Source: a virus. From it: 64,000 nucleotides of DNA. The notes under the pieces were generated by a model, which did no database searches, was not told the origin of the DNA, and was given only the letters and a program-made list of their open reading frames with translations. How positions within the stretch are numbered: position 1 is the stretch's first letter; the number at the start of each line of letters is the position of its first letter. Where the stretch lies: the IMG/VR virus record IMGVR_UViG_3300025137_000018, positions 62,380 through 126,379 of that record. One strand, 5' to 3'. The translations under genes were made by a program, and so were the position numbers. Below, in pieces: positions 1-64,000 of this stretch.

Positions 1-442
1 ACTTCAACAAGCTCCAAGAGAAGTTGAAATAATAACAAAACCAGTTCAGATAGATATTGTTCAGCCAGTAATGCCTAGAGCAATAGATTTAAAAGAACCT
101 AAATGGTATGTAGTTTCAGATACCAAGATAATAGAAAATTGTCTAAAAGATCCTGAAACTAAAAAATCAAACTGTAAATTAGGTAGAGAAGATTTATACC
201 CAGAAGGATATACATACCTTGATAAATTTATAGATGATATAAAGAAAAACCATGGCGGTGATATTGTATTTGTTGCTATGACTGTTGATGATTATGAGTT
301 AATGTCTTATAATACTCAAGAAATTAAAAGATATATTAATCAGCTCGGCGAGGTGATAGTTTACTATAGGAATGTAACAATAAATGATGAAAATGCTGCA
401 GCAGTTGAAATTAAACTGGAGAAAAAAAATGGCAACGACTAG
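1..442 (+). CDS. putative o-spanin (Rz1-like) lipoprotein, 5'-truncated by the window edge
   Basis: Frame is open from base 2 (LQQAPREVEIITKPVQIDIVQPVMPRAI...). Pro-rich N-part followed by VFVAMTVDDYELMSYNTQEIKRYINQLGEVIVYYR, resembling outer-spanin-like proteins of marine phages. The lipobox would lie outside the window. Confidence 0.5.
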   Translation, partial: LQQAPREVEIITKPVQIDIVQPVMPRAIDLKEPKWYVVSDTKIIENCLKDPETKKSNCKLGREDLYPEGYTYLDKFIDDIKKNHGGDIVFVAMTVDDYELMSYNTQEIKRYINQLGEVIVYYRNVTINDENAAAVEIKLEKKNGND

Positions 443-1190
443 AATGAAAGAAACAATGACAGTATGGGAAAGAGCAGAGGTAGCAGCTAAGCTATCCGCA
501 ATCGCATATATGAATCCTAAACCTGCAGAAACTGCAGCAAAAAAGCTAGGGTTTAACTCAGCAAATCTAATTAGTAGAGACGGAGCAGAAGTATTGGTAT
601 GTAAAGACCGTAATGATATGTGGTTTGCTTTTAGAGGAACAGAACCTTCAAAACTAAATGATGTATTAGCTGACCTTAAAGTAATTAAGAATACTGCTAA
701 AGCTGGTGGTAAAGTTCACGGTGGATTCCAAGAAGAAGTAGATGACTTATGGATGGATATAGTAAAAGAACTTGATCATAATGACCAGTTAAAAGTAAGA
801 AAAGATGTTTACTTTACTGGACATAGCTTAGGTGCAGCCATGGCTACTATCAGTTCAACTAGGTATCAACCAGAAGAACTATTTACATTTGGTTCTCCAA
901 GAGTTGGCGGAAAGCATTTTATAAAGAATATCAAAGCTGATCATTATAGATTCATGAATAATAATGATATTGTATGTAGAATCCCACCAGCATGGCTAGG
1001 ATTTAGACATCATGGTGAAATGATTTATTTTGATAGATTCGGTAATAAAGCACTTAAGCCAACATGGGCTGATACGTTGTATGGTATATGGAATTCATGG
1101 AAAAGATTTAAATTCTTTGATGGAGTTGTAGATCACGGAATGCCTAATTATGTACAAGCAATTAAAAAGCTTGCAAAAATTAAGGAATAA
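429..1190 (+). CDS. class 3 lipase (alpha/beta hydrolase)
   Basis: AFRGT oxyanion motif, VHGGF, GHSLG nucleophile elbow, TFGSPRVG, NNNDIV and a C-terminal DH. Start taken at ATG 429. Confidence 0.9.
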   Translation: MATTRMKETMTVWERAEVAAKLSAIAYMNPKPAETAAKKLGFNSANLISRDGAEVLVCKDRNDMWFAFRGTEPSKLNDVLADLKVIKNTAKAGGKVHGGFQEEVDDLWMDIVKELDHNDQLKVRKDVYFTGHSLGAAMATISSTRYQPEELFTFGSPRVGGKHFIKNIKADHYRFMNNNDIVCRIPPAWLGFRHHGEMIYFDRFGNKALKPTWADTLYGIWNSWKRFKFFDGVVDHGMPNYVQAIKKLAKIKE

Positions 1191-1192
1191 TC

Positions 1193-1519
1193 ATGAACTG
1201 GCTTATCATACTCACACTTAAATCAATTTTATCTTCAATCATTGGTAGTTCATTTTACAAATGGTTTGAAGGTACTACTGTAGGTATCTGGTTTCAAAAG
1301 AAAGTAGATACGTTTATGCAATATCTTGCTGTAAAGTATGATATAGAATTAGCTAAGAAAGATGCTAAATTTAGAAAACAATATCCACTTGTAGCCGAAA
1401 GACTTGATTATGTAGAAAGTATCGCACATTGTAAATGCGGTATTGAAGAGTTCGACGGCTATAAACCTCTTATATCTCGAATTGAAGAAATTGAAAGAAG
1501 ACTCAAAATAAAAAAATAA
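1193..1519 (+). CDS. hypothetical protein with hydrophobic N-terminus
   Basis: 108-aa ORF directly after the lipase. Confidence 0.6.
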   Translation: MNWLIILTLKSILSSIIGSSFYKWFEGTTVGIWFQKKVDTFMQYLAVKYDIELAKKDAKFRKQYPLVAERLDYVESIAHCKCGIEEFDGYKPLISRIEEIERRLKIKK

Positions 1520-1529
1520 CACAAACTGG

Positions 1530-1558
1530 TGTACATTTGTTGAGTTCTATGGTATAAT
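1530..1558 (+). promoter_or_regulatory. sigma70-type phage early/middle promoter
   Basis: TGTACA-N17-TATAAT with extended -10 TG, upstream of nrdA. Confidence 0.8.
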
Positions 1559-1600
1559 AGATATATTAAATGAAACACAATATGAACAGGGATAAACATT

Positions 1601-3907
1601 ATGGGCATAAATGTCACTAAGAGGGACGGCACTCTCCAAAGCTTCGATTTAGAAAAAGTACATAAGGTACTCGAATGGGCCGTAGAAGATATATCAGGTG
1701 TATCTCAATCAGAGATAGAACTAAAATCAAATATTCAATTATACGATAAAATACCCGCTTATGATATACACGAATTACTTATCAAAAGTGCATCTGAATT
1801 AATATCTGAGCATACACCAAACTATCAATACGTAGCGGCTCGATTAATCAATTATAAATTACGAAAAGAAGTTTATGGCGAATATAAACCATGGTCTCTT
1901 GCTCATCTTATTATTGAAAATGTCTCACGTGGGGTATACGATGGCGATATTATGAAAAGCTACACTCGCGAAGAGATAGATCAATTAGATACATATATAA
2001 AGCATGACAGAGATGATCTATTCACGTATGCTGGAATGGAACAGTTCCGTGGTAAATACCTAGTACAAGATAGAAAAGAAAAAATCCATTATGAAACACC
2101 ACAGATGCTTTACATGATGGTTGCGGCAACTCTATTTTCAAATTATGCAAAAGAAACTCGAATGAAATTTGTAAAGGATTATTATGATGCAATTTCCCAA
2201 TTTTATATATCACTCCCTACTCCAATTATGGCAGGAGTGCGTACACCAACCCGTCAGTTTTCAAGCTGTGTGCTTATCGAATCTGGCGATTCTCTTGACA
2301 GCATTAACGCTACTGCCACCTCTATCGTAAAATACATTAGTAAGAAAGCAGGTATTGGTATTGGTGCTGGTTCTATTAGAGCCAATGGTGCTAAAGTCGG
2401 TGATGGTTCAGTTGTTCATACTGGATTAATTCCATTTTTAAAATATTTTCAAGCTGCGGTAAAATCATGTTCACAAGGTGGTGTTCGTGGTGGTGCAGCA
2501 ACTGTATATCTACCACTATGGCATTATGAATTTGAAGACTTAGTAGTACTTAAAAACAATAAAGGAACTGATGAAACTCGTGTACGACACATGGATTACG
2601 CGTTCCAATTAAATAAGTTAATGTACGAAAGACTATTAACAGGTGGTAATATAACCTTCTTTGATCCTAATGATGTGCCAGGGTTGTATGAATCGTTCTT
2701 TGATGACCAAGACAAATTTAAAGAGTTATATGAAAAATACGAAAGAGCTTATTCTGTGCGTAAAAAATCTTTACCAGCACTTGAAGTATTTCAGCAGTTA
2801 TTAACTGAAAGAAAAGATACTGGTAGAATTTATATAATGAATGTCGACCATGCAAATGAACATGGAGCATTTAAACCAGATAGAGCACCAATTAGAATGA
2901 GTAATCTGTGTTGTGAAATTGATTTACCTACAAAGCCATTACAATCATACAATGACGATGAAGGGGAAATTTCACTATGTACGTTATCCGCAATTAATTG
3001 GGGTTTAATTAACCATCCTGGAGAATTTAAAAAGTACTGTGAGTTAGCAGTAAGAGGTTTAGATGAATTATTGGATTATCAGGCATATCCAATTCCAGCT
3101 GCAGAAAAATCTACAATGGCTCGTAGACCATTAGGTATTGGTATTATTAACCTAGCTTATTTCTTAGCAAAAAGAGGATTAAAATACGATGAGTCAGCAT
3201 TTAAAATTGTAGATGAATACGCAGAATCTTGGTCATATTATCTTATAAGAGCTTCATCAAAATTAGCTAGAGAAAAAGGTAAAATATCTGCAATTGATGA
3301 CACAAAATACGGCTCTGGAGTACTTCCAATTGATACATATAAAGGTGCAGTAGATAATTTAATAGAGCATAAAGAACGCGTACCTTGGAAACAATTAAGA
3401 ACTCACTTAAAAGAACACGGTATTAGAAACAGCACTTTAATGGCATTAATGCCAGCTGAAACATCTGCACAAATTAGTAATAGCACTAATGGTATTGAAC
3501 CACCTAGAGCACTTGTATCTTATAAACAATCTAAGGACGGTGTATTAGCTCAGGTTGTTCCAGGATACCATCATTTAAAAAATAAATATGATTTATTGTG
3601 GGATCAAGAAGGAACTGATGGATATCTCAAGATATGTGCTATCCTTCAAAAGTATATTGATCAGGGTATTAGTGTTAATACTTCTTACAATCCAGAAAAG
3701 TTTGAAGACAATAAAATTCCTATGTCGTTAATGATACAGGATCTTGTTAATGCGTACAAATTTGGATTAAAACAACTCTACTATTTTAACACTCATGATG
3801 GTGCAGGAGAAATGAAAGACGATGACCATCATACATACGATAGTGGAACAACTGAAACCCAGTCAGTAATTATTGACGATGACGATTGCGAAAGCTGTAA
3901 AATTTAA
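1601..3907 (+). CDS. nrdA: ribonucleotide reductase class Ia alpha subunit
   Basis: N-terminal ATP cone (VTKRDG), PTPIMAG, QFSSCVL, SNLCCEI catalytic Cys, ALMPAETS, YY pair and C-terminal CESC. Confidence 0.98.
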   Translation: MGINVTKRDGTLQSFDLEKVHKVLEWAVEDISGVSQSEIELKSNIQLYDKIPAYDIHELLIKSASELISEHTPNYQYVAARLINYKLRKEVYGEYKPWSLAHLIIENVSRGVYDGDIMKSYTREEIDQLDTYIKHDRDDLFTYAGMEQFRGKYLVQDRKEKIHYETPQMLYMMVAATLFSNYAKETRMKFVKDYYDAISQFYISLPTPIMAGVRTPTRQFSSCVLIESGDSLDSINATATSIVKYISKKAGIGIGAGSIRANGAKVGDGSVVHTGLIPFLKYFQAAVKSCSQGGVRGGAATVYLPLWHYEFEDLVVLKNNKGTDETRVRHMDYAFQLNKLMYERLLTGGNITFFDPNDVPGLYESFFDDQDKFKELYEKYERAYSVRKKSLPALEVFQQLLTERKDTGRIYIMNVDHANEHGAFKPDRAPIRMSNLCCEIDLPTKPLQSYNDDEGEISLCTLSAINWGLINHPGEFKKYCELAVRGLDELLDYQAYPIPAAEKSTMARRPLGIGIINLAYFLAKRGLKYDESAFKIVDEYAESWSYYLIRASSKLAREKGKISAIDDTKYGSGVLPIDTYKGAVDNLIEHKERVPWKQLRTHLKEHGIRNSTLMALMPAETSAQISNSTNGIEPPRALVSYKQSKDGVLAQVVPGYHHLKNKYDLLWDQEGTDGYLKICAILQKYIDQGISVNTSYNPEKFEDNKIPMSLMIQDLVNAYKFGLKQLYYFNTHDGAGEMKDDDHHTYDSGTTETQSVIIDDDDCESCKI

Positions 3908-3919
3908 AGGATATATAAA

Positions 3920-4993
3920 ATGGCAATATTGAAGAAAAATAAAAAATCACATCTAGCAAAGAACATGTTTTTAGATGAAGCAGTAGATATACAAAGGTTT
4001 GATACTTTAAAATACCCACAAATAGATAAAATTACAGAAAAACAGCTTGGATTCTTTTGGAGGCCTGAAGAGGTAGATATTTCAAAAGATAAAAAAGATT
4101 TTGAAGGATTAACCGAACACGAAAAGCATATTTTTACAAGTAATCTTAAAAGACAAATTCTTTTAGATTCTGTTCAAGGTAGAGCACCAAACCTAGCATT
4201 TCTACCAATTGCAAGTTTACCAGAAATTGAAAACTGGATTGAAACTTGGAGCTTCTTTGAAACAATACACAGTAGATCATATACACATATTATTAGAAAT
4301 ATTTATCCAGATCCTTCAATAGTGTTTGATGGCATGCTTAATGTAAAAGAAATATTAGATTGTGGTAATGATATTGCAAAATATTACGATGACTTAATTA
4401 CATGCAATCACGGACCAACAAATAAGATGGATCATAAAAGAGCATTATATATGTGCTTAATGTCAGCTAATGCATTAGAAGGTATTAGGTTTTATGTGTC
4501 ATTTGCATGTTCTTGGGCATTTGCTGAACTTAAAAAAATGGAAGGTAATGCAAAGATTATTAAGTTTATTGCTAGAGATGAAAATACACATTTAGCAGGT
4601 ACAACGGTTTTAATTAAAAATCTATTAAAAGAAGATAAAGATTATATTAAAATTGCTAAGGAAATGGAAGACGAAGTAGTAAAATTATTTACTAAAGTTA
4701 TAGAACAAGAAAAAGAATGGGCACATTATTTATTTAAAGATGGCTCTATGATTGGACTTAACGAAAATATTTTAGGTAGCTATATTGAATGGATTGGTTG
4801 TAAGAGAATGAGAGCATTAAGTTTAACATGCCCTTACACTGTTCCTAAAATAAACCCATTGCCATGGACTGAAAAATGGATTGGTGGTGGTAATGTGCAA
4901 GTAGCTCCACAAGAAACTGAAATTAGTTCATATGTTACAGGTGGTGTTAAACAAGACGTTGACCAAAAGTCATTATCAGGATTAAGTTTATAG
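3920..4993 (+). CDS. nrdB: ribonucleotide reductase class Ia beta subunit
   Basis: FFWRPEEVD, ETIHSRSY, LEGIRFYVSF, RDENTH di-iron motifs, VAPQETEISSY. Confidence 0.98.
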   Translation: MAILKKNKKSHLAKNMFLDEAVDIQRFDTLKYPQIDKITEKQLGFFWRPEEVDISKDKKDFEGLTEHEKHIFTSNLKRQILLDSVQGRAPNLAFLPIASLPEIENWIETWSFFETIHSRSYTHIIRNIYPDPSIVFDGMLNVKEILDCGNDIAKYYDDLITCNHGPTNKMDHKRALYMCLMSANALEGIRFYVSFACSWAFAELKKMEGNAKIIKFIARDENTHLAGTTVLIKNLLKEDKDYIKIAKEMEDEVVKLFTKVIEQEKEWAHYLFKDGSMIGLNENILGSYIEWIGCKRMRALSLTCPYTVPKINPLPWTEKWIGGGNVQVAPQETEISSYVTGGVKQDVDQKSLSGLSL

Positions 4994-5175
4994 TGAATAA
5001 CGAAGTACGGTGGTTTAAAATAATTAAACATGCACTCGGGTCCTTTGGTAAGGACGATGGGTACGACAGTGATAACGAAGTTCTTATTACATATGTTCGT
5101 ATGTCTATAGTAGGTTCTAATCTACTATGTGTATGGATAATCATTATAAACATTATTTTAGGATGGATACAGTGA
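4993..5175 (+). CDS. small membrane protein
   Basis: 60 aa with hydrophobic C-terminus; loosely similar to 12164..12343. Confidence 0.55.
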   Translation: MNNEVRWFKIIKHALGSFGKDDGYDSDNEVLITYVRMSIVGSNLLCVWIIIINIILGWIQ

Positions 5176-5351
5176 AACCTGAGAAAGTTTTACAGGTAGT
5201 AAACTTAGCCCCAAGTGAAGCTTGGGTAGAAAAAATAACAGAAATACATCCAATGCGTCAGATATTTTGGGCAACAGTAATTCAAGCATGTGTGTTTGGG
5301 TTTATGTTACTAGCGTTTTGGATAATTAACGGAGCAGTAAATTGGTTATAG
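5127..5351 (+). CDS. small membrane protein (start uncertain)
   Basis: C-terminal transmembrane-like segment; packed between neighbours. Confidence 0.55.
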   Translation: MCMDNHYKHYFRMDTVKPEKVLQVVNLAPSEAWVEKITEIHPMRQIFWATVIQACVFGFMLLAFWIINGAVNWL

Positions 5352-5575
5352 AAATTTATAGTAAAACACAATGTCCATTTTGCGACATGGCAGTACGTAA
5401 AGCTGAAGCTATGGTACAAGAGTCAACCAACATTACATATGTAAAATATATGTTAAATGATGATTTCACACGAGAAGAGCTATTTGAGAAGTTTCCAACA
5501 GCAAGAACGTTTCCTCAAATAACAATCGATGGTGAATCAATCGGAGGCTGGGACCAATTTAAGGATATAGTCTAA
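5342..5575 (+). CDS. glutaredoxin
   Basis: CPFC active site, TFPQI cis-Pro loop, IGG; near nrdAB. Confidence 0.93.
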   Translation: MVIEIYSKTQCPFCDMAVRKAEAMVQESTNITYVKYMLNDDFTREELFEKFPTARTFPQITIDGESIGGWDQFKDIV

Positions 5576-5745
5576 TGTCAACTACAATAATAGAATGCAA
5601 TGTGTGTTTTCATGCTTCTGAAATTTATTACGAAATTGATGAAGACGATAACCCAGATCTACTTCCAAAACATTGTCCATTTTGTGGTTATAAAGAACCA
5701 GAAGAAAATTTTGATGAAGATTGGGAAGATATAGACGATACATAA
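5575..5745 (+). CDS. small Zn-ribbon protein with acidic tail (not in ORF track)
   Basis: 56 aa MSTTIIECNVC...KHCPFCG...EDWEDIDDT; two CxxC pairs; start overlaps the glutaredoxin stop. Confidence 0.7.
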   Translation: MSTTIIECNVCFHASEIYYEIDEDDNPDLLPKHCPFCGYKEPEENFDEDWEDIDDT

Positions 5746-5753
5746 ATATAATT

Positions 5754-6176
5754 ATGGAATGGTTATATAAAGGTAGAGTGTTTGTCCCACCAGAGAATTT
5801 TAGTAGTGATGATTACTATGGCTTTGTTTACGAAATAACAAATCGTTGCAATGGTAAAAAGTATATAGGAAAGAAATTTTTCTGGAGCCAAAAAACATTG
5901 GCTAAAACAAAGACTAGAAAACGTAGAAAAAAAATATTAATAGAATCTGATTGGAGAAATTATTTTGGATCAAATAAAATTTTATCTGAAGAAGTTAAAA
6001 CTCAAGGCGAAAGTATTTTCCATAGAAATATTTTGCATTTATGTAACACTAAAGGTGAATGTGCTTACCTGGAGGCTAAAGAGCAATTCGATAAAGAAGT
6101 ATTAATGTCAGATAAATATTATAACGGTATTATCAATGTTAGACTTGGCGGAAATGCAGTAAAAGGGCTAAAATAA
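5754..6176 (+). CDS. GIY-YIG family endonuclease
   Basis: YGFVYEITN...KKYIGKK, W..YFGS, LEAKEQ, YYNG. Confidence 0.85.
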   Translation: MEWLYKGRVFVPPENFSSDDYYGFVYEITNRCNGKKYIGKKFFWSQKTLAKTKTRKRRKKILIESDWRNYFGSNKILSEEVKTQGESIFHRNILHLCNTKGECAYLEAKEQFDKEVLMSDKYYNGIINVRLGGNAVKGLK

Positions 6177-6179
6177 CAC

Positions 6180-6208
6180 TGTACAATCAATGGAATATAT
6201 GGTATAAT
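6180..6208 (+). promoter_or_regulatory. phage early/middle promoter
   Basis: TGTACA-N17-TATAAT with TG extension; ATG only 6 nt after the -10 (possibly leaderless). Confidence 0.8.
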
Positions 6209-6214
6209 AACACT

Positions 6215-6613
6215 ATGAAAGCAGAAAAAAGTAATGTAATTCAGTTTCCTACAGAACGTAGATTAGCTGAAGTAGAGGAAGAACGAATGGATATCATGCT
6301 TCAAAACGAAGATGATGCTATCAATGTTGCTCATTACATAATGGATTTAATACAATCAGCATTAGATGAATTATCAGTAGAATATCCAGATCTTAATATT
6401 GACATGTCAGATAATGAAGATGTTAACTATAAAGATTTTATGGTTATTCTAAATATGCTTGTTAGTTTATTTTTCAGAAGAGCTGGAATGGATCATATCT
6501 TACATGAAGATTTAGAAAATTCATATGCAAAATTAGCCGCTTTAGTTGCTTTCAGACTAGAAGATTACCAATTAACAGTAGAGGACGTTGAAGACGAAGA
6601 TGATATTACTTGA
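6215..6613 (+). CDS. hypothetical acidic protein
   Basis: 132-aa ORF with NVIQFP N-terminal motif common in phage proteins. Confidence 0.65.
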   Translation: MKAEKSNVIQFPTERRLAEVEEERMDIMLQNEDDAINVAHYIMDLIQSALDELSVEYPDLNIDMSDNEDVNYKDFMVILNMLVSLFFRRAGMDHILHEDLENSYAKLAALVAFRLEDYQLTVEDVEDEDDIT

Positions 6614-7460
6614 TTATAGCCAAATCGCACTATCAAATATTATAGTGCAAAAACTAAATGATGAAAAAATGATTAGACACATGATACTAAACAGTATCAG
6701 AATGTATAATAAAAAATACCGAAATGAGTATGGCCAAATGGTTATATGTGCTGACGGTATGAATACTTGGAGAAAAGAATTTTTTCCAGAATACAAAGCT
6801 CATAGAAAAAAGAAGAGAGCAGAAACCGATTCAACTATGGATTGGACCGAAGTATTTAGAATTTTAAATTTGGTTAGAGAAGAACTTAAAGATAATTTTC
6901 CATATAAAGTAGTACATATGGAAGGTGCAGAGGCTGATGATATTATTGGTGCTCTAGTACAAAATACTCAAGAGTTTGGCAATCATGAACCAGTAATGAT
7001 TATATCTTCTGATAAAGATTTTATACAATTACACAAATATTCAAATGTAAAACAGTTTTCACCAATTCAAAAGAAAGCTGTTTCAGATAAAAATCCTAGG
7101 ACATATTGTTTTGAACATATATGTCGTGGCGACAAGGGAGATGGTATACCAAATATACTATCACCTGATAACTCTTTTGTTGATGAAATAAGGCAATCGC
7201 CAATGACACAAAAGAAAATAGCTTATTGGTTAGAAAACTCCGATAAGCTACAAGAAGTGATGACAACTGAGGAATTCAGAAATTACCAAAGGAATAAAAA
7301 ACTTATTGATTTGGAAGAAATCCCGTTTGATCTATCTCAAACTATTATAAATAATTTTGTAGAGCAAAAGCCAGCTATGCGAATGAAAGTTTTAAACTAT
7401 CTAATTAAAAACAGATTAAAGAATCTGGTTGAATGTGCGGAGGAATTTTACAATGGCTAA
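6600..7460 (+). CDS. rnh: T4-type RNase H / 5'-3' exonuclease
   Basis: MILLDYSQ, WRK..FPEYKAHR, EADDIIG, SSDKDFIQL, GDKGDGIPNI. Confidence 0.95.
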   Translation: MILLDYSQIALSNIIVQKLNDEKMIRHMILNSIRMYNKKYRNEYGQMVICADGMNTWRKEFFPEYKAHRKKKRAETDSTMDWTEVFRILNLVREELKDNFPYKVVHMEGAEADDIIGALVQNTQEFGNHEPVMIISSDKDFIQLHKYSNVKQFSPIQKKAVSDKNPRTYCFEHICRGDKGDGIPNILSPDNSFVDEIRQSPMTQKKIAYWLENSDKLQEVMTTEEFRNYQRNKKLIDLEEIPFDLSQTIINNFVEQKPAMRMKVLNYLIKNRLKNLVECAEEFYNG

Positions 7461-7926
7461 TTTATTAATCTCTGAGGTATTAACTAATACCGGTAAAAAA
7501 AGAGGAAAAGCTGAGAAGCAAAAATATCTAAAAGACAACTATTCGGTTGCCTTAATTACAGTACTAAAAGGAGCTTGGGATCCCATTGTAGAATGGAATC
7601 TTCCTAAAGGCGTGCCACCTTACGTAAAGGACGATGCACCTATAGGACATAGCCCTAGTAGTATACATTTAGAGCAGAAAAGATTACCTTACCTTGTTAA
7701 AGGTCATCCTTTAGCAAAAGGATTATCACAGAGTAAGGTAGAAACAATGTTTATTAGCATGTTAGAATCAGTACATCCTGACGAAGCTGATATTCTTATT
7801 GCAATGAAGGACAAGGCATTTACTAGTAAGTTCGGTGGTGTTACTAAAAAAATGGTAGCAGAAGTATGGCCTGACCTATTCAGTGATATGGTGTTAGATG
7901 ACGCTATTGTTGATAAAGCAATCTAA
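7453..7926 (+). CDS. hypothetical protein typical of T4-like phages
   Basis: LPKGVPPY and FISMLESVHPDEADIL motifs; located after rnh. Confidence 0.7.
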   Translation: MANLLISEVLTNTGKKRGKAEKQKYLKDNYSVALITVLKGAWDPIVEWNLPKGVPPYVKDDAPIGHSPSSIHLEQKRLPYLVKGHPLAKGLSQSKVETMFISMLESVHPDEADILIAMKDKAFTSKFGGVTKKMVAEVWPDLFSDMVLDDAIVDKAI

Positions 7927-8003
7927 TTAAAATTAACTTAACAGGAGAACCCAATACCTATATTATGTTTTTTTAAATTTTAACTAACCAACAAGGAGAA
8001 TCC

Positions 8004-8168
8004 ATGCACGGTATTCATCGATTGAGGCGAGATATTATTGAAACTAAACATTATAGAATGAGATTAATTAAAAAAGGCAAAGAAGTTCTGGCATATAAAA
8101 TGGCTAAAAAAGTATTATATATGGAAAAGAATCTTCAAGATCTTGAACGGGTATATATGGGGAGGTAA
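8004..8168 (+). CDS. small basic hypothetical protein (not in ORF track)
   Basis: 54 aa MHGIHRLRRDII..., AAGGAG RBS upstream, terminator downstream. Confidence 0.6.
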   Translation: MHGIHRLRRDIIETKHYRMRLIKKGKEVLAYKMAKKVLYMEKNLQDLERVYMGR

Positions 8169-8176
8169 ACCATTGG

Positions 8177-8204
8177 GTTAACCTCAGACGTGGGGTTAAC
8201 TTTT
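8177..8204 (+). terminator. intrinsic terminator
   Basis: GTTAACCTCA-GACG-TGGGGTTAAC hairpin followed by TTTT. Confidence 0.65.
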
Positions 8205-8225
8205 ACTAAAACATGCAAATACATG

Positions 8226-8254
8226 TGTACATTATGTCTAAAATATGGTATAAT
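8226..8254 (+). promoter_or_regulatory. phage early/middle promoter
   Basis: TGTACA-N17-TATAAT with TG extension. Confidence 0.8.
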
Positions 8255-8285
8255 AGCATATATAAACTAATAAAAGAAGTATATT

Positions 8286-8537
8286 ATGAATGAATTTTTA
8301 ATTGAAAAAAACGTATACAACGGTGGTATACAAAAGGTATTTAAATTTCCTAACGGATATGGTGCAAGTGTTGTAAGGCACAAAGGTAGTTACGGCTACA
8401 TGAAAGGCCAATGGGAAATTGCTGTTCTTGACGAATCTGGTGCTATATGTTACAGCACTCCAATTACAGATAATGTAATTGGTTACCTCAATGATCCAGA
8501 AGTTGATAATCTATTAGGCCAAATCTCTAGATTATGA
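8286..8537 (+). CDS. phage hypothetical protein
   Basis: FKFPNGYGASVV..SYG...WEIAVL motif seen in many phage proteins. Confidence 0.75.
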   Translation: MNEFLIEKNVYNGGIQKVFKFPNGYGASVVRHKGSYGYMKGQWEIAVLDESGAICYSTPITDNVIGYLNDPEVDNLLGQISRL

Positions 8538-9088
8538 ATATATTTATCTTAAATAATGATCCAGTGAAAGCGGCACAAGACCAGTGCGATAAACATGTGG
8601 TCAAAATGATTGTAGAATCAGCACAAATGCTTTCTACAGTACATCGTATGCTTGATGGCGTAATGGAACGTAGGCCATCAAAGTCTGGTTCCATGTTACA
8701 ATACTTTAAACTCAATGACGAAAGAGAAGACATTCTTTATAAGGCATGTCATTTTAATCATCCATCTACAGTATGGACCAGAGAATCAGTACATAATTAC
8801 AAGTGGCATTATGAACATTTTGTAGCCTTATGTGATGAGTATACATACAGATATGGTAAGATACATTCAACAGATCGTAAACTTAGAGGAGAGTTATATG
8901 ACATACCAGATAATATTCCTCAAATACCAATGACTCCATTTAAATTAGCAATGGCTTCATTTCCAGAATGTATCTCAGAATGTCCAATTACGTCATATCG
9001 TAAATTTTATGAAACAAAACAACATAGGTTCAATATGGCTTGGACTAAACGAGAAGTACCGGAGTGGTTTAATTATGCCAATGTATGA
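8534..9088 (+). CDS. pyrimidine-dimer DNA glycosylase (DenV-like family)
   Basis: MNIFIL...DKHVVKMIVESAQMLST, HFNHPSTVW, LCDEYTYRYGKIH. Confidence 0.8.
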   Translation: MNIFILNNDPVKAAQDQCDKHVVKMIVESAQMLSTVHRMLDGVMERRPSKSGSMLQYFKLNDEREDILYKACHFNHPSTVWTRESVHNYKWHYEHFVALCDEYTYRYGKIHSTDRKLRGELYDIPDNIPQIPMTPFKLAMASFPECISECPITSYRKFYETKQHRFNMAWTKREVPEWFNYANV

Positions 9089-9317
9089 TTTTAAAAATTT
9101 AGAAACTGATGAAGTAGAAACCAAAATGATGTCAATTGCTGACATGGAAGAATATGTTAAAGATCCAAATATTCAACAAGTTATATCTCCATCTCATATA
9201 GGTCATGAAGGAAATAAATCTATATTAACAAGAGCTGGAGGCGGTTGGAAAGAAGTTCAAGATAGAATTAAAAGCGGATTGCCACCAAAAGATAGGGATA
9301 ACATTAAAACAAAATGA
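9075..9317 (+). CDS. small FmdB-like protein
   Basis: MPMYDFKN..T.EV N-terminus; directly upstream of phoH as in other T4-like phages. Confidence 0.6.
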   Translation: MPMYDFKNLETDEVETKMMSIADMEEYVKDPNIQQVISPSHIGHEGNKSILTRAGGGWKEVQDRIKSGLPPKDRDNIKTK

Positions 9318-9997
9318 ATAAGAAGCCATCAAAACTTAGGATTGAGCACTTAGCCAAATTAGAACCACTAACAGAAAATCAGAAATTAGCATTTGATTCA
9401 TTTGCTTCTGGTAATCATATGTGTTTAGATGGTTCAGCAGGTACAGGTAAAACCTTTATATCATTATACCTCGCATTAGAAGCTGTCTTAAAGAAAGAAT
9501 ACAGTAAAGTTATTATTGTACGTTCTGCAGTTCCTACAAGAGATATGGGATTCCTACCAGGAACGCAAGAAGAAAAAGAAGATGCATACACTGCACCTTA
9601 CAAAGCTATTGTTAATGATTTATTTCAAGATAACGATGGATGGACCAAAATGATCCAAAATAAAAATATAGAGTTTCTTACAACTTCGTTTATAAGAGGA
9701 TTAACTATTAAAAACGCTATTGTAATAGTTGATGAATCTCAAAACTGTAATTACCATGAGCTATGTTCAGTAATCACAAGGTTAGGAGAAGACTGCAGAT
9801 TTATAACGTCAGGTGATTATTATCAATCTGATTTTACAAGAAATGGTGATAAAGACGGAATTAAAGAATTTATTAACATTATTAAAAACATGAAATATTT
9901 TGATCATATCGAATTTTCATGGGAAGATATCGTACGAAGTGGATTCGTAAGAGACTTTATTATGACAAAGGAATTATATGAAAATGGGAAACTTTAA
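9314..9997 (+). CDS. phoH: PhoH-like ATPase
   Basis: GSAGTGKT Walker A, GFLPGT..EK, IRGLT, VDESQN, SGD..QSD, DIVRSG. Confidence 0.95.
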   Translation: MNKKPSKLRIEHLAKLEPLTENQKLAFDSFASGNHMCLDGSAGTGKTFISLYLALEAVLKKEYSKVIIVRSAVPTRDMGFLPGTQEEKEDAYTAPYKAIVNDLFQDNDGWTKMIQNKNIEFLTTSFIRGLTIKNAIVIVDESQNCNYHELCSVITRLGEDCRFITSGDYYQSDFTRNGDKDGIKEFINIIKNMKYFDHIEFSWEDIVRSGFVRDFIMTKELYENGKL

Positions 9998-10661
9998 ACA
10001 TGAACCAATTGATCTTGGCTATACAGACCTTAACGCACAATCTACTGGCTCTGGGCGAGAGTACACCGATCCTGATAATAATAGGTATCCTAGTGTTACA
10101 ACAGTACTTTCAATATTAAGTGAAGATCATATTCGTGCTTGGAGAGCACGTGTAGGAGAAGAAGAAGCCAATAGGATATCACGAAGAGCTTCTACAAGAG
10201 GCACTAAAGTACATGCAGTATTAGAAAAGTATGTAGATAACGATAAGGATTATTTAGATGGTGCAAATCCAATTGTCACTTCTAATTTTCTTGAAGTTAA
10301 AAAGATTTTAGATGAAAGATTAAGTTTAGTTTATGCTCAAGAAGCAGCATTATATTCTAAACACTTAGGGTTAGCTGGAAGAGTTGATTGTGTAGGTGTA
10401 TGGGATGGAAAAAACTCAATTATAGATTATAAAACAGCAGCCAAACATAAACGAAAAGAATGGTGTGAAAACTATTTTATTCAAGAAACCGCATATGCTA
10501 TTATGTGGGAAGAAAGAACAGGAATGCCAATTACACAATTGGTAACTGTAATCGCAGGAGACGAAGGCGCACAAGTCTTTGTTGAAAATCGCGATAATTG
10601 GAGCAATAAGTTATTAGAGACAATTGCTGAATACAAAAAACGTAAGATTTTCGGGAGATAA
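9978..10661 (+). CDS. PD-(D/E)XK exonuclease
   Basis: YPSVTTVL, RGTKVH..LE, AGRVDC, IIDYKT, Q..AYA. Confidence 0.88.
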   Translation: MKMGNFKHEPIDLGYTDLNAQSTGSGREYTDPDNNRYPSVTTVLSILSEDHIRAWRARVGEEEANRISRRASTRGTKVHAVLEKYVDNDKDYLDGANPIVTSNFLEVKKILDERLSLVYAQEAALYSKHLGLAGRVDCVGVWDGKNSIIDYKTAAKHKRKEWCENYFIQETAYAIMWEERTGMPITQLVTVIAGDEGAQVFVENRDNWSNKLLETIAEYKKRKIFGR

Positions 10662-10662
10662 G

Positions 10663-10872
10663 ATGAAAAACTTTAGAGATCAGATGGTAAAAACGTCTAT
10701 GGATTATATGCAAGCTCAGGCTGCAAAACACAAAATGAATGCAGATATTATTCTAAGCAATCACGTATCTGTTGGTGAACATTCAGACCAAATGGAAACA
10801 CTTGAAAAAGAGCTTGGTATGATGGTTGATTACATTGACAAATACGAAATTTTAGAAAAATATTTTAAATAA
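10663..10872 (+). CDS. hypothetical protein
   Basis: 69 aa with VGEHSD motif; GGAG RBS. Confidence 0.65.
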   Translation: MKNFRDQMVKTSMDYMQAQAAKHKMNADIILSNHVSVGEHSDQMETLEKELGMMVDYIDKYEILEKYFK

Positions 10873-11318
10873 TGTTAAAGTGGTTACAAAATCATGAATC
10901 AAAGGGCCACGTAGGTATTACATGTGGCGCCTTTGATCTACTTCATGCTGGGCATATTACAATGCTAGCAGAAGCTAAAAATGAATGTGATTATTTAGTA
11001 GTAGCACTTCAGTGTGATCCTACACTTGATAGACCAGAAAAAAACAAACCTGTTCAATCAATAGTTGAACGTCAATTACAAGTTGCTGCAGTTAGGTATG
11101 TCGACGATGTAATTATCTATAATACAGAAGAAGAGTTAAAGGATATATTTCTATCACTTCCAATAGATGTAAGAATTATTGGATCTGATTACTTAAATAA
11201 AGACTTTACTGGTAAAAACATATGCGAAGAAAGAAATATTCGTATAGTTTATAACACTAGAGATCACTCTTTTTCTTCTACTTCCTTACGAGAAAGAATC
11301 AAAAAACAAGAGAAATAA
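10872..11318 (+). CDS. cytidylyltransferase (TagD/RfaE-like)
   Basis: GAFDLLHAGH (HxGH) motif; RDHSFSSTSLR. Confidence 0.9.
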   Translation: MLKWLQNHESKGHVGITCGAFDLLHAGHITMLAEAKNECDYLVVALQCDPTLDRPEKNKPVQSIVERQLQVAAVRYVDDVIIYNTEEELKDIFLSLPIDVRIIGSDYLNKDFTGKNICEERNIRIVYNTRDHSFSSTSLRERIKKQEK

Positions 11319-11330
11319 TGCAGAAAACCC

Positions 11331-11359
11331 TGTACAAATGTGTATAATAATGGTATAAT
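11331..11359 (+). promoter_or_regulatory. phage early/middle promoter
   Basis: GCAGAAAACCC-TGTACA-N17-TATAAT. Confidence 0.8.
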
Positions 11360-11388
11360 ATACATATTAAACAAACAAATAAAGAAAG

Positions 11389-11985
11389 ATGAACGATAAA
11401 AAGATGAAAGAAAATATAATTTTAGTAGATTGCGATGGAGTATTATGTGATTGGGAATACTCATTTACGCAGTGGATGAACCATAAAGGTTATCCAACAA
11501 GTGATTACACTCAATATAATGTTGCTAAAAGGTTTAATTTAACTCAAGAGTTTAGTAAAAAGAGTGTTCAACAATTTAACGAATCAGCTGCAATTGCTTT
11601 TTTACCACCTTTAAGAGATGCTGTCTATTACATGAAAAGACTTAATATGTTACATGGTTATAGATTCCATTGTATTACATCCTTAAGTGATAATAAATAC
11701 GCTCAGAGATTAAGAACTCAAAACCTAGAATTACTTTTTGGTAAAGAATTATTTGACGATTATATCTATCTACCTTGCGGTGCTGATAAAGATAAAGAAC
11801 TTAAAAGGTACGAAGGTACAGAATGCTTTTGGGTAGAAGACAAAGTAGAGAACGCAGAAGTTGGAAAGGCCTTCGGTCTTAATTCAATTCTTGTGGCTCA
11901 TGAACATAACGCTTATTATGAAGGAAATATTCCAAGGTATTGGAAGTGGAAAGACATATATAAGCATATAACTGGAGAAGTATAA
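11389..11985 (+). CDS. HAD-family nucleotidase (T4 gp30.2-like)
   Basis: LVDCDGVL (DxD), ITS, K, WVEDK HAD motifs. Confidence 0.82.
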   Translation: MNDKKMKENIILVDCDGVLCDWEYSFTQWMNHKGYPTSDYTQYNVAKRFNLTQEFSKKSVQQFNESAAIAFLPPLRDAVYYMKRLNMLHGYRFHCITSLSDNKYAQRLRTQNLELLFGKELFDDYIYLPCGADKDKELKRYEGTECFWVEDKVENAEVGKAFGLNSILVAHEHNAYYEGNIPRYWKWKDIYKHITGEV

Positions 11986-12167
11986 TGCCAATGAAATTTA
12001 AACCAAGTCAATCCTTAAGAAGTAAAGCTTCAGGAAAAACTACAATACAACATTTTTATATGAAGTCAACACCTTTAAAGGATTTGACTGAAGCGTTGGA
12101 AAACCGCAATACCACAAGTAAGAGAAAACAAAAAATACGTAACGAATTAGTAAGAAGAGGGACGTGA
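11985..12167 (+). CDS. small basic hypothetical protein
   Basis: 60 aa with KQKIRNELVRRG; coupled to the upstream gene. Confidence 0.65.
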   Translation: MPMKFKPSQSLRSKASGKTTIQHFYMKSTPLKDLTEALENRNTTSKRKQKIRNELVRRGT

Positions 12168-12343
12168 AGAAGTGGTGGAGAATCTGGGCTAAAAGCCTAG
12201 GAGAAAAAGTTGGTGAAACTGACACTCAAGCTAATACTGTAGCAAGCATTAGAACTATTTGGTGGATAACTCACATGGCAACATGCTGGTTTATCATACT
12301 AAACGCTATAGCAAACCACGGTTGGGGACTTATAGGATTCTGA
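12164..12343 (+). CDS. small membrane protein (not in ORF track)
   Basis: GTG start overlapping the previous stop; MKKWWRIWAKSLGEK...WFIILNAIANHGWGLIGF, 59 aa. Confidence 0.65.
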   Translation: MKKWWRIWAKSLGEKVGETDTQANTVASIRTIWWITHMATCWFIILNAIANHGWGLIGF

Positions 12344-12346
12344 GTA

Positions 12347-12457
12347 TTATAACCTGGTGTTTTCTATAGTGGTATTACAGCAATGGTGTTTTATAACTCT
12401 GTGTAATCTACCTGACTTCATCATCTTATGAAATTTTTTAAAATATCTTCTTAACAT
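12347..12457 (-). CDS. 36-aa basic peptide with its own late promoter (not in ORF track)
   Basis: MLRRYFKKFHKMMKSGRLHRVIKHHCCNTTIENTRL; TATAAATA on the minus strand 7 nt upstream; fills an otherwise empty gap. Confidence 0.55.
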   Translation of the reverse strand: MLRRYFKKFHKMMKSGRLHRVIKHHCCNTTIENTRL

Positions 12458-12464
12458 ACACTAC

Positions 12465-12472
12465 TATTTATA
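12465..12472 (-). promoter_or_regulatory. T4-type late promoter
   Basis: TATAAATA on the minus strand. Confidence 0.6.
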
Positions 12473-12478
12473 AGACTT

Positions 12479-12700
12479 ATGGCAACAAAAAACGAAATAA
12501 CAGGCGACTCTATTAAAAGTAAGGGTCCAAGTAAAAAATACTCTGATAACTGGGATGCAGTCTTTGGTAAAAAGAAAAATGAGCTTAGCGAATCAGAAAT
12601 AATGCAGGCCGAGTTAGAACCTATTCCTACAGAAAAAGAAGGAAGTTTCTATGGTTATAAACCAAAGCATGATAACTTTTATCCAGAGTTAGACGACTAA
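12479..12700 (+). CDS. hypothetical protein
   Basis: MATKNEITGDSIKSK...YSDNWDAVFGKK. Confidence 0.65.
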   Translation: MATKNEITGDSIKSKGPSKKYSDNWDAVFGKKKNELSESEIMQAELEPIPTEKEGSFYGYKPKHDNFYPELDD

Positions 12701-12879
12701 TGAAAGAACTATGGAACGATTACATGGGTAATCTAAAAAGATGGCAGGATAACTCAGACGGTTGGGTATCTACCATGAATGTATCTAAAGAGAATAAAGA
12801 AGAATACCAGAGGTATTTAAGTAAAACATCAAATCCAGTTCCTTATAGAGACTGGCTGAAAGAGGTGCAGCGCTCTTAG
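12700..12879 (+). CDS. small hypothetical protein overlapping the tRNA 5' end (not in ORF track)
   Basis: 59 aa MKELWNDYMG...WQDNSDGWV...PYRDWLKEVQRS; TAATG coupling with the previous gene. Confidence 0.55.
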   Translation: MKELWNDYMGNLKRWQDNSDGWVSTMNVSKENKEEYQRYLSKTSNPVPYRDWLKEVQRS

Positions 12880-12946
12880 CTCAGCTGGATAGAGCAACAG
12901 CCTTCTAAGCTGTGGGTCCCAGGTTCGAATCCTGGAGAGCGTGCCA
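12870..12946 (+). tRNA. tRNA-Arg (anticodon UCU)
   Basis: GCGCTCT/AGAGCGT acceptor stem, TAGCTCAGCTGGATAGAGC D-arm, ACAGC-CTTCTAA-GCTGT anticodon arm, GGTTCGAATCC T-loop, encoded CCA. Confidence 0.97.
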
Positions 12947-12950
12947 AAAA

Positions 12951-13010
12951 AATATATACTTGAATATATACTTGAATGTATATTAGAATGTATATTAGAA
13001 TATATAATTA
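12951..13010. repeat. degenerate 12-bp tandem repeat, 5 units
   Basis: AATATATACTTG x2, AATGTATATTAG x2, AATATATAATTA. Confidence 0.85.
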
Positions 13011-13032
13011 TTAACTAAAAAAGGAAAGTGAA

Positions 13033-13290
13033 ATGAGTAGTATTATTATACCATCGTCGGATGCAGACAAAAAACGTATCAGAGAAGCAATGCAAGAAAT
13101 TAGTAACTCTTACATTAGAATGGAAAGCGAAAGAGCTTTTGTAAAAGAAGCTATTGAAGCATTAGAAGACGATGTGGAAGTACCAAAGAAGATTCTTCGC
13201 AAAATGTCAAAGGCCTTTCATAAGCAAAATATATCTGAAATTGTTACAGAAGTTGAGGATATTGAGGCATTAATGGAAGCTACTAAGTAA
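13033..13290 (+). CDS. dsbA: dsDNA-binding protein, T4 DsbA-like
   Basis: 85-aa helical protein; E.S....R.E.ER..VKE....LE....VPKK...KM...FHKQ pattern. Confidence 0.7.
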   Translation: MSSIIIPSSDADKKRIREAMQEISNSYIRMESERAFVKEAIEALEDDVEVPKKILRKMSKAFHKQNISEIVTEVEDIEALMEATK

Positions 13291-13297
13291 AAAATCT

Positions 13298-13305
13298 TAT
13301 AAATA
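13298..13305 (+). promoter_or_regulatory. T4-type late promoter
   Basis: TATAAATA directly upstream of the RimK-like gene. Confidence 0.75.
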
Positions 13306-13310
13306 GTAGT

Positions 13311-14735
13311 ATGATTAATTTTAATGGCTACATCACAGAAGAAATAGAAAAACGCGGAGTCACAGAAGTTGTGGTATTAGCACTAGATGCTGATGAAGGA
13401 ACTGCTGCTGATATAATCTCTAATGTTTGTGAGTTTAACGATGTTAAATGTACAATTATACATACCAACAAAGCATTCCTAGCGGATAGCGATGTAGAAC
13501 TAAGAAAAGTTGAAATACATAATATTGATGGTGAAGGTAAACTTATATCTTTAGACATTGATAATACAATAGTTTTTGTTAGAGCAGGTGCTGTAGGAAC
13601 TTTAGTAGGGCAAGCATTAGTATCATCTTTACAGACAGCTGGATTCTTTTTAATAAATGATTTAGAATCCATGATGTTATGTAATAATAAAATGGCAACA
13701 AGTATTGCATTACAAAGAAATAATGTGCAGATACCTAAAACAGTTATTTTAAATAATGAAGAATCTATTGATTTAGCTGTAAAAAGCGTTGGTGGTAAAT
13801 ATCCATTAATCGTAAAAACACTTACAGGAACACAAGGTATTGGTGTATCTAAGATCGAATCGTATGATTCATTAATCTCAGTGTGCCAAACATTATGGAA
13901 GTTTGAAGCACAGCTGTTATTGCAAGAATATTTAGACATGAAATCTGATATTAGAACACTTGTAATAAATGGCCATATTATGGCATCAGCTGAAAGAAGA
14001 CAAACTAAAAAATCTAAGGACTTTAGAAAAAATGTTCATAGAGGTGCAGAAGCAATTCCATATAAACTATCTGAAGAAGAGGTAGAAGTAATACTAAATG
14101 CTGCTCGAGCAACTGGTGCATATTATTGCGGAGTTGATCATACAGTAGTTAATGGTAAAATATATGTTGTTGAAGTAAACGGTTCGCCTGGTGCTAAATC
14201 ACACTTTATGGGTTATGATTTAGAAACTAATAAACCTACTAAACCTTTAACTGCTGAGAAAGCAATTGATTTAATGATTAAACATATATTAGAACCCTAC
14301 AATAGAAAAACATGGTTTAGACAAGAAGCTGGTTATATAGAAACTGTATATATCGAAGGTTATAAACTACCTGTTAGAGCTAAATTTGATACAGGTAATG
14401 GTACAGATGCTTCCATGTTACATGTAGATAAAATAGAAATAAAAAATGATAAAGTGTATTGGGAAAAGAATGGTCAAAAATTCGTTAACAAATACCTTGG
14501 AAAATCAGTAGCGGTTAGAGGTCCTACCACCAGAATCGAAAGAGCTAAGGTAGAACTTACGATTAAATTTAATGGTAGATCATATAATGCATTTGTTGGT
14601 TTAACTGAAGAAGATTCAGCAAGTGAAATGTTAGTTAATAGAGAATTAATGACACTTATGAGAATAGCAATTAATCCAAGCTTAAGGTTTGGTATTAGTG
14701 ATTGGACAAGAAAGAACGATGAAACTGATGTTTAA
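13311..14735 (+). CDS. RimK-family ATP-grasp ligase fused to a C-terminal RimB-like (retropepsin-fold) protease domain
   Basis: NK, YPLIVKTLTGTQGIGV, LLQEY, DIR, DFRKNVHRGA, GVD, EVNGSPG (RimK); then RAKFDTGNG...SMLH and MLVNR (RimB-like). Confidence 0.88.
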   Translation: MINFNGYITEEIEKRGVTEVVVLALDADEGTAADIISNVCEFNDVKCTIIHTNKAFLADSDVELRKVEIHNIDGEGKLISLDIDNTIVFVRAGAVGTLVGQALVSSLQTAGFFLINDLESMMLCNNKMATSIALQRNNVQIPKTVILNNEESIDLAVKSVGGKYPLIVKTLTGTQGIGVSKIESYDSLISVCQTLWKFEAQLLLQEYLDMKSDIRTLVINGHIMASAERRQTKKSKDFRKNVHRGAEAIPYKLSEEEVEVILNAARATGAYYCGVDHTVVNGKIYVVEVNGSPGAKSHFMGYDLETNKPTKPLTAEKAIDLMIKHILEPYNRKTWFRQEAGYIETVYIEGYKLPVRAKFDTGNGTDASMLHVDKIEIKNDKVYWEKNGQKFVNKYLGKSVAVRGPTTRIERAKVELTIKFNGRSYNAFVGLTEEDSASEMLVNRELMTLMRIAINPSLRFGISDWTRKNDETDV

Positions 14736-14859
14736 TAATAGAAATATAAAAGTTAGGAAGATAGTTCCAGTGCATGCTTTAACCAAAATCCAGGAAGATA
14801 AAACTAAAAAAATTCCTAGGAAAGAGAAGCATAAGCATATAAATAGTTACGAGGTATAA
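14719..14859 (+). CDS. 46-aa very basic peptide (not in ORF track)
   Basis: MKLMFNNRNIKVRKIVPVHALTKIQEDKTKKIPRKEKHKHINSYEV; fills the gap between flanking genes. Confidence 0.45.
   Translation: MKLMFNNRNIKVRKIVPVHALTKIQEDKTKKIPRKEKHKHINSYEV
14838..14845 (+). promoter_or_regulatory. T4-type late promoter
   Basis: TATAAATA upstream of the 14862 ORF. Confidence 0.7.
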
Positions 14860-14861
14860 AA

Positions 14862-15128
14862 ATGGCAGATATAAATTTAGATTTTGATTTTGGTTTTACA
14901 GCCGTAGATGAAAATGAATTAGAAGCAGTACAGAAAGTTACGACACAAGCTTCTGATACATCAGCTAGTTTACAAGAAGCTGAAGAAAAATTAAATAAAT
15001 TATATAATGCTATATTACCTTTGCTAACTAACTTAAAGAAAAATCCAGAAAAAGAATATATTCTATGGCCAAATAGAGTTGACAAAATAGAACAATTCGA
15101 AGATTTAATATCAGGAATTATAAAATGA
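14862..15128 (+). CDS. late hypothetical protein
   Basis: DFDFGFTAVDE...PLLTNLKKNPEKEYILWPNR; GAGG RBS. Confidence 0.75.
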   Translation: MADINLDFDFGFTAVDENELEAVQKVTTQASDTSASLQEAEEKLNKLYNAILPLLTNLKKNPEKEYILWPNRVDKIEQFEDLISGIIK

Positions 15129-16546
15129 CAATAATATCGTCTGGACAAATAGCTTTACAAGATGGAGGAACTAATCCATCAACCACAGTAGAAAATAAGT
15201 TATACGATAATACTATGACATCAGGTGTTGATGCTTTACTTGAAATAATAAGAAAGTACGAGCTTCCTGGCGGTGATAGTTTTGATGATTTCGATGAATG
15301 GCGAGGAGATCTTTATGGTTTTAATTCAAGTTTTATTACCACAAGTCTTGCAGGAAATAGTATATTTAACTTTTTAGGTCAAGCTGGAAGTGGAGTACCT
15401 GCAGGAACTTTTCGAGGGTCGTCAGTATCAAATATTGGAACAGCCACAACTGCTTTTACAGATGGCGGTGGAACTTCTCGTACTATAAAAGGTATAATGT
15501 GGGGAATACCTGACGGATCTCCATCACCAAATAACACTAGTAAATGGTTAATATTTGCTCTTTCTGGAACTGGTATTTCTAATTCAGATACTACATTTAA
15601 AAGTATAAAAATTACTAAACCTAGTGGATCACAACAAACATTTACAAGATCTAGTGCATCAGAATACAGTTCAACTACCAATGGTTCTACTGCATGGGCT
15701 TGGGAAGTTGAGAGTTCTGGTACAACTACTATCGATAATTTAGGAACTAGTGGAAGTGGATGGGACATAGAAATATTTGGTTCAGATATTACAACGACAT
15801 TAAATAATGGTATTGCGGAAGAAATGGGCGGTGATGATAGTTCTAATGTTAAAATGTCAGATTATTATAGCCCTGGAACATTTATAGGTTCTGGTTTATC
15901 AGGTGTACCATCATCTGGTCAAATTAAATTTTCTGATTTTTACGGAAAAACACACATAGGGCTTGTAACATCTGCGGTTGAGATACAACCAGCTGCCAAG
16001 TATGAACTTATTAGCGGCCCTCGTGGCTATAGTTATGAAGCTATTCTTCATGGATTTGGACAAACGTATTCTAATACTTACGATAGTACTATTGGAACCG
16101 TCAATAGTAATATATCTAGTTCTATTAAAACAGACTCAGCTCAAGGCAGTGTTATAGGTAGTCCCGATTTAACTCTTTGGGGGCCAGCTGCAGGTACAAT
16201 AGGCACATTAAGATCAATAATGCACTCCTCATCAGGACCTAATCAATCAACAGATAACGTAATAATGATAGTAGAAGGTACAGGAAGTAATAGTAATGCT
16301 GGATTTACCAATTTAACAGCAACACGAAGTGGTATGACAACATTAACACTTGCAAGAAGTTCTGCTACTTACTATTATTCTTCAACCAATACAACAAGAA
16401 TATGGTTGTGGGCCGACGTTAATTATGCTACAGGTACCCCACTTTCGTTTACTGCTACTCATGAAAGTACATTGTTTCCAGGAGGAGCAGGTAGTGGTAG
16501 TGCAAATACAACAACAACTGATCGATCAACTTGGACAATATCATAA
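15125..16546 (+). CDS. Ser/Thr/Gly-rich virion or tail-fibre-associated protein
   Basis: SSGQIAL N-terminus; internal EMGG...MSDYY...VPSSGQIKFSDFYG module typical of tail-fibre tip proteins. Confidence 0.65.
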   Translation: MTIISSGQIALQDGGTNPSTTVENKLYDNTMTSGVDALLEIIRKYELPGGDSFDDFDEWRGDLYGFNSSFITTSLAGNSIFNFLGQAGSGVPAGTFRGSSVSNIGTATTAFTDGGGTSRTIKGIMWGIPDGSPSPNNTSKWLIFALSGTGISNSDTTFKSIKITKPSGSQQTFTRSSASEYSSTTNGSTAWAWEVESSGTTTIDNLGTSGSGWDIEIFGSDITTTLNNGIAEEMGGDDSSNVKMSDYYSPGTFIGSGLSGVPSSGQIKFSDFYGKTHIGLVTSAVEIQPAAKYELISGPRGYSYEAILHGFGQTYSNTYDSTIGTVNSNISSSIKTDSAQGSVIGSPDLTLWGPAAGTIGTLRSIMHSSSGPNQSTDNVIMIVEGTGSNSNAGFTNLTATRSGMTTLTLARSSATYYYSSTNTTRIWLWADVNYATGTPLSFTATHESTLFPGGAGSGSANTTTTDRSTWTIS

Positions 16547-16752
16547 TGTCAAATACAGCATACATAATAGTAGAAGATTGGGATACTCCAAACAGTACAT
16601 TAAAATGGGCTCAGTTTAGCTGGTCAGATGGATCTGCACAAATCCATGCAGTATTAGATTCAGAAGATAATACACTTATTGATGAAGCAGCAACACAATA
16701 TAAAGTTAATGAATGGGTCGAAGAACATCTACCATGGAATGAAACAGTATGA
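16546..16752 (+). CDS. small acidic hypothetical protein
   Basis: 68 aa, coupled to both neighbours. Confidence 0.55.
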   Translation: MSNTAYIIVEDWDTPNSTLKWAQFSWSDGSAQIHAVLDSEDNTLIDEAATQYKVNEWVEEHLPWNETV

Positions 16753-17501
16753 AAAATTGGATAGTAAATAGAGTATTCGATTACGCAATCGATAAAGAAA
16801 GAACTGAAGCATATTTGGAATTTATTAAAGCAAATGTTTCAGGTAAAACAGTAGTTGAACTAGGAGCTGGTTCAGGAATTATGGCATGGTTATGTGTTAA
16901 ACACGGTGCAACACATGTATATGCATATGAAAATAATAAAAGAATTATTAATTGGCTTAAAGTTTTGTTTAAAGACGAGGCCAAAGTAACTATTGTAGAA
17001 GAAAATGTATCTACAGCAACATTACGAGATGCAGATATATATTTACATGAACATTTTTCATCAAATGTTATTACGGAAGATATCTTAGGTTTATATGCTA
17101 ACCTTAAAGCTCAAAATTTAGAAGATAAAACATTCCCAAACAAATTAAAAATGCAATACGGAACATATGATGTAAGTAAAAATACAGATACAACGGGCGC
17201 AGATAGATATGCTGAAATTGATGATGCAGATATGCTAGAGTTTTTTGCAGCGTGTCCAATGGATGAAATAATGCCAGGTCTTGGATGGTTGCACAAACAA
17301 GTAGATGAAAGTGAAGTAACAATTAATGGAACTTTATTTGATGGAGATATAAAAGATTTAACACAGTTTACGGCCTCAGATACAAATGATGAATTAGTAT
17401 TTTGGGAAGCTACATTTAATGGAGCACATACTTTAAGTAATTGGAAAGGTAAAACTCATTGGAATACCATACCGATTGATAAAGTTGTGAATATGGAATA
17501 A
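16749..17501 (+). CDS. SAM-dependent methyltransferase, PRMT-like
   Basis: D.ERT.AY, VVELGAGSG (motif I), VYAYE (post-I), E-x8-E loop (EHFSSNVITE), C-terminal THW. Confidence 0.75.
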   Translation: MKNWIVNRVFDYAIDKERTEAYLEFIKANVSGKTVVELGAGSGIMAWLCVKHGATHVYAYENNKRIINWLKVLFKDEAKVTIVEENVSTATLRDADIYLHEHFSSNVITEDILGLYANLKAQNLEDKTFPNKLKMQYGTYDVSKNTDTTGADRYAEIDDADMLEFFAACPMDEIMPGLGWLHKQVDESEVTINGTLFDGDIKDLTQFTASDTNDELVFWEATFNGAHTLSNWKGKTHWNTIPIDKVVNME

Positions 17502-18049
17502 TGACATTACCATCAGCTGGAAACACAATAAGTTTTGGACAACTTCAAACGGAGTTTGGGGGATCTAACCCTATATCTATGAATGAGTATGGAGATAAAA
17601 TTGGTTTAACTGTCGGCACTACCTCAACTCATGATATGGCTGATTTTTATGGCCTTAGTAATAACTTAGGAACTATTGGTATTACTCCAGGTAGTAGATT
17701 TGTTGGTAAAGCAAATAGACGTCATCATGGTTACGAGTCATCTCCTGCTAACGGTTCTATTCAGACATCAACTCCTGTTAGTATGAATGGAGCTACTATT
17801 ACTCCAACACAAATGAAATGGATAGATGTTATTGGTTGGAGATTCCAAGCTACAATTAATAGCGGAACGTGGAATACAACTGCTTGGACAAAGTTCAGAG
17901 TTATAGATGATAATGATGACGAAAGTGATGTAAATTTAGAAAGGTCTACAGTAACTTCTCAGTCAGTAGTTGGAAGTCAGCTTGTTATCGTCTGGCCAGC
18001 TGAAGATCAAAATGTCTATGGAGGCACTCTGACATGGGAGTTAACATAA
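17501..18049 (+). CDS. tail-fibre-associated protein
   Basis: MTLPSAGNTISFGQLQTEFGGSNPISMNEY...MADFYG module shared with 15125..16546. Confidence 0.65.
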   Translation: MTLPSAGNTISFGQLQTEFGGSNPISMNEYGDKIGLTVGTTSTHDMADFYGLSNNLGTIGITPGSRFVGKANRRHHGYESSPANGSIQTSTPVSMNGATITPTQMKWIDVIGWRFQATINSGTWNTTAWTKFRVIDDNDDESDVNLERSTVTSQSVVGSQLVIVWPAEDQNVYGGTLTWELT

Positions 18050-18050
18050 A

Positions 18051-18971
18051 ATGAAAATATTACTTGTAGGTATGCCAACAACATTTGATTATTTGGTAAC
18101 ACCCCTTACTGCGGCTGGACATACTGTACGATTAATTGATGGCACAGACCAAGATTTTTCTTTATTAACTAATGCAACATTAGCTAAGGATTATATCCTA
18201 GAACAAATTGCTGCTTTTGTTCCAGATATGGTAGTTAATGCAATTACACCGGTAGTTCTTCCTGTATCATCAGATTATACTTATGTAGGTAATACTGCAG
18301 CAAGTGCGAAATTAGAAACTCATAAGTGGGAAACAAGAACAAAGGCTGGAGAGTTAGGTTGGTCATTACCTACAGTGTTAGAAGAATGTAATATGAATGC
18401 TGTATCTAATTATGATAAAACAGTATATGTAAAACCTAAAGGCGACTGTCAATTAAGACAAATATTTAAAGTACCTGCATCAACAAATAATGAACTACAT
18501 AATTTAGAGATGACTGCAGATGCAGGATATGTAGAAGATGGTGTTGACTATGAAGTTGAAGCTTGGTGCTTCTTTACTATATCTAATGGATCATATTCTA
18601 TAATAAGAACATTAGGTTGTACTGGATATGGAAATGATAAATTAGTAGATTCAACAGGTGACTGGAGACAAGGTGATATCACTCTGGTAGATTTAACTGA
18701 CGCTCAACGAGCTGCATTCATTACAAAATGCGAAGCATGGTTAGACTATGCAGTAACCTTAGGTGGAAATTACGAAGGAACCTTAGGTGGAGCAATTACT
18801 GACGATAATACTGTATATTGGTTTGAACAAAACAGTAGACCTGGAACGTATAACATAGGAATGTTACCTGGGACAGTACAAGATTGGATTGATGGACTAA
18901 CCACCGATTCAACTAAATCTGTTAATCAAATAACGGCAGCAACGATAAGATCCGAAAAGGGATTTGGCTAG
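18051..18971 (+). CDS. divergent ATP-grasp protein (PurD-like features)
   Basis: YVGNTAASAKLETHK..., VYVKPKG, YVED, FEQNSRPG (E-x-N-x-R). Confidence 0.6.
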   Translation: MKILLVGMPTTFDYLVTPLTAAGHTVRLIDGTDQDFSLLTNATLAKDYILEQIAAFVPDMVVNAITPVVLPVSSDYTYVGNTAASAKLETHKWETRTKAGELGWSLPTVLEECNMNAVSNYDKTVYVKPKGDCQLRQIFKVPASTNNELHNLEMTADAGYVEDGVDYEVEAWCFFTISNGSYSIIRTLGCTGYGNDKLVDSTGDWRQGDITLVDLTDAQRAAFITKCEAWLDYAVTLGGNYEGTLGGAITDDNTVYWFEQNSRPGTYNIGMLPGTVQDWIDGLTTDSTKSVNQITAATIRSEKGFG

Positions 18972-18973
18972 AT

Positions 18974-19303
18974 ATGACTATAAATTTTAAAAATACTTGG
19001 AGACCATTACCAAGTTGCGTAACTATAAAGGAAAGTACAATAGATGGTTTAGGACTATTTGCTGTTGAGAATATACCCTTAGGCACTGACTTAGGATTAA
19101 TGAGATTTATGTATCATGATACATTTGTAAGAACAGCTCTAGGATCTTTTTCTAATCACTGTGAAGAACCTAACTGTGTTAACATGAGCAGTATTAATGA
19201 GCATGGAGACGAAGAGTATACTTTAGTTACTAATCAAGATATCAAAATTGGAGATGAGTTAACGCTTTGTTATCAAATGAAGCAGTATTATATAGGAGAA
19301 TAA
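18974..19303 (+). CDS. SET-domain protein (putative lysine methyltransferase)
   Basis: ESTIDGLGLFA..NIP.GT, NHCEEPNC, DIKIGDELTLCY. Confidence 0.88.
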   Translation: MTINFKNTWRPLPSCVTIKESTIDGLGLFAVENIPLGTDLGLMRFMYHDTFVRTALGSFSNHCEEPNCVNMSSINEHGDEEYTLVTNQDIKIGDELTLCYQMKQYYIGE

Positions 19304-19304
19304 A

Positions 19305-19769
19305 ATGTTTTTTAATAAAAATAAAGATATTGATGTAGATCAATTAAGAGAACAATTAATAATAGACGAGGGTCAGGTAAATGAAATATATCATGATCAC
19401 CTTGGCTATGCTACATTTGGCATTGGACATTTGGTATTGGAAGGAGACCCAGAATTCGGGTTGGCGTTGGGTACTGCAGTCTCAGAGGATAGAGTTATAT
19501 CATGCTTCGCCAAGGATGTAGAGACAGTCATAAGTGATTGCATAAAATTACACAACGGGTGGGATGGATATCCACAAGAAGTAAAACAAGTCATTGCGAA
19601 CATGATGTTCAACATGGGACTTACGCGCTTAAGTAAATTTAAAAAGCACAATGCAGCGCTGCAGTGTGGTGATTGGCCGGTAGCGGCTATTGAAGGGAGA
19701 GATTCAAGATGGTACAAGCAAGTAACGAACAGAGCAGAAAGACTTATGGGAAGATTAGAGGCCCTTTAA
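19305..19769 (+). CDS. T4-lysozyme-like endolysin (GH24)
   Basis: DEG...IY.DHLGYATFGIGHL (E-x8-D-x5-T triad), NMMFNMG, SRWYKQV.NRA.RL. Confidence 0.92.
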   Translation: MFFNKNKDIDVDQLREQLIIDEGQVNEIYHDHLGYATFGIGHLVLEGDPEFGLALGTAVSEDRVISCFAKDVETVISDCIKLHNGWDGYPQEVKQVIANMMFNMGLTRLSKFKKHNAALQCGDWPVAAIEGRDSRWYKQVTNRAERLMGRLEAL

Positions 19770-19900
19770 AGGTCGAATCTAGTATTCCACAAGAGAAACA
19801 AGAAAATAAGGGTTGGTATTGGTGTCATGAAAAGCAAGGTCTTTTTAGACACTCAGACTGGCATAAATCAATAAATGAACTTAATTTAAGCAGTTCATAA
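19709..19900 (+). CDS. possible small hypothetical protein (start uncertain)
   Basis: Open frame with GWYWCHE fills the gap after the lysozyme. Confidence 0.35.
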   Translation: MVQASNEQSRKTYGKIRGPLKVESSIPQEKQENKGWYWCHEKQGLFRHSDWHKSINELNLSSS

Positions 19901-19913
19901 TAAGGAGAAAGAA

Positions 19914-20165
19914 ATGGCAAGTACAATTAAACTTTTAGGATCTCAAACAGATCTTACATCAGCTACTACAGTAGGAGAAGCCACAGTTGTTAGAGTATTA
20001 GCAACTGCAGCTGGAACTATAACGCAAAAAGCAGCAGCTGCTGGAGCTACCATAGGTACTATTCAGATGTTAGCAAATACAGAAATCGTATTGGCTAAAG
20101 CACCTGCTAATACTTTAGAAGGTGGTGCAACATTTAAAGTAGTTAAAATCGCTTACAGCAATTAA
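19914..20165 (+). CDS. small Ala/Thr-rich hypothetical protein
   Basis: 83 aa, AAGGAG RBS. Confidence 0.65.
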   Translation: MASTIKLLGSQTDLTSATTVGEATVVRVLATAAGTITQKAAAAGATIGTIQMLANTEIVLAKAPANTLEGGATFKVVKIAYSN

Positions 20166-20176
20166 GTTAATGCCGT

Positions 20177-20494
20177 ATGATAGATATAACCGAGATAGCA
20201 CATGAAAAACTCGTCGAAAAGACGCGCAAAGCTGGTAACAATATTATCAGAATTGGGCTACTTCCTGCTGGTTGCAACGGTTGGAAATACCAGTTTGTAT
20301 TTGTTACTGAGAGCGATCCAGACGACCACATAATAGATTATGGCGATTATATCTTAGTTGTTGAAACAGGCCAGCTTCATAACTTTATGAATATGACCCT
20401 TGATTATCAAACCGAGGGTCTAAATTCAGAATTTAAATTCTTAAATCCAAACGAGGTCGCGTCCTGCGGCTGTGGACAATCAATATCGTTCTAA
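20177..20494 (+). CDS. iscA: Fe-S cluster carrier, IscA/HesB family
   Basis: AGCNG..Y, LDY..EGL...FKF.NPN...SCGCGQS. Confidence 0.92.
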   Translation: MIDITEIAHEKLVEKTRKAGNNIIRIGLLPAGCNGWKYQFVFVTESDPDDHIIDYGDYILVVETGQLHNFMNMTLDYQTEGLNSEFKFLNPNEVASCGCGQSISF

Positions 20495-20505
20495 ACAATT
20501 AATCT

Positions 20506-20513
20506 TATAAATA
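20506..20513 (+). promoter_or_regulatory. T4-type late promoter heading the curli-like operon
   Basis: TATAAATA 6 nt before ATG 20520. Confidence 0.75.
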
Positions 20514-20519
20514 GATTAT

Positions 20520-20816
20520 ATGGAAGATTTGTTTACTTTAATTAGAGATGTCGGCGTGCCGATTGCAGCTGCAGTATCATGTGGTGTCTTTGTATTTATA
20601 GTAATTAAACAAATATTTAGTGGTGTATTAGATCAAATAACCACATTAACAATATTTACCAAATCTCTAGAAAATAGAGCTAGATCTATGAATAACGAAA
20701 TTATTAAAATTGATTTATTAGTATCTAGTGCTTTAGAGTTAACCCCACCTATAGACCGAGTGGCTCGAGCTGAAAATTTTGCAGAGGACGGGAAAATCGA
20801 TACAAGAAGAGACTAG
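20520..20816 (+). CDS. single-pass membrane protein with coiled coil
   Basis: N-terminal TM (VGVPIAAAVSCGVFVFIVI) followed by heptad repeats. Confidence 0.7.
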   Translation: MEDLFTLIRDVGVPIAAAVSCGVFVFIVIKQIFSGVLDQITTLTIFTKSLENRARSMNNEIIKIDLLVSSALELTPPIDRVARAENFAEDGKIDTRRD

Positions 20817-20822
20817 TAAACT

Positions 20823-21089
20823 ATGGACATAGCTGGATTAATTATAGAATTCGGATTTGAAACAATTGCTTTAGTAGGTCTCGGATATTTTGTTTTTTAT
20901 GTATGGCAATTTGTATCAAACGACTTGGAACCAAAGATTGAAGAAATGCATTTCGGTTTAATACGTTTAATAGACCAAGTTAGAATGCTTGATCAAGATA
21001 TGATTAGATTACAAGAAAAGGTTAAAGTTGTACTAGAGTATAGAGAAAGACAGAAAATATTAGATATGGAAAACAAAAATGAAGATTAG
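20823..21089 (+). CDS. single-pass membrane protein with coiled coil
   Basis: N-terminal TM, then LIRLIDQVRMLDQDMIRLQEK; same architecture as the previous ORF. Confidence 0.7.
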   Translation: MDIAGLIIEFGFETIALVGLGYFVFYVWQFVSNDLEPKIEEMHFGLIRLIDQVRMLDQDMIRLQEKVKVVLEYRERQKILDMENKNED

Positions 21090-21561
21090 AAATATAGCAT
21101 TCATAGGAATGGTAATATCATTTTCAGTATATGCTGATGAAATTAAATTTGGATTTAAAAATCCATCGTTCAGTGGATCTGGAACAGGAGCACATTATTT
21201 AACGATTGAGAACCAAGAACATTCTCGTAAAAAGGCGATTGAAGATGCTTTAGAAGCTGCAAGAAAAGCTGCAGAAAGAGAAGCTGAAAACTCTACAATG
21301 GCCAAGTTTATTAGAAACTTGGAGAGTAGAATATACTCTCAGATGTCAAAACAATTAGTTGAATCTATGTTTAGTAACGATGGGTCAGTAAGATTTGGTT
21401 CATTTACATTAGAAGGTAATGTAGTAACATACGAAGTACTTATTAACGAAGACGGTACAGAATATATTAAAATGACCATTGTAGATTCAGATGGAACTAC
21501 AACCGTTATTGAAATACCAGTAGGAACTGGCAACTTTGGGCAAGATCCAGATGTTGGTTAA
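21079..21561 (+). CDS. csgF: curli assembly component CsgF-like
   Basis: Signal peptide, then FGFKNPSFSG (cf. CsgF F.F.NP.FGG); F..NLESRIYSQ.S; G.F; TTVIEIP. Confidence 0.85.
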   Translation: MKIRNIAFIGMVISFSVYADEIKFGFKNPSFSGSGTGAHYLTIENQEHSRKKAIEDALEAARKAAEREAENSTMAKFIRNLESRIYSQMSKQLVESMFSNDGSVRFGSFTLEGNVVTYEVLINEDGTEYIKMTIVDSDGTTTVIEIPVGTGNFGQDPDVG

Positions 21562-22561
21562 GTATATTTTAGTATTGTTAATGCTTAGCGGATGCGCATC
21601 AGTTCCGCAGTGGAGTCCAAATCCTCAAGATTGTAATGACCTATCAGGAAAGTACGCTCAAGGTTGGAAAACAGATGTTGATAATGATGGTATTATAAAT
21701 GATACTGCCTGGGATGTAGCTAAACAAGGATATATGGGTTATAAAAAGGCAATGGCAAGAAAGTATATTTGCGTTGATGAACCCACTGCAGTTAGATTAC
21801 CTGCATATGTAGATTTATTAAATCTACCTCCAGCAAAGGATATGCCGGTTGTTGCAGTATACGCATTTAAAGATCTAACAGGACAAAGAAAATCAGTAGA
21901 TAATATAGCATCGTTCTCTACTGCAGTTACCCAAGGCGGTACTGAATTATTAATAGATGCTCTCAAAACTGCAGGTGGCGGAACCTGGTTTAGAGTAGTA
22001 GAAAGACAAGGGATTGATAATCTTGTAAGGGAAAGACAAATTGTAAGATCGACCCGACAAGATGTTGCTAAAGCCGAAGGGACTGAAGCACGAGGAGTTG
22101 GACCTCTCTTATTCGCTGGAATGATTATAGAGGGAGGTATTATTGGTTATGATGCTAATACGGAAACAGGTGGACGCGGCGCACGAACACTTGGTATAGG
22201 TTTTAGTAAAATGTATCGTAAAGACGTTGTTACAGTTTCTGTGAGAGCAGTATCTGTATTAACGGGTGAAGTTTTGTTAAACGTCCAAAGTAAGAAATCG
22301 GTATTATCTTACGGAAGTGGTGGTGACTTGTTTAGATTTATTGAACAGGGAACACAACTTATAGAATATGAGGACGGTGTAGGTAATAATGAGTCAGTAA
22401 CATATGCAGTTAGAGCTGCTATTGAAGCTGCAGTTTTGGAATTAATCTACCAGGGTCATGACCGTAAATTCTGGGATATAACCGCGGGTCATCGTCATCC
22501 ACATCAATTTGATGGCAAAAACGATAAACACGCAATTAACGAGGAAAACGAAAATGAATAA
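21551..22561 (+). CDS. csgG: curli secretion channel CsgG lipoprotein
   Basis: Lipobox LSGC; LPP, VAVYAFKDLTGQRK, FSTAVTQG, WFRVVERQGIDNLVRERQIVR, IIEGGIIGYD, TGGRGAR, D.VTVSVRAVSV.TGEVL. Confidence 0.95.
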   Translation: MLVKYILVLLMLSGCASVPQWSPNPQDCNDLSGKYAQGWKTDVDNDGIINDTAWDVAKQGYMGYKKAMARKYICVDEPTAVRLPAYVDLLNLPPAKDMPVVAVYAFKDLTGQRKSVDNIASFSTAVTQGGTELLIDALKTAGGGTWFRVVERQGIDNLVRERQIVRSTRQDVAKAEGTEARGVGPLLFAGMIIEGGIIGYDANTETGGRGARTLGIGFSKMYRKDVVTVSVRAVSVLTGEVLLNVQSKKSVLSYGSGGDLFRFIEQGTQLIEYEDGVGNNESVTYAVRAAIEAAVLELIYQGHDRKFWDITAGHRHPHQFDGKNDKHAINEENENE

Positions 22562-23294
22562 ACTTTTAAGTATAGTTGTCTTAGGACTATTATCAACATC
22601 GTTTGTTTATGCTGCAGCTACTGATGATAACGAAATTAGAATAGATCAAACTGGTGACACTTTAATCTTATATATCGATCAAGTAGGTTTTGGTAACAAA
22701 ATAGGACTCACCGATTACTCTGGAAGTCCTGCAGATATGACAATAATAGGTTCAAGCTTAACATTTAATCTTGACCAGATTGGTAATCAGAATTTAATCT
22801 ACGGCCCGCTGAAGCTAGACTCATCTTCTTTAACATTCAATTTAACTGGAGATTCAAATAAGGTAGATTGGGATATAGGTACAACAGGTAGTTCTGATAC
22901 TACTAATTATGCCTTTGCTGTTACTGGAGATAGTAATACATTTGATATAGACCAAGGTAAAGTTGGAGCAAGTGCTGAAAGATTAGATGCTGATTTAATA
23001 TTAATTGGTAACTCAAACGTATTTGATTTAGATTTTGAAACCGATGATGTAACTTGGAATTTTGAAATTACTGGAGACAGTAATAATGTTAATACATTAC
23101 AGAAAGATGGTTCACAAAAAATAACGCTTGAATTAGTAGGTGATAGTGCAGATATTGATATTAATCAATTATCAGGTACATGTGCTGCTAGTGGCGGAGG
23201 TTGTGCAACTCCTAATGCAATTATAAATTTAGATATTACATCAGACAATGCTAAGATTCAGATCAACCAGAAAGATTCTGGTAGCGACTCTTAG
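22554..23294 (+). CDS. secreted curlin-repeat (CsgA/CsgB-like) beta-solenoid protein
   Basis: Signal peptide; repeats of alternating hydrophobic residues with Q-x-G-x-x-N or TGDSN (IDQVGFGN, LDQIGNQN, LTGDSN, VTGDSN, ITGDSN). Confidence 0.72.
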   Translation: MNKLLSIVVLGLLSTSFVYAAATDDNEIRIDQTGDTLILYIDQVGFGNKIGLTDYSGSPADMTIIGSSLTFNLDQIGNQNLIYGPLKLDSSSLTFNLTGDSNKVDWDIGTTGSSDTTNYAFAVTGDSNTFDIDQGKVGASAERLDADLILIGNSNVFDLDFETDDVTWNFEITGDSNNVNTLQKDGSQKITLELVGDSADIDINQLSGTCAASGGGCATPNAIINLDITSDNAKIQINQKDSGSDS

Positions 23295-24357
23295 TTTACT
23301 ATTCATCACTGGAATCGCCTATGCTGATTCCATTGGTGACATAGTAGAGTCAACTGGCATCGGCCAGATTGTTCGTAATAATGAACAAATAGTAGTAGCT
23401 AATGCATTAGCAATAGAACTAAATGATGAAGCAAAAACTGGTAACGGAAGAATGCTTATTGAGTTTTTAGATAAGGCTCAATTATCCTTAAAGGAACATT
23501 CTGAAGTACTAATAGACGAAATATATTATGACCCTGATCCTTCACTCTCAAAAATGAGTATGAAGTTTACAATGGGAACGGCAAGATTCGCATCTGGAAG
23601 ATTAGGATTAGTGAATAAAGCCAATATTGATATCAAGACTCCTACGGCCTCAATTGCCGTACGGGGAACTGATTTTACAACAACAGTAGATGAGTTAGGT
23701 AGAAGCCTAATCATATTACTACCAGATGAGAATGGTGACCCATCTGGTGAGATAGTAGTTTCTAATGAAGGCGGAGTAGTTACATTAAACGAAGCCTATG
23801 CCGCAACAATGGTATCATCATTAGATTCATCACCAACACAGTCAATCGTAGTGAATGGTATTACACCAGCATTAATTGACAATATGTTTATTGTATCACC
23901 TCCACCGGCAGTTGCTGAAAGAATACAAGAAGAAATGGCCGATGAAGCGAACGAAGACCAAGGGCTATTAGATATAGATTTTTTAGAGTTCACTGAGTTA
24001 GAAGAAGATGAGTTAGAAGAAGATGAACTTGAAGATTTTACCGAACTGGATATTGATGAATTAAGTGTCGATTTTTTAGTAGATGTATTAAACGCCATAG
24101 ACAATTCAGATGTTCTAAATACAATAGGCGAATTTAATATCAAAGGTGCTAGTAAAGGATTTAATATTAAATCCCAATGGAATGTTTTTTTACAAGATGG
24201 CGATTTAGTATTGTATAGAAGCGTTAATGGTGTTATAAGTGTTAAAATAGGTGCAGCTGGTAATTTTGCATTAGAAGCTATAACTCCAACTTGGGACGGA
24301 CTAATAACTGGAAACGAGGGTGATGATATCCTCATTTATATAAATCAGGTGAATTAA
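23248..24357 (+). CDS. exported FecR-domain protein with acidic linker
   Basis: Signal peptide; D.AKTGNG..., FLDKAQLSL.EHSEV, GTARF, IKTPTASIAVRGTDF (FecR N-domain); poly-E/D tract. Confidence 0.85.
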   Translation: MLRFRSTRKILVATLSLLFITGIAYADSIGDIVESTGIGQIVRNNEQIVVANALAIELNDEAKTGNGRMLIEFLDKAQLSLKEHSEVLIDEIYYDPDPSLSKMSMKFTMGTARFASGRLGLVNKANIDIKTPTASIAVRGTDFTTTVDELGRSLIILLPDENGDPSGEIVVSNEGGVVTLNEAYAATMVSSLDSSPTQSIVVNGITPALIDNMFIVSPPPAVAERIQEEMADEANEDQGLLDIDFLEFTELEEDELEEDELEDFTELDIDELSVDFLVDVLNAIDNSDVLNTIGEFNIKGASKGFNIKSQWNVFLQDGDLVLYRSVNGVISVKIGAAGNFALEAITPTWDGLITGNEGDDILIYINQVN

Positions 24358-24358
24358 T

Positions 24359-25132
24359 ATGTTAGATAAATTAGAAGAATATTCAATGAAAGCTTTAATA
24401 TGGGCAAGTGTTTTATTTTGGCCTATTATTATATTGTCACTACTTTTAGCACCACTGTTTGCAAATGCTGATGATAATATTATTACTATGGAACAAACAG
24501 GTGATACCTTTCAATTAGGTGTTGATCAATTTGGTTATAGTAATGAAATTAAAATGCTAGATGGTAATTCATATATTACAGCCACAAGTTTAGATATGTA
24601 TTTAGTCCAGGTTAATACAAGTACTGGTGCACTTCCTAATAAAATTACATTCGATGAAATAAGTGGAACAGGTAATCAAATGAAATTAGCTCAAGGTGTT
24701 GCATGGAATACTCTTGATTCTGACACTGATTTAACTTGGTCGCATGATAGTTATGAAGGGGGCGGCCATGAAATTGATATTATTATGTACGGTGACAACA
24801 ATAAATTAGCAGTTCAACAAACGAACCAAACTGGTGCAGCCGACGGACATAACTTTGATCTACATTTAGCTGGTGATAATAATGAAGTTAAAATAAAACA
24901 ACAAAGTAATGGTTCTAAGACTATTGACCTAACAATTTACAATGATAATAACGATGTGTTTATTCGTCAATATGGTCAAGGGTCATCACACAATGCTAAT
25001 ATTACGTTAGATGGACTATATAACACTGATTTAATTTTAAAACAATTAGGTACATCAGGTTCCAATGCATACACACTTAACCAAAACTGTTTTACAGTTG
25101 GTGGTTGCTCAGTGTCAGTAACTCAGGAGTAA
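24359..25132 (+). CDS. second secreted curlin-repeat protein
   Basis: Signal peptide; DDNIITMEQTG, VDQFGYSN, YGDNNKLAVQQ, AGDNNEVKIKQ, NDNNDVFIRQYG; C-terminal CFTVGGC. Confidence 0.75.
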   Translation: MLDKLEEYSMKALIWASVLFWPIIILSLLLAPLFANADDNIITMEQTGDTFQLGVDQFGYSNEIKMLDGNSYITATSLDMYLVQVNTSTGALPNKITFDEISGTGNQMKLAQGVAWNTLDSDTDLTWSHDSYEGGGHEIDIIMYGDNNKLAVQQTNQTGAADGHNFDLHLAGDNNEVKIKQQSNGSKTIDLTIYNDNNDVFIRQYGQGSSHNANITLDGLYNTDLILKQLGTSGSNAYTLNQNCFTVGGCSVSVTQE

Positions 25133-25134
25133 TT

Positions 25135-25620
25135 ATGGCATATTCAGACGAAGTAGTAAAGAGATTTGAAGCGGTTCTAGCCAACCCTAAAAAACATTCT
25201 GTTGGCTCATTAGATAGAAAGGATCCAAAAGTAGCAACCGGTCTTGCAGGAGCTCCTGCATGTGGTGACGTAATGCAATTACAGCTATTACTCGATGATG
25301 ATGAAAAGATTATCGATGTTAAATTTAAAACATATGGTTGTGGGTCAGCAATTGCATCTTCATCATTGTTTGTTGATATGATGATGGGTCTAACTATCGA
25401 AGAAGCAAAACTAATTAAAGATAAGGACATTGCAGAGGTCTTACAACTTCCACCAATTAAATTACATTGTAGCGTATTAGCAGAAGATGCTATTAAACAA
25501 GCTATGGTAGATTACGAAACAAAAAACGACAAAGACTACACACATCCAATTTTAGACCAACCTAAATCTATGATAGGTCATAATAGACCACCACTCGAAA
25601 GAGAGGACTTCATAGAATGA
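25135..25620 (+). CDS. iscU: Fe-S scaffold IscU
   Basis: MAYS..V, GAPACGDVM, FKTYGCGSAIASSS, LPPIKLHCSVLAEDAIK. Confidence 0.95.
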   Translation: MAYSDEVVKRFEAVLANPKKHSVGSLDRKDPKVATGLAGAPACGDVMQLQLLLDDDEKIIDVKFKTYGCGSAIASSSLFVDMMMGLTIEEAKLIKDKDIAEVLQLPPIKLHCSVLAEDAIKQAMVDYETKNDKDYTHPILDQPKSMIGHNRPPLEREDFIE

Positions 25621-25703
25621 TAAAAAATTATTATAGATTTATAAGAATGAAGTACGGATACAGACTTGCATCTAAAGGAATTTTAGTGGATATATACGTA
25701 TGA
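25617..25703 (+). CDS. 28-aa peptide, translationally coupled (not in ORF track)
   Basis: MIKNYYRFIRMKYGYRLASKGILVDIYV; ATGA overlaps with both neighbours. Confidence 0.4.
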   Translation: MIKNYYRFIRMKYGYRLASKGILVDIYV

Positions 25704-25975
25704 CAATAGAATGCCCAGAAGAATATTATGAGTGTCTTACCGAAGAAGAATATGATGAAATATTAGAACTCTTCGAAGAGAATGAAATATCATTTCCAGA
25801 TTCAATTCAACCAGAAAGCGTAAGCGATGCACAAGCAGTAGCTGATTTTACGTGGCAAGTGCTATTCTTATCTCCATGGGAATTAGCTTATATAGCTTTA
25901 CCAATGAGCGTATTAGCCTTTTATGGATTAACTATATACGCTATTTTTAAATGGGTCCAGAGAAAATTTAGCTAA
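25700..25975 (+). CDS. membrane protein with acidic N-terminus
   Basis: CPEEYYEC acidic N-part; hydrophobic C-terminal segment. Confidence 0.65.
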   Translation: MTIECPEEYYECLTEEEYDEILELFEENEISFPDSIQPESVSDAQAVADFTWQVLFLSPWELAYIALPMSVLAFYGLTIYAIFKWVQRKFS

Positions 25976-27813
25976 TGAAACTAATAACCAGTATTTGGAC
26001 AACCATAATACTGTCACTTATTCTTATAGGTATAAGAATAATTGATCCTAGCTTTGTTCAGCAGTTAAGATTAAACACTTTTGATCAATATATTTCTACC
26101 ATTCCAGAAAAGAAATCAGATATAGTTCTACTGAATATAGGAGAAGAATCCTTAGGTTTATTAGGACAATATCCATTCCCTCGTCAAACTTACGCACAAT
26201 TAATATCTGATTTAAGGAATGCTAATGCAGGATTAATTGGATTTACTTTAATGTTTCCAGAGGCTGATAGATTCGGTGGAGACGAAGTGTTTGCTTCTTG
26301 GGTAAATGATAATGGTATTATCTTATCTCAGGATGCAGATGAAAATGGAAGAAGTACTAAAGCACCCTATGTTGGTTCAGTAACATTTGGTACAGGTGAT
26401 CCATTAGATTGGGCTATAAGATATAAAGGATTAGTTACAAATATAACTGAAATAGAACAAGGTGCATGGGGTACTGGATTAATAAATGGCATGCCAGAAG
26501 TCGATGGATTAGTGCGTAGAATACCTTTGTTAAGTCAAATTAATAAGGAACTATACCCATCGTTTGCACTAGAACTTCTTAGAGTATCTAATGAACGATT
26601 ATCTTATACTGTAAAAGTTAATGATGTAGGTATAGAAGAAATAATTATTAGGCCATTTAGAATTACTACAGATCCTAATGGATCATTCTGGATTAACCAT
26701 AATTATACCTTTACGGAAATAGAGGTCGGGACCAAGCTACCTGATCTTCAGGGCCAAACAGTTCTAATTGGACTGACAGCGAAGGGATTAGCGGCCCAGA
26801 TTCCAACTCCTGCTGGTCTTCAATCAGCTCATCATATTCAGGCTGCGTCCATCCAGTCAATAATGGATGAAATATCGATATCTCGTCCTCTCTGGGCGGA
26901 TTTAATTGAAATCCTGGTAATGCTAATTGCCTCGGGACTCTTAATCTATATTGTGTATTACCGTTCGATTCGTTCATCAGCCATAATCTTCGTTGGGATT
27001 GCGATCTCGACCGGAGCTTCTGTTGCATACGTCTGGAATGAATGGGGAATTCTCCTTGATATTAGTTACTTTTCACTATTATATATAATAGTATTCTCAT
27101 CAGCAAGTTTTAATAATTTTTATAAACAATATATGTTAAGGCAACAGATAAAGAAACAGTTTGAGACCTATTTAGATCCTAAACAAGTATACCTATTACA
27201 GAAAAATCCAGGTTTATTAAAGCTTGGTGGAGAGCGAAAACAGATGTCGTTTCTTTTTATGGATATTGTAGGCTTTACTCCTATATCAGAACACTATAAG
27301 AACAATGATGATCCAGAAGGATTAGTAGAATTAATTAATGAATTTCTTAATGCAATGACAAATATTATTCTTGCAAATGGTGGTACTATTGACAAATATA
27401 TGGGGGACTGTATAATGGCATTTTGGAATGCTCCATTACCCTGTGAAAATCACGCTGAAATGGCAGTTAAATCAGCGATAGAAATAGAGACTAAAACAAA
27501 TGAACTTAAAGAGTTATATTCTGCCAGGGGTTTGCCTGACATTAATGTTGGTACTGGCGTTAACACCGGTGATTGTATTGTTGGTAACATGGGTAGTGAA
27601 TCCAGATTTGACTACTCGGTTATTGGAGATGCAGTCAATCTTGCCGCGAGGCTTGAGGCTACCGCTGCAAGGCATGAATATATAGAATATAAAACCATCA
27701 TTTCTGAGGATACTTACAGCAGGTTACCCTCTAGCCTAAAATGCACAAAAATTGGCCAAATAACTGTAAAAGGTAAAAAAGACCTTATAACCATATATTC
27801 TCCTTCGTTATAA
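25975..27813 (+). CDS. CHASE2-domain membrane adenylate cyclase (class III)
   Basis: N-terminal TM; CHASE2 motifs (LGQYPFPR, DGLVRRIPL, YPSFALE); three TMs; FMDIVGFT, DKYMGD, GNMGS..RFDYSVIGDAVNLAARLE, VKGK. Confidence 0.95.
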   Translation: MKLITSIWTTIILSLILIGIRIIDPSFVQQLRLNTFDQYISTIPEKKSDIVLLNIGEESLGLLGQYPFPRQTYAQLISDLRNANAGLIGFTLMFPEADRFGGDEVFASWVNDNGIILSQDADENGRSTKAPYVGSVTFGTGDPLDWAIRYKGLVTNITEIEQGAWGTGLINGMPEVDGLVRRIPLLSQINKELYPSFALELLRVSNERLSYTVKVNDVGIEEIIIRPFRITTDPNGSFWINHNYTFTEIEVGTKLPDLQGQTVLIGLTAKGLAAQIPTPAGLQSAHHIQAASIQSIMDEISISRPLWADLIEILVMLIASGLLIYIVYYRSIRSSAIIFVGIAISTGASVAYVWNEWGILLDISYFSLLYIIVFSSASFNNFYKQYMLRQQIKKQFETYLDPKQVYLLQKNPGLLKLGGERKQMSFLFMDIVGFTPISEHYKNNDDPEGLVELINEFLNAMTNIILANGGTIDKYMGDCIMAFWNAPLPCENHAEMAVKSAIEIETKTNELKELYSARGLPDINVGTGVNTGDCIVGNMGSESRFDYSVIGDAVNLAARLEATAARHEYIEYKTIISEDTYSRLPSSLKCTKIGQITVKGKKDLITIYSPSL

Positions 27814-27841
27814 CCTTATAACTAAAAAGTATAAAAAACAC

Positions 27842-27870
27842 TGTACATTTGGATCCAGCCATGATAGAAT
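27842..27870 (+). promoter_or_regulatory. phage early promoter
   Basis: AAAAAACAC-TGTACA-N17-TAGAAT with TG extension. Confidence 0.75.
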
Positions 27871-27898
27871 ATACCTATATTAACCAATCAGGAAATTT

Positions 27899-28318
27899 AT
27901 GATTTATTTAGAGATTAATGGTCAAATAAAGAATAAAAAGGCGATATATGTCTACCTAGAAAATCTATCTAGGTCGTTAAATATACACAGATTAAGATCT
28001 AAAGCGATTTTCGTCAGGTTTAGTAAAGAGCTCGACGATGGTAACCAGGGTAATTGCTGGGGTGATCGTAAAGAAGGATATATAACTATTAATATAGCCA
28101 AAACCTGTGAAGGAGAACCTTACTCAACGGCCGAGGTGATGCAAACTCTAGCACATGAGATGGTTCATGCCAAACAATATTTACGAGGGGAACTGGACGG
28201 CTACAGTGGATCTTGGAAGGGTCGTAAGCCACGTAACTATAAGTACCTTAATCAACCATGGGAAATAGAAGCTTATGGAAGAGAAGAATATCTATTTGGT
28301 ACATGTTGGTCACATTAA
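27899..28318 (+). CDS. HExxH zincin-like metallopeptidase
   Basis: TLAHEMVHAKQY and Y..QPWEIEAY. Confidence 0.8.
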   Translation: MIYLEINGQIKNKKAIYVYLENLSRSLNIHRLRSKAIFVRFSKELDDGNQGNCWGDRKEGYITINIAKTCEGEPYSTAEVMQTLAHEMVHAKQYLRGELDGYSGSWKGRKPRNYKYLNQPWEIEAYGREEYLFGTCWSH

Positions 28319-28352
28319 TTGCAAAATAAATGCAAATAAATGCAGAAAACAC

Positions 28353-28382
28353 TGTACATTCAACCAAAAACTATGGTATAAT
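28353..28382 (+). promoter_or_regulatory. phage early promoter
   Basis: TGTACA-N18-TATAAT preceded by A-rich TGCAAATAAA-type tandem units. Confidence 0.8.
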
Positions 28383-28415
28383 ATACATATAAATTAATCA
28401 AACAAGGAATATATT

Positions 28416-28628
28416 ATGAAAATCATCGCTCAAAGAACATCACCAGTAACAGGTAAAGATAACCAAATGGTAATATTTGCCACTAATGAGCAGTTAATTG
28501 CTTGGCACGAGGGCATGCTTATTCAGGACGCAATGCCTGAAGCGACAGTGGATCAGAGAGAGTTTCTGATCTCTGGCTGTACACCACAGTGCTGGGCCTC
28601 AATGTTCGGACCTGAGGACGATTCATAA
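28416..28628 (+). CDS. small early protein
   Basis: G.LIQDAMP....DQREFLISG.TP motif seen in phage early proteins. Confidence 0.75.
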   Translation: MKIIAQRTSPVTGKDNQMVIFATNEQLIAWHEGMLIQDAMPEATVDQREFLISGCTPQCWASMFGPEDDS

Positions 28629-28843
28629 TGGCTATGTCAATGGCTTACTGCGACTACATCGCACATACTATAATCAAACCTGGTCTCGATAAAGATTCTT
28701 CTCACTCTAATGGATTACTTGTTAATGTAGATAGAGTAAAGATGGATCTACACAAGGAAGGTTGGATGCAAACTACCACAAAAACTATTGAATGCTCAGA
28801 CATCCATGGCAAAAGCTATAGGATTACTGTAGAAGAAATTTAA
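28628..28843 (+). CDS. small early hypothetical protein
   Basis: 71 aa, coupled to the previous ORF. Confidence 0.65.
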   Translation: MAMSMAYCDYIAHTIIKPGLDKDSSHSNGLLVNVDRVKMDLHKEGWMQTTTKTIECSDIHGKSYRITVEEI

Positions 28844-28862
28844 AAATAAATGCAGAAAACAC

Positions 28863-28891
28863 TGTACATTTGGTTAAAGACCTGGTACAAT
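28863..28891 (+). promoter_or_regulatory. phage early promoter
   Basis: ATAAATGCAGAAAACAC-TGTACA-N17-TACAAT. Confidence 0.8.
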
Positions 28892-28928
28892 ATACATATA
28901 AAATAAAACTTGATAAGGAAACTACATT

Positions 28929-29201
28929 ATGAAAAAATCAATTATTAACGCAATAGATTCAATCGAAACAAGTTCAGAAATGAATGAAGTTATTGAATTA
29001 ATCAAAATTAAACAGAAACAATTACGTGCAGTAAAGGCACTTAATGTTAAAAACAGTATTAGTGTTGGATCACCAGTACTTGTAAACTCAAGGTCAGGTA
29101 CCGAAGAAGGTACTGTTACTAAAATCAAACGTACTAAAGCAGTTGTTGAAATCAACGGCCGTCTTTGGAACTGTCCTCTATCAATCTTAAAAGCAGTATA
29201 A
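28929..29201 (+). CDS. small early protein with SH3/KOW-like C-terminus
   Basis: SVGSPV.V...GTVTKIKRTKAVV...W..P; AAGGA RBS. Confidence 0.7.
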   Translation: MKKSIINAIDSIETSSEMNEVIELIKIKQKQLRAVKALNVKNSISVGSPVLVNSRSGTEEGTVTKIKRTKAVVEINGRLWNCPLSILKAV

Positions 29202-29212
29202 GGAATAATATA

Positions 29213-29521
29213 ATGACAGACACTAACAGAATTGCACTTATTAAAGCTGCAGCAGAAAAGGCTCGAGAAAAAAGAGAAATGAAGCGTGTAATACACACAA
29301 TGGATCTTCGTAAAGCTAAGATTAAAGCTGAAACAAAAGCAGCTATGAGGTTGCATAAAAAGCTCACCAAGCAAGTATTAAAAGCTGGTGATAAAGCACC
29401 GTCATCCTTTGAATGTAATAAACCAGAAAATATGTATTACTCTGATACAGATACTCAAGCATTTATTGCTGGATCTACTATAATGGATGCATATAACGAA
29501 GGTAAAAATGACTGGGACTAA
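29213..29521 (+). CDS. basic early hypothetical protein
   Basis: AAGGA RBS before ATG 29213. Confidence 0.65.
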   Translation: MTDTNRIALIKAAAEKAREKREMKRVIHTMDLRKAKIKAETKAAMRLHKKLTKQVLKAGDKAPSSFECNKPENMYYSDTDTQAFIAGSTIMDAYNEGKNDWD

Positions 29522-29666
29522 TAGAACAATACAAAGAGCTATAGCTCTTAGAACAGCTCGAGATAAAGCACAAAATCCAGAGTTTAAACAACTCTGGGAT
29601 CAGAAATTAAGAGAGTTAATAAGGCTAGCAGAATTAGGAAGGAGTTCACATGACACAGTACACTGA
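29508..29666 (+). CDS. small hypothetical protein (not in ORF track)
   Basis: 52 aa MTGTNRTIQRAIAL...AQNPEFKQLWDQKL. Confidence 0.55.
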   Translation: MTGTNRTIQRAIALRTARDKAQNPEFKQLWDQKLRELIRLAELGRSSHDTVH

Positions 29667-29868
29667 TGCAGTAGAGTACCAAAGACGTAAAATGGCAGTT
29701 GAAAAATGGTCAGGTCAAGTTGAGTACATTTTAGGACAAGATGGATATGTTGAAAAGGCATATAACTCAGGATTGGTTACACGTGAATATCGTGATGGTA
29801 CTTTTGAAGTAGTAACAGAGGAAAAGCCAATGTCAGAGTTACTTATTGAAGCACCAGGAAATGTATAA
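29650..29868 (+). CDS. small hypothetical protein
   Basis: 72 aa, AGGAG RBS. Confidence 0.65.
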   Translation: MTQYTDAVEYQRRKMAVEKWSGQVEYILGQDGYVEKAYNSGLVTREYRDGTFEVVTEEKPMSELLIEAPGNV

Positions 29869-30176
29869 TGGCAGTAACTAATTTTTATGCAGGATCACTT
29901 AGGTATGGACCTAACGGCAAAAAGCGTAAGACCAAATCTATGTCTAAACCTAAGATAAAAACAATGGCCGACTTTGATTGGTCAACACCAAAACAAAATT
30001 CAGCAGTAAGGCAAACAACACACTATCCTTCTGCACCATTAACTCCAGTAAACAGTAAGGTAGAAGACCAAAGCTGGAAGCTCGAAGAGAGTAAGAAATT
30101 CACAGTCGCACCAGCATATAATAAAGGTGCATATCAAGTCATACCAAAGGGTGACGTTAAACATATAGGGAAATAA
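29868..30176 (+). CDS. phage hypothetical protein
   Basis: C-terminal TVAPAYNKGAYQVI motif. Confidence 0.7.
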   Translation: MAVTNFYAGSLRYGPNGKKRKTKSMSKPKIKTMADFDWSTPKQNSAVRQTTHYPSAPLTPVNSKVEDQSWKLEESKKFTVAPAYNKGAYQVIPKGDVKHIGK

Positions 30177-30177
30177 A

Positions 30178-30381
30178 ATGGAAATAGTATTATCAATAAT
30201 AGGATTATTTGTTTTTGTTTACTTGTGCACAGGTGCTATTTTATTAGTTCAAGACTCAGAAACAAGACATAGTATTCGTAAAGAATTAAAAAATAAATAC
30301 CCAGATTTATCTAGAGATCAAATAAGGGTATTATCATATATAAAATTAAAAGAAACGTTGGAGAAGCAAAATGAAAAATGA
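30178..30381 (+). CDS. small membrane protein
   Basis: N-terminal TM. Confidence 0.6.
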   Translation: MEIVLSIIGLFVFVYLCTGAILLVQDSETRHSIRKELKNKYPDLSRDQIRVLSYIKLKETLEKQNEK

Positions 30382-30604
30382 ATACATGCTATTAAGTTCT
30401 TATCGTGGCGATGGAAAGTTTAAAAACCGTAAAGTAGAAGTTTTACGAACCGTTGGATCTAAACATAATTTTGGTATTAGAATGTATATTAACGATAATG
30501 CATTAGGAATAGAATGGTTTAATGGGCATAACGAAGCGTATGCAGAAAGCGCTGCTGAAAATTATGTTCTAGGTATTAAGGACTATAAGCGATTAGGTGA
30601 ATAA
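30371..30604 (+). CDS. small hypothetical protein
   Basis: YAESAAENYVLG motif. Confidence 0.65.
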   Translation: MKNEYMLLSSYRGDGKFKNRKVEVLRTVGSKHNFGIRMYINDNALGIEWFNGHNEAYAESAAENYVLGIKDYKRLGE

Positions 30605-30608
30605 ACAC

Positions 30609-30637
30609 TGTACATTATATTTAAACTATGGTATAAT
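30609..30637 (+). promoter_or_regulatory. phage early/middle promoter
   Basis: AAACAC-TGTACA-N17-TATAAT. Confidence 0.8.
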
Positions 30638-30665
30638 GGTTATATTATTACAAAAGGAGTATTAA

Positions 30666-31832
30666 ATGGCAAAAGCTAAGCGTAGAGGACCTTCATTAGA
30701 AGATAAGCATTTAGGTAGTGAACCTAGTTATCATGGTGTTGAGTTTAAAACTAAAGAAGAGTTAAGGACTGCTTATCATAAAGCATCTAACTATTTTAAC
30801 TATTTTAATAATGCAAAAACTAATGCACCTGCAGTAATACTATATGCTGAAAAGACACTAGGATTTTCAAAGAAAGATATTCAAGCACTTAAAAAGGTAG
30901 AAAACTGGAAACTCAATCAAGGCATTGGTAATATTATACGATGTATTAATTCAGGATTACCATTAGATAAATTTACTGATGGCAATACAGTTAATGATAA
31001 AATTCAAGAAAGGCTAAATGAACTTCTTAAAGAAGGTAAAAAACTAGTTGCTATTCAGAAAGCTGAGCCTCCTAAAGTTATTATATCACCTGCAGAAAGA
31101 ATGAGAACAAAAATCTCACAAACTATTATGGGTGATTTTGATGAGATGGTTGTAGATAAATGGATGGATGGAGAGTTCGATAATATTAAATTCCCTGCAT
31201 ATAGTTTATTAGCCACACACAAAATTAAAGGTGCAGGAATAAAAATATTTAGAGAAAAAATGCAGTTTGAACTTGACTGTATTAGTGATGCATATAATAA
31301 AACATGCGAACAGGCCGAGGAAGCTTATTCACATATCACTAAAGGTAATAAGAAGAAAATGATTACCTTGCTCGAAAAGACTATTGACGATATTGATAGA
31401 CTTAAGGCTAATAATAAAACAATTAAAGTACCTAGGGCTAAAAAGCCAAAGGCGTCTGATCAACAAGTTGCAAAGCTTAAGTTTAAATCAGATGACATTG
31501 AATATAAGTGCACATCTATTAATCCAATAATGATACCAGGTAAAAATACCTTATATGTATTTAACACTAAGACAAGAGCTCTAGCAATGTACATAACCGA
31601 TTCGCCTAAAGGATTTGAAGTTAAGGGTACATCTATTAAGAATTTTAATCCCGCACTAAGTAAGCAGACAAAACTTAGAAAACCAGATGAGGTATTACCT
31701 CTTATTATAAACAAAACAATCATTCAGTCAATGAAAGTATGGGATACTTTTACTACAGTGATTAAAGAACCTAATGGTAGAATTAATGATGATTGCATAT
31801 TACTTAAGGTGGGAGACATCAATATACAATGA
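30666..31832 (+). CDS. hypothetical protein upstream of gp33
   Basis: 388 aa; EAYSH, FNTKTR, VKGTSI..F, LRKP, NGRIN motifs seen in T4-like phages. Confidence 0.75.
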   Translation: MAKAKRRGPSLEDKHLGSEPSYHGVEFKTKEELRTAYHKASNYFNYFNNAKTNAPAVILYAEKTLGFSKKDIQALKKVENWKLNQGIGNIIRCINSGLPLDKFTDGNTVNDKIQERLNELLKEGKKLVAIQKAEPPKVIISPAERMRTKISQTIMGDFDEMVVDKWMDGEFDNIKFPAYSLLATHKIKGAGIKIFREKMQFELDCISDAYNKTCEQAEEAYSHITKGNKKKMITLLEKTIDDIDRLKANNKTIKVPRAKKPKASDQQVAKLKFKSDDIEYKCTSINPIMIPGKNTLYVFNTKTRALAMYITDSPKGFEVKGTSIKNFNPALSKQTKLRKPDEVLPLIINKTIIQSMKVWDTFTTVIKEPNGRINDDCILLKVGDINIQ

Positions 31833-32068
31833 TTGATCTTGAACAGAAAATAATGACTAAAAAACGATTCACTACAGCAGTTGAAATGTTAGTCGCAAAA
31901 AACAATATGAGTTATATAGACGCTATGACTTATGTAATAGAAGAAAGAGGGATGGATTATAGTAATATTAAGAGATTACTAAGTGATGCACTTAAGGCCA
32001 AATTAGAGGCCGAAGCATCAGGTTTAAACCTTATTGAAGCGGAGAAAGGAAATAAACTACCTATCTAG
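31829..32068 (+). CDS. gp33: late transcription coactivator gp33
   Basis: F...VE......MSYIDA......LK.KLEAEA..LNL...KLPI; gp33-gp59-gp32 synteny. Confidence 0.88.
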   Translation: MIDLEQKIMTKKRFTTAVEMLVAKNNMSYIDAMTYVIEERGMDYSNIKRLLSDALKAKLEAEASGLNLIEAEKGNKLPI

Positions 32069-32069
32069 A

Positions 32070-32678
32070 ATGAATGATCCATATGATGTTTATAAGTTAT
32101 ATCAGTCTTTAAAGTTACACTTTGAGACAGACGGCTATGATGCCATAAAGTATAATTTTAAAACATCTGTTAAACCTCAATCATTTTTTAAACGAAGAGA
32201 TAAATTCTTCTTTGCCAAATTAGGTAAACACTACGGTAAAGATATCACTGAATACCTCATTGCAAACTTTGTTAATGACGTATCATACGTTGGTGATATG
32301 ATTAATACCGATGGTGAAAGGAACTACCTTGAGCATAAAAGAATAAAAGAATCACTGCATCGTGTGTTTTCAATTGATATAAATATACTTGCAGAATACT
32401 CAGAGAGCAATGATTTAACCTTTGATGATTTATTAATCGTTAAAGAACATAATCAACCACCTCTGATTATAAAGCTTTGGATGCAAGAAGAGATATCGTT
32501 ACAAACGGTAGCTATTCTTAATTCCTTAACTGGGTTTATGCAAGGTGCCCAAAAGAGTATAACAGAAACCATTTCATGGCCTGGTATATTCCGAAAGGTT
32601 ACCAAGTATCAACCCTTCGTAAAGTACGACCCTGATAAATGTACAAAATTAATCAGAAAGTCCTTTACAAAATCATAG
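32070..32678 (+). CDS. gp59: helicase loader gp59
   Basis: Y..Y.SLKLHF...YD..KY, SF.KRRDKFFF.KL; synteny. Confidence 0.9.
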   Translation: MNDPYDVYKLYQSLKLHFETDGYDAIKYNFKTSVKPQSFFKRRDKFFFAKLGKHYGKDITEYLIANFVNDVSYVGDMINTDGERNYLEHKRIKESLHRVFSIDINILAEYSESNDLTFDDLLIVKEHNQPPLIIKLWMQEEISLQTVAILNSLTGFMQGAQKSITETISWPGIFRKVTKYQPFVKYDPDKCTKLIRKSFTKS

Positions 32679-32692
32679 AAATATGATATAAT
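32664..32692 (+). promoter_or_regulatory. promoter for gene 32
   Basis: TTTACA-N17-TATAAT with TG extension. Confidence 0.7.
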
Positions 32693-32768
32693 AGATATAT
32701 ATTATGAATAAAGTGGATAAAATAGAAAAGGTCTTAGACCTTAATACAACGCAATACGGAGAAATACA

Positions 32769-33674
32769 ATGTCATTTGCAAACTTAAAGAGCTCACGAGG
32801 CTCGTCAATCGACAAACTCGTTAAAGCAGCTGAAGCTGTGTCATCACCAAAGTCAGAATCAAAGGGTTACGGCGACGATAGATTTTGGGCACCCCAAAGG
32901 GATAAAGCAGGTAATGGTTATGCCGTTATCCGATTCCTACCTCAGAAAGAGGGAGAGGATTTACCTTGGGTACGATATTGGGATCATGGCTTTAAAGGCC
33001 CTACTGGTCTCTGGTATATCGAAAATTCTTTAACTTCTGTTGGTCAGCAAGATCCAGTTTCTGAAATGAATTCAGAACTGTGGAATACTGGTCGAGATGA
33101 AGATAAAGCTACCGCTCGTGATAGAAAAAGACGTTTACATTATGTGTCAAACATTATGGTCGTGTCTGATCCATCTAACCCAGAAAATGAAGGAAAAGTA
33201 TTCCTTTATAAATTTGGTAAGAAAATCTTTGATAAGATTATGGATGTTATGCAACCACAATTTGAAGATGAGCAACCAGTAAATCCATATGATTTCTGGG
33301 AAGGTGCGGATTTTAAAATTAAAATTCGTAAAGTAGAAGGTTGGGTAAACTATGATAAGTCAGAGTTTGCATCACCAGCTGCACTACACGGTGGAGATGA
33401 AGGAATGCTAGAGGATGTATACGGACAGTTACATTCATTAGGTGATTTCCTTGATGTTAAGAACTATAAAACATACGATGAGCTAAAAGGCAAGTTGAAT
33501 AAAGTTCTTGGGATTACTGCCGGAGCAACTGCTGAATCCTATATGGAAACAGCGCCATCAGTTACAACAAATGAGTTTGTACCTGAGGCTCCAGCCACTG
33601 AAGCACCTACAGCAGAAGCGTCTTCTGATGATGAAGATACACTCAGCTATTTTGCTAAATTGGCAAATTCATAA
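32769..33674 (+). CDS. gp32: single-stranded DNA-binding protein gp32
   Basis: DDRFW...DKAGNGYAVIRFLP, HGFKGPTG.WYIENSLT, FLYKFGKKIFDKI, NYDKSEF, acidic tail. Confidence 0.97.
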   Translation: MSFANLKSSRGSSIDKLVKAAEAVSSPKSESKGYGDDRFWAPQRDKAGNGYAVIRFLPQKEGEDLPWVRYWDHGFKGPTGLWYIENSLTSVGQQDPVSEMNSELWNTGRDEDKATARDRKRRLHYVSNIMVVSDPSNPENEGKVFLYKFGKKIFDKIMDVMQPQFEDEQPVNPYDFWEGADFKIKIRKVEGWVNYDKSEFASPAALHGGDEGMLEDVYGQLHSLGDFLDVKNYKTYDELKGKLNKVLGITAGATAESYMETAPSVTTNEFVPEAPATEAPTAEASSDDEDTLSYFAKLANS

Positions 33675-33699
33675 AAAGATTCCTTAAGGGAACATTTTT

Positions 33700-33724
33700 A
33701 GGGACCCTAGGGGTCCCTTTTTTT
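33700..33724 (+). terminator. intrinsic terminator between convergent genes
   Basis: AGGGACCC-TAG-GGGTCCCT hairpin followed by a T run. Confidence 0.9.
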
Positions 33725-33726
33725 GT

Positions 33727-35421
33727 TTACTGATTGGCTAGGTTTAGATCTCTACGTTTTCTAGAACCTCTAGTATTACTGAATGAGGTTGTAGTAGTAG
33801 TTGAATTGGATTGATTATTAACTTGTTGTACTACTATTTCTTTAGTGTACTCTTCTTTAATAGATTGATTTTCAGTAGATGTTTGATCAAGTTGTTCACC
33901 TGTCATAACCTGAGGACCAGCTCCTTCGATTTGATCAGTTGGTTCTGGAATTCTTGCACCTGTTTCTGGATCAAGACCTGCAAATTCGTATACTGAATCA
34001 GGAATAGCCTTTTGAATAAGATTCATTGGGTTATACCATTTTCCATCTCCTGCAGGGTCAGGTAGAATAAGTCTAAGTATAGCACCATAAAACTTTTTCA
34101 TCATATTACCTACTCCACTAACAAGCGATTTAAGTGCACCCATTGGATTACTAAATAGTGTTCCAAACCAATCTATAATACCAAATACTGCCTCTTTAAT
34201 TTTATCAAAGAGTTTACCGATCATATCTTTAAAGGAAAAGCTTTTAAGAGCTTCAGCACTATCGTCGAATCCAAACTTACCCATTAACCATGCAATACCA
34301 TCTTTAAGTAAATCTAAAGGCATACCAATTAATCCTTGTAGTAGTCCACTGATTCCACCGAATATACCAGCCATGATCTTTTTACCAAGGCCACCTTCTT
34401 GTTCTGTAAACCCTTTAATAGCACCTTTAACAGTATCGACAATACCCATTATAATTTGTATTGGTAAGAATAATTTACCAATAACTCTACCAAAGGATTT
34501 AAACGCTGTAAAGAATGTTTTGAATATTGATGTTATAGGTTTAAGGAATTTCTTTATAGGATCAAGTAGTTTAGATCCTTTAGATAAACCACCTAATGCG
34601 CCTTTAAATCCTGCAAATGCATTTTTAATAGCAGCAAATGCTTTAGTAATACCTGTAAATTTACCTATGGATTTAAGTGCATTAACACCTTTAGCTAAGA
34701 GAGCCCCTAACTTACCAAAGAATCCTAACTTACCAAATGCACCTACTGAAGTTCTAAATGTTTTTAAACCAGCAAATCCAGCTTTAAATGCTTTAGGTAT
34801 ATCCTTAAAGAAGTTTTTAAAAGTTTTAGCTGCAGCAGTAATGGAGGTTCTAATACCTTTTAATAGATTGGCTGTTTTAGGAAAAGCTTTAGCCAATGAT
34901 GCACCAAGCTTGGTAAATCCAAGTTTAAGTACTTTAGCAAAACCACCAAGAATTAATTTAACATTACTTAAAAGACCAGCTGCGATACCTACGCCTAATC
35001 CTAATAGTGCGCCACCAATAGCTGCAACAAATCCACCTGCAGCTTGGCCTATTCCATCAAATGTAATATTTTCTGCTTTAGGAATAGTGTTATCGAATAT
35101 ACCTTCAAGGTAACCAAGCATTTGGCTAAATATATTTCCTGATTCTCTATCGTTTTCTGCATCTTTACCTTTTTTAGCCAGGTCTGCATCTCTTACTTGA
35201 TCTTGAATTTGTACACTCTTTTCAGAAGCAACGGTTAACGCTTCAGCTGCAGCAACCTGATCAGCATTCATGTTTAAACCTACCTGTAACAATGCTTGTT
35301 GCTTAGCCGATTCATCCTTAATGGATTTATCAGTAGTGTCTTGAGTCTTATCAACCTCTTCAAGCTTTTTAACAACCTCGGTTAATAATCCTGGAACTGT
35401 TTTACCGGTATCTTTTGCCAT
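33727..35421 (-). CDS. tail tape-measure / baseplate hub protein (gp29-like)
   Basis: 564 aa, helical Ala/Gly/Lys/Phe-rich with hydrophobic segments; downstream of gp26/gp51. Confidence 0.65.
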   Translation of the reverse strand: MAKDTGKTVPGLLTEVVKKLEEVDKTQDTTDKSIKDESAKQQALLQVGLNMNADQVAAAEALTVASEKSVQIQDQVRDADLAKKGKDAENDRESGNIFSQMLGYLEGIFDNTIPKAENITFDGIGQAAGGFVAAIGGALLGLGVGIAAGLLSNVKLILGGFAKVLKLGFTKLGASLAKAFPKTANLLKGIRTSITAAAKTFKNFFKDIPKAFKAGFAGLKTFRTSVGAFGKLGFFGKLGALLAKGVNALKSIGKFTGITKAFAAIKNAFAGFKGALGGLSKGSKLLDPIKKFLKPITSIFKTFFTAFKSFGRVIGKLFLPIQIIMGIVDTVKGAIKGFTEQEGGLGKKIMAGIFGGISGLLQGLIGMPLDLLKDGIAWLMGKFGFDDSAEALKSFSFKDMIGKLFDKIKEAVFGIIDWFGTLFSNPMGALKSLVSGVGNMMKKFYGAILRLILPDPAGDGKWYNPMNLIQKAIPDSVYEFAGLDPETGARIPEPTDQIEGAGPQVMTGEQLDQTSTENQSIKEEYTKEIVVQQVNNQSNSTTTTTSFSNTRGSRKRRDLNLANQ

Positions 35422-35430
35422 TTTTTATTC

Positions 35431-35751
35431 CTATTTTTTACCGTAAGCTTGTGCACCAAAGAATGCTGCAACAATACCTGCGACAGCTACAAAGTATGTT
35501 GGAGCCATACTTCCAAGAGTTTTTTGTGCTTCGTCTAGTCCAACCAAAGATGCGAGTACTACCGCAAATGGGTATAACAATAATCCACCTAATGCAAACC
35601 AAGTCATCTTGCGCTGTGCATCTCGCATAGCATCTTGATCATCTAACTCTTTTCTTTTAAACTCTAAATACATATCATGCTCTTCCTTGGAAACTTTTCC
35701 ATCTCCATTGGTATCAGCAGGATGTGATTGATTTTTAATTTCTTCTTCCAT
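35431..35751 (-). CDS. two-TM membrane protein with EF-hand-like loop
   Basis: DTNGDGKVSKEE followed by two hydrophobic helices. Confidence 0.7.
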   Translation of the reverse strand: MEEEIKNQSHPADTNGDGKVSKEEHDMYLEFKRKELDDQDAMRDAQRKMTWFALGGLLLYPFAVVLASLVGLDEAQKTLGSMAPTYFVAVAGIVAAFFGAQAYGKK

Positions 35752-35894
35752 TATCGGTTCCTTTTTTGTTGCTCTTTTTGCAACCTTTCGTTCTCTTCTT
35801 TAATATGTTCCTGTAGGAGAGCGACATATATCTCTCGTTCCCACGGTACCATGTTGTCAAGTTCACTTAACCTATATCCGTGATGTTGCATCAT
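35751..35894 (-). CDS. gp51: gp51-like hub assembly protein; probably the -1 frame extension of gp26 (not in ORF track)
   Basis: MMQHHGYRLSELDNMVPWEREIYV..L; the frame stays open upstream through the T7 run at 35948-35954. Confidence 0.75.
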   Translation of the reverse strand: MMQHHGYRLSELDNMVPWEREIYVALLQEHIKEENERLQKEQQKRNR

Positions 35895-35941
35895 CGCGAA
35901 GTTAGTTTTATAATGGTTTACTAAACTATCGTGAGAGAGGC

Positions 35942-36646
35942 TTATGTAAAAAAACTCTGCAGTCCTCTCAACTCGATTTCGTTCTTCTTATCGCACTTAA
36001 TACAATTAAATTCTATCGTATGTTTTAACACCGGTAGGTTTTCAAAGAACGTTGTAAGTGCACCAAATTGCACATTGTTTAATCCATCTAAAAATTCTGT
36101 TAACGACTTATCCGTTTCATCTTTAGCTGGGTAAACTTTATCATCATCGTATATACCATCAATACAACTTTTAATTAATTTAAAAGCACCATCAACAGTT
36201 TCTAATTCACCTTCTTTAAATTTCTCTAAATCAGCTGCCTTAGGGTAATTAAACTTAACACTAATTGTATCAGTTAATTCTACCATTCTGTTGGTGTTAA
36301 CCTCAGGTGGTTGTATATCGCTTAAGTTAATTGTGTAAGGGTTTATTGTTTCACATTCACTACATTTAGAGTTAAGTGATACAATCTCTCCTACAGATTT
36401 AGCTCTTAAGCTTAAGAATAAACTTTCTATATCAAATATAGCTAGTTTTTCCATGTTAATATCATCAAGTACACATGCCTTAATTACATCTTTTACAGCT
36501 CTTAATACTTGTTGTTGGTCACTAGATTCTAATGCAATCATTAGTATCTTTTCTTCCTTAACCAAGTATGGTCTGTATTCTATAGTTTGTCCTGTTGATG
36601 GAACTATTGTTTCATACCTAGAACTATTCAGTTTTGGTAAAGCCAT
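35942..36646 (-). CDS. gp26: baseplate hub assembly protein gp26-like
   Basis: MALPKL, YRPYLVKEEKILMIA.ES, FDIESLFL.LRAKSVGE, two CxxC pairs, GLQSFF end. Confidence 0.88.
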   Translation of the reverse strand: MALPKLNSSRYETIVPSTGQTIEYRPYLVKEEKILMIALESSDQQQVLRAVKDVIKACVLDDINMEKLAIFDIESLFLSLRAKSVGEIVSLNSKCSECETINPYTINLSDIQPPEVNTNRMVELTDTISVKFNYPKAADLEKFKEGELETVDGAFKLIKSCIDGIYDDDKVYPAKDETDKSLTEFLDGLNNVQFGALTTFFENLPVLKHTIEFNCIKCDKKNEIELRGLQSFFT

Positions 36647-36668
36647 TATATATTTCTCCTAATATAAA

Positions 36669-37295
36669 TTATAATCCAAGTGCAGCACCGGCTCCGGATA
36701 TAGCACTTGTTAACCCATCTTCTACAACATATTTATCGTATGAAAATGTCACGGTCAGTTTGTTTGGAGTATCAGCTGTTTCATTTGAAAGAGCAACACC
36801 TCCAATTGTTGTTGGAAATGCATTTTCCAACTTCACTCCATAAATAGGAATGTTCTGTTTGTTCAGTTGCTGTATTACAACATCTGTAACAATATCTTTT
36901 TTATAAGCAACTCTGTATGTTTCTAGGTCAATGATTGATTGACCCCATTTATCAAACATGTTCTTAATGTAATAATCATTGGTAAGCAAGAATGTCATAG
37001 TGACCTCTTCTTGTATTACTGCGTATGGTATCTTAACACTTTGTTTTTCTGCAATATGGTCAAGTGTAGTTATCTGTGAGCTTGGTAGATTAACTGATTC
37101 TGCAAGGAGTGATATATCCCTAGGATCGTTTACAATATTTGAGAGTCCACCACCAGAAGCCAAGCCACCAATAAGAGTAGCAGGGTCACTATTTAAAAGA
37201 GATCCTTGTGGGGGTGTGAACATTACATTAAACCTGTTGGCCTGTGATAATCCACCTTTTTTACTTATTGTAGCTTTTAATTGGTCAATTGACAT
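36669..37295 (-). CDS. tail tube initiator / tube-fold protein (gp54-like)
   Basis: GG...NRF.V, SVNLP, V.MTF.L..DY, F..W, L.NAFP..IG...LS, L.VTFSY. Confidence 0.75.
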   Translation of the reverse strand: MSIDQLKATISKKGGLSQANRFNVMFTPPQGSLLNSDPATLIGGLASGGGLSNIVNDPRDISLLAESVNLPSSQITTLDHIAEKQSVKIPYAVIQEEVTMTFLLTNDYYIKNMFDKWGQSIIDLETYRVAYKKDIVTDVVIQQLNKQNIPIYGVKLENAFPTTIGGVALSNETADTPNKLTVTFSYDKYVVEDGLTSAISGAGAALGL

Positions 37296-37298
37296 AAG

Positions 37299-37889
37299 TT
37301 ATCCTGCGTATTGTTTCCTTGAGTATCTCCATACTGATTCTTTCTTAACTTTCATAAACTGTTCAGTTGGTAAGAATACTGCGATTTCCCACTCTGGCAT
37401 TGGTACTCTTGCCATCCTAGATGCAACATGGCCCATCAGATAATGTTTATAACATGGTTGAAACTCTTTGTATTTTGCAACACCAGTCAGTAGTTTATAC
37501 CTCATCTTGGTTAAACGTGTACTGTCTGTCATTTTCTTTGGTGCTAATTCCATTAACTCATCAAGGAATTGTGCTCTTACTCTTGGTGAGAGATAATGTA
37601 AGTTTAACCCATGAAATCCACCCTTAGCTGGTTGCACCATAATAGTTAGAGGGAATCTATCGTAATATGGTAGAGTTGCTTTGGTCTTAGGATCATAGAA
37701 GTACATCATCATATCACCAATCTGTGGCTTTGTTGTAGGGTCTAATGCTTTATCTTTAAGGACCGTCCTTGGTGATACATCTCCTAATTCCTTTACCTTA
37801 CGCTCAAACCATTGACTCGATTTTTTGGTCCGTGCTTGGACTCCAGCTCTAAAAGCGCCTGTTTGTAATGTGTTAAATAAACTAGCCAT
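37299..37889 (-). CDS. gp2: DNA end protector gp2
   Basis: YFYDPKTK..LPYYDRFPL, GLNLHYL, PCYKHYL..HV, LPTEQF. Confidence 0.93.
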   Translation of the reverse strand: MASLFNTLQTGAFRAGVQARTKKSSQWFERKVKELGDVSPRTVLKDKALDPTTKPQIGDMMMYFYDPKTKATLPYYDRFPLTIMVQPAKGGFHGLNLHYLSPRVRAQFLDELMELAPKKMTDSTRLTKMRYKLLTGVAKYKEFQPCYKHYLMGHVASRMARVPMPEWEIAVFLPTEQFMKVKKESVWRYSRKQYAG

Positions 37890-37894
37890 AATAC

Positions 37895-37902
37895 TATTTA
37901 TA
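37895..37902 (-). promoter_or_regulatory. T4-type late promoter
   Basis: TATAAATA on the minus strand upstream of gp2. Confidence 0.75.
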
Positions 37903-38346
37903 TCAATTCTTTAGTAGTTTTATGCCTAAATTCTTTAAAGTGTCCTCAGTCCATACCTGAAATTTCCATCCTTTCCTTTGTGCAAACTTATCAGCTGCAG
38001 TCCATTTGGATGTATTTTTGATATAGGTTGTGACCTCGTTGATATACTTCTTAGTTTTTCTTTGTTTCTTAGGTGCAACAGTATGTTTCTTTGGCTTTAT
38101 TTCAACCAATATACACTCACCATTATCCATTTCAATAAAGAGATCTATAAAGTATCGATGTAGTTTCTGATCTGTCTTGCACTTATAGGGTATAACAACC
38201 TCTTCACTGTTCCATTTTACTATTCTAGGATTGCTTTCACACCATTTCATGGCCTGGCGTTCCCACATAGAGCGATATGTTACCTTGGTTGAATCACCAA
38301 TATACTTTGATTTGTTCTTTACTGTGTATTTACCCTTGTAAGCCAT
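37903..38346 (-). CDS. gp4: head completion nuclease gp4
   Basis: MAYKGKY...N..KY.GD, YRSMWE, W.SEE..IPY, HRYF.D, VEIKP, KW.AA. Confidence 0.93.
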   Translation of the reverse strand: MAYKGKYTVKNKSKYIGDSTKVTYRSMWERQAMKWCESNPRIVKWNSEEVVIPYKCKTDQKLHRYFIDLFIEMDNGECILVEIKPKKHTVAPKKQRKTKKYINEVTTYIKNTSKWTAADKFAQRKGWKFQVWTEDTLKNLGIKLLKN

Positions 38347-38387
38347 ATAAATAGATATACCAAATAAGTTATTTAATACTATTTATA
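38346..38387. promoter_or_regulatory. face-to-face pair of late promoters for the divergent gp4 and gp48 genes
   Basis: TATAAATA at 38346-38353 (+) and 38380-38387 (-). Confidence 0.75.
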
Positions 38388-38398
38388 CGGACAAAAAC

Positions 38399-39139
38399 AT
38401 GAAAATTTTAACGTTTCCAAAACATTTAAGAAAGCAGATTGATGATGGCAGTGCAGCTCATATATCATTTCAAGTGTTTCCAAAAGATAACCCTGAAGGT
38501 GGTGCAAAAGTACATCTTTATATGCCATCTGGTATATCAGTACCAGACTCAGCTGGTTATACATCAGTAGATCTTGGTGCAATTGGTGCTGCAAAATCTG
38601 CAGGTACTGGAGAAGCTGAGATGACTGAAGCTGATATTGCAATCGGTGGCCTTAATCTACTTAAAGGTAAAGGCAGTACTGCAGAAGCTTTTTCAACAAC
38701 TGCAGGATTAGAGAAGGGTATTGTATCTAATCCATTTACAAATATTGCGTTTCAATCTACAACTGTTCGTACATTTGCATTTACATTTAAATTAGTATCA
38801 GAATCTGCAGATGAAGCTGAAGAAGCACGACTGATTGAAAACTTTTTTAGAAAGAATCTATACCCTAAGAAGTTAGGAGTGTTTGCATTACAATATCCAC
38901 CAACATTTAAGATCAGAATGTATACATCAGGTTCAGAGGAATCTAAATTTCTACCATTTATTCAAGATTGTTATCTGGTAAATGCAACAACTTCATATAA
39001 CGAAACTGCAAACATATTCCATGCAGATGGTGCACCGGTTGAAACCTCTATTGCACTATCATTCCAGGAAACAAAAAACCTTACACGTGATGACCTATAT
39101 GGTACAAGTGAAGGGTACGATCAGATACGAGGTAGATAA
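38399..39139 (+). CDS. gp48: baseplate tail-tube cap gp48-like
   Basis: LYMP, NP.....F.....RTF.FTFKL..ES..EA, YPP.F.I, G.PV...IALSFQE. Confidence 0.8.
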   Translation: MKILTFPKHLRKQIDDGSAAHISFQVFPKDNPEGGAKVHLYMPSGISVPDSAGYTSVDLGAIGAAKSAGTGEAEMTEADIAIGGLNLLKGKGSTAEAFSTTAGLEKGIVSNPFTNIAFQSTTVRTFAFTFKLVSESADEAEEARLIENFFRKNLYPKKLGVFALQYPPTFKIRMYTSGSEESKFLPFIQDCYLVNATTSYNETANIFHADGAPVETSIALSFQETKNLTRDDLYGTSEGYDQIRGR

Positions 39140-39141
39140 AC

Positions 39142-39969
39142 ATGTCATTCTTTAAACAATTTCCAACACAAAGCTATGATTTTAACCGTGATGGTATTAT
39201 ACAACAGGTAGTTGACATATATCGATCAGTCAGAATTGAAGGCTCAAGCATTGACAACCCAGCCTTATACCTAAACTATAACATTAAAGATGGTGAAAGG
39301 CCTGACATTGTATCTCAAAGGTTGTATAATACACCAGAATATTACTGGACATTCTTTGTCATTAACGAAATATTGCATGATGGCATGAGAGCATGGCCAA
39401 TGAGTCGTAGTGTAATGGAAGATTACCTTGCAGAAGAATATAGCGGTGTCGTTATTACAACAAACCCTGTTACAGTAACCAATACTGACCTTGGTGTTAC
39501 AACATTTAGAGACTCACTTGCAGGTAGATTTAGATTAAATGAAACAATCACAGGCCAGGCGGCTTTACATAACAACAATCCACCAACAGGTACACTAGTT
39601 AAAAAGGATATTGACCTTAATCAATTAGTATTAAAGGACGTAACAGGTACATTTATTGGTGATCCTGACCTTACATCTAACAGCTCTGAAACAATTTCTG
39701 GTAATCTTTCTAATGATAGTGTCAACACCTTTAGAGTATATCCCTACAGAGATGCACCACATCATTGGCATTTGATTACTGATACAGATAAAAGACCAAC
39801 AGACAATGGTGTATATGTTAACGGTGGTACATCTATAAACGATATTACATACCAATCTAATCAATCATTTGTATTTGATTTAAATGAGAAAAGATCTAGC
39901 ATTCGGGTCATATCACCACAATATATCGATAGATTCGTAGAAGATTTTGAGACTATGATTAATGAGTAA
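39142..39969 (+). CDS. gp53: baseplate wedge gp53
   Basis: MSFFKQFP, Y.IKDGERPDIVS..LY....YYW, WP, NEKRSSIRVI. Confidence 0.88.
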   Translation: MSFFKQFPTQSYDFNRDGIIQQVVDIYRSVRIEGSSIDNPALYLNYNIKDGERPDIVSQRLYNTPEYYWTFFVINEILHDGMRAWPMSRSVMEDYLAEEYSGVVITTNPVTVTNTDLGVTTFRDSLAGRFRLNETITGQAALHNNNPPTGTLVKKDIDLNQLVLKDVTGTFIGDPDLTSNSSETISGNLSNDSVNTFRVYPYRDAPHHWHLITDTDKRPTDNGVYVNGGTSINDITYQSNQSFVFDLNEKRSSIRVISPQYIDRFVEDFETMINE

Positions 39970-41266
39970 TCAACATTTCATACAATCAGGTACAAGTAAG
40001 AGTATTATACCCTCTTCATATCAGTTAAAGACTGCAACAATTGTATCAAATAGTGGTAAGGAGTTCAATATAATCGATCTGGTCGATTCATTTACTGTCC
40101 TAGAATCACTCTATCAATCGTCTATTACGGTCAATCTAGTGATTGCAGATGGGGTTTCATTCCTTGAAGCTGCACGAATAACAGGTAGCGAAGAGATTAT
40201 ATTAGGTGTAACGCATACTTCTTTAAACGATAATAAGAAAAAACAATTCAATTTCTCAGTGTTTATCTCTGAGATCTATAATCATTCCAAGCCTAAGCCA
40301 GGGTTACAGGTATATGAGATAGAAGCATTCTCTGAACACATGTACATTTCACATACAAAACGAATGGTAAAACCCTTTGGAGGAACACTTGCATCATCAA
40401 TCAAAGAGTTGATACGAGACGCAGGAGTGTCAAGAACTCATATTGTAGAGACAGATTCAAAGAGTACTGTTGAAGGTATATACCCTAGATTACATCCATT
40501 AGAGGCGATATCCTGGTTAATGCGTAATACATTTGATAAAGGAACACCATATTTCTTTTATGAGACCGCAAAAGATGGTGTCAGTCTACGCTCATATGCA
40601 TCTTTGTTAAATGACGAAGTGTACGATACCTATAATCATTTTCCATACTTTAAATCACAGATAGGAGATGAAGAGTATTATGAAGAAGCACGTAAAAAGA
40701 TACAAAAGCTTTCATCTGATTTAGATCTATCGCAACTTGCAACACTGGCTTCCGGCGGTTATTCCTCTACATTAACAGATATTGATATTGCAACAAAGAC
40801 AGTAACAACTTCTGTGATGAAAGCAGACGATAATGCAACACGATTAAATGAACATCCGGTCTACGCCGATGCATCACAATTTGGATCTGTATTATTAAAA
40901 GAAGCCACTGATTCACATCACCATTATGTATCAACAAATAGTAAAGCATTTGATTCAGATAACTATTCAAATGCATCATCACCGACCGTAATGAATCAAC
41001 AGGCCACGCTACAAACTTTAGATGCATTAACGCAACGGATTACACTGGCTGGCGATCTAAATCTTACTGTTGGTAGTATCATATACCTTGAGATTCCTCG
41101 TACACAAGATCCAAGTGAAATAAAAGGTAACATAAAGATGGATAAAATGCTAAGCGGTAGACATATAGTAACACAAATAGAACATTCTTTTGACGAAGAG
41201 TATAACATGACCGTATATTGCAATAAAGATTCTTATATAATGGACATGAATGGAGAGACAGAGTAA
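39962..41266 (+). CDS. baseplate hub protein (gp27-like)
   Basis: Position before gp5; ESL...I, YFFYET, GD..L.VG, SGR.IVT.I.H.F. Confidence 0.65.
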   Translation: MSNQHFIQSGTSKSIIPSSYQLKTATIVSNSGKEFNIIDLVDSFTVLESLYQSSITVNLVIADGVSFLEAARITGSEEIILGVTHTSLNDNKKKQFNFSVFISEIYNHSKPKPGLQVYEIEAFSEHMYISHTKRMVKPFGGTLASSIKELIRDAGVSRTHIVETDSKSTVEGIYPRLHPLEAISWLMRNTFDKGTPYFFYETAKDGVSLRSYASLLNDEVYDTYNHFPYFKSQIGDEEYYEEARKKIQKLSSDLDLSQLATLASGGYSSTLTDIDIATKTVTTSVMKADDNATRLNEHPVYADASQFGSVLLKEATDSHHHYVSTNSKAFDSDNYSNASSPTVMNQQATLQTLDALTQRITLAGDLNLTVGSIIYLEIPRTQDPSEIKGNIKMDKMLSGRHIVTQIEHSFDEEYNMTVYCNKDSYIMDMNGETE

Positions 41267-41988
41267 TGATTAGCCGTAAAGAAGATCAATTCATATCACC
41301 AGATAACAACTTTGTATGGTTTACAGGTATCGTAGAAGACGTAAGTGATCCATTATACATGAATAGAGTACGTGTTAGGTGCATTGGTTACCATACAACT
41401 GACAAGGGAGTATTACCTACAGATAAACTACCATGGGCTACAGTGATGATGGGTAATGACGTTGCAAGTGTTGCAGGGGTCGGAAAAAACCATAGTTGCC
41501 GGGTTGATTCATGGATCCTAGGCTTCTTCCGAGATGGCAAAAGCGCACAGGATCCAATCATATTAGGGACCATAACAAGTAGCACAGGAGGCGTATCCGA
41601 TATTCCACCAGAGGCGCATGTCAATGGTAACACAAATCATGTACATAGAACAGAGGCAGGTCATCTAATAGAGTATGATAACACTCCTAATAACAATCGG
41701 ATTAATATAACGCACTCTAGCGGGACAACTATTAATATTAATAACGCAGGAGATGTGGAGATTAATAGTGTATCTGATGTTGTTAGTATAGATGGCAACA
41801 CTACAATCACTGGTACACTGCATGTAACAGAGGCGACTACTTGTGCAGAAGAGATTACAGCGAAGAGTACAGGCGAAGAGAGTGTTACACTAACAGGACA
41901 TACACATACAGAAGTGCCAGGTACAGGTGGGGCAAGTTCTCCTACACCAGCAACGGCACAGACTAAGAAGCCAACGGCAGGTACATAA
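41266..41988 (+). CDS. gp5: short baseplate central spike gp5 (OB-fold plus beta-helix, no lysozyme domain)
   Basis: WFTGIVED..DP....RVRVRC.GYH, LPWA, GFF.DG..AQ.P.ILG, TEAGHLIEYDNTP, C-terminal L.GHTH. Confidence 0.9.
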   Translation: MISRKEDQFISPDNNFVWFTGIVEDVSDPLYMNRVRVRCIGYHTTDKGVLPTDKLPWATVMMGNDVASVAGVGKNHSCRVDSWILGFFRDGKSAQDPIILGTITSSTGGVSDIPPEAHVNGNTNHVHRTEAGHLIEYDNTPNNNRINITHSSGTTININNAGDVEINSVSDVVSIDGNTTITGTLHVTEATTCAEEITAKSTGEESVTLTGHTHTEVPGTGGASSPTPATAQTKKPTAGT

Positions 41989-42023
41989 TGAGTACTACCT
42001 CTGCCCCCCATAGAACCTATTAT

Positions 42024-42052
42024 ATTATACCATACTTTCGAGCAAATGTACA
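42024..42052 (-). promoter_or_regulatory. early-type promoter firing antisense into gp5
   Basis: Minus strand GGAAACAC-TGTACA-N17-TATAAT with TG extension; same consensus as the + strand promoters. Confidence 0.8.
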
Positions 42053-42253
42053 GTGTTTCCGGAGATTATATGAGGCATCTGTGTACGCATATTGGCCATT
42101 ATATACGAGGGGAAATGCATGCAGCGGTGGCGGGGGGCTAGTACATGCATGTTCTTCGATATGAATCTGAGTTTTGCTTCGATATGCATTATATAAAAAA
42201 AATTTCTCGAGAAAAATTTCTTCCTAGAACCTTGTCAACTATAACACAAAGGA

Positions 42254-42261
42254 TATAAATA
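42254..42261 (+). promoter_or_regulatory. T4-type late promoter
   Basis: TATAAATA upstream of gp25. Confidence 0.75.
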
Positions 42262-42266
42262 GATAC

Positions 42267-42719
42267 ATGGGAACAGTTAATAGACACAATGCAGGATTCG
42301 TTATATCAGATAGTGAGACCTCTTCACGTACCTCTCGTAAGAAAGGATGGGCTGACCTTGATCTATCTCTCTATATAAATGATAAGACAAAAGATCTTTA
42401 TATACCACAGGATGAACAGGCAATACGTAATGCAGTAAAGAACTTATTGTTATCTAACTTTTATGATAGGCCTTTTGCTCCAACACTTGGTGCGAATATG
42501 AGAGGGTTGTTATTTGAACCTGCTGATACCATAACAAAGATAGCATTAAAAGAGAATATAGAGAATGTATTGCGTATACATGAGGGAAGGATTGAATTAT
42601 ATAATGTGTTTATTGATGATCTGGCAGATGATAACGCATATAGAATAACCGCACACTATAATATAAAGGAGTACGATATAGAACAAGAAGTTGAATTAGT
42701 ACTTCGAAGACTAAGGTAA
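42267..42719 (+). CDS. gp25: baseplate wedge gp25
   Basis: DLDL, AIRNAVKNLL..N..DRPF.P..G, LLFEP, L.RLR. Confidence 0.92.
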   Translation: MGTVNRHNAGFVISDSETSSRTSRKKGWADLDLSLYINDKTKDLYIPQDEQAIRNAVKNLLLSNFYDRPFAPTLGANMRGLLFEPADTITKIALKENIENVLRIHEGRIELYNVFIDDLADDNAYRITAHYNIKEYDIEQEVELVLRRLR

Positions 42720-42725
42720 AGAATT

Positions 42726-44606
42726 ATGGCAACAAATTTTAAAGTAACGGAATTAGATTTCGACCAAATTAAAAAGAATCTTAAGAACTATCTGAAGACA
42801 CAGTCGACATTTAATGATTATGATTTCGAAGGAAGTGGTATGAGTGTACTCTTAGATGTATTAGCATATAATACACACTATAATGCAATGGCTGCTCACT
42901 TCAGTTTAAACGAGGCCTTTTTAGACTCAGCACAGATACGTGGTAATGTAGTCTCTCGGGCAAGGTTGCTTGGATATACTCCAAGGTCTAAACTCGCTTC
43001 TCGTGCAGTTGTTAATATTGCGGTCACAGGATTTACTGGTGATCAGGCTTCGAATAATCCTGCGAACCTAACACTGCCACGAGGAACACAATTAGTCACA
43101 ACTGTTGGCGGTAGAGAATTTTCGTTCATTGTTATCTCTGCAGATAACGCAACCATTGATTCAGTTACAAATAAGTATACCTTTAATAATGTGGAGATCG
43201 CAGAAGGTACACTTAAGACGTTAAAGTTTAGAGTAGACAATGATTTAACCAATCAGAAGTATCAGATATCAGATAAGGATGCAGATACATCTACACTACG
43301 TGTTCGTGTACAGGCTAACGATTTATCTTCTGCATTCGATATCTATACTAAGTATACTACGCTACTCAATGTCGACGCTGCAACTCGAATCTTTCATCTA
43401 CAAGAGAATGCAAATGAATATTACGAAGTATACTTTGGCGATGGTGTTATTGGAGCTCGTCCTCAGTCAAATAATATCGTAACGCTCGACTATGTGTATA
43501 CAAATGGTAAGGATGTAAATGGTGCGACGAACTTCGGAATGGGATCTAATATTAGTATCGGACCATTCAGTGCATCAGCAGTCTCCATAAGCCTTGTCAG
43601 TAAGTCGACTGGCGGCGCGGACAGAGAGACATTAGAGTCAATACGATATAATGCTCCGCTAACATTTACTTCTCAGAACAGAGCGGTAACCACAGATGAC
43701 TATCGTGCTATTATTCAAAGAGAGTTTTCAGACATCGATGCGATTAGTACCTGGGGTGGTGAAGATAATGATCCACCAGATTATGGTAGCGTATATGTCT
43801 GTGTTAAACCAGTACAAAACGAAACACTGACAGATGCACAAAAGAATACAATTAAGAATAATATACTTAAAGGTAAGAACGTGGTCTCTATTACTCCGGT
43901 CATGGTTGATCCTAACTATACTTACCTAGAGCTAGATGTATTCTTTAAATATAATAATAACCTGACAGACAGAAGTGCAAGTGATCTACTTAGTGTGGTC
44001 AGTGATACAGTAGAAGATTATAGTTTTAATAACCTCAATAAATTTGATGGAGTGTTCAGACATTCACAACTATTAAAAGCAATCGATAACGCTGATCCAT
44101 CAATTGTTAACTCAACTGTACGACCTATGTTATTTAAAACAATTACACCTAGCTTAACTCGTAAGGATAATAATTTTACTTTATTCTTTACAGGTTCTTT
44201 CTATGTCAGTGGTAGTAGTACTGATTCAGTTATCACATCAACAGCATTTCAAATTGATGGAGTTGACCACTTCTTTGGAGATGAAGCAGTAACAGGCCAA
44301 GCAAATCGTAGAGTATATGTTTATAAAATCGTAGGTGGTAAAGAAACTATTGTTGTAACAGATGCAGGCAGTGTAGATACTACAGCAGGTAAAGTTGTAT
44401 TAAATAGCTTCGCACCTTCAGTTCTACCAACAGGTGGAATTAAAATTACAGTGACACCAGCTTCATTAGACATTGCTCCTAAGAGAGATCAACTAATTGC
44501 AATTGATCCATTAAGGACTACAATTACTCCAGAGATCGATTCAATTGCTGTATCAGGAAGTACTGGTACTATATCATATAACACTACATCAAGACTTAGA
44601 GGATAA
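42726..44606 (+). CDS. gp6: baseplate wedge gp6
   Basis: ELDFDQIK.NLK, DYDFEGSGMSVLLDVLAYNTHYN, NEAFLDSA, FGDGVIG, QNRAVT.DDY, WGGEDNDPP. Confidence 0.96.
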   Translation: MATNFKVTELDFDQIKKNLKNYLKTQSTFNDYDFEGSGMSVLLDVLAYNTHYNAMAAHFSLNEAFLDSAQIRGNVVSRARLLGYTPRSKLASRAVVNIAVTGFTGDQASNNPANLTLPRGTQLVTTVGGREFSFIVISADNATIDSVTNKYTFNNVEIAEGTLKTLKFRVDNDLTNQKYQISDKDADTSTLRVRVQANDLSSAFDIYTKYTTLLNVDAATRIFHLQENANEYYEVYFGDGVIGARPQSNNIVTLDYVYTNGKDVNGATNFGMGSNISIGPFSASAVSISLVSKSTGGADRETLESIRYNAPLTFTSQNRAVTTDDYRAIIQREFSDIDAISTWGGEDNDPPDYGSVYVCVKPVQNETLTDAQKNTIKNNILKGKNVVSITPVMVDPNYTYLELDVFFKYNNNLTDRSASDLLSVVSDTVEDYSFNNLNKFDGVFRHSQLLKAIDNADPSIVNSTVRPMLFKTITPSLTRKDNNFTLFFTGSFYVSGSSTDSVITSTAFQIDGVDHFFGDEAVTGQANRRVYVYKIVGGKETIVVTDAGSVDTTAGKVVLNSFAPSVLPTGGIKITVTPASLDIAPKRDQLIAIDPLRTTITPEIDSIAVSGSTGTISYNTTSRLRG

Positions 44607-44609
44607 CAC

Positions 44610-46955
44610 ATGGCTCGATATGGAGGAGAATCACAAACACCTGGTTATATCGAATCAGTTGCTTCAAGTAAGCGTAAGACAAAAGAAAATCTTAGACTTG
44701 ATGAGCTCATACCTACTAATATTCTTCAAGATCAAATTGGCGATGGAGATCAGTCTAATCAAAGAGGTATTAAAGAATTACTTAAATCATATTATGAATT
44801 TAATAATATGGAAGAGTTTATATATCAAGAGACTGAAGTATTCCTTGATACTGTTTTAACCAAACAAGCTATCTTTAGAGTTAAGGATCCTGAGAATTCA
44901 AATGATCATTTCTTCTCAGACTTTCAAGGAGCAAGTAGTACATTATTAATTAAAAATAATACCGATGCTAATATAACATTTAACAGCGTTGCATATACTC
45001 CTGGACAAAGTATACCTGTTCCTCTTACCGGTAGCGGTGCACCGCAGATTAATATTACTAATGGTAACGAACTTCCTGGGTCACTTAAAAATAATACTAA
45101 CCCTCATGGTAAAACATTTAGAATTGTTTTTAGTGATAATACCTTTAATGGTTTACAAGCTACTCTTACAACTGTAATTAAATATTGGGTAGGTCCTGGT
45201 CCATCATATGTTCTTAATGCGATTGAAGAAGCGTTAGACATTGATGAGAACACAGAAGATTATTTAGAGATGATGCAGAAAGAAGTAGCCGCGGCTATTC
45301 CTAGAGACTTATCTAATGTAGATAAAAGGTCTCTTTATAAAAAGATAGTCGACTTCTATAAAGTTAGAGGTGCTTCAGATTCTATTGAAATATTCTTCAG
45401 ACTATTATTTAATGAAGAAGTAGAAGTTGCAAGACCTTGGGACAAAACTTTAATACCTTCATCAGGTGCATGGGATTCATCACAAAGCCAGTATTTAGAT
45501 CATAAAGGCTGGTTATCAGACCAAATTAAACTACAAGACAGCGACTTTTATCAAAAGTTTTCATACCTTATTAGAACTGGTAGGAACGTATCAGATTGGT
45601 CAGCAGCATTTAGCAAATTAGTTCACCCTGCAGGATTTAAATTCTTCGGAGAGATTCTAATATTACTGCAGTTAACAAGAAAGGCTTTAGGAGATAACAC
45701 AAAAGCTATGTACGAGGTTCCACACATTGGTGGACCGAAACATGGTCAAGGTACAGGCCAGTTCTTTTATGGCTATCCTAGAATTAACAGATTAACTTTA
45801 TCATCTATGCCTGACCGACAGCCTGGTGTGATTGGAATAGAAGATGTTCCACTCCTAGTTAAAATGTTTGCTTCAATGTTTGAACCAAGACCATCTGCAC
45901 TTATTAAAAGAAGTGGACAGATTAGTATTAATTTACAACCAACGACATTACCGAATGGCCAAGCTAATACAAATGCTGGTAAAATACTTTCAGCTGAGAT
46001 TGCTAAAGCGGGCTATGGTTATCCAGTAAATCTTAGTACTGAAACAATAGTTAATGGCGAAAAGCTTTATGCAGGTCCTACTGTTACAGTAACAGGAACG
46101 GGCGGATCAGGTGGAGCTCTTACTTGTAAAGTTACAGCTAATGGTTCATTATCACCAGATGGATTTGTTATTACCAATGTAGGATCAGGTTATACTGGAA
46201 TTGCGGCTTCAATACCAGCAGTAAGTAATCCTGGAACTATAAGTAAAATATTTTTACATGGCGTTACAGGCGCTAATCAAAAATATAGAATTCCACCTAA
46301 GGTAGTTATAGATGCACCAACATCAAAAAACGCTTTAGGGGAACCACTATCAACTAACATTCAAGCGACAGCGACACTTTTACTTCAGCCAACAACGATT
46401 AATAATATACAAGTAGTAAATACTGGTAGTAGTTATTCATCTGCACCAACAGTAACAATAAGTGGTGGAGGTGGTAGTAATGCTACTGCAGTAGCACAAA
46501 TGGATAATGGTAATATAAGTAGAATTGTTATGACAAATCATGGGAGTGGTTATACATCAGTTCCAACAGTAACAGTTACTGGTAATGGTAAATTAAGAGC
46601 TGAACTAGTTCCTTCGCCATTAGCAGATAGTACAATTTTAGTTCCTACTAATCCTGGTAGGGGATATATTTTAGAACCTGAGATACGACTTGGCTCTGGT
46701 GTCCAAGACGAAGTAAGAGCTAAAGACACTACTATGATATTACAATTAGTAATGAATCTGCTTGAAGATACTTTTGAAATTAATCATGATAACAACTTTT
46801 ATAATATTAAAAAGAACAATTGGTTTTCAACTAGAAAATTTAGAGATAATGTGCCATTAAAAGAATATGGTGCAAATTTACTTACAACTACATCTATAAC
46901 TAATATAAATAGATATAACGGTATGAGTAGCATAACATATAAGTCTACAACATAA
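44610..46955 (+). CDS. gp7: baseplate wedge gp7-like
   Basis: FYKVRG...SI..FFRLLF, LQDS.FYQ.FSY, VHPAGFKFFGE; GSGYTS.PTV repeats; between gp6 and gp8. Confidence 0.8.
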   Translation: MARYGGESQTPGYIESVASSKRKTKENLRLDELIPTNILQDQIGDGDQSNQRGIKELLKSYYEFNNMEEFIYQETEVFLDTVLTKQAIFRVKDPENSNDHFFSDFQGASSTLLIKNNTDANITFNSVAYTPGQSIPVPLTGSGAPQINITNGNELPGSLKNNTNPHGKTFRIVFSDNTFNGLQATLTTVIKYWVGPGPSYVLNAIEEALDIDENTEDYLEMMQKEVAAAIPRDLSNVDKRSLYKKIVDFYKVRGASDSIEIFFRLLFNEEVEVARPWDKTLIPSSGAWDSSQSQYLDHKGWLSDQIKLQDSDFYQKFSYLIRTGRNVSDWSAAFSKLVHPAGFKFFGEILILLQLTRKALGDNTKAMYEVPHIGGPKHGQGTGQFFYGYPRINRLTLSSMPDRQPGVIGIEDVPLLVKMFASMFEPRPSALIKRSGQISINLQPTTLPNGQANTNAGKILSAEIAKAGYGYPVNLSTETIVNGEKLYAGPTVTVTGTGGSGGALTCKVTANGSLSPDGFVITNVGSGYTGIAASIPAVSNPGTISKIFLHGVTGANQKYRIPPKVVIDAPTSKNALGEPLSTNIQATATLLLQPTTINNIQVVNTGSSYSSAPTVTISGGGGSNATAVAQMDNGNISRIVMTNHGSGYTSVPTVTVTGNGKLRAELVPSPLADSTILVPTNPGRGYILEPEIRLGSGVQDEVRAKDTTMILQLVMNLLEDTFEINHDNNFYNIKKNNWFSTRKFRDNVPLKEYGANLLTTTSITNINRYNGMSSITYKSTT
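46904..46911 (+). promoter_or_regulatory. T4-type late promoter
   Basis: TATAAATA upstream of gp8. Confidence 0.65.
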
Positions 46956-46980
46956 TGTATAAACAACGGGAATTAGAAAA

Positions 46981-48498
46981 ATGACAGCAATAGTAACTTC
47001 ACAGTTTAGAGTAGTAAATGCTCAAAATTTTAAAGAGGACGTAGAAACTAGCAGTGTATATGTTGGCATCGGTAAAGCAGACGTTTGGTCAAACAGCACA
47101 TCCGATAAAACAGACACTGATGCTTTTACTCCATACGACAACCAAACAAACGTAGCAGAAGCTTGGCAGAACATGATCGGTCTTAAAAAGATCGCGGCCA
47201 GTGATGTATCACATGTAGTACCAAGACATAATTGGACTGCAGGTAATAGTTATCAACCATGGGATTCAAATTATAAAGAATCTATTAGTGGTGTGATAAC
47301 ACCTACATCTATCTTTGATTCTCTAAACCCGTTTTATGTTATGACTTCTCAGTTTAAAGTTTATAAATGTATTATTGCTGGTCCTTCAGGTGTTTCAGTT
47401 GAACCTGTACATACATCAGAACAGCCCACAGGTGCTGCAGAAGATGGTTACCAATGGAAATATATGTATACAGTTACCGTTGCTGCTTCAGAAAAATTCC
47501 TAACTACTTCATACATGCCAGTTAAAACCTTAGCATTAAGTCCAGCTCTTGCGGCTACTGATCCTAATCAGCCACAACAAGCAGCTCAAATAGCTTCAAA
47601 CAGTAGTGCTAAACGTGAAGGAATCGAAAGATTAGTTATAACTACTAACGGTGTTGATAGTGTTACTTCAGGCTCTGGGTATTCAACAACAAACCGACCT
47701 ACAGTTACTATCACAGGTGATGGTAATAATGCTGCAGCTGTTGTTAATGCGACTGATATTGATAGTAGTGGTAGACTTACTAGTATTACTATTACTAATA
47801 AAGGAAGTGGTTATACAGTAGCAGATGTTACTATAACAAAAAACTCTAGTGATTCTGGAACTCCAGTTATTGCAACAGCTCGAGCTGTCCTTGCTCCTTC
47901 AGGAGGCCACGGCGTAGATCCAGTATCTGAACTTGGAGCTTTCTATGTTGGTATTAATAGTTTACTTACAGGTAACGAAGGCTCTGGTAACGACCTTACA
48001 ATTAATCAAGACTTTAGACAAGTTAGTCTAATTAAAAATCCATCCTCAATCGCAGCTGGCGTTAAGGTTGGAACTATCGTGGCTGGTAATTTAACTACAC
48101 CTGCAACAGCAACTACGCTAAAAGGAACACAGTTCTTAAAAGTTGCATCAGGTCAAACTACTACTAACTTTAATGCTGATCAAGTTGTATTAGGTGGAAC
48201 AAGTGGAGCTAAGGCATTCGTAGTAGAAGCACCACAGACAGGAGCCCAGGCTGGTAGAATTTATTATCACCAAAACGAAAAGACTGGTTATACCAAGTTT
48301 ACAACAGGTGAGACAGTTAGTACTACAGCTGATGGAGGATCAGGTTCAGCCTCATTAGATACTACAGGAAACGGCGGATTTAATTTTACAGCTGAAGCAC
48401 ATAAAGGTAGCGGCGAAATGGTATTCCTAGAAAATAGAGCACCTATTAGCAGAACAGCTACACAGATTGAAGATATTAAACTCATAATTGAATTCTAA
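46981..48498 (+). CDS. gp8: baseplate wedge gp8
   Basis: MTAIVT..FR..NA, VVPR.NW, FYVMT..FKVYKC, DGYQWKYMY, GGHG.DP..EL, ENR.PI.R...Q.EDIKLIIEF. Confidence 0.92.
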   Translation: MTAIVTSQFRVVNAQNFKEDVETSSVYVGIGKADVWSNSTSDKTDTDAFTPYDNQTNVAEAWQNMIGLKKIAASDVSHVVPRHNWTAGNSYQPWDSNYKESISGVITPTSIFDSLNPFYVMTSQFKVYKCIIAGPSGVSVEPVHTSEQPTGAAEDGYQWKYMYTVTVAASEKFLTTSYMPVKTLALSPALAATDPNQPQQAAQIASNSSAKREGIERLVITTNGVDSVTSGSGYSTTNRPTVTITGDGNNAAAVVNATDIDSSGRLTSITITNKGSGYTVADVTITKNSSDSGTPVIATARAVLAPSGGHGVDPVSELGAFYVGINSLLTGNEGSGNDLTINQDFRQVSLIKNPSSIAAGVKVGTIVAGNLTTPATATTLKGTQFLKVASGQTTTNFNADQVVLGGTSGAKAFVVEAPQTGAQAGRIYYHQNEKTGYTKFTTGETVSTTADGGSGSASLDTTGNGGFNFTAEAHKGSGEMVFLENRAPISRTATQIEDIKLIIEF

Positions 48499-48505
48499 TA
48501 TACAT

Positions 48506-48513
48506 TATAAATA
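48506..48513 (+). promoter_or_regulatory. T4-type late promoter
   Basis: TATAAATA upstream of the 48536 ORF. Confidence 0.7.
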
Positions 48514-48535
48514 TTAGTAAGAAGAGAGAAAAAAG

Positions 48536-51500
48536 ATGACAATAAGTAAAAGCCTTAAGAACTATGACACACTACCATATTTTGATGACTTTGATGAATC
48601 AAAAAATTATTCGCGAATATTATTTAAGCCAGGGTATTCTGTTCAAGCTAGAGAGCTTACTCAGCTACAGACAGCATTGCAAGCACAGATTGATAAGTAT
48701 GGTCAATGGGCGTTTAATAATGGTTCGGCTGTCATTGGTGGTAAGGTCTCATTAGATGTTGAATACGATTTTATTAAAATAGAAGATGTATTTTATTCTA
48801 CTGTTCTTACTGGAAGCGGAGCTTCATATAATTCTTCTACTAACATTGCTGACTTTGTTGGAAAGACAATTACCGGTAAAGGAAATACTACTAATCAAGT
48901 TACAGCTAAGGTTGTAGGATTTAGTACATTTGTTAGTAATGGAGAACCTAATACATTATTTATTAAATATACTAATAGCGGTGGCCCTGCTAAGGATGTT
49001 AAAAAGTTTGTAGCTGGAGAAACCTTTGTTAGTAGTGGTACCGCTCAATACGGTAAAGTTGGTGGAGAAGCTTCAGCAAGTGCTACTGAATATGTAGGTA
49101 CGACTGCATCAACAAACTCATCAATAACAGGCGATAAAATAGGAAAAGGTTCATCAGCATATTTAGAAGAAGGTGTATTCTTTTTACATGGCACATTTGT
49201 TTATGTACCAGGACAAACTTTAGTTTTAGAAAAATACACTAATACTCCAACATATGCACTAGGATTAAGCGTAGTCGAAAATGCGGTAACGTCTGGAACT
49301 GATGCATCATTAACAGATAATGCTAGTGGATCTCCCAATCACACAGCACCTGGCGCAGATAGATACCAAATCGTCGCCACATTAGTTAAAGATAATATAC
49401 TAGAAGCTAGTCAAACAACTGTTAACTTTATTCCATTAACTAAAATTAAAAATGGTATTACACAATCTGTCACCACTGACGACACTAATGTTGCACTTAC
49501 TGAAAGATTTGCAACTAGAACATTTGATGAAAGTGGAAACTATGTAGTAAGGCCTTTTGTTCTAGACATTAATGAACATTTAAACGATGGTGCTGGAAAT
49601 AATGGTTACCTACTACTTGCAGATGGCGGTAATTCTAGTAAGATGGCTATTACAGTTGAACCATCAGTTGCTTACGTACAAGGATTTAGAATTGATAAAG
49701 GTGCTACTGATCCTGTTATTATAGATAAGCCAAGATCAGCAAGTGATACTGGTTTAGCATCAGGAGCAACTACAGCTATACCATTAGGCAATTATATTAA
49801 ATTAAGACCTACAGATATTCTAGGTATACCAGATGTTGATGATTTAAAGTTAATTAATTTAACAGATACCGCAGCCGGTGCTGGAACTGTAATTGGTACA
49901 GCAAGGACACGAGGATTAGAATATATTAGCGTTGGTGATGCTCATTATAGATTATATATATTTGATGTTGTAATGGGTACAAATCGAGTATTCACAAATG
50001 TCAAAGGTGTTATACAAGCAAATAGTGGAGTAGACTTTAAAGGTACAGTAGGCAGTACTGCCGCGGCTTCAACGTCAGCTACTATTTTTGATACTGGTAA
50101 TAACTCATTAGTATATAGGTTGCCATTTGACACAGTAAAAACTTTAGAAACTTCTGGTTCAACTGTTGGTTCATATAAGGTAAGACAGAAAGTTTCAACT
50201 ACAATCAATGGAAGCGGAAAGGCAATATTTACTATTTCTAGTGGTCTTCTTGCTAACAACGATGATATCTTCGTATCTATTGCTGATCATCAAAGTGGTA
50301 AGATTATTCCAATTGATACAGTTGAAACTGGTATTAATGCTTCTAATTTTACATTAGGCACAGCTGATACAGGTGTTACTATGACTAATGGTGTAGCAAT
50401 TCAAGCAATAGTTACAGTTCTTAGAAATAATTTTCAACCAAAATCGAAAACATTAGCTTCAGGATCTGTAACAAAAACATTTGCAGTTAATACCGCACGT
50501 TATCCTCTAGGCGTAAATGATGTTAGTAAATTAAATGATATTAGAGATGTTAATAATAAGTCGGTTCTTAATAAGTTTCAATTAGATGATGGACAAAGAG
50601 AAAATTTCTATACACAATCGTCTATTATATTAAAGGGTGGTGAAACAGTACCAGCTGGTGCAATGGTAATTACATATGAGCATTACACACATGGACCTGG
50701 TGACTACTTCTCAGTAGATTCATATTACACACCAGGCTCTCCAAGTGGTACACCTACTACTGCTGAAGCTGCTAAGTACGAAAGAATACCAACATTTAAA
50801 AGTTCTCAAGGCGTTATTGATCTAAGAGATTGTTTAGACTTTAGGCCAGTGAAAGCTGTTGACGGAACATTTTCGGGAGGTATATCCTCTATATCATCTC
50901 CAGTAGCTCCTGATAACTTTGCTACTAATAATATTAGTGTATATCTTCCACGTAAGGATAAACTCTTTATTACTAAACAAGGCGAATACAAATACGTTAC
51001 AGGTGTCTCTAATATTGATCCAGTAGCTCCTGAAAATGTAAAGGACGCAATGCCGTTATACACATTAGAAATTTCTCCTTATGTATTTAATAAATTAGAT
51101 ATTAAACCTGTCCCTTATGATAATAAGAGATACACAATGAGAGATATTGGAAAGCTAGATAAAAGAATTAAAACATTAGAATATTATACTACGCTTTCAC
51201 TATTAGAAAAATCAGCGCAAGCAACACCACTATTAGATGCTGATGGTAACCCAAGAATTAAAAATGGATTCATCGTAGATAATTTTACAGGACACAATAT
51301 AGGTAATGTATCTAATTCAGATTATCATGTGGCGGTTGATAAATCAGCTGGTCTTGCTAGGCCAATGTTTGATGAAAGGAATGTTAACCTTATAAGAAAA
51401 ACAGGTGATTCTGGAGCATGTGTTAACTCTTCAGTTGAATTTGGAGTTAAAGGCGATGGTGTTGCAAGAAGAGGAGATATTGTTACTCTCCCTTATACAT

Positions 51501-54025
51501 CAGGTCTCTATATCGATCAACCATTTTCAACTTATGCTGAATTTGTAAATCCATATGATATATTCGTATGGGAAGGAAAAATTGAATTATCTCCTGGTTC
51601 AGACGAATGGAAAGAAGTTGATGTTAGACCAGATATTATAATAGATGATAATAGCATATACGATCAATTTGTAGCCATGGCTGAGGAAGAAGGTATTCTT
51701 GGAACAGTTTGGAATGAATGGGAAACAAATTGGGCAGGTAAAGAACAGACAGGTGAAACATCAACTCAAAGATTAGTAGGAAAAAATGTTGCACAAAGTC
51801 TAGGTTTAGGCCAAGCTCCACGTAATACAAACGCAGCTATAATTAAAGAAACTCAAAAGGCATTTACAGAAACTGGTACAGCCTCTAGATCTGGATTAAC
51901 AACTTCAATTGCAACTGATACTCAATTTAAAGAAGTTGGAGATTATGTTGTAGAAACAAACTTTATTCCATTCATGCGTTCAAGAAGAATATATTTCCAA
52001 GCTGAACTTATGAAACCAAACAGTAAGTTACATGCATTCTTTAATGGTACTAATGTAACTGCATACTGTAAAACAGAATCAAGTTTTGTACAATTTTCAA
52101 CTCGTACTGGTGTTAAATCATATAGTGGAAAAACTGTATGGGTTGATTCTAATGGTGCAACCTCTGGTTCATCTGGATCTTTAACAACTGACGCGGCTGG
52201 TAGATGTACTGGATCATTTGTTATTCCTAGGAATGATGTTCTTAAATTTAAAACAGGCTCAAGAGAATTTAAATTAACTGACAGTTCAGCCAATGATTCC
52301 AATCTTGCTGATACTTATGCATCAACAACATTTTATTCTCAAGGTTTACTTGAGGTTCATCAGAAAACAATTATTGCTACTAAAATACCAAGATTGGTTA
52401 CTAGAGAAGTTGGTGAATCTAATTCAGTTACTAGGACAACGTTTGAAAAATCAGTTGAATTAGTAAGATGGACTGATCCTGTATCTCAAACGTTTGCAAT
52501 AACAGATCCAGATTCTACTGGTTCTGGTATATTTGCTAATAGTGTTGATATATTCTTTAATGCTAAGGATGCTAATATTCCAATAGAAATTTCTATTAGA
52601 GCTGTAGAGAATGGTTATCCTACACAAAGAGTAGTTCCTGGGTCAGACGTAGTTGTATATCCAGCTAATATTTCTACTTCAGCTGATGCTTCTACAGCTA
52701 CTAATGTTAAATTTAAATTCCCAGTATACCTAGAAAGAGATACAGAATACGCTATAGTATTAATCGCTAACTCAGCTGTTTATAAAGTATACGTAGCTGA
52801 AGTAGGCGGAATGGATTTAACAAGAACATCTATAAGAGTTAACAAACAACCATATAACGGAGTGTTCTTTACATCTGCAAATGCTTCCACATGGACAGCT
52901 GAACAAACTAAAGATCTTAAGTTTAAGCTTAATCGTTGTGTGTTTAGTACTAGTGATCAACATATTACTTTAGTTAATGATGCTATTGAACCTTTTAAAT
53001 TAAATCCAAATTCACTAGAGTTTCTTACAGCTACTAAAATTAGAGTTCACCATAAAAACCATGGTCATTACGGAAGCGTTGCTCATCAAGTTGTCTTAGC
53101 TGGATTTGTTGCTGAAAATGGTATTACTGATATTAGTAAGATCAATAAGGCACATGCTATTACTGAGATAGAACATGATTCATATGTTATTACACATACA
53201 GGAAGTGCTACTGCTGTTGGTATTGTAGGCGGTGGAACTGAAATGACTGCTACTGAAAACAGAGCTTATAACACATTAAGGTTATCATTAGAGAATACTC
53301 AAGTGCCAGGCACTACACTTACTACTAAATTGCTTCCAACAGCTGGTTCTTCTATGGACTCTTCTACTCAATCACCATACGGTATACAGTCAGAAGTTAC
53401 AATACTTCCAAATAGTAACTTTAGGCCAGATATTCCATTATGTGTAATGTCCCCAGTTGCTAATGGAGGATCTACTTCACTTACTGAAGTTAAATGTATA
53501 TTAAGTAATAGTGGTAACGATAGAATATCTCCAGTACTAGATATTGAAAGAACATCTCTAGTAACAGTTCAAAACAGAATTAATGATGCTACTTCAAATT
53601 CTTCAGCTTATACAAGTAGAGGAACTTATATAGCAGAAACTGCACCAACAGGTACTTCTAATTTAGCTAAATATATAACTAAGAAGATTGAATTAGAAAA
53701 CGAAGCTGATATAATTGATGTATATACATCAGTACATAGACCTACAGATTCATCAGTAGATCTATATTATAAAGTTCAAGGTTCCGGTGATGATGGAGAC
53801 TTTTCAGAAATCCCGTGGGTACTAGTTAATCCATTAAAGGCAATACCAATATCAGATTCTGGAATGAGTGAAGCGCATTACGAAATTAATCCTACAGCTG
53901 TGCTGGGTGGAGTAACTTCAGCGTTAGCATTCTCAAAGTTTGCAATTAAAATTGTATTAAGATCTAAAAACAGCTCGAACGTTCCAATGATTGGCGACTT
54001 TAGAGCAATAGCAACAACGGCGTAA
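48536..54025 (+). CDS. large virion structural protein (VrlC/DUF4815-like)
   Basis: PYFDDFD, ILFKPG.SVQARELTQLQ, APGADRY, RTFDESGNY, YTMRDIG.L.KRI..LEYYT.LSLLE, KNGFIVDNF. Confidence 0.85.
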   Translation: MTISKSLKNYDTLPYFDDFDESKNYSRILFKPGYSVQARELTQLQTALQAQIDKYGQWAFNNGSAVIGGKVSLDVEYDFIKIEDVFYSTVLTGSGASYNSSTNIADFVGKTITGKGNTTNQVTAKVVGFSTFVSNGEPNTLFIKYTNSGGPAKDVKKFVAGETFVSSGTAQYGKVGGEASASATEYVGTTASTNSSITGDKIGKGSSAYLEEGVFFLHGTFVYVPGQTLVLEKYTNTPTYALGLSVVENAVTSGTDASLTDNASGSPNHTAPGADRYQIVATLVKDNILEASQTTVNFIPLTKIKNGITQSVTTDDTNVALTERFATRTFDESGNYVVRPFVLDINEHLNDGAGNNGYLLLADGGNSSKMAITVEPSVAYVQGFRIDKGATDPVIIDKPRSASDTGLASGATTAIPLGNYIKLRPTDILGIPDVDDLKLINLTDTAAGAGTVIGTARTRGLEYISVGDAHYRLYIFDVVMGTNRVFTNVKGVIQANSGVDFKGTVGSTAAASTSATIFDTGNNSLVYRLPFDTVKTLETSGSTVGSYKVRQKVSTTINGSGKAIFTISSGLLANNDDIFVSIADHQSGKIIPIDTVETGINASNFTLGTADTGVTMTNGVAIQAIVTVLRNNFQPKSKTLASGSVTKTFAVNTARYPLGVNDVSKLNDIRDVNNKSVLNKFQLDDGQRENFYTQSSIILKGGETVPAGAMVITYEHYTHGPGDYFSVDSYYTPGSPSGTPTTAEAAKYERIPTFKSSQGVIDLRDCLDFRPVKAVDGTFSGGISSISSPVAPDNFATNNISVYLPRKDKLFITKQGEYKYVTGVSNIDPVAPENVKDAMPLYTLEISPYVFNKLDIKPVPYDNKRYTMRDIGKLDKRIKTLEYYTTLSLLEKSAQATPLLDADGNPRIKNGFIVDNFTGHNIGNVSNSDYHVAVDKSAGLARPMFDERNVNLIRKTGDSGACVNSSVEFGVKGDGVARRGDIVTLPYTSGLYIDQPFSTYAEFVNPYDIFVWEGKIELSPGSDEWKEVDVRPDIIIDDNSIYDQFVAMAEEEGILGTVWNEWETNWAGKEQTGETSTQRLVGKNVAQSLGLGQAPRNTNAAIIKETQKAFTETGTASRSGLTTSIATDTQFKEVGDYVVETNFIPFMRSRRIYFQAELMKPNSKLHAFFNGTNVTAYCKTESSFVQFSTRTGVKSYSGKTVWVDSNGATSGSSGSLTTDAAGRCTGSFVIPRNDVLKFKTGSREFKLTDSSANDSNLADTYASTTFYSQGLLEVHQKTIIATKIPRLVTREVGESNSVTRTTFEKSVELVRWTDPVSQTFAITDPDSTGSGIFANSVDIFFNAKDANIPIEISIRAVENGYPTQRVVPGSDVVVYPANISTSADASTATNVKFKFPVYLERDTEYAIVLIANSAVYKVYVAEVGGMDLTRTSIRVNKQPYNGVFFTSANASTWTAEQTKDLKFKLNRCVFSTSDQHITLVNDAIEPFKLNPNSLEFLTATKIRVHHKNHGHYGSVAHQVVLAGFVAENGITDISKINKAHAITEIEHDSYVITHTGSATAVGIVGGGTEMTATENRAYNTLRLSLENTQVPGTTLTTKLLPTAGSSMDSSTQSPYGIQSEVTILPNSNFRPDIPLCVMSPVANGGSTSLTEVKCILSNSGNDRISPVLDIERTSLVTVQNRINDATSNSSAYTSRGTYIAETAPTGTSNLAKYITKKIELENEADIIDVYTSVHRPTDSSVDLYYKVQGSGDDGDFSEIPWVLVNPLKAIPISDSGMSEAHYEINPTAVLGGVTSALAFSKFAIKIVLRSKNSSNVPMIGDFRAIATTA

Positions 54026-54028
54026 ATT

Positions 54029-54259
54029 ATGGCAAAGAAGAAAATAGTAGAAATAACAGATGAACCTAACCTAGTTAAAGATCTAACATCTGGTGCAGTT
54101 ATAAATACTAATAGGTCGGCATATGAAGCAAGGATTGAAGCAAGAGATCGTAAAGCCAGAAAGGCTGAAACCGATCTTCAGCAAAGTAAAGATATCGATT
54201 CATTAAAAGCTGATATGGCAGAAATAAAGAAATTACTAAAAAGTATAGCGAGTAAATAA
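54029..54259 (+). CDS. small coiled-coil protein
   Basis: LVKD..SGAVINT...Y; C-terminal coiled coil; a TATAAATA lies inside it at 54100. Confidence 0.75.
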   Translation: MAKKKIVEITDEPNLVKDLTSGAVINTNRSAYEARIEARDRKARKAETDLQQSKDIDSLKADMAEIKKLLKSIASK

Positions 54260-57200
54260 TGGCTAATAAAGAAACTAGAGTATTACAATCAGATTCATTA
54301 GAGGGTTTAAGACAGAAGGGTAACGAAGTATCTCTTCACCTAGGCGATAATGAACAGCTTAATTCTAATTTAAAAGATAAAACATATCTATTTGATAATG
54401 TTACTGCAGGTGATACACTATACTATGGAAACGATGATGGTAGTAAAACTGTAAGGTTTGAAATTAAACCACAAGAAACAGTTGATAATACTGGTGGCTA
54501 TATTATTCTTAAAGGTAATCCTACTATTCCAGCATCGTTTGTATCTGGTGTAGAGATGACGCAGACAGGCGGATTCACTTGTACAATCGTATCTATTGAC
54601 AGCACTAAGATATTAGTTAAAAATACTACTGGTATATTTAATGCTTCAAGTAAACTTACAGCTGACGGCTCAGATATTGCTGCAGCTAAGATTGTTAGCA
54701 GAATTGGTGAAGCATATCCATTAGGTGTTGTAAGAGTTTATAAAAATGGAACTGAACTTACACAAAGCATCGCTGCAGTCAATGGATTCCATGCTATTAA
54801 TTTAAGAGCTAGGGTTCCTTTAACTGGAAGTCCTACTGTAACAGAATTTGTTGAAGGACAAACTGTTTATATTCACAGCAGTCAATTATCTACACAAGCA
54901 AGTGTAGAATCAACTGCTTCTTGGTATGGTACTATTTTAAGAACTACAGCAACTGAAATGCTACTTAAAGTAAGTAGTGGTTCATTTGTTGCTAGTGATG
55001 ATATAAGAGTTCTTGGACAATCATCAGTAATTGCTGGTAATAAGCATGGTGCTATTGTCAACTATGATACATCATACGGAAATGGTATTGAATTAAATAC
55101 TCCAGCTGCAGCTAATGACGATATTAAAATATTTAGTATGGATGTTATTGCTGCTATTAACGAACTTCAAGATGACGTTGGTGTTACTGAAAACTTAGCT
55201 ACTGCTGCTAATGATTTAGTATTATCAATTAACGAACACGAAACAGATTTATATGGTACTACTAATGTATCATTTACCGGATTATCTTCTGGCGGATTCC
55301 AAGATGCTATTGAAGAGTTAAGAGCTGAACTTGGTGATCACAATGATATTAATAATGCTGCAGGATATTCTTCAACAACAGCTGTTACCGGTATTCAAGA
55401 AATTCAAGGCGACATTGGTGATATTACTGTATTAGGAACAACAGTAAAATCTTCATTGGTTGGATCTATTAACGAAATAGAAACTGCAGTAAGAGGTAGT
55501 TTAGGTAACTATACATTAACAACTGCACAGACTGCTCACGGATTAATTGGTGCAGTTAATGAAATCGAATCAGTATTCGACGCATCAACACATGAGATTA
55601 GTGCAGGTTCAAATACATTTACAATCAATTCAGACAACTTTACTGTTAATTCAAACGGAACTATTAAACTTGATGCAGAAGATGGTATTATAAATCTATT
55701 TGATAATACTACTCAATATGGTTCTTTAACTAATTCTGGTGGTAACTTAGTAATTAAATCTGGCACTTCTACAATGCTAACAGGCAGTGGAACTAATGCT
55801 ACATTTAATAATAATCTTACAGTAGAAAATAATTTAGAAGTTGATGGCACAGCAGGAATAGATGGTAACCTAAGAGTAGGTACTAATAAATTCAATGTTG
55901 ATGCTGCAACCGGTGATACACAGATTGATAGAAATTTAGAAGTAGACGGAACAGTTGGTGTCGATGGTAACTTTAGAGTTGGTGGTACTCAATATAGTGA
56001 TGCTACTTTCAAGGTAGACGAATCAAATGGTAACACACAAGTTGCTGGAACATTTAACGTAGATAGTGCTACAACATTAAATGGTACAACCATTGATGGC
56101 GACTTAGATTTAAACGGCTCAGTAAATGTTTCAACTAATGCTGTTATTACTGGTACTGTTAATATTGATGGTGCTACTGATATAGATTCAACGCTTGATG
56201 TACTAAATGGAACTACACTTAGAAGCACATTGGACGTAACTGGTAAAACTACAATTACTGGTGTATTAGATATTGGAGACCTTAATGGTAAATTTACAAA
56301 TACTAATAATATTAAGTTAGCACTTAACGAGTTACATGACGAAGTTGGTGTTGGAGGTAACGCATTTAGTTCACTTGCTAATCACTCAACAAATGGTCAA
56401 ACAAATATCACAAACGCAATCCTAGCTATCGTAGCAGACCTTGGAGCAGTTAATACAACAGATGGTATTACACATAGTGGTGGAAATCACGCACATAAAT
56501 CTTCTACAATATTTGGAGTATTAGATAACCTAAGTGGCGCTATTGTTGCTAACGATACAGAACTTACTACTCTTAGAGGAATTACTTTATCGGGCGGTAG
56601 CGGTATTACTACTACTATTGGAAACCTAACAGCGAATAGATCAATATCAGTTGATAACACAGTTGTTAGAACTTCAGGAGCTCAAATAATTGCTGGAGCT
56701 AAAACTTTCAGTGATGCAATGACAGTTAATAACAATTTATCAGTCGATGCTACTACAATAACTTTTACTGGTAATATGGACATCGGTGAAAATGAGGGAA
56801 GTGATAACATTGTATTTAAAAATGGAACACAAGTTGATTTCTCAAATGCTACTGTATTATTCTCATCAGCAGGTGGAGTTGCAAACTTCGGATCAGCATT
56901 CTTAAAATTAGATGCTAACATTAATACTCAAATGGGATTAGAGGTAGATAGAGCTCATATTTCTGGTAGTAACGATCACGGTGTTAAACTCCAATGGGAC
57001 GAAACAAAAGTATCAGCTGATCCATCAAGAGCATGGACAGTGGTTGGAATGAAGAACGATGGTACTACAGTAACATCACCTCTTGTTAACTTCTATAACG
57101 CTAGACATTTAATTAGCAGTAGTGCTAGTAATGGACTTACTGCAACCTGGACAGAAACTGGTACATCACCAGACCTATCTGGTTATTGGGATCTTGATGT

Positions 57201-60200
57201 TAAGCTTAATGGTACTTCACTTGAAATTGATAACGATGGTTTAAGAATTAAAGCACTTGGTGTTGCGACTGGAATGATTGCAGATGATGCTATCACACTA
57301 GATAAAATTGCAGACGATGCTGTAACCCTAGGAACTAAAACATCTGGTAGTTATGTAGCAACTATAGCAGGAACTTCAGCAGAGGTTGAAGTTACAGGCT
57401 CTGGAACAGAAGGAAGAAACGTTACAGTTGGATTACCAGATGATGTAACAATCGCAAACGATTTAACAGTTACAGGTGATCTATATGTTAATGGAACTGA
57501 AACTAAATTAAATGTTTCAACACTAGAAGTAGAAGATACTTTAATTTTAGCTGGTAACAATTTAGGTTCAACTGAACCAACAAGTGGCGGATTTGGACTC
57601 GAAACAAAACCATTCGCTGGTGTTCATAGTAATGCAGCCGGTGGAGTAACAGGTGCTCACTCAATTGTATATAACTTTGCAACTGATAGATGGGAAGCAG
57701 ATGGATCATTAATTCTTTCTACTGCGACTCTTTCAACTCCTCAAATTGAAGGATCTGATTTTGGACCTGGTGATAATTTAACATTTACTGCAGGAACTGG
57801 ATTAAGCGAAAGTGTATCAGGATTTGCTGTAACATATAATAACACCGATAGAGGTTCATCACAGTATATCTGGAAAAATATTGCAACTGATAATGGTACA
57901 GCTGTAGCAAATAGTAATAATGATACACTAACTATTGCTGGCGGCACGATGGTAGATTCAGCAAGATCTGGCGATACGATTACAATTCATCACGCTGATA
58001 CTTCCTCATTAAACGGAGCATACGGTAACCTTTCAACACAGAATGGTATATATGTTTCAGGACTCGTTGTTGATGACAGAGGCCATTTAACAAATATTCA
58101 AACAGGAAACTTCGATACTAGATATATTCAATCATTCCAAGTAGAAGACGGAGATGGTACTGAACTATCTATTACTCAAGGTAAAGAATGGAAATTCGTT
58201 GAAGGTGCTGGTTCAGGTGCATCGATCGATATTAATTGGACAGACACTTCACCTGGTTCAGATGCAGATCCATTTGATCTCACCTTTGCTGTTACAAATA
58301 CTGATAAAGGTTCATCTCAAAATATCTTTAAGAATGTACAATTAAGAAATGCTGCACATAGTGCTTTAGGAACCTTGGTTGCTGATAGTAACAACGATAC
58401 ATTAATCATCGATGCAGGTAACAGTGGAATCACATTAGTTGTTGATGACGTTTCGGGTGATAGATTCTCTATTCACCATGCTGATACATCAAATCAAGCT
58501 GATATTAATAATTCTGCTAATACATTTATACAAGATTTAACCTTTGATGCCTACGGCCACGTAACTGGTGCATCTAGTGGAACAGTTACAGTTGGTGACG
58601 GTGTTACAACTGCACAAGTACCTTCAGCTGCAACAACTACTACTCATGCATCAGGTATTGTTCTTACAGGAGATACTAACTGGTCTGCTAATCAGACAGG
58701 AGCAAGTCAGTTTCAAATTGCTCACGCGAATACCTCAAGTCAAGCCAGTGTTGATAATAGCGGTAACAATGTAATCCAAGATATTACACTTGATACATTT
58801 GGACATGTTACAGGTCTTGTCAGTAAAGAAATTACCAGTGTTGGTCATGCAACAAATGCTGATAACATTAATATTGACGAATCAAATATTAGTAGTGATT
58901 ACCAAGTAACATTTAGTGCTAACAGCAATGTCGGATATAATAGACAATATATCGATACTGATAATGCTCACTTTAACTATAATCCAAGCACAAATCACCT
59001 TCATGGTTTTGCTGAAATCACAGCAACAAAATTTGATGGTGCTCTAGAAGGAAATGCTGATACAGCTACTTGGGCTGATACAGTAGATGTTAATGATTCA
59101 AATGCAAACAACAATTATCGTATAGTATGGCATAGTGGTGATACTGTTTATTCTACTGATGGAATTACATTGCATCCACTTAATAACACAATATCTGCGA
59201 CTACATTTATTGGTGCTTTATCAGGTAATGCTACAACTTCATCAAGCTGTAGTGGTAATGCAGCAACAGCCACATACGCTACATCAGCTGGGAGTGCTAC
59301 AACAGCAACAACTGCTACCAACTCAAATAAAATTAATATTCAGACAACTGCTGGAAATGCTTCATACAGATTAGTATTTAAAGGAGCTGCAAATGAAACT
59401 GCAGGCTATCACGAGTTATATCAAGATAGTGGAGCAAGCTTATATTATAATCCATCTACGAATGTATTAACATGTCCTACATTTTCTGGTGCTTTAAGTG
59501 GTAATGCTACAACAGCAAGCTCGACACCTATTGCTACAAATGCTGATAATATTAATATCGATGAAACAAATAGTAATGCTAATTATCAAGTATACTTTGG
59601 TACACTCAATGGTTCATCGTATCAAAGGCCTTATATCGATACTGACAATAGTCACTTTAATTATAATCCGGCCACGTCTCACCTTCATGGCTTTGCTGAA
59701 ATAACGGCAACAAAATTTGATGGAGCTTTAGAAGGAAATGCAGATACTGCTACGGATATTAGAGTAGTAGAAAGAACAACTGAGAATATAAATTATCATA
59801 TTACTGGTGTAGGTGCTACTATTGCTGGTACTAGTAAAACAGTTAACGGCCATGCATCATTTTATTGGAATGGTAATTCCACTAAATTACATGCACCAAA
59901 ATTTGCTGGAGATATATCAAGTTGTACTGGTTATGCTTATAGTGATTTAACAGGTGCACCTAGCATACCTACTGTAGGCAATGGTACAATTACTATAACA
60001 CAACCTGGAATATCTAATCAAACATTTACTGTCAATCAGTCTGGCAATACAACAATTGCCTTAGCAGATAATAATACAACATACTCTGCAGGAACTGGTT
60101 TAGATCTTAGTGGTACAACATTTAGTGTTGAACCAGATTTAAGAGGTGAAGTTACTAGAATAGGATATAGCAGTACAACATATACTAATATGTCGGCCAG

Positions 60201-60615
60201 TACTTCTACCCAGTGGGTCTTTGGTAACCTTGTTCAAATGATTTTAGAATCTGATGGTGATTTATTTGCTGATGGAGATATCACTGCGTTTTCTACTTCT
60301 ACTAGCTCAGATAGAAAACTAAAAACAAATATTGTTACTGTTGAAAATGCACTTGATAAGGTATGTCAATTAGACGGTGTTACTTTCGATTGGATTAAAG
60401 ATGGTAAAGAATCCGCTGGTGTTGTTGCACAGAATGTAGAAGATGTATTACCTAGAGCTGTTAAAGAAGTTAAAGAACTTAATAGCGATGATACTTATAA
60501 GACGGTCGATTACAACCAATTATCTGCATTATTCATTGAAGCAATAAAAGAATTAAAAGAAGAAAATAAATATCTCAGAGATGAGATTGAAAATCTTAAA
60601 AGTATAAATAGATAG
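54259..60615 (+). CDS. long tail fibre with C-terminal intramolecular chaperone (peptidase S74)
   Basis: AINE/SINE repeats, Gly/Thr/Asn-rich repeats, SDRKLKTNI...ALDKV..LDGVTFDW, GVVAQ.VE.VLP.AV, terminal coiled coil. Confidence 0.88.
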   Translation: MANKETRVLQSDSLEGLRQKGNEVSLHLGDNEQLNSNLKDKTYLFDNVTAGDTLYYGNDDGSKTVRFEIKPQETVDNTGGYIILKGNPTIPASFVSGVEMTQTGGFTCTIVSIDSTKILVKNTTGIFNASSKLTADGSDIAAAKIVSRIGEAYPLGVVRVYKNGTELTQSIAAVNGFHAINLRARVPLTGSPTVTEFVEGQTVYIHSSQLSTQASVESTASWYGTILRTTATEMLLKVSSGSFVASDDIRVLGQSSVIAGNKHGAIVNYDTSYGNGIELNTPAAANDDIKIFSMDVIAAINELQDDVGVTENLATAANDLVLSINEHETDLYGTTNVSFTGLSSGGFQDAIEELRAELGDHNDINNAAGYSSTTAVTGIQEIQGDIGDITVLGTTVKSSLVGSINEIETAVRGSLGNYTLTTAQTAHGLIGAVNEIESVFDASTHEISAGSNTFTINSDNFTVNSNGTIKLDAEDGIINLFDNTTQYGSLTNSGGNLVIKSGTSTMLTGSGTNATFNNNLTVENNLEVDGTAGIDGNLRVGTNKFNVDAATGDTQIDRNLEVDGTVGVDGNFRVGGTQYSDATFKVDESNGNTQVAGTFNVDSATTLNGTTIDGDLDLNGSVNVSTNAVITGTVNIDGATDIDSTLDVLNGTTLRSTLDVTGKTTITGVLDIGDLNGKFTNTNNIKLALNELHDEVGVGGNAFSSLANHSTNGQTNITNAILAIVADLGAVNTTDGITHSGGNHAHKSSTIFGVLDNLSGAIVANDTELTTLRGITLSGGSGITTTIGNLTANRSISVDNTVVRTSGAQIIAGAKTFSDAMTVNNNLSVDATTITFTGNMDIGENEGSDNIVFKNGTQVDFSNATVLFSSAGGVANFGSAFLKLDANINTQMGLEVDRAHISGSNDHGVKLQWDETKVSADPSRAWTVVGMKNDGTTVTSPLVNFYNARHLISSSASNGLTATWTETGTSPDLSGYWDLDVKLNGTSLEIDNDGLRIKALGVATGMIADDAITLDKIADDAVTLGTKTSGSYVATIAGTSAEVEVTGSGTEGRNVTVGLPDDVTIANDLTVTGDLYVNGTETKLNVSTLEVEDTLILAGNNLGSTEPTSGGFGLETKPFAGVHSNAAGGVTGAHSIVYNFATDRWEADGSLILSTATLSTPQIEGSDFGPGDNLTFTAGTGLSESVSGFAVTYNNTDRGSSQYIWKNIATDNGTAVANSNNDTLTIAGGTMVDSARSGDTITIHHADTSSLNGAYGNLSTQNGIYVSGLVVDDRGHLTNIQTGNFDTRYIQSFQVEDGDGTELSITQGKEWKFVEGAGSGASIDINWTDTSPGSDADPFDLTFAVTNTDKGSSQNIFKNVQLRNAAHSALGTLVADSNNDTLIIDAGNSGITLVVDDVSGDRFSIHHADTSNQADINNSANTFIQDLTFDAYGHVTGASSGTVTVGDGVTTAQVPSAATTTTHASGIVLTGDTNWSANQTGASQFQIAHANTSSQASVDNSGNNVIQDITLDTFGHVTGLVSKEITSVGHATNADNINIDESNISSDYQVTFSANSNVGYNRQYIDTDNAHFNYNPSTNHLHGFAEITATKFDGALEGNADTATWADTVDVNDSNANNNYRIVWHSGDTVYSTDGITLHPLNNTISATTFIGALSGNATTSSSCSGNAATATYATSAGSATTATTATNSNKINIQTTAGNASYRLVFKGAANETAGYHELYQDSGASLYYNPSTNVLTCPTFSGALSGNATTASSTPIATNADNINIDETNSNANYQVYFGTLNGSSYQRPYIDTDNSHFNYNPATSHLHGFAEITATKFDGALEGNADTATDIRVVERTTENINYHITGVGATIAGTSKTVNGHASFYWNGNSTKLHAPKFAGDISSCTGYAYSDLTGAPSIPTVGNGTITITQPGISNQTFTVNQSGNTTIALADNNTTYSAGTGLDLSGTTFSVEPDLRGEVTRIGYSSTTYTNMSASTSTQWVFGNLVQMILESDGDLFADGDITAFSTSTSSDRKLKTNIVTVENALDKVCQLDGVTFDWIKDGKESAGVVAQNVEDVLPRAVKEVKELNSDDTYKTVDYNQLSALFIEAIKELKEENKYLRDEIENLKSINR
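58849..59754 (+). repeat. internal duplicated ~74-aa module in the tail fibre
   Basis: ATNADNINIDE...YIDTDN.HFNYNP.T.HLHGFAEITATKFDGALEGNADTAT at ~58849-59070 and ~59533-59754. Confidence 0.85.
60603..60610 (+). promoter_or_regulatory. T4-type late promoter
   Basis: TATAAATA upstream of 60626. Confidence 0.7.
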
Positions 60616-60625
60616 GTAAAAGTTA

Positions 60626-60958
60626 ATGGCTATATATTCAAATTTAAATATTGACCAAGGTAGTACCTTTGATATAAAAGTAGATATTACTGATGCGGAA
60701 GATGCTATATTAAATTTAACGAATTACACTGTAGCAGGACAGATTAGAAAAAACTTTAGTTCCTCTACAGCTGTAGCCTTTGTTGCAACAGTATATAATG
60801 CTAGTGCTGGAACTATTAAGTTACTTCTAGATGCTTCTACTACTAATGCTATGAAGGCTGGACGATATGTATATGATGTCGAAATCACATCAGCTGCAGG
60901 AGTCGTTACAAGAGTTTTAGAAGGACAGGTAGAAGTTTCACCAGGTGTAACAAGATAA
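60626..60958 (+). CDS. small virion structural protein
   Basis: NL.IDQGSTF, GRYVYDVEI, RVLEG.V.VSPGVTR. Confidence 0.75.
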   Translation: MAIYSNLNIDQGSTFDIKVDITDAEDAILNLTNYTVAGQIRKNFSSSTAVAFVATVYNASAGTIKLLLDASTTNAMKAGRYVYDVEITSAAGVVTRVLEGQVEVSPGVTR

Positions 60959-60970
60959 GGTAAAGAATAA

Positions 60971-61219
60971 ATGGCTAACATGAAGGCAAAAATTCAGACA
61001 GGCGGAAGAGTTAAAGGTAAATCTAAAGCTCAACAAGAAATACAAGCTAAGTCTGTAACAGTTGGTAATTTCGATTTAACATTAGGAGATCTAACAGATG
61101 TAACTGTTAATGGAAATCCTGATGGCGGAATGCTACAAAGAAATGGATCTTCGGGTAAATACGAAGTCGTAACAAGTTTAGAGAATCAAAATCTCAATAT
61201 AATTGGAGGCACATACTAG
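60971..61219 (+). CDS. small virion-associated protein
   Basis: L.DLTDV motif; C-terminal GGTY. Confidence 0.65.
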   Translation: MANMKAKIQTGGRVKGKSKAQQEIQAKSVTVGNFDLTLGDLTDVTVNGNPDGGMLQRNGSSGKYEVVTSLENQNLNIIGGTY

Positions 61220-62826
61220 TGGCTAATTTAACAAGAATAAAAATCTTAACTACGGGTGCAACCACCAATGCCCCTAGTAATATTAAAACAGGTGAATTAG
61301 CATACTCATATGTAGCTGGTACACAAGCAAATAATGGTGATAGATTATACATTGGTACTGGAACAGAATCTGGTGGGGTTGCTTCTAGTGTCGATTTAAT
61401 TGGCGGTAAGTATTTTGTAGGATTACTCGATCATGTACATGGTACTACAACAGCAAGTTCTGCGTTAATCGTAGATGCTCAGAAACACGTAACAGAATTA
61501 AATATTGGCTCTCTTGCTCTTGAAGCTTCTGGTGGTTCAGGTCAAGTAGTAACAAGTATTTCTACTTCAACAACTTTAGCTGGAGCTTCTAACTCTCAGT
61601 TAGTTACAGCATTAGCCGCTAAGACTTATATTGACGCTCAAGTCACAGCTCAAGATTTAGATATATCTGGTGACTCTGGTACAGATTCAATTGATCTTGA
61701 TTCTGAAGTATTAGACTTTAATGGTCTTACTGGTATTACAACCTCTGTTACTTCTAATACAGTTAACATCGATCTAGATGATACTGCGGTAACTCCTAAC
61801 AGTTACGGATCTAACACACAAATTCCAACCTTTACAGTTGACCAACAAGGTAGATTAACAGCTGCTGGTCAAGTTGCTGTTGCAACAGCATTAACAGTTG
61901 ATGGCGATACTGGTGCACAAGATGTAAATATTCTAACAGATGATTTACAAATACTTGGAACAACCAATGAAATTGAAACAGCTGTAACTAAGGTAGGTTC
62001 AGATGTAAAAGTTGTTGTTGGATTACCTAATGATGTTACTGTAGGAAATGATTTAACAGTAACAACAGATTTAGTAGTAGGTTCAAACAAATTAACAGTC
62101 GCAGGTGCTACTGGTAATACAGTTGTTGATGGTACATTACAAGTTAATGGTAACGTTAGCCTTGGTAACGCAACTTCAGACACAGTCGTAATTGCAGGTA
62201 ACTTAACAGTTCAAGGTACTACAACAACAGTCGAATCAACTACTGTAACATTAGACGACCCGGTTATTGCTTTAGCAGATAATACTTCTTCAAATACGTC
62301 AGATGGTCTTGATCGTGGTGTAAGATTTAAATGGGGAACTGGTTCTGCAGTTGCTACTGGATTCTTTGGATTTGACATCCAGTCACAAAGATTTGTATTT
62401 ACTAAAGATGAAGATTTAAGTGGTGGAGAAAACGCTTCCGCACCATGGAGTGATGCTGAATTTGGAAACATTTATGGTACAGGTGCTGATCTTGGTAATA
62501 TCACAGTTGGTATTGCTGATGACCAAACTATTACCACAACGGCTGGTAAGTTAGTACTTGATTCAGCTACTAATGAAGTTGAAGTAAATGCAGACCTTGA
62601 CCTAAATGGTAATCTAGATGTATCAGGAACTGTAACACTTGGTACTGATCTTGCAGTTCTTCACGGTGGTACTGGTGTATCAAGCTTTACAGGTAACGGT
62701 GTATTTATATCAAACGGTGCAGGTACTGCTTTATCACAAGTAACTGGTACTCAAGGTAAACTTATACAGTTTAATGGTTCAGGTGTTCCTTTCGCTTCTG
62801 AAGTAATTGATGGCGGAACTTACTAA
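61219..62826 (+). CDS. tail fibre / virion protein
   Basis: GELAYSY...RLYIG N-terminus, VTPNSYG...IPTFTVDQQGRLTAA, GNLTVQGTTTTV, C-terminal DGGTY. Confidence 0.8.
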   Translation: MANLTRIKILTTGATTNAPSNIKTGELAYSYVAGTQANNGDRLYIGTGTESGGVASSVDLIGGKYFVGLLDHVHGTTTASSALIVDAQKHVTELNIGSLALEASGGSGQVVTSISTSTTLAGASNSQLVTALAAKTYIDAQVTAQDLDISGDSGTDSIDLDSEVLDFNGLTGITTSVTSNTVNIDLDDTAVTPNSYGSNTQIPTFTVDQQGRLTAAGQVAVATALTVDGDTGAQDVNILTDDLQILGTTNEIETAVTKVGSDVKVVVGLPNDVTVGNDLTVTTDLVVGSNKLTVAGATGNTVVDGTLQVNGNVSLGNATSDTVVIAGNLTVQGTTTTVESTTVTLDDPVIALADNTSSNTSDGLDRGVRFKWGTGSAVATGFFGFDIQSQRFVFTKDEDLSGGENASAPWSDAEFGNIYGTGADLGNITVGIADDQTITTTAGKLVLDSATNEVEVNADLDLNGNLDVSGTVTLGTDLAVLHGGTGVSSFTGNGVFISNGAGTALSQVTGTQGKLIQFNGSGVPFASEVIDGGTY

Positions 62827-62852
62827 AACATAGCAATTGGCTTCCTAAACAT

Positions 62853-62860
62853 TATAAATA
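62853..62860 (+). promoter_or_regulatory. T4-type late promoter
   Basis: TATAAATA upstream of the last gene. Confidence 0.7.
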
Positions 62861-62941
62861 GATATACGCTAATATATATTAGCAGAAATTTTATTTTTAA
62901 TTAATATCTCTTATATAAGAGTTGAAACATAGGAGCCAACA

Positions 62942-64000
62942 TTGGCCAGATTATCAGACATTCGTTTACGACGCTCAGCCGTCAGTGGGTCTATACCCAG
63001 CACATCTAATTTAAACCTAGGGGAACTCGCACTTAATACTGCAGACGGTAAAGTCTACATGAAGAAGAGCGTAGGCGGTACTGACAGTGTTGTAGAGATT
63101 GGTGGAGCAAATTCAGGTATTGCATCAACATTTACTGCTTATGAATATACAGCAACTGCTAACCAAACAACATTTTCTGGATCAGATAATTATTCAAACA
63201 CCCTAGCCTATAACACAGGCACTCCTCCTAAAGTTCAAGTCTTTATGAATGGTATTCTTCTTGATGAAGGATCTTCAGCTGACTACACAGGAGCAAACGG
63301 AACATCGGTTGTATTAACTACAGGAGCTGATGCTGGCGATTTAATTCAAATTCATGCTTATAAATCAGACGTATCTGTTAGTAGTAATATTAGTTTTGGA
63401 GATAATAAAAAGCTACAATTTGGTGATGCACAGGATTTACAAATTTATCATGACGGTTCTAATAGCCATATAAAAGATACTGGTACAGGTGATTTATTAA
63501 TAGAAGGTTCAGATAACATTTGGCTTATGCAGTCAGGTGGTGCAAAAGTATTTTTAAATACAATAGATTCTAACGCAATAAATCTATATTTTAATAATTC
63601 AAAAAAACTAGAAACAACTGCTAGTGGTATACGGACAACCGGAACTGTAAATGTAAATGGTGCATATACATTACCAACATCTGATGGTTCTTCTGGACAG
63701 GCTCTAGTGTCAGATGGATCCGGTACATTAAGTTTTGCTACAGTATCAGGAGGAGCAGTTACTTCTATGTCTGACTCTGATGGCGATACAAAGATACAAG
63801 TTGAAGAAAGCAGTGATGAAGATAAGATAAGGTTCGATACTGCTGGTTTTGAGCGAATGATTATTGATGCATCAGGGCGCGTAGGTATTAATAATACTTC
63901 ACCAAGCTCACAATTCTTTAATAACCTAGTTGTAGGTGATAATAGTGCAGGTGACAAAGGTATAACAATAAGAGCAAACTCATCAAATAAAGGCGTGTTA
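62942..64000 (+). CDS. tail fibre protein, 3'-truncated by the window edge (not in ORF track)
   Basis: AGGAG RBS and TTG start; MARLSDIRLRRSAVSGSIP...LGELALNTADGK, YTATANQTTF, DSDGDTKIQVEESSDED; appears open to the window end. Confidence 0.8.
   Translation, partial: MARLSDIRLRRSAVSGSIPSTSNLNLGELALNTADGKVYMKKSVGGTDSVVEIGGANSGIASTFTAYEYTATANQTTFSGSDNYSNTLAYNTGTPPKVQVFMNGILLDEGSSADYTGANGTSVVLTTGADAGDLIQIHAYKSDVSVSSNISFGDNKKLQFGDAQDLQIYHDGSNSHIKDTGTGDLLIEGSDNIWLMQSGGAKVFLNTIDSNAINLYFNNSKKLETTASGIRTTGTVNVNGAYTLPTSDGSSGQALVSDGSGTLSFATVSGGAVTSMSDSDGDTKIQVEESSDEDKIRFDTAGFERMIIDASGRVGINNTSPSSQFFNNLVVGDNSAGDKGITIRANSSNKGVL

Follow-up and report, generated by a model that had tools for sequence, protein, structure and literature searches.

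Work on protein arginine methyltransferases (PRMTs) has dealt with them almost only as eukaryotic regulators. The locus described here raises the question of whether a bacteriophage carries an enzyme of this family and, if it does, which arginine that enzyme would modify. The locus lies in a 64,000-nucleotide stretch of viral DNA, referred to here as the window (positions 62,380 to 126,379 of IMG/VR record IMGVR_UViG_3300025137_000018). Its source looks like an uncultured marine T4-like phage of the pelagimyophage kind, because a T4-like core occurs together with the curli genes CsgF and CsgG, which the accessible text of PMC7029224 describes for pelagimyophages.

An earlier note, made from the sequence alone, had proposed a compact PRMT-like enzyme here that may act on Arg of virion or host proteins, and had remarked that most descriptions of such enzymes come from outside bacteria and phages. 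The remark stands for experimental work; computationally, bacterial homologues have been noted (PMC3417536, in the part accessible). A literature search, with subscription journals outside its coverage, found no paper describing a phage-encoded PRMT.

A compact gene with PRMT motifs

The open reading frame (ORF) is present as the earlier note had it, together with each PRMT motif it had named (DxxRTxxY, VVELGAGSG, VYAYE, a Glu pair and THW). The features of the gene are as follows.

16749..17501, plus strand: compact PRMT-like SAM-dependent methyltransferase (250 aa, ATG start), from the ORF list, motifs, homology and fold
16791-16814, plus strand: D15-K-E-R18-T19-E-A-Y22, N-terminal helix motif, from the sequence
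16851-16877, plus strand: VVELGAGSG, motif I, residues 35-43, from the sequence
16917-16931, plus strand: VYAYE, residues 57-61, with the post-I acid E61, from the sequence
17049..17078, plus strand: double-E loop, E101-HFSSNVIT-E110, with the Glu pair nine residues apart, from the PRMT3/Hmt1 alignment
17454..17462, plus strand: T236-H237-W238 at the THW-loop position, 12 residues before the C terminus, aligned with ETHWG of a canonical-length PRMT

In the N-terminal helix motif, (ML)xDxxRTxxY, residues D15, R18, T19 and Y22 align with 'DQVRTEAY' of PRMT6, and D15, R18 and T19 are invariant in an alignment of 16 sequences. Motif I and E61, which form the SAM-binding feature of class I Rossmann enzymes, are also invariant in 16 aligned sequences, and a family-profile alignment places them opposite the corresponding motifs of PRMT3 and Hmt1. 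Across the close family, D15, R18, G39, G41, G43, E61, E101 and E110 do not vary. E101 and E110 align with SEWMG...E of PRMT3 and Hmt1, and we take them to be the counterparts of E144 and E153 in PRMT1 numbering. Each of the two is kept in all 29 close relatives; among 47 distant compact relatives, E101 is kept in 42 and E110 in 44.

Towards the C terminus, a profile–profile alignment pairs T236-H237-W238 with ETHWG of P0099. The Trp at this position is present in 28 of 28 close relatives and the His is variable (H in 10, S in 11 and T in 7); PRMT5 has Ser at this position (FSW). Only 12 residues follow THW before the chain ends. At the other end, the YFxxY motif, which in the N-terminal lid helix defines the type I PRMT subclass, is absent, with only 14 residues (MKNWIVNRVFDYAI) preceding D15.

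Homology and predicted fold

When the single protein was compared with all PDB sequences by phmmer, PRMTs made up the best 40 matches (PRMT6, E 2.4e-5) and the first non-PRMT appeared in row 41 (E 0.034); at the sequence level, the match of the 16749-17501 protein to PRMTs is beyond chance. A profile of 37 family members gave PRMT3 at E 4.9e-21, Hmt1 at 2e-19 and PRMT1 at 6e-19 against the PDB, the PRMT1 match covering profile positions 13-235, and 59 of 60 among the matches listed were PRMTs. With 15 canonical-length PRMT-like proteins, hhalign returned a probability of 99.9 (E 1.3e-34, 231 columns).

The 250-residue protein did not match Pfam PRMT_C at E <= 1, and its Pfam matches were generic and all sub-threshold: RrnaAD reached 22.5 bits against a cut-off of 24 (E 7e-5, residues 32-97 only) and PrmA 17.2 bits against 22 (E 0.0038, residues 29-67 only). 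NCBIfam scores fell below their cut-offs (ksgA 25.9 against 171, E 5.5e-6; Erm 26.2 against 212, E 4.5e-6; prmA 18.5 against 183).

The predicted structure of the enzyme is of high confidence (pLDDT 94.7, pTM 0.91), with strands 34-38, 56-60, 80-83 and 97-100 in its Rossmann half. A structural comparison with PRMTs, which the earlier note had proposed in advance, placed these first, ahead of PrmA and of small-molecule methyltransferases. The best 50 Foldseek matches listed were all PRMTs. In VIA, the model matched Trypanosoma brucei PRMT7 at Z 17.4 (rmsd 3.4, 206 aligned) and PRMT6 at 16.9, with PRMT3, Hmt1 and PRMT1 at 16.1-16.2 and alignments spanning model residues 1-250. PRMT7, PRMT6, PRMT3 and PRMT1 are near-tied in Z (a spread of ~1.3), so that no product type (MMA, ADMA or SDMA; type I, II or III) is singled out. 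Across 48,161 PDB chains, PRMTs took ranks 1-15 (Z 16.0-10.9), and below them, at Z <= 9.8, came generic methyltransferases. PrmA scored 9.6 (134 aligned) and DIMT1, KsgA and Erm 9.1-9.8, compared with 16-17 for PRMTs (200-213 aligned).

The C-terminal β-barrel is represented in the model, since the VIA alignments run over residues 1..250 and nearly the whole PRMT chain (200-213 aligned). It is a reduced barrel: part of it is missing because the chain stops 12 residues after THW. PRMTs need dimerisation, and helices 150-155, 160-167 and 171-177 of the model sit where the profile aligns the dimerisation-arm segment of PRMT3. As a full-length model matching PRMT1, PRMT3, PRMT6 and PRMT7, with its Glu pair and THW aligned to catalytic PRMT elements, the protein bears out the description of a compact PRMT-like enzyme. 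We regard it as very probably a member of the PRMT family by descent.

PrmA and KsgA/Erm (RrnaAD) were also considered as identities. A full-length match would take in the N-terminal L11-binding domain of PrmA or the C-terminal helical RNA-binding domain of KsgA/Erm, and neither matched over the full length in models or structure (sub-threshold Pfam and NCBIfam scores for both; Z 9.6 for the first and 9.1-9.8 for the second).

With P0001, the terminase-context relative (L013) and P0034 as queries, tblastn found nothing at E <= 1e-3 in 50,697 GenBank phage records, and megablast with window positions 14000-22000 returned no match. A scan of the genomes of 185,579 species with a pattern from alignment A1, a method limited by that pattern, yielded three weak partial matches (33-66 residues, 39-52% identity).

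A conserved upstream neighbour with a GxRG hairpin

The gene that lies upstream of the PRMT-like gene encodes a protein that we call F1.

15125..16546, plus strand: F1 (473 aa), candidate substrate; extra domain at the N terminus, linker motif ...SDYY/...SDFYG, C-terminal β-sandwich (residues ~281-473)
16016..16027, plus strand: G298-P299-R300-G301 of F1, the GxRG hairpin tip with the candidate methyl-acceptor Arg

In the closest subfamily, each of the 11 viral loci (identity of at least 54%) has a homologue of F1 directly upstream of the PRMT-like gene. The same arrangement occurs in 22 of 23 metagenome loci; the remaining one is cut at the contig end, which leaves 22 of 22 evaluable, and some contigs are common to the viral and metagenome sets. 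The pairing is strict and preserves orientation while enzyme identity ranges from 54% to 98%. Viral scans that started from F1 returned 13 loci, comprising 10 contigs on which the enzyme had been found before and 2 new ones that end <=340 nt after F1, with no PRMT start detectable within those <=340 nt. These scans thus supplied no independent case of F1 with or without the enzyme.

RG and RGG are the classical PRMT target motifs. R300 and G301 are invariant in all 11 F1 proteins, and a wider set of 26 retains them in all but P0206 and P0209 (24 of 26). In the F1 model, which covers residues 226-473 (pLDDT 74.2 overall and ~85 over the sandwich), GxRG forms the hairpin tip between strands 65-72 and 78-86. 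A second arginine, R411, is equally invariant in the set of 11, and G[GP]RG occurs too in CsgG and in the T4-like portal at these loci. F1 had no Pfam or PHROG match, Foldseek against the PDB gave nothing at E <= 1e-3 (best 0.063) and VIA against the 48,161 chains peaked at Z 4.1, with the TRAF6 MATH domain. As modelled, F1 is a β-sandwich of no recognised family.

In the tree, a separate clade of the enzyme sits behind another protein, D1, which is apparently unrelated to F1: hhalign gave a probability of 0.8% and aligned only the hairpin segment, so that homology between the two is not detectable. D1 carries GG-R-[GY]-[GS], for example GGRGG, in five of five cases. Other clades of the family have neither neighbour and lie between terminase subunits, after an 84-residue ORF or after a 2OG-oxygenase-like gene.

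A tight gene run behind a late-promoter-like site

F1 and the PRMT-like gene belong to a run of ORFs, from 14862 to 19769, that abut or overlap by 1-4 nt. Its other features are listed below.

14838..14845, plus strand: TATAAATA, T4-type late-promoter-like site, 17 nt ahead of the run's first ORF
14862..15128, plus strand: 88-aa ORF that heads the run, with a 4-nt overlap between its end and the start of F1; nothing matched in Pfam or PHROG
16546..16752, plus strand: small ORF of 68 aa (ATG) or 73 aa (TTG at 16531), overlapping F1 and the PRMT-like gene; no family match
17501..18049, plus strand: 182-aa ORF, its start overlapping the PRMT-like stop by 1 nt; no family match
18051..18971, plus strand: 306-aa ORF; no Pfam, PHROG or PDB-sequence match
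18974..19303, plus strand: minimal SET-domain protein (109 aa), putative protein-lysine methyltransferase; Pfam SET E 1.8e-8, 35.2 bits against a cut-off of 22.4
19305..19769, plus strand: phage lysozyme, the end of the tight run; Pfam Phage_lysozyme E 1.3e-5

Several members of the run recur at related loci. Homologues of the 88-residue ORF occupy the same place in L001 and L003-L006, and the small ORF is conserved in L003-L005. SET-protein homologues adjoin the F1 gene in L003 and L006, and a lysozyme gene directly follows the PRMT-like gene in L003-L006. The 182-residue ORF resembles F1 in its N-terminal motif of ~50 residues only (BLASTP to the F1 proteins of L007-L009, 53-57% over residues 1-51/66) and lacks GxRG.

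We take TATAAATA to be the T4-type late-promoter consensus. The window has 12 plus-strand copies of it, and for nine of them the first ATG of an ORF with at least 80 residues follows within 100 nt; the figure for random positions is 1.05, and none of 2000 draws reached nine. The overall count in the window is not above chance (17 against 13.3 expected).

Metatranscriptome contigs from four libraries in three studies match parts of 14800-18100 at 90-99% identity, and one contig of 2120 nt spans 16475-18100; DNA carry-over is possible for all of these, so they do not count here as a sign that the region is transcribed.

Probable activity and possible target of the enzyme

The enzyme probably methylates protein arginine. 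Adjacency and the RG motif make F1 a plausible target, at a little under an even chance, and we hold the complete chain, a phage protein arginine methyltransferase that acts on F1, with F1 included, just as tentatively.

An unlikely, though by no means negligible, alternative is an active protein arginine methyltransferase whose targets are host proteins or other phage proteins, the pairing with F1 reflecting shared regulation or a mobile cassette. PRMT homology and fold fit this equally well, and in most clades of the compact family the gene adjoins neither F1 nor D1, so that dependence on F1 cannot hold for the whole of that family. Arginine modification in host takeover has a parallel in T4, with its Arg-directed ADP-ribosyltransferases. 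The PRMT-like gene also sits in a variable region between replication and structural modules (compare the accessible text of PMC7029224), and in Cellulophaga methyl-Arg on host proteins such as DnaK is described only during phage infection (PMC13288928, accessible part). Against it stand the strictness and fixed orientation of the F1 pairing over so wide a range of enzyme identity, and on this account both the invariant RG hairpin and the unrelated RGG-bearing partner of the second clade would be coincidences.

The substrate could also be small. Free-arginine N-methyltransferases occur in natural-product pathways, and the protein can be likened to bacterial PRMT relatives in secondary-metabolite or RiPP gene clusters; a PRMT-fold guanidino-N methyltransferase acting on free arginine, a guanidino metabolite or a short peptide would suit a truncated barrel, which could mean a smaller substrate, and longer relatives carry an extra N-terminal domain of ~100 residues. 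We consider this improbable: there are no biosynthetic neighbours, the surrounding genes being phage genes; the compact phage forms make up a clade apart from the long forms in the tree (SH-aLRT 97); and the protein retains the helix and loop elements which give the peptide groove of PRMTs its shape.

There is very little chance, in our estimate, that the protein is a catalytically dead PRMT-fold 'prozyme' or a binding module that would recognise arginine or RG loops and leave them unmethylated. Its SAM-binding and catalytic residues are under clear purifying selection in the 29 close and most of the 47 distant relatives, and what decay looks like in this family can be seen in L019-L023, which are visibly degenerate, being truncated and having Lys in place of the first Glu. 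These points weigh against a truncated barrel, a missing N-terminal lid helix, a variable THW His and the existence of inactive PRMT paralogues such as the T. brucei PRMT1 prozyme (6dnz chain D, Z 14.1). Just as remote is an ordinary class I methyltransferase with a superficial PRMT resemblance, either PrmA-like (L11 Lys/N-terminal) or KsgA/Erm-like (rRNA adenine dimethylation), as the best Pfam and NCBIfam rows (RrnaAD, Erm, KsgA and PrmA) and the partial labelling of Atlas neighbour clusters as PrmA or RrnaAD would have it, given that those family matches lie below curated cut-offs and within the SAM-binding motif region (residues ~20-97), that the structural scores are so far below those of PRMTs and that conservation extends to the N-terminal helix, double-E loop and W loop specific to PRMTs.

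If the enzyme is a protein arginine methyltransferase that acts on F1, the following route can be proposed. The Rossmann half would bind S-adenosylmethionine (SAM) through G39-x-G41-x-G43, E61 and the helix D15-x-x-R18-T19-x-x-Y22, while E101 and E110 of the double-E loop would clamp the guanidinium of the substrate arginine in a pocket closed by the reduced β-barrel with its W238 loop. A methyl group would then pass from SAM to a terminal guanidino nitrogen. We infer expression with the late genes because of the tight gene run behind the T4-type late-promoter-like site. The most likely substrate would be F1 (15125-16546), which is probably a virion or host-interaction protein, at R300 on the tip of the GxRG β-hairpin, and a methyl group at that site would alter how charge is distributed and hydrogen bonds are made on an exposed F1 loop. 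Broader, and more doubtful, is the idea of a 'writer plus substrate' cassette in marine T4-like phages, in which a minimal PRMT would methylate the GxRG arginine of a late-expressed virion or host-recognition protein, F1, and which would have arisen independently in the second clade with its GGRGG partner.

Implications

Among natural PRMT cores, a phage enzyme of 250 residues that keeps every catalytic residue would be the smallest, ~60-100 residues below any studied one, and would offer a simple system in which to study the fold. Should the cassette exist, it would provide the first case of a virus that encodes a protein arginine methyltransferase together with a target dedicated to it. If F1 is methylated by the enzyme, the methyl-arginine that the accessible part of PMC13288928 reports on phage structural proteins would acquire a genetic basis, and the host-dependent methylation of a mycobacteriophage tail protein described in the available text of PMC13445384 would have a counterpart that belongs to the phage itself. 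Since the phage resembles the pelagimyophages, a consequence for adsorption, if there is one, would bear on viruses that infect some of the most abundant bacteria in the sea.

Comparison with known systems

PrmA, the ribosomal protein L11 methyltransferase, is the usual automatic label for proteins of this kind and shares with the window protein the class I fold and a similar motif I. It differs in its partial Pfam match and in its structural score (Z 9.6 over 134 aligned residues, against 16 over ~205 for PRMTs). PrmA is not known to have a double-E loop or a THW loop.

Closer are the eukaryotic type I and type III PRMT cores (PRMT6, PRMT3, PRMT1/Hmt1, CARM1 and T. brucei PRMT7; VIA Z 15.5-17.4). 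The phage protein has in common with them a Rossmann domain and β-barrel, the DxxRTxxY helix, motif I, the post-I Glu, identical double-E spacing, an arm-aligned segment and a (T/S)-x-W loop before the last strands. Sequence identity to PRMTs is 16-24%. The eukaryotic cores span ~310-350 residues, whereas the phage protein has 250, without a YFxxY lid helix before the DxxRT helix and with a His of THW that varies in its subfamily; compared with a canonical-length relative, it has ~44 fewer residues inside the aligned region.

The bacterial PRMT-like 'peptide methylases' noted by Aravind and co-workers (PMC3417536, accessible part) and relatives of 374-434 residues (P0069, P0084, P0101, P0107 and others) share MLxDxxR, GxGxG, E...E and xHW with it (hhalign probability 99.9). 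They differ in having an N-terminal extension of ~100 residues and a full barrel; of 30 proteins scanned, four matched Pfam PRMT_C. The compact forms are a separate clade, found in phage genomes and not in biosynthetic operons.

Methylated phage proteins are themselves known. In the accessible text of PMC13445384, the mycobacteriophage tail protein Gp34 undergoes methylation that depends on the host protein MepM and is needed for adsorption; in that of PMC13288928, Cellulophaga phages carry methyl-Lys and methyl-Arg on phage proteins, with methyl-Arg on structural and putative tail-fibre proteins. In those cases, as in the one proposed here, a functional step consists in methylating structural or adsorption proteins of the phage. 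In the available parts of the same two sources (PMC13445384, PMC13288928), the enzyme responsible comes from the host or is not named, and it lies outside the PRMT family (its domain is 'MetT-like' and the site is an ELS motif), whereas the putative writer in the window is encoded by the phage itself and belongs, very probably, to the PRMT family.

Sequence and structure of the enzyme

The product of the open reading frame (ORF) listed here is supported as a compact, apparently intact member of the family of protein arginine methyltransferases (PRMTs), encoded by an uncultured marine T4-like phage.

16749–17501, +, PRMT-like ORF, ATG start, 250 residues

An earlier note had proposed such an enzyme from signature motifs, all of which we found in the 250-residue translation: D15-x-x-R18-T19-x-x-Y22, the motif I sequence VVELGAGSG (residues 35–43), the post-I sequence VYAYE (residues 57–61), a glutamate pair in E101-HFSSNVIT-E110 and, 12 residues from the C-terminal end, T236-H237-W238. 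E101 and E110 are each conserved in 29/29 close relatives, and D15, R18, the three motif I glycines, E61 and W238 in all 28 close relatives that cover those positions; the THW histidine varies (H in 10, S in 11 and T in 7). Among 47 distant compact relatives, the E101 position is glutamate in 42 and aspartate in 4, and the E110 position is glutamate in 44.

Searches of Pfam, PHROGs and NCBIfam returned solely sub-threshold generic matches, none of which extends beyond the region of the SAM-binding motifs (RrnaAD, 22.5 bits where the cut-off is 24; PrmA, 17.2 bits where it is 22; phrog_5108 ‘SAM-dependent methyltransferase’, E = 0.0049). When the single protein was compared with all PDB sequences using phmmer, the best 40 rows were PRMTs (PRMT6, E = 2.4e-5; Trypanosoma brucei PRMT7, 3.9e-5; PRMT3, 5.9e-5) and the first non-PRMT stood at row 41. 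A word-indexed search gave 31 relatives at 40–96% identity, all metagenomic, and an exhaustive representative search gave 300 proteins at E ≤ 1e-3, including 34 at ≤ 1e-10. A family profile built from 37 compact members matched PRMT3 (4.9e-21), Hmt1 (2e-19) and PRMT1 (6e-19, over profile positions 13–235); PRMTs made up 59 of the 60 matches listed, and the alignments place E101 and E110 on both glutamates of the PRMT double-E loop. Profile–profile comparison with 15 longer relatives (374–526 aa) gave a probability of 99.9 and E = 1.3e-34 over 231 aligned columns, with THW aligned to ETHWG. Pfam PRMT_C was present in 4 of 30 scanned proteins.

For an AlphaFold2 model from the 37-sequence alignment (pLDDT 94.7, pTM 0.91), all 50 of the Foldseek matches listed were PRMTs (E about 1e-10, TM 0.57–0.63 on the query). 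VIA-align scored T. brucei PRMT7 at Z 17.4 (rmsd 3.4, 206 aligned), PRMT6 at 16.9 and PRMT3, Hmt1 and PRMT1 at 16.1–16.2, the PRMT alignments covering model residues 1–250 and nearly the entire target chains. In a Foldseek-independent search of 48,161 chain representatives, PRMTs, with PRMT5 and PRMT9 among them, took every one of ranks 1–15 (Z 16.0–10.9), and this best match of the predicted model supports the compact PRMT-like enzyme. The outcome that would have spoken against it, a model matching PrmA or small-molecule methyltransferases, was not observed. Generic class I methyltransferases followed the PRMTs at Z ≤ 9.8, and PrmA reached Z 9.6 with 134 residues aligned. The best mechanistic reading is putative SAM-dependent methylation of a protein arginine that would be held by E101 and E110.

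Genomic setting

The source IMG/VR record (126,379 bp, estimated 70% complete) is that of a T4-like myovirus, and the window has genes for ribonucleotide reductase, PhoH, gp32 and the baseplate proteins gp6 and gp8. Curli genes, CsgF/CsgG, are present as well and are described as typical of the pelagimyophage hypervariable region in the available part of a study that, in the same part, makes no mention of methyltransferases or arginine (PMC7029224). The features around the PRMT-like gene are as follows.

13311–14735, +, RimK-like ATP-grasp protein, 474 aa (Pfam RimK, E = 3.8e-33)
18974–19303, +, minimal SET-domain protein, 109 aa, putative lysine methyltransferase (Pfam SET, E = 1.8e-8)
20177–20494, +, IscA/HesB-type protein for iron–sulphur cluster assembly (Pfam Fe-S_biosyn, E = 5.5e-12)
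21079–25132, +, curli-secretion genes CsgF (E = 3.7e-15) and CsgG (E = 5.8e-51), then a FecR-domain protein
25975–27813, +, fusion of a CHASE2 sensor domain with the catalytic domain of an adenylate/guanylate cyclase, 612 aa (E = 1.2e-37 and 5.1e-21)

The ORFs of the stretch 14862–19769 either adjoin one another or share 1–4 nt with the next, in the order 88-aa ORF, F1 (a 473-aa member of the protein family so named), 68–73-aa ORF, PRMT-like gene, 182-aa ORF, 306-aa ORF, the 109-aa SET-domain protein and lysozyme. The sequence TATAAATA, which we take to be the T4 late-promoter consensus, occurs 17 nt ahead of the first ORF of this run. Nine of its 12 plus-strand copies in the window lie at most 100 nt upstream of the first ATG of a long ORF, compared with 1.05 expected for random positions (9 was reached in 0/2000 draws), and sites before baseplate and tail-fibre genes are among the copies.

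The SET-domain gene and the PRMT-like gene share this tight run, so the phage has two different types of protein methyltransferase side by side; SET-domain homologues also adjoin the F1 gene in loci L003 and L006. The RimK-like protein is another protein-modifying enzyme of the region. Its gene has its own TATAAATA site immediately upstream, and its C-terminal ~145 residues show a weak likeness to ‘putative ATP-dependent zinc protease’ (E = 0.0022, below cut-off). Two ORFs (22509–23294 and 24359–25132) have weak Curlin-repeat matches (E ~0.002, below cut-off) and could be the CsgA/CsgB equivalents, which are reported missing in the available part of PMC7029224.

A candidate substrate

F1 travels with close relatives of the enzyme. 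In the viral comparison set (23 IMG/VR loci with an enzyme relative), F1 is directly upstream, or past a small ORF alone, in the window and in all 10 loci at ≥ 54% identity; of 67 metagenome loci, 23 reach ≥ 54% enzyme identity and in 22 of these the directly upstream gene encodes F1 and is co-oriented, the 23rd being cut at the contig start, although the two counts are not fully independent, because at least three contigs are common to both collections. F1 was absent from 11/11 metagenome loci at 24–43% identity. In L007–L010, a tail-fibre gene (1353–1696 aa) precedes F1 and a 2OG-oxygenase-like gene directly follows the enzyme (for example, L009:6846–8681; 611 aa, PHROG 61 ‘2OG-Fe(II) oxygenase’, E = 8.3e-111), possibly a protein or nucleic-acid oxygenase adjoining the methyltransferase.

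No match to F1 was found in Pfam or PHROG. A beta-sandwich with no recognisable structural relative is predicted for its C-terminal ~190 residues (pLDDT 74.2 overall, ~85 across the sandwich). The motif that PRMTs classically target is RG/RGG, and the window F1 carries G298-P-R300-G301, predicted at a hairpin tip between model strands 65–72 and 78–86. The arginine and following glycine are invariant in 11/11 sequences and kept in 24/26 of a wider set at 24–72% identity. With F1 encoded upstream and co-oriented, this invariant arginine on the GxRG hairpin is the leading, if unproven, candidate substrate; a role for F1 in the virion is also unproven. Counting against F1 as the target, R411 is as invariant as the motif arginine, the 182-aa F1-like ORF of the window shares the N-terminal motif alone, without GxRG, and other enzyme clades occur in contexts without such a partner. 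Two otherwise near-identical F1 proteins, P0206 and P0207, differ exactly at the hairpin (GRGSF versus GPPFF), where the candidate acceptor arginine is lost through either natural variation or a frameshift in sequencing.

A second enzyme clade (36–43% identity) is separate, with support of 100, and is not sister to the F1-linked clade. Its gene is preceded by three tandem paralogues of 139–178 aa (L055–L058 and L063; for example, L057:401–1844), and the directly upstream one carries GG-R-[GY]-[GS]-x-x-Y in 5/5 loci; of the three, solely the paralogue adjoining the enzyme has the GGRGG-type loop. This partner has no detectable homology to F1 (hhalign probability 0.8%). Across all loci, G[GP]RG occurs in 55/859 ORFs, nearly all of them F1, the second-clade partner, CsgG or the T4-like portal.

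Other clades have their gene between those for the small and large terminase subunits, or elsewhere, without such a partner. At the terminase position, L013–L018 have an intact PRMT-like gene (295–322 aa). The gene in the T4-like contigs L019–L023 (for example, L019:5869–6989) is a 188-aa N-terminal half in which lysine replaces the first catalytic glutamate, followed by an unrelated 185-aa ORF, and looks like a decayed copy.

Comparison with known systems

Our literature searches turned up no description of a PRMT encoded by a phage. Three family members had no tblastn match in 50,697 GenBank phage records, pattern scanning of the genomes of 185,579 species gave three weak partial matches and nothing more, and most Atlas neighbours of the protein are clusters confined to viruses and labelled ‘hypothetical proteins’. 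Methyl-lysine and methyl-arginine on proteins of phages, among them a putative tail fibre, were described as a first by the authors of one study (PMC13288928), and in another (PMC13445384) adsorption requires that a mycobacteriophage tail protein be methylated in a host MepM-dependent manner; in the available parts of these sources, neither case features a phage-encoded PRMT.

Longer PRMT-like relatives (~400 aa) have in common ~100 extra N-terminal residues ahead of the catalytic core (P0069, P0084, P0107, P0125, P0150, P0161, P0177, P0178 and P0180). The phage protein is smaller than studied PRMTs, whose catalytic cores are 60–100 residues longer, and has ~44 residues fewer than a canonical-length relative inside the aligned region. 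Type I enzymes have a YFxxY lid helix, which the phage protein lacks because just 14 residues precede D15. Whereas canonical PRMTs continue with more barrel strands beyond THW, the phage chain stops 12 residues past it. The model helices at residues 150–177 coincide with the segment that profile alignment matches to the PRMT3 dimerisation arm.
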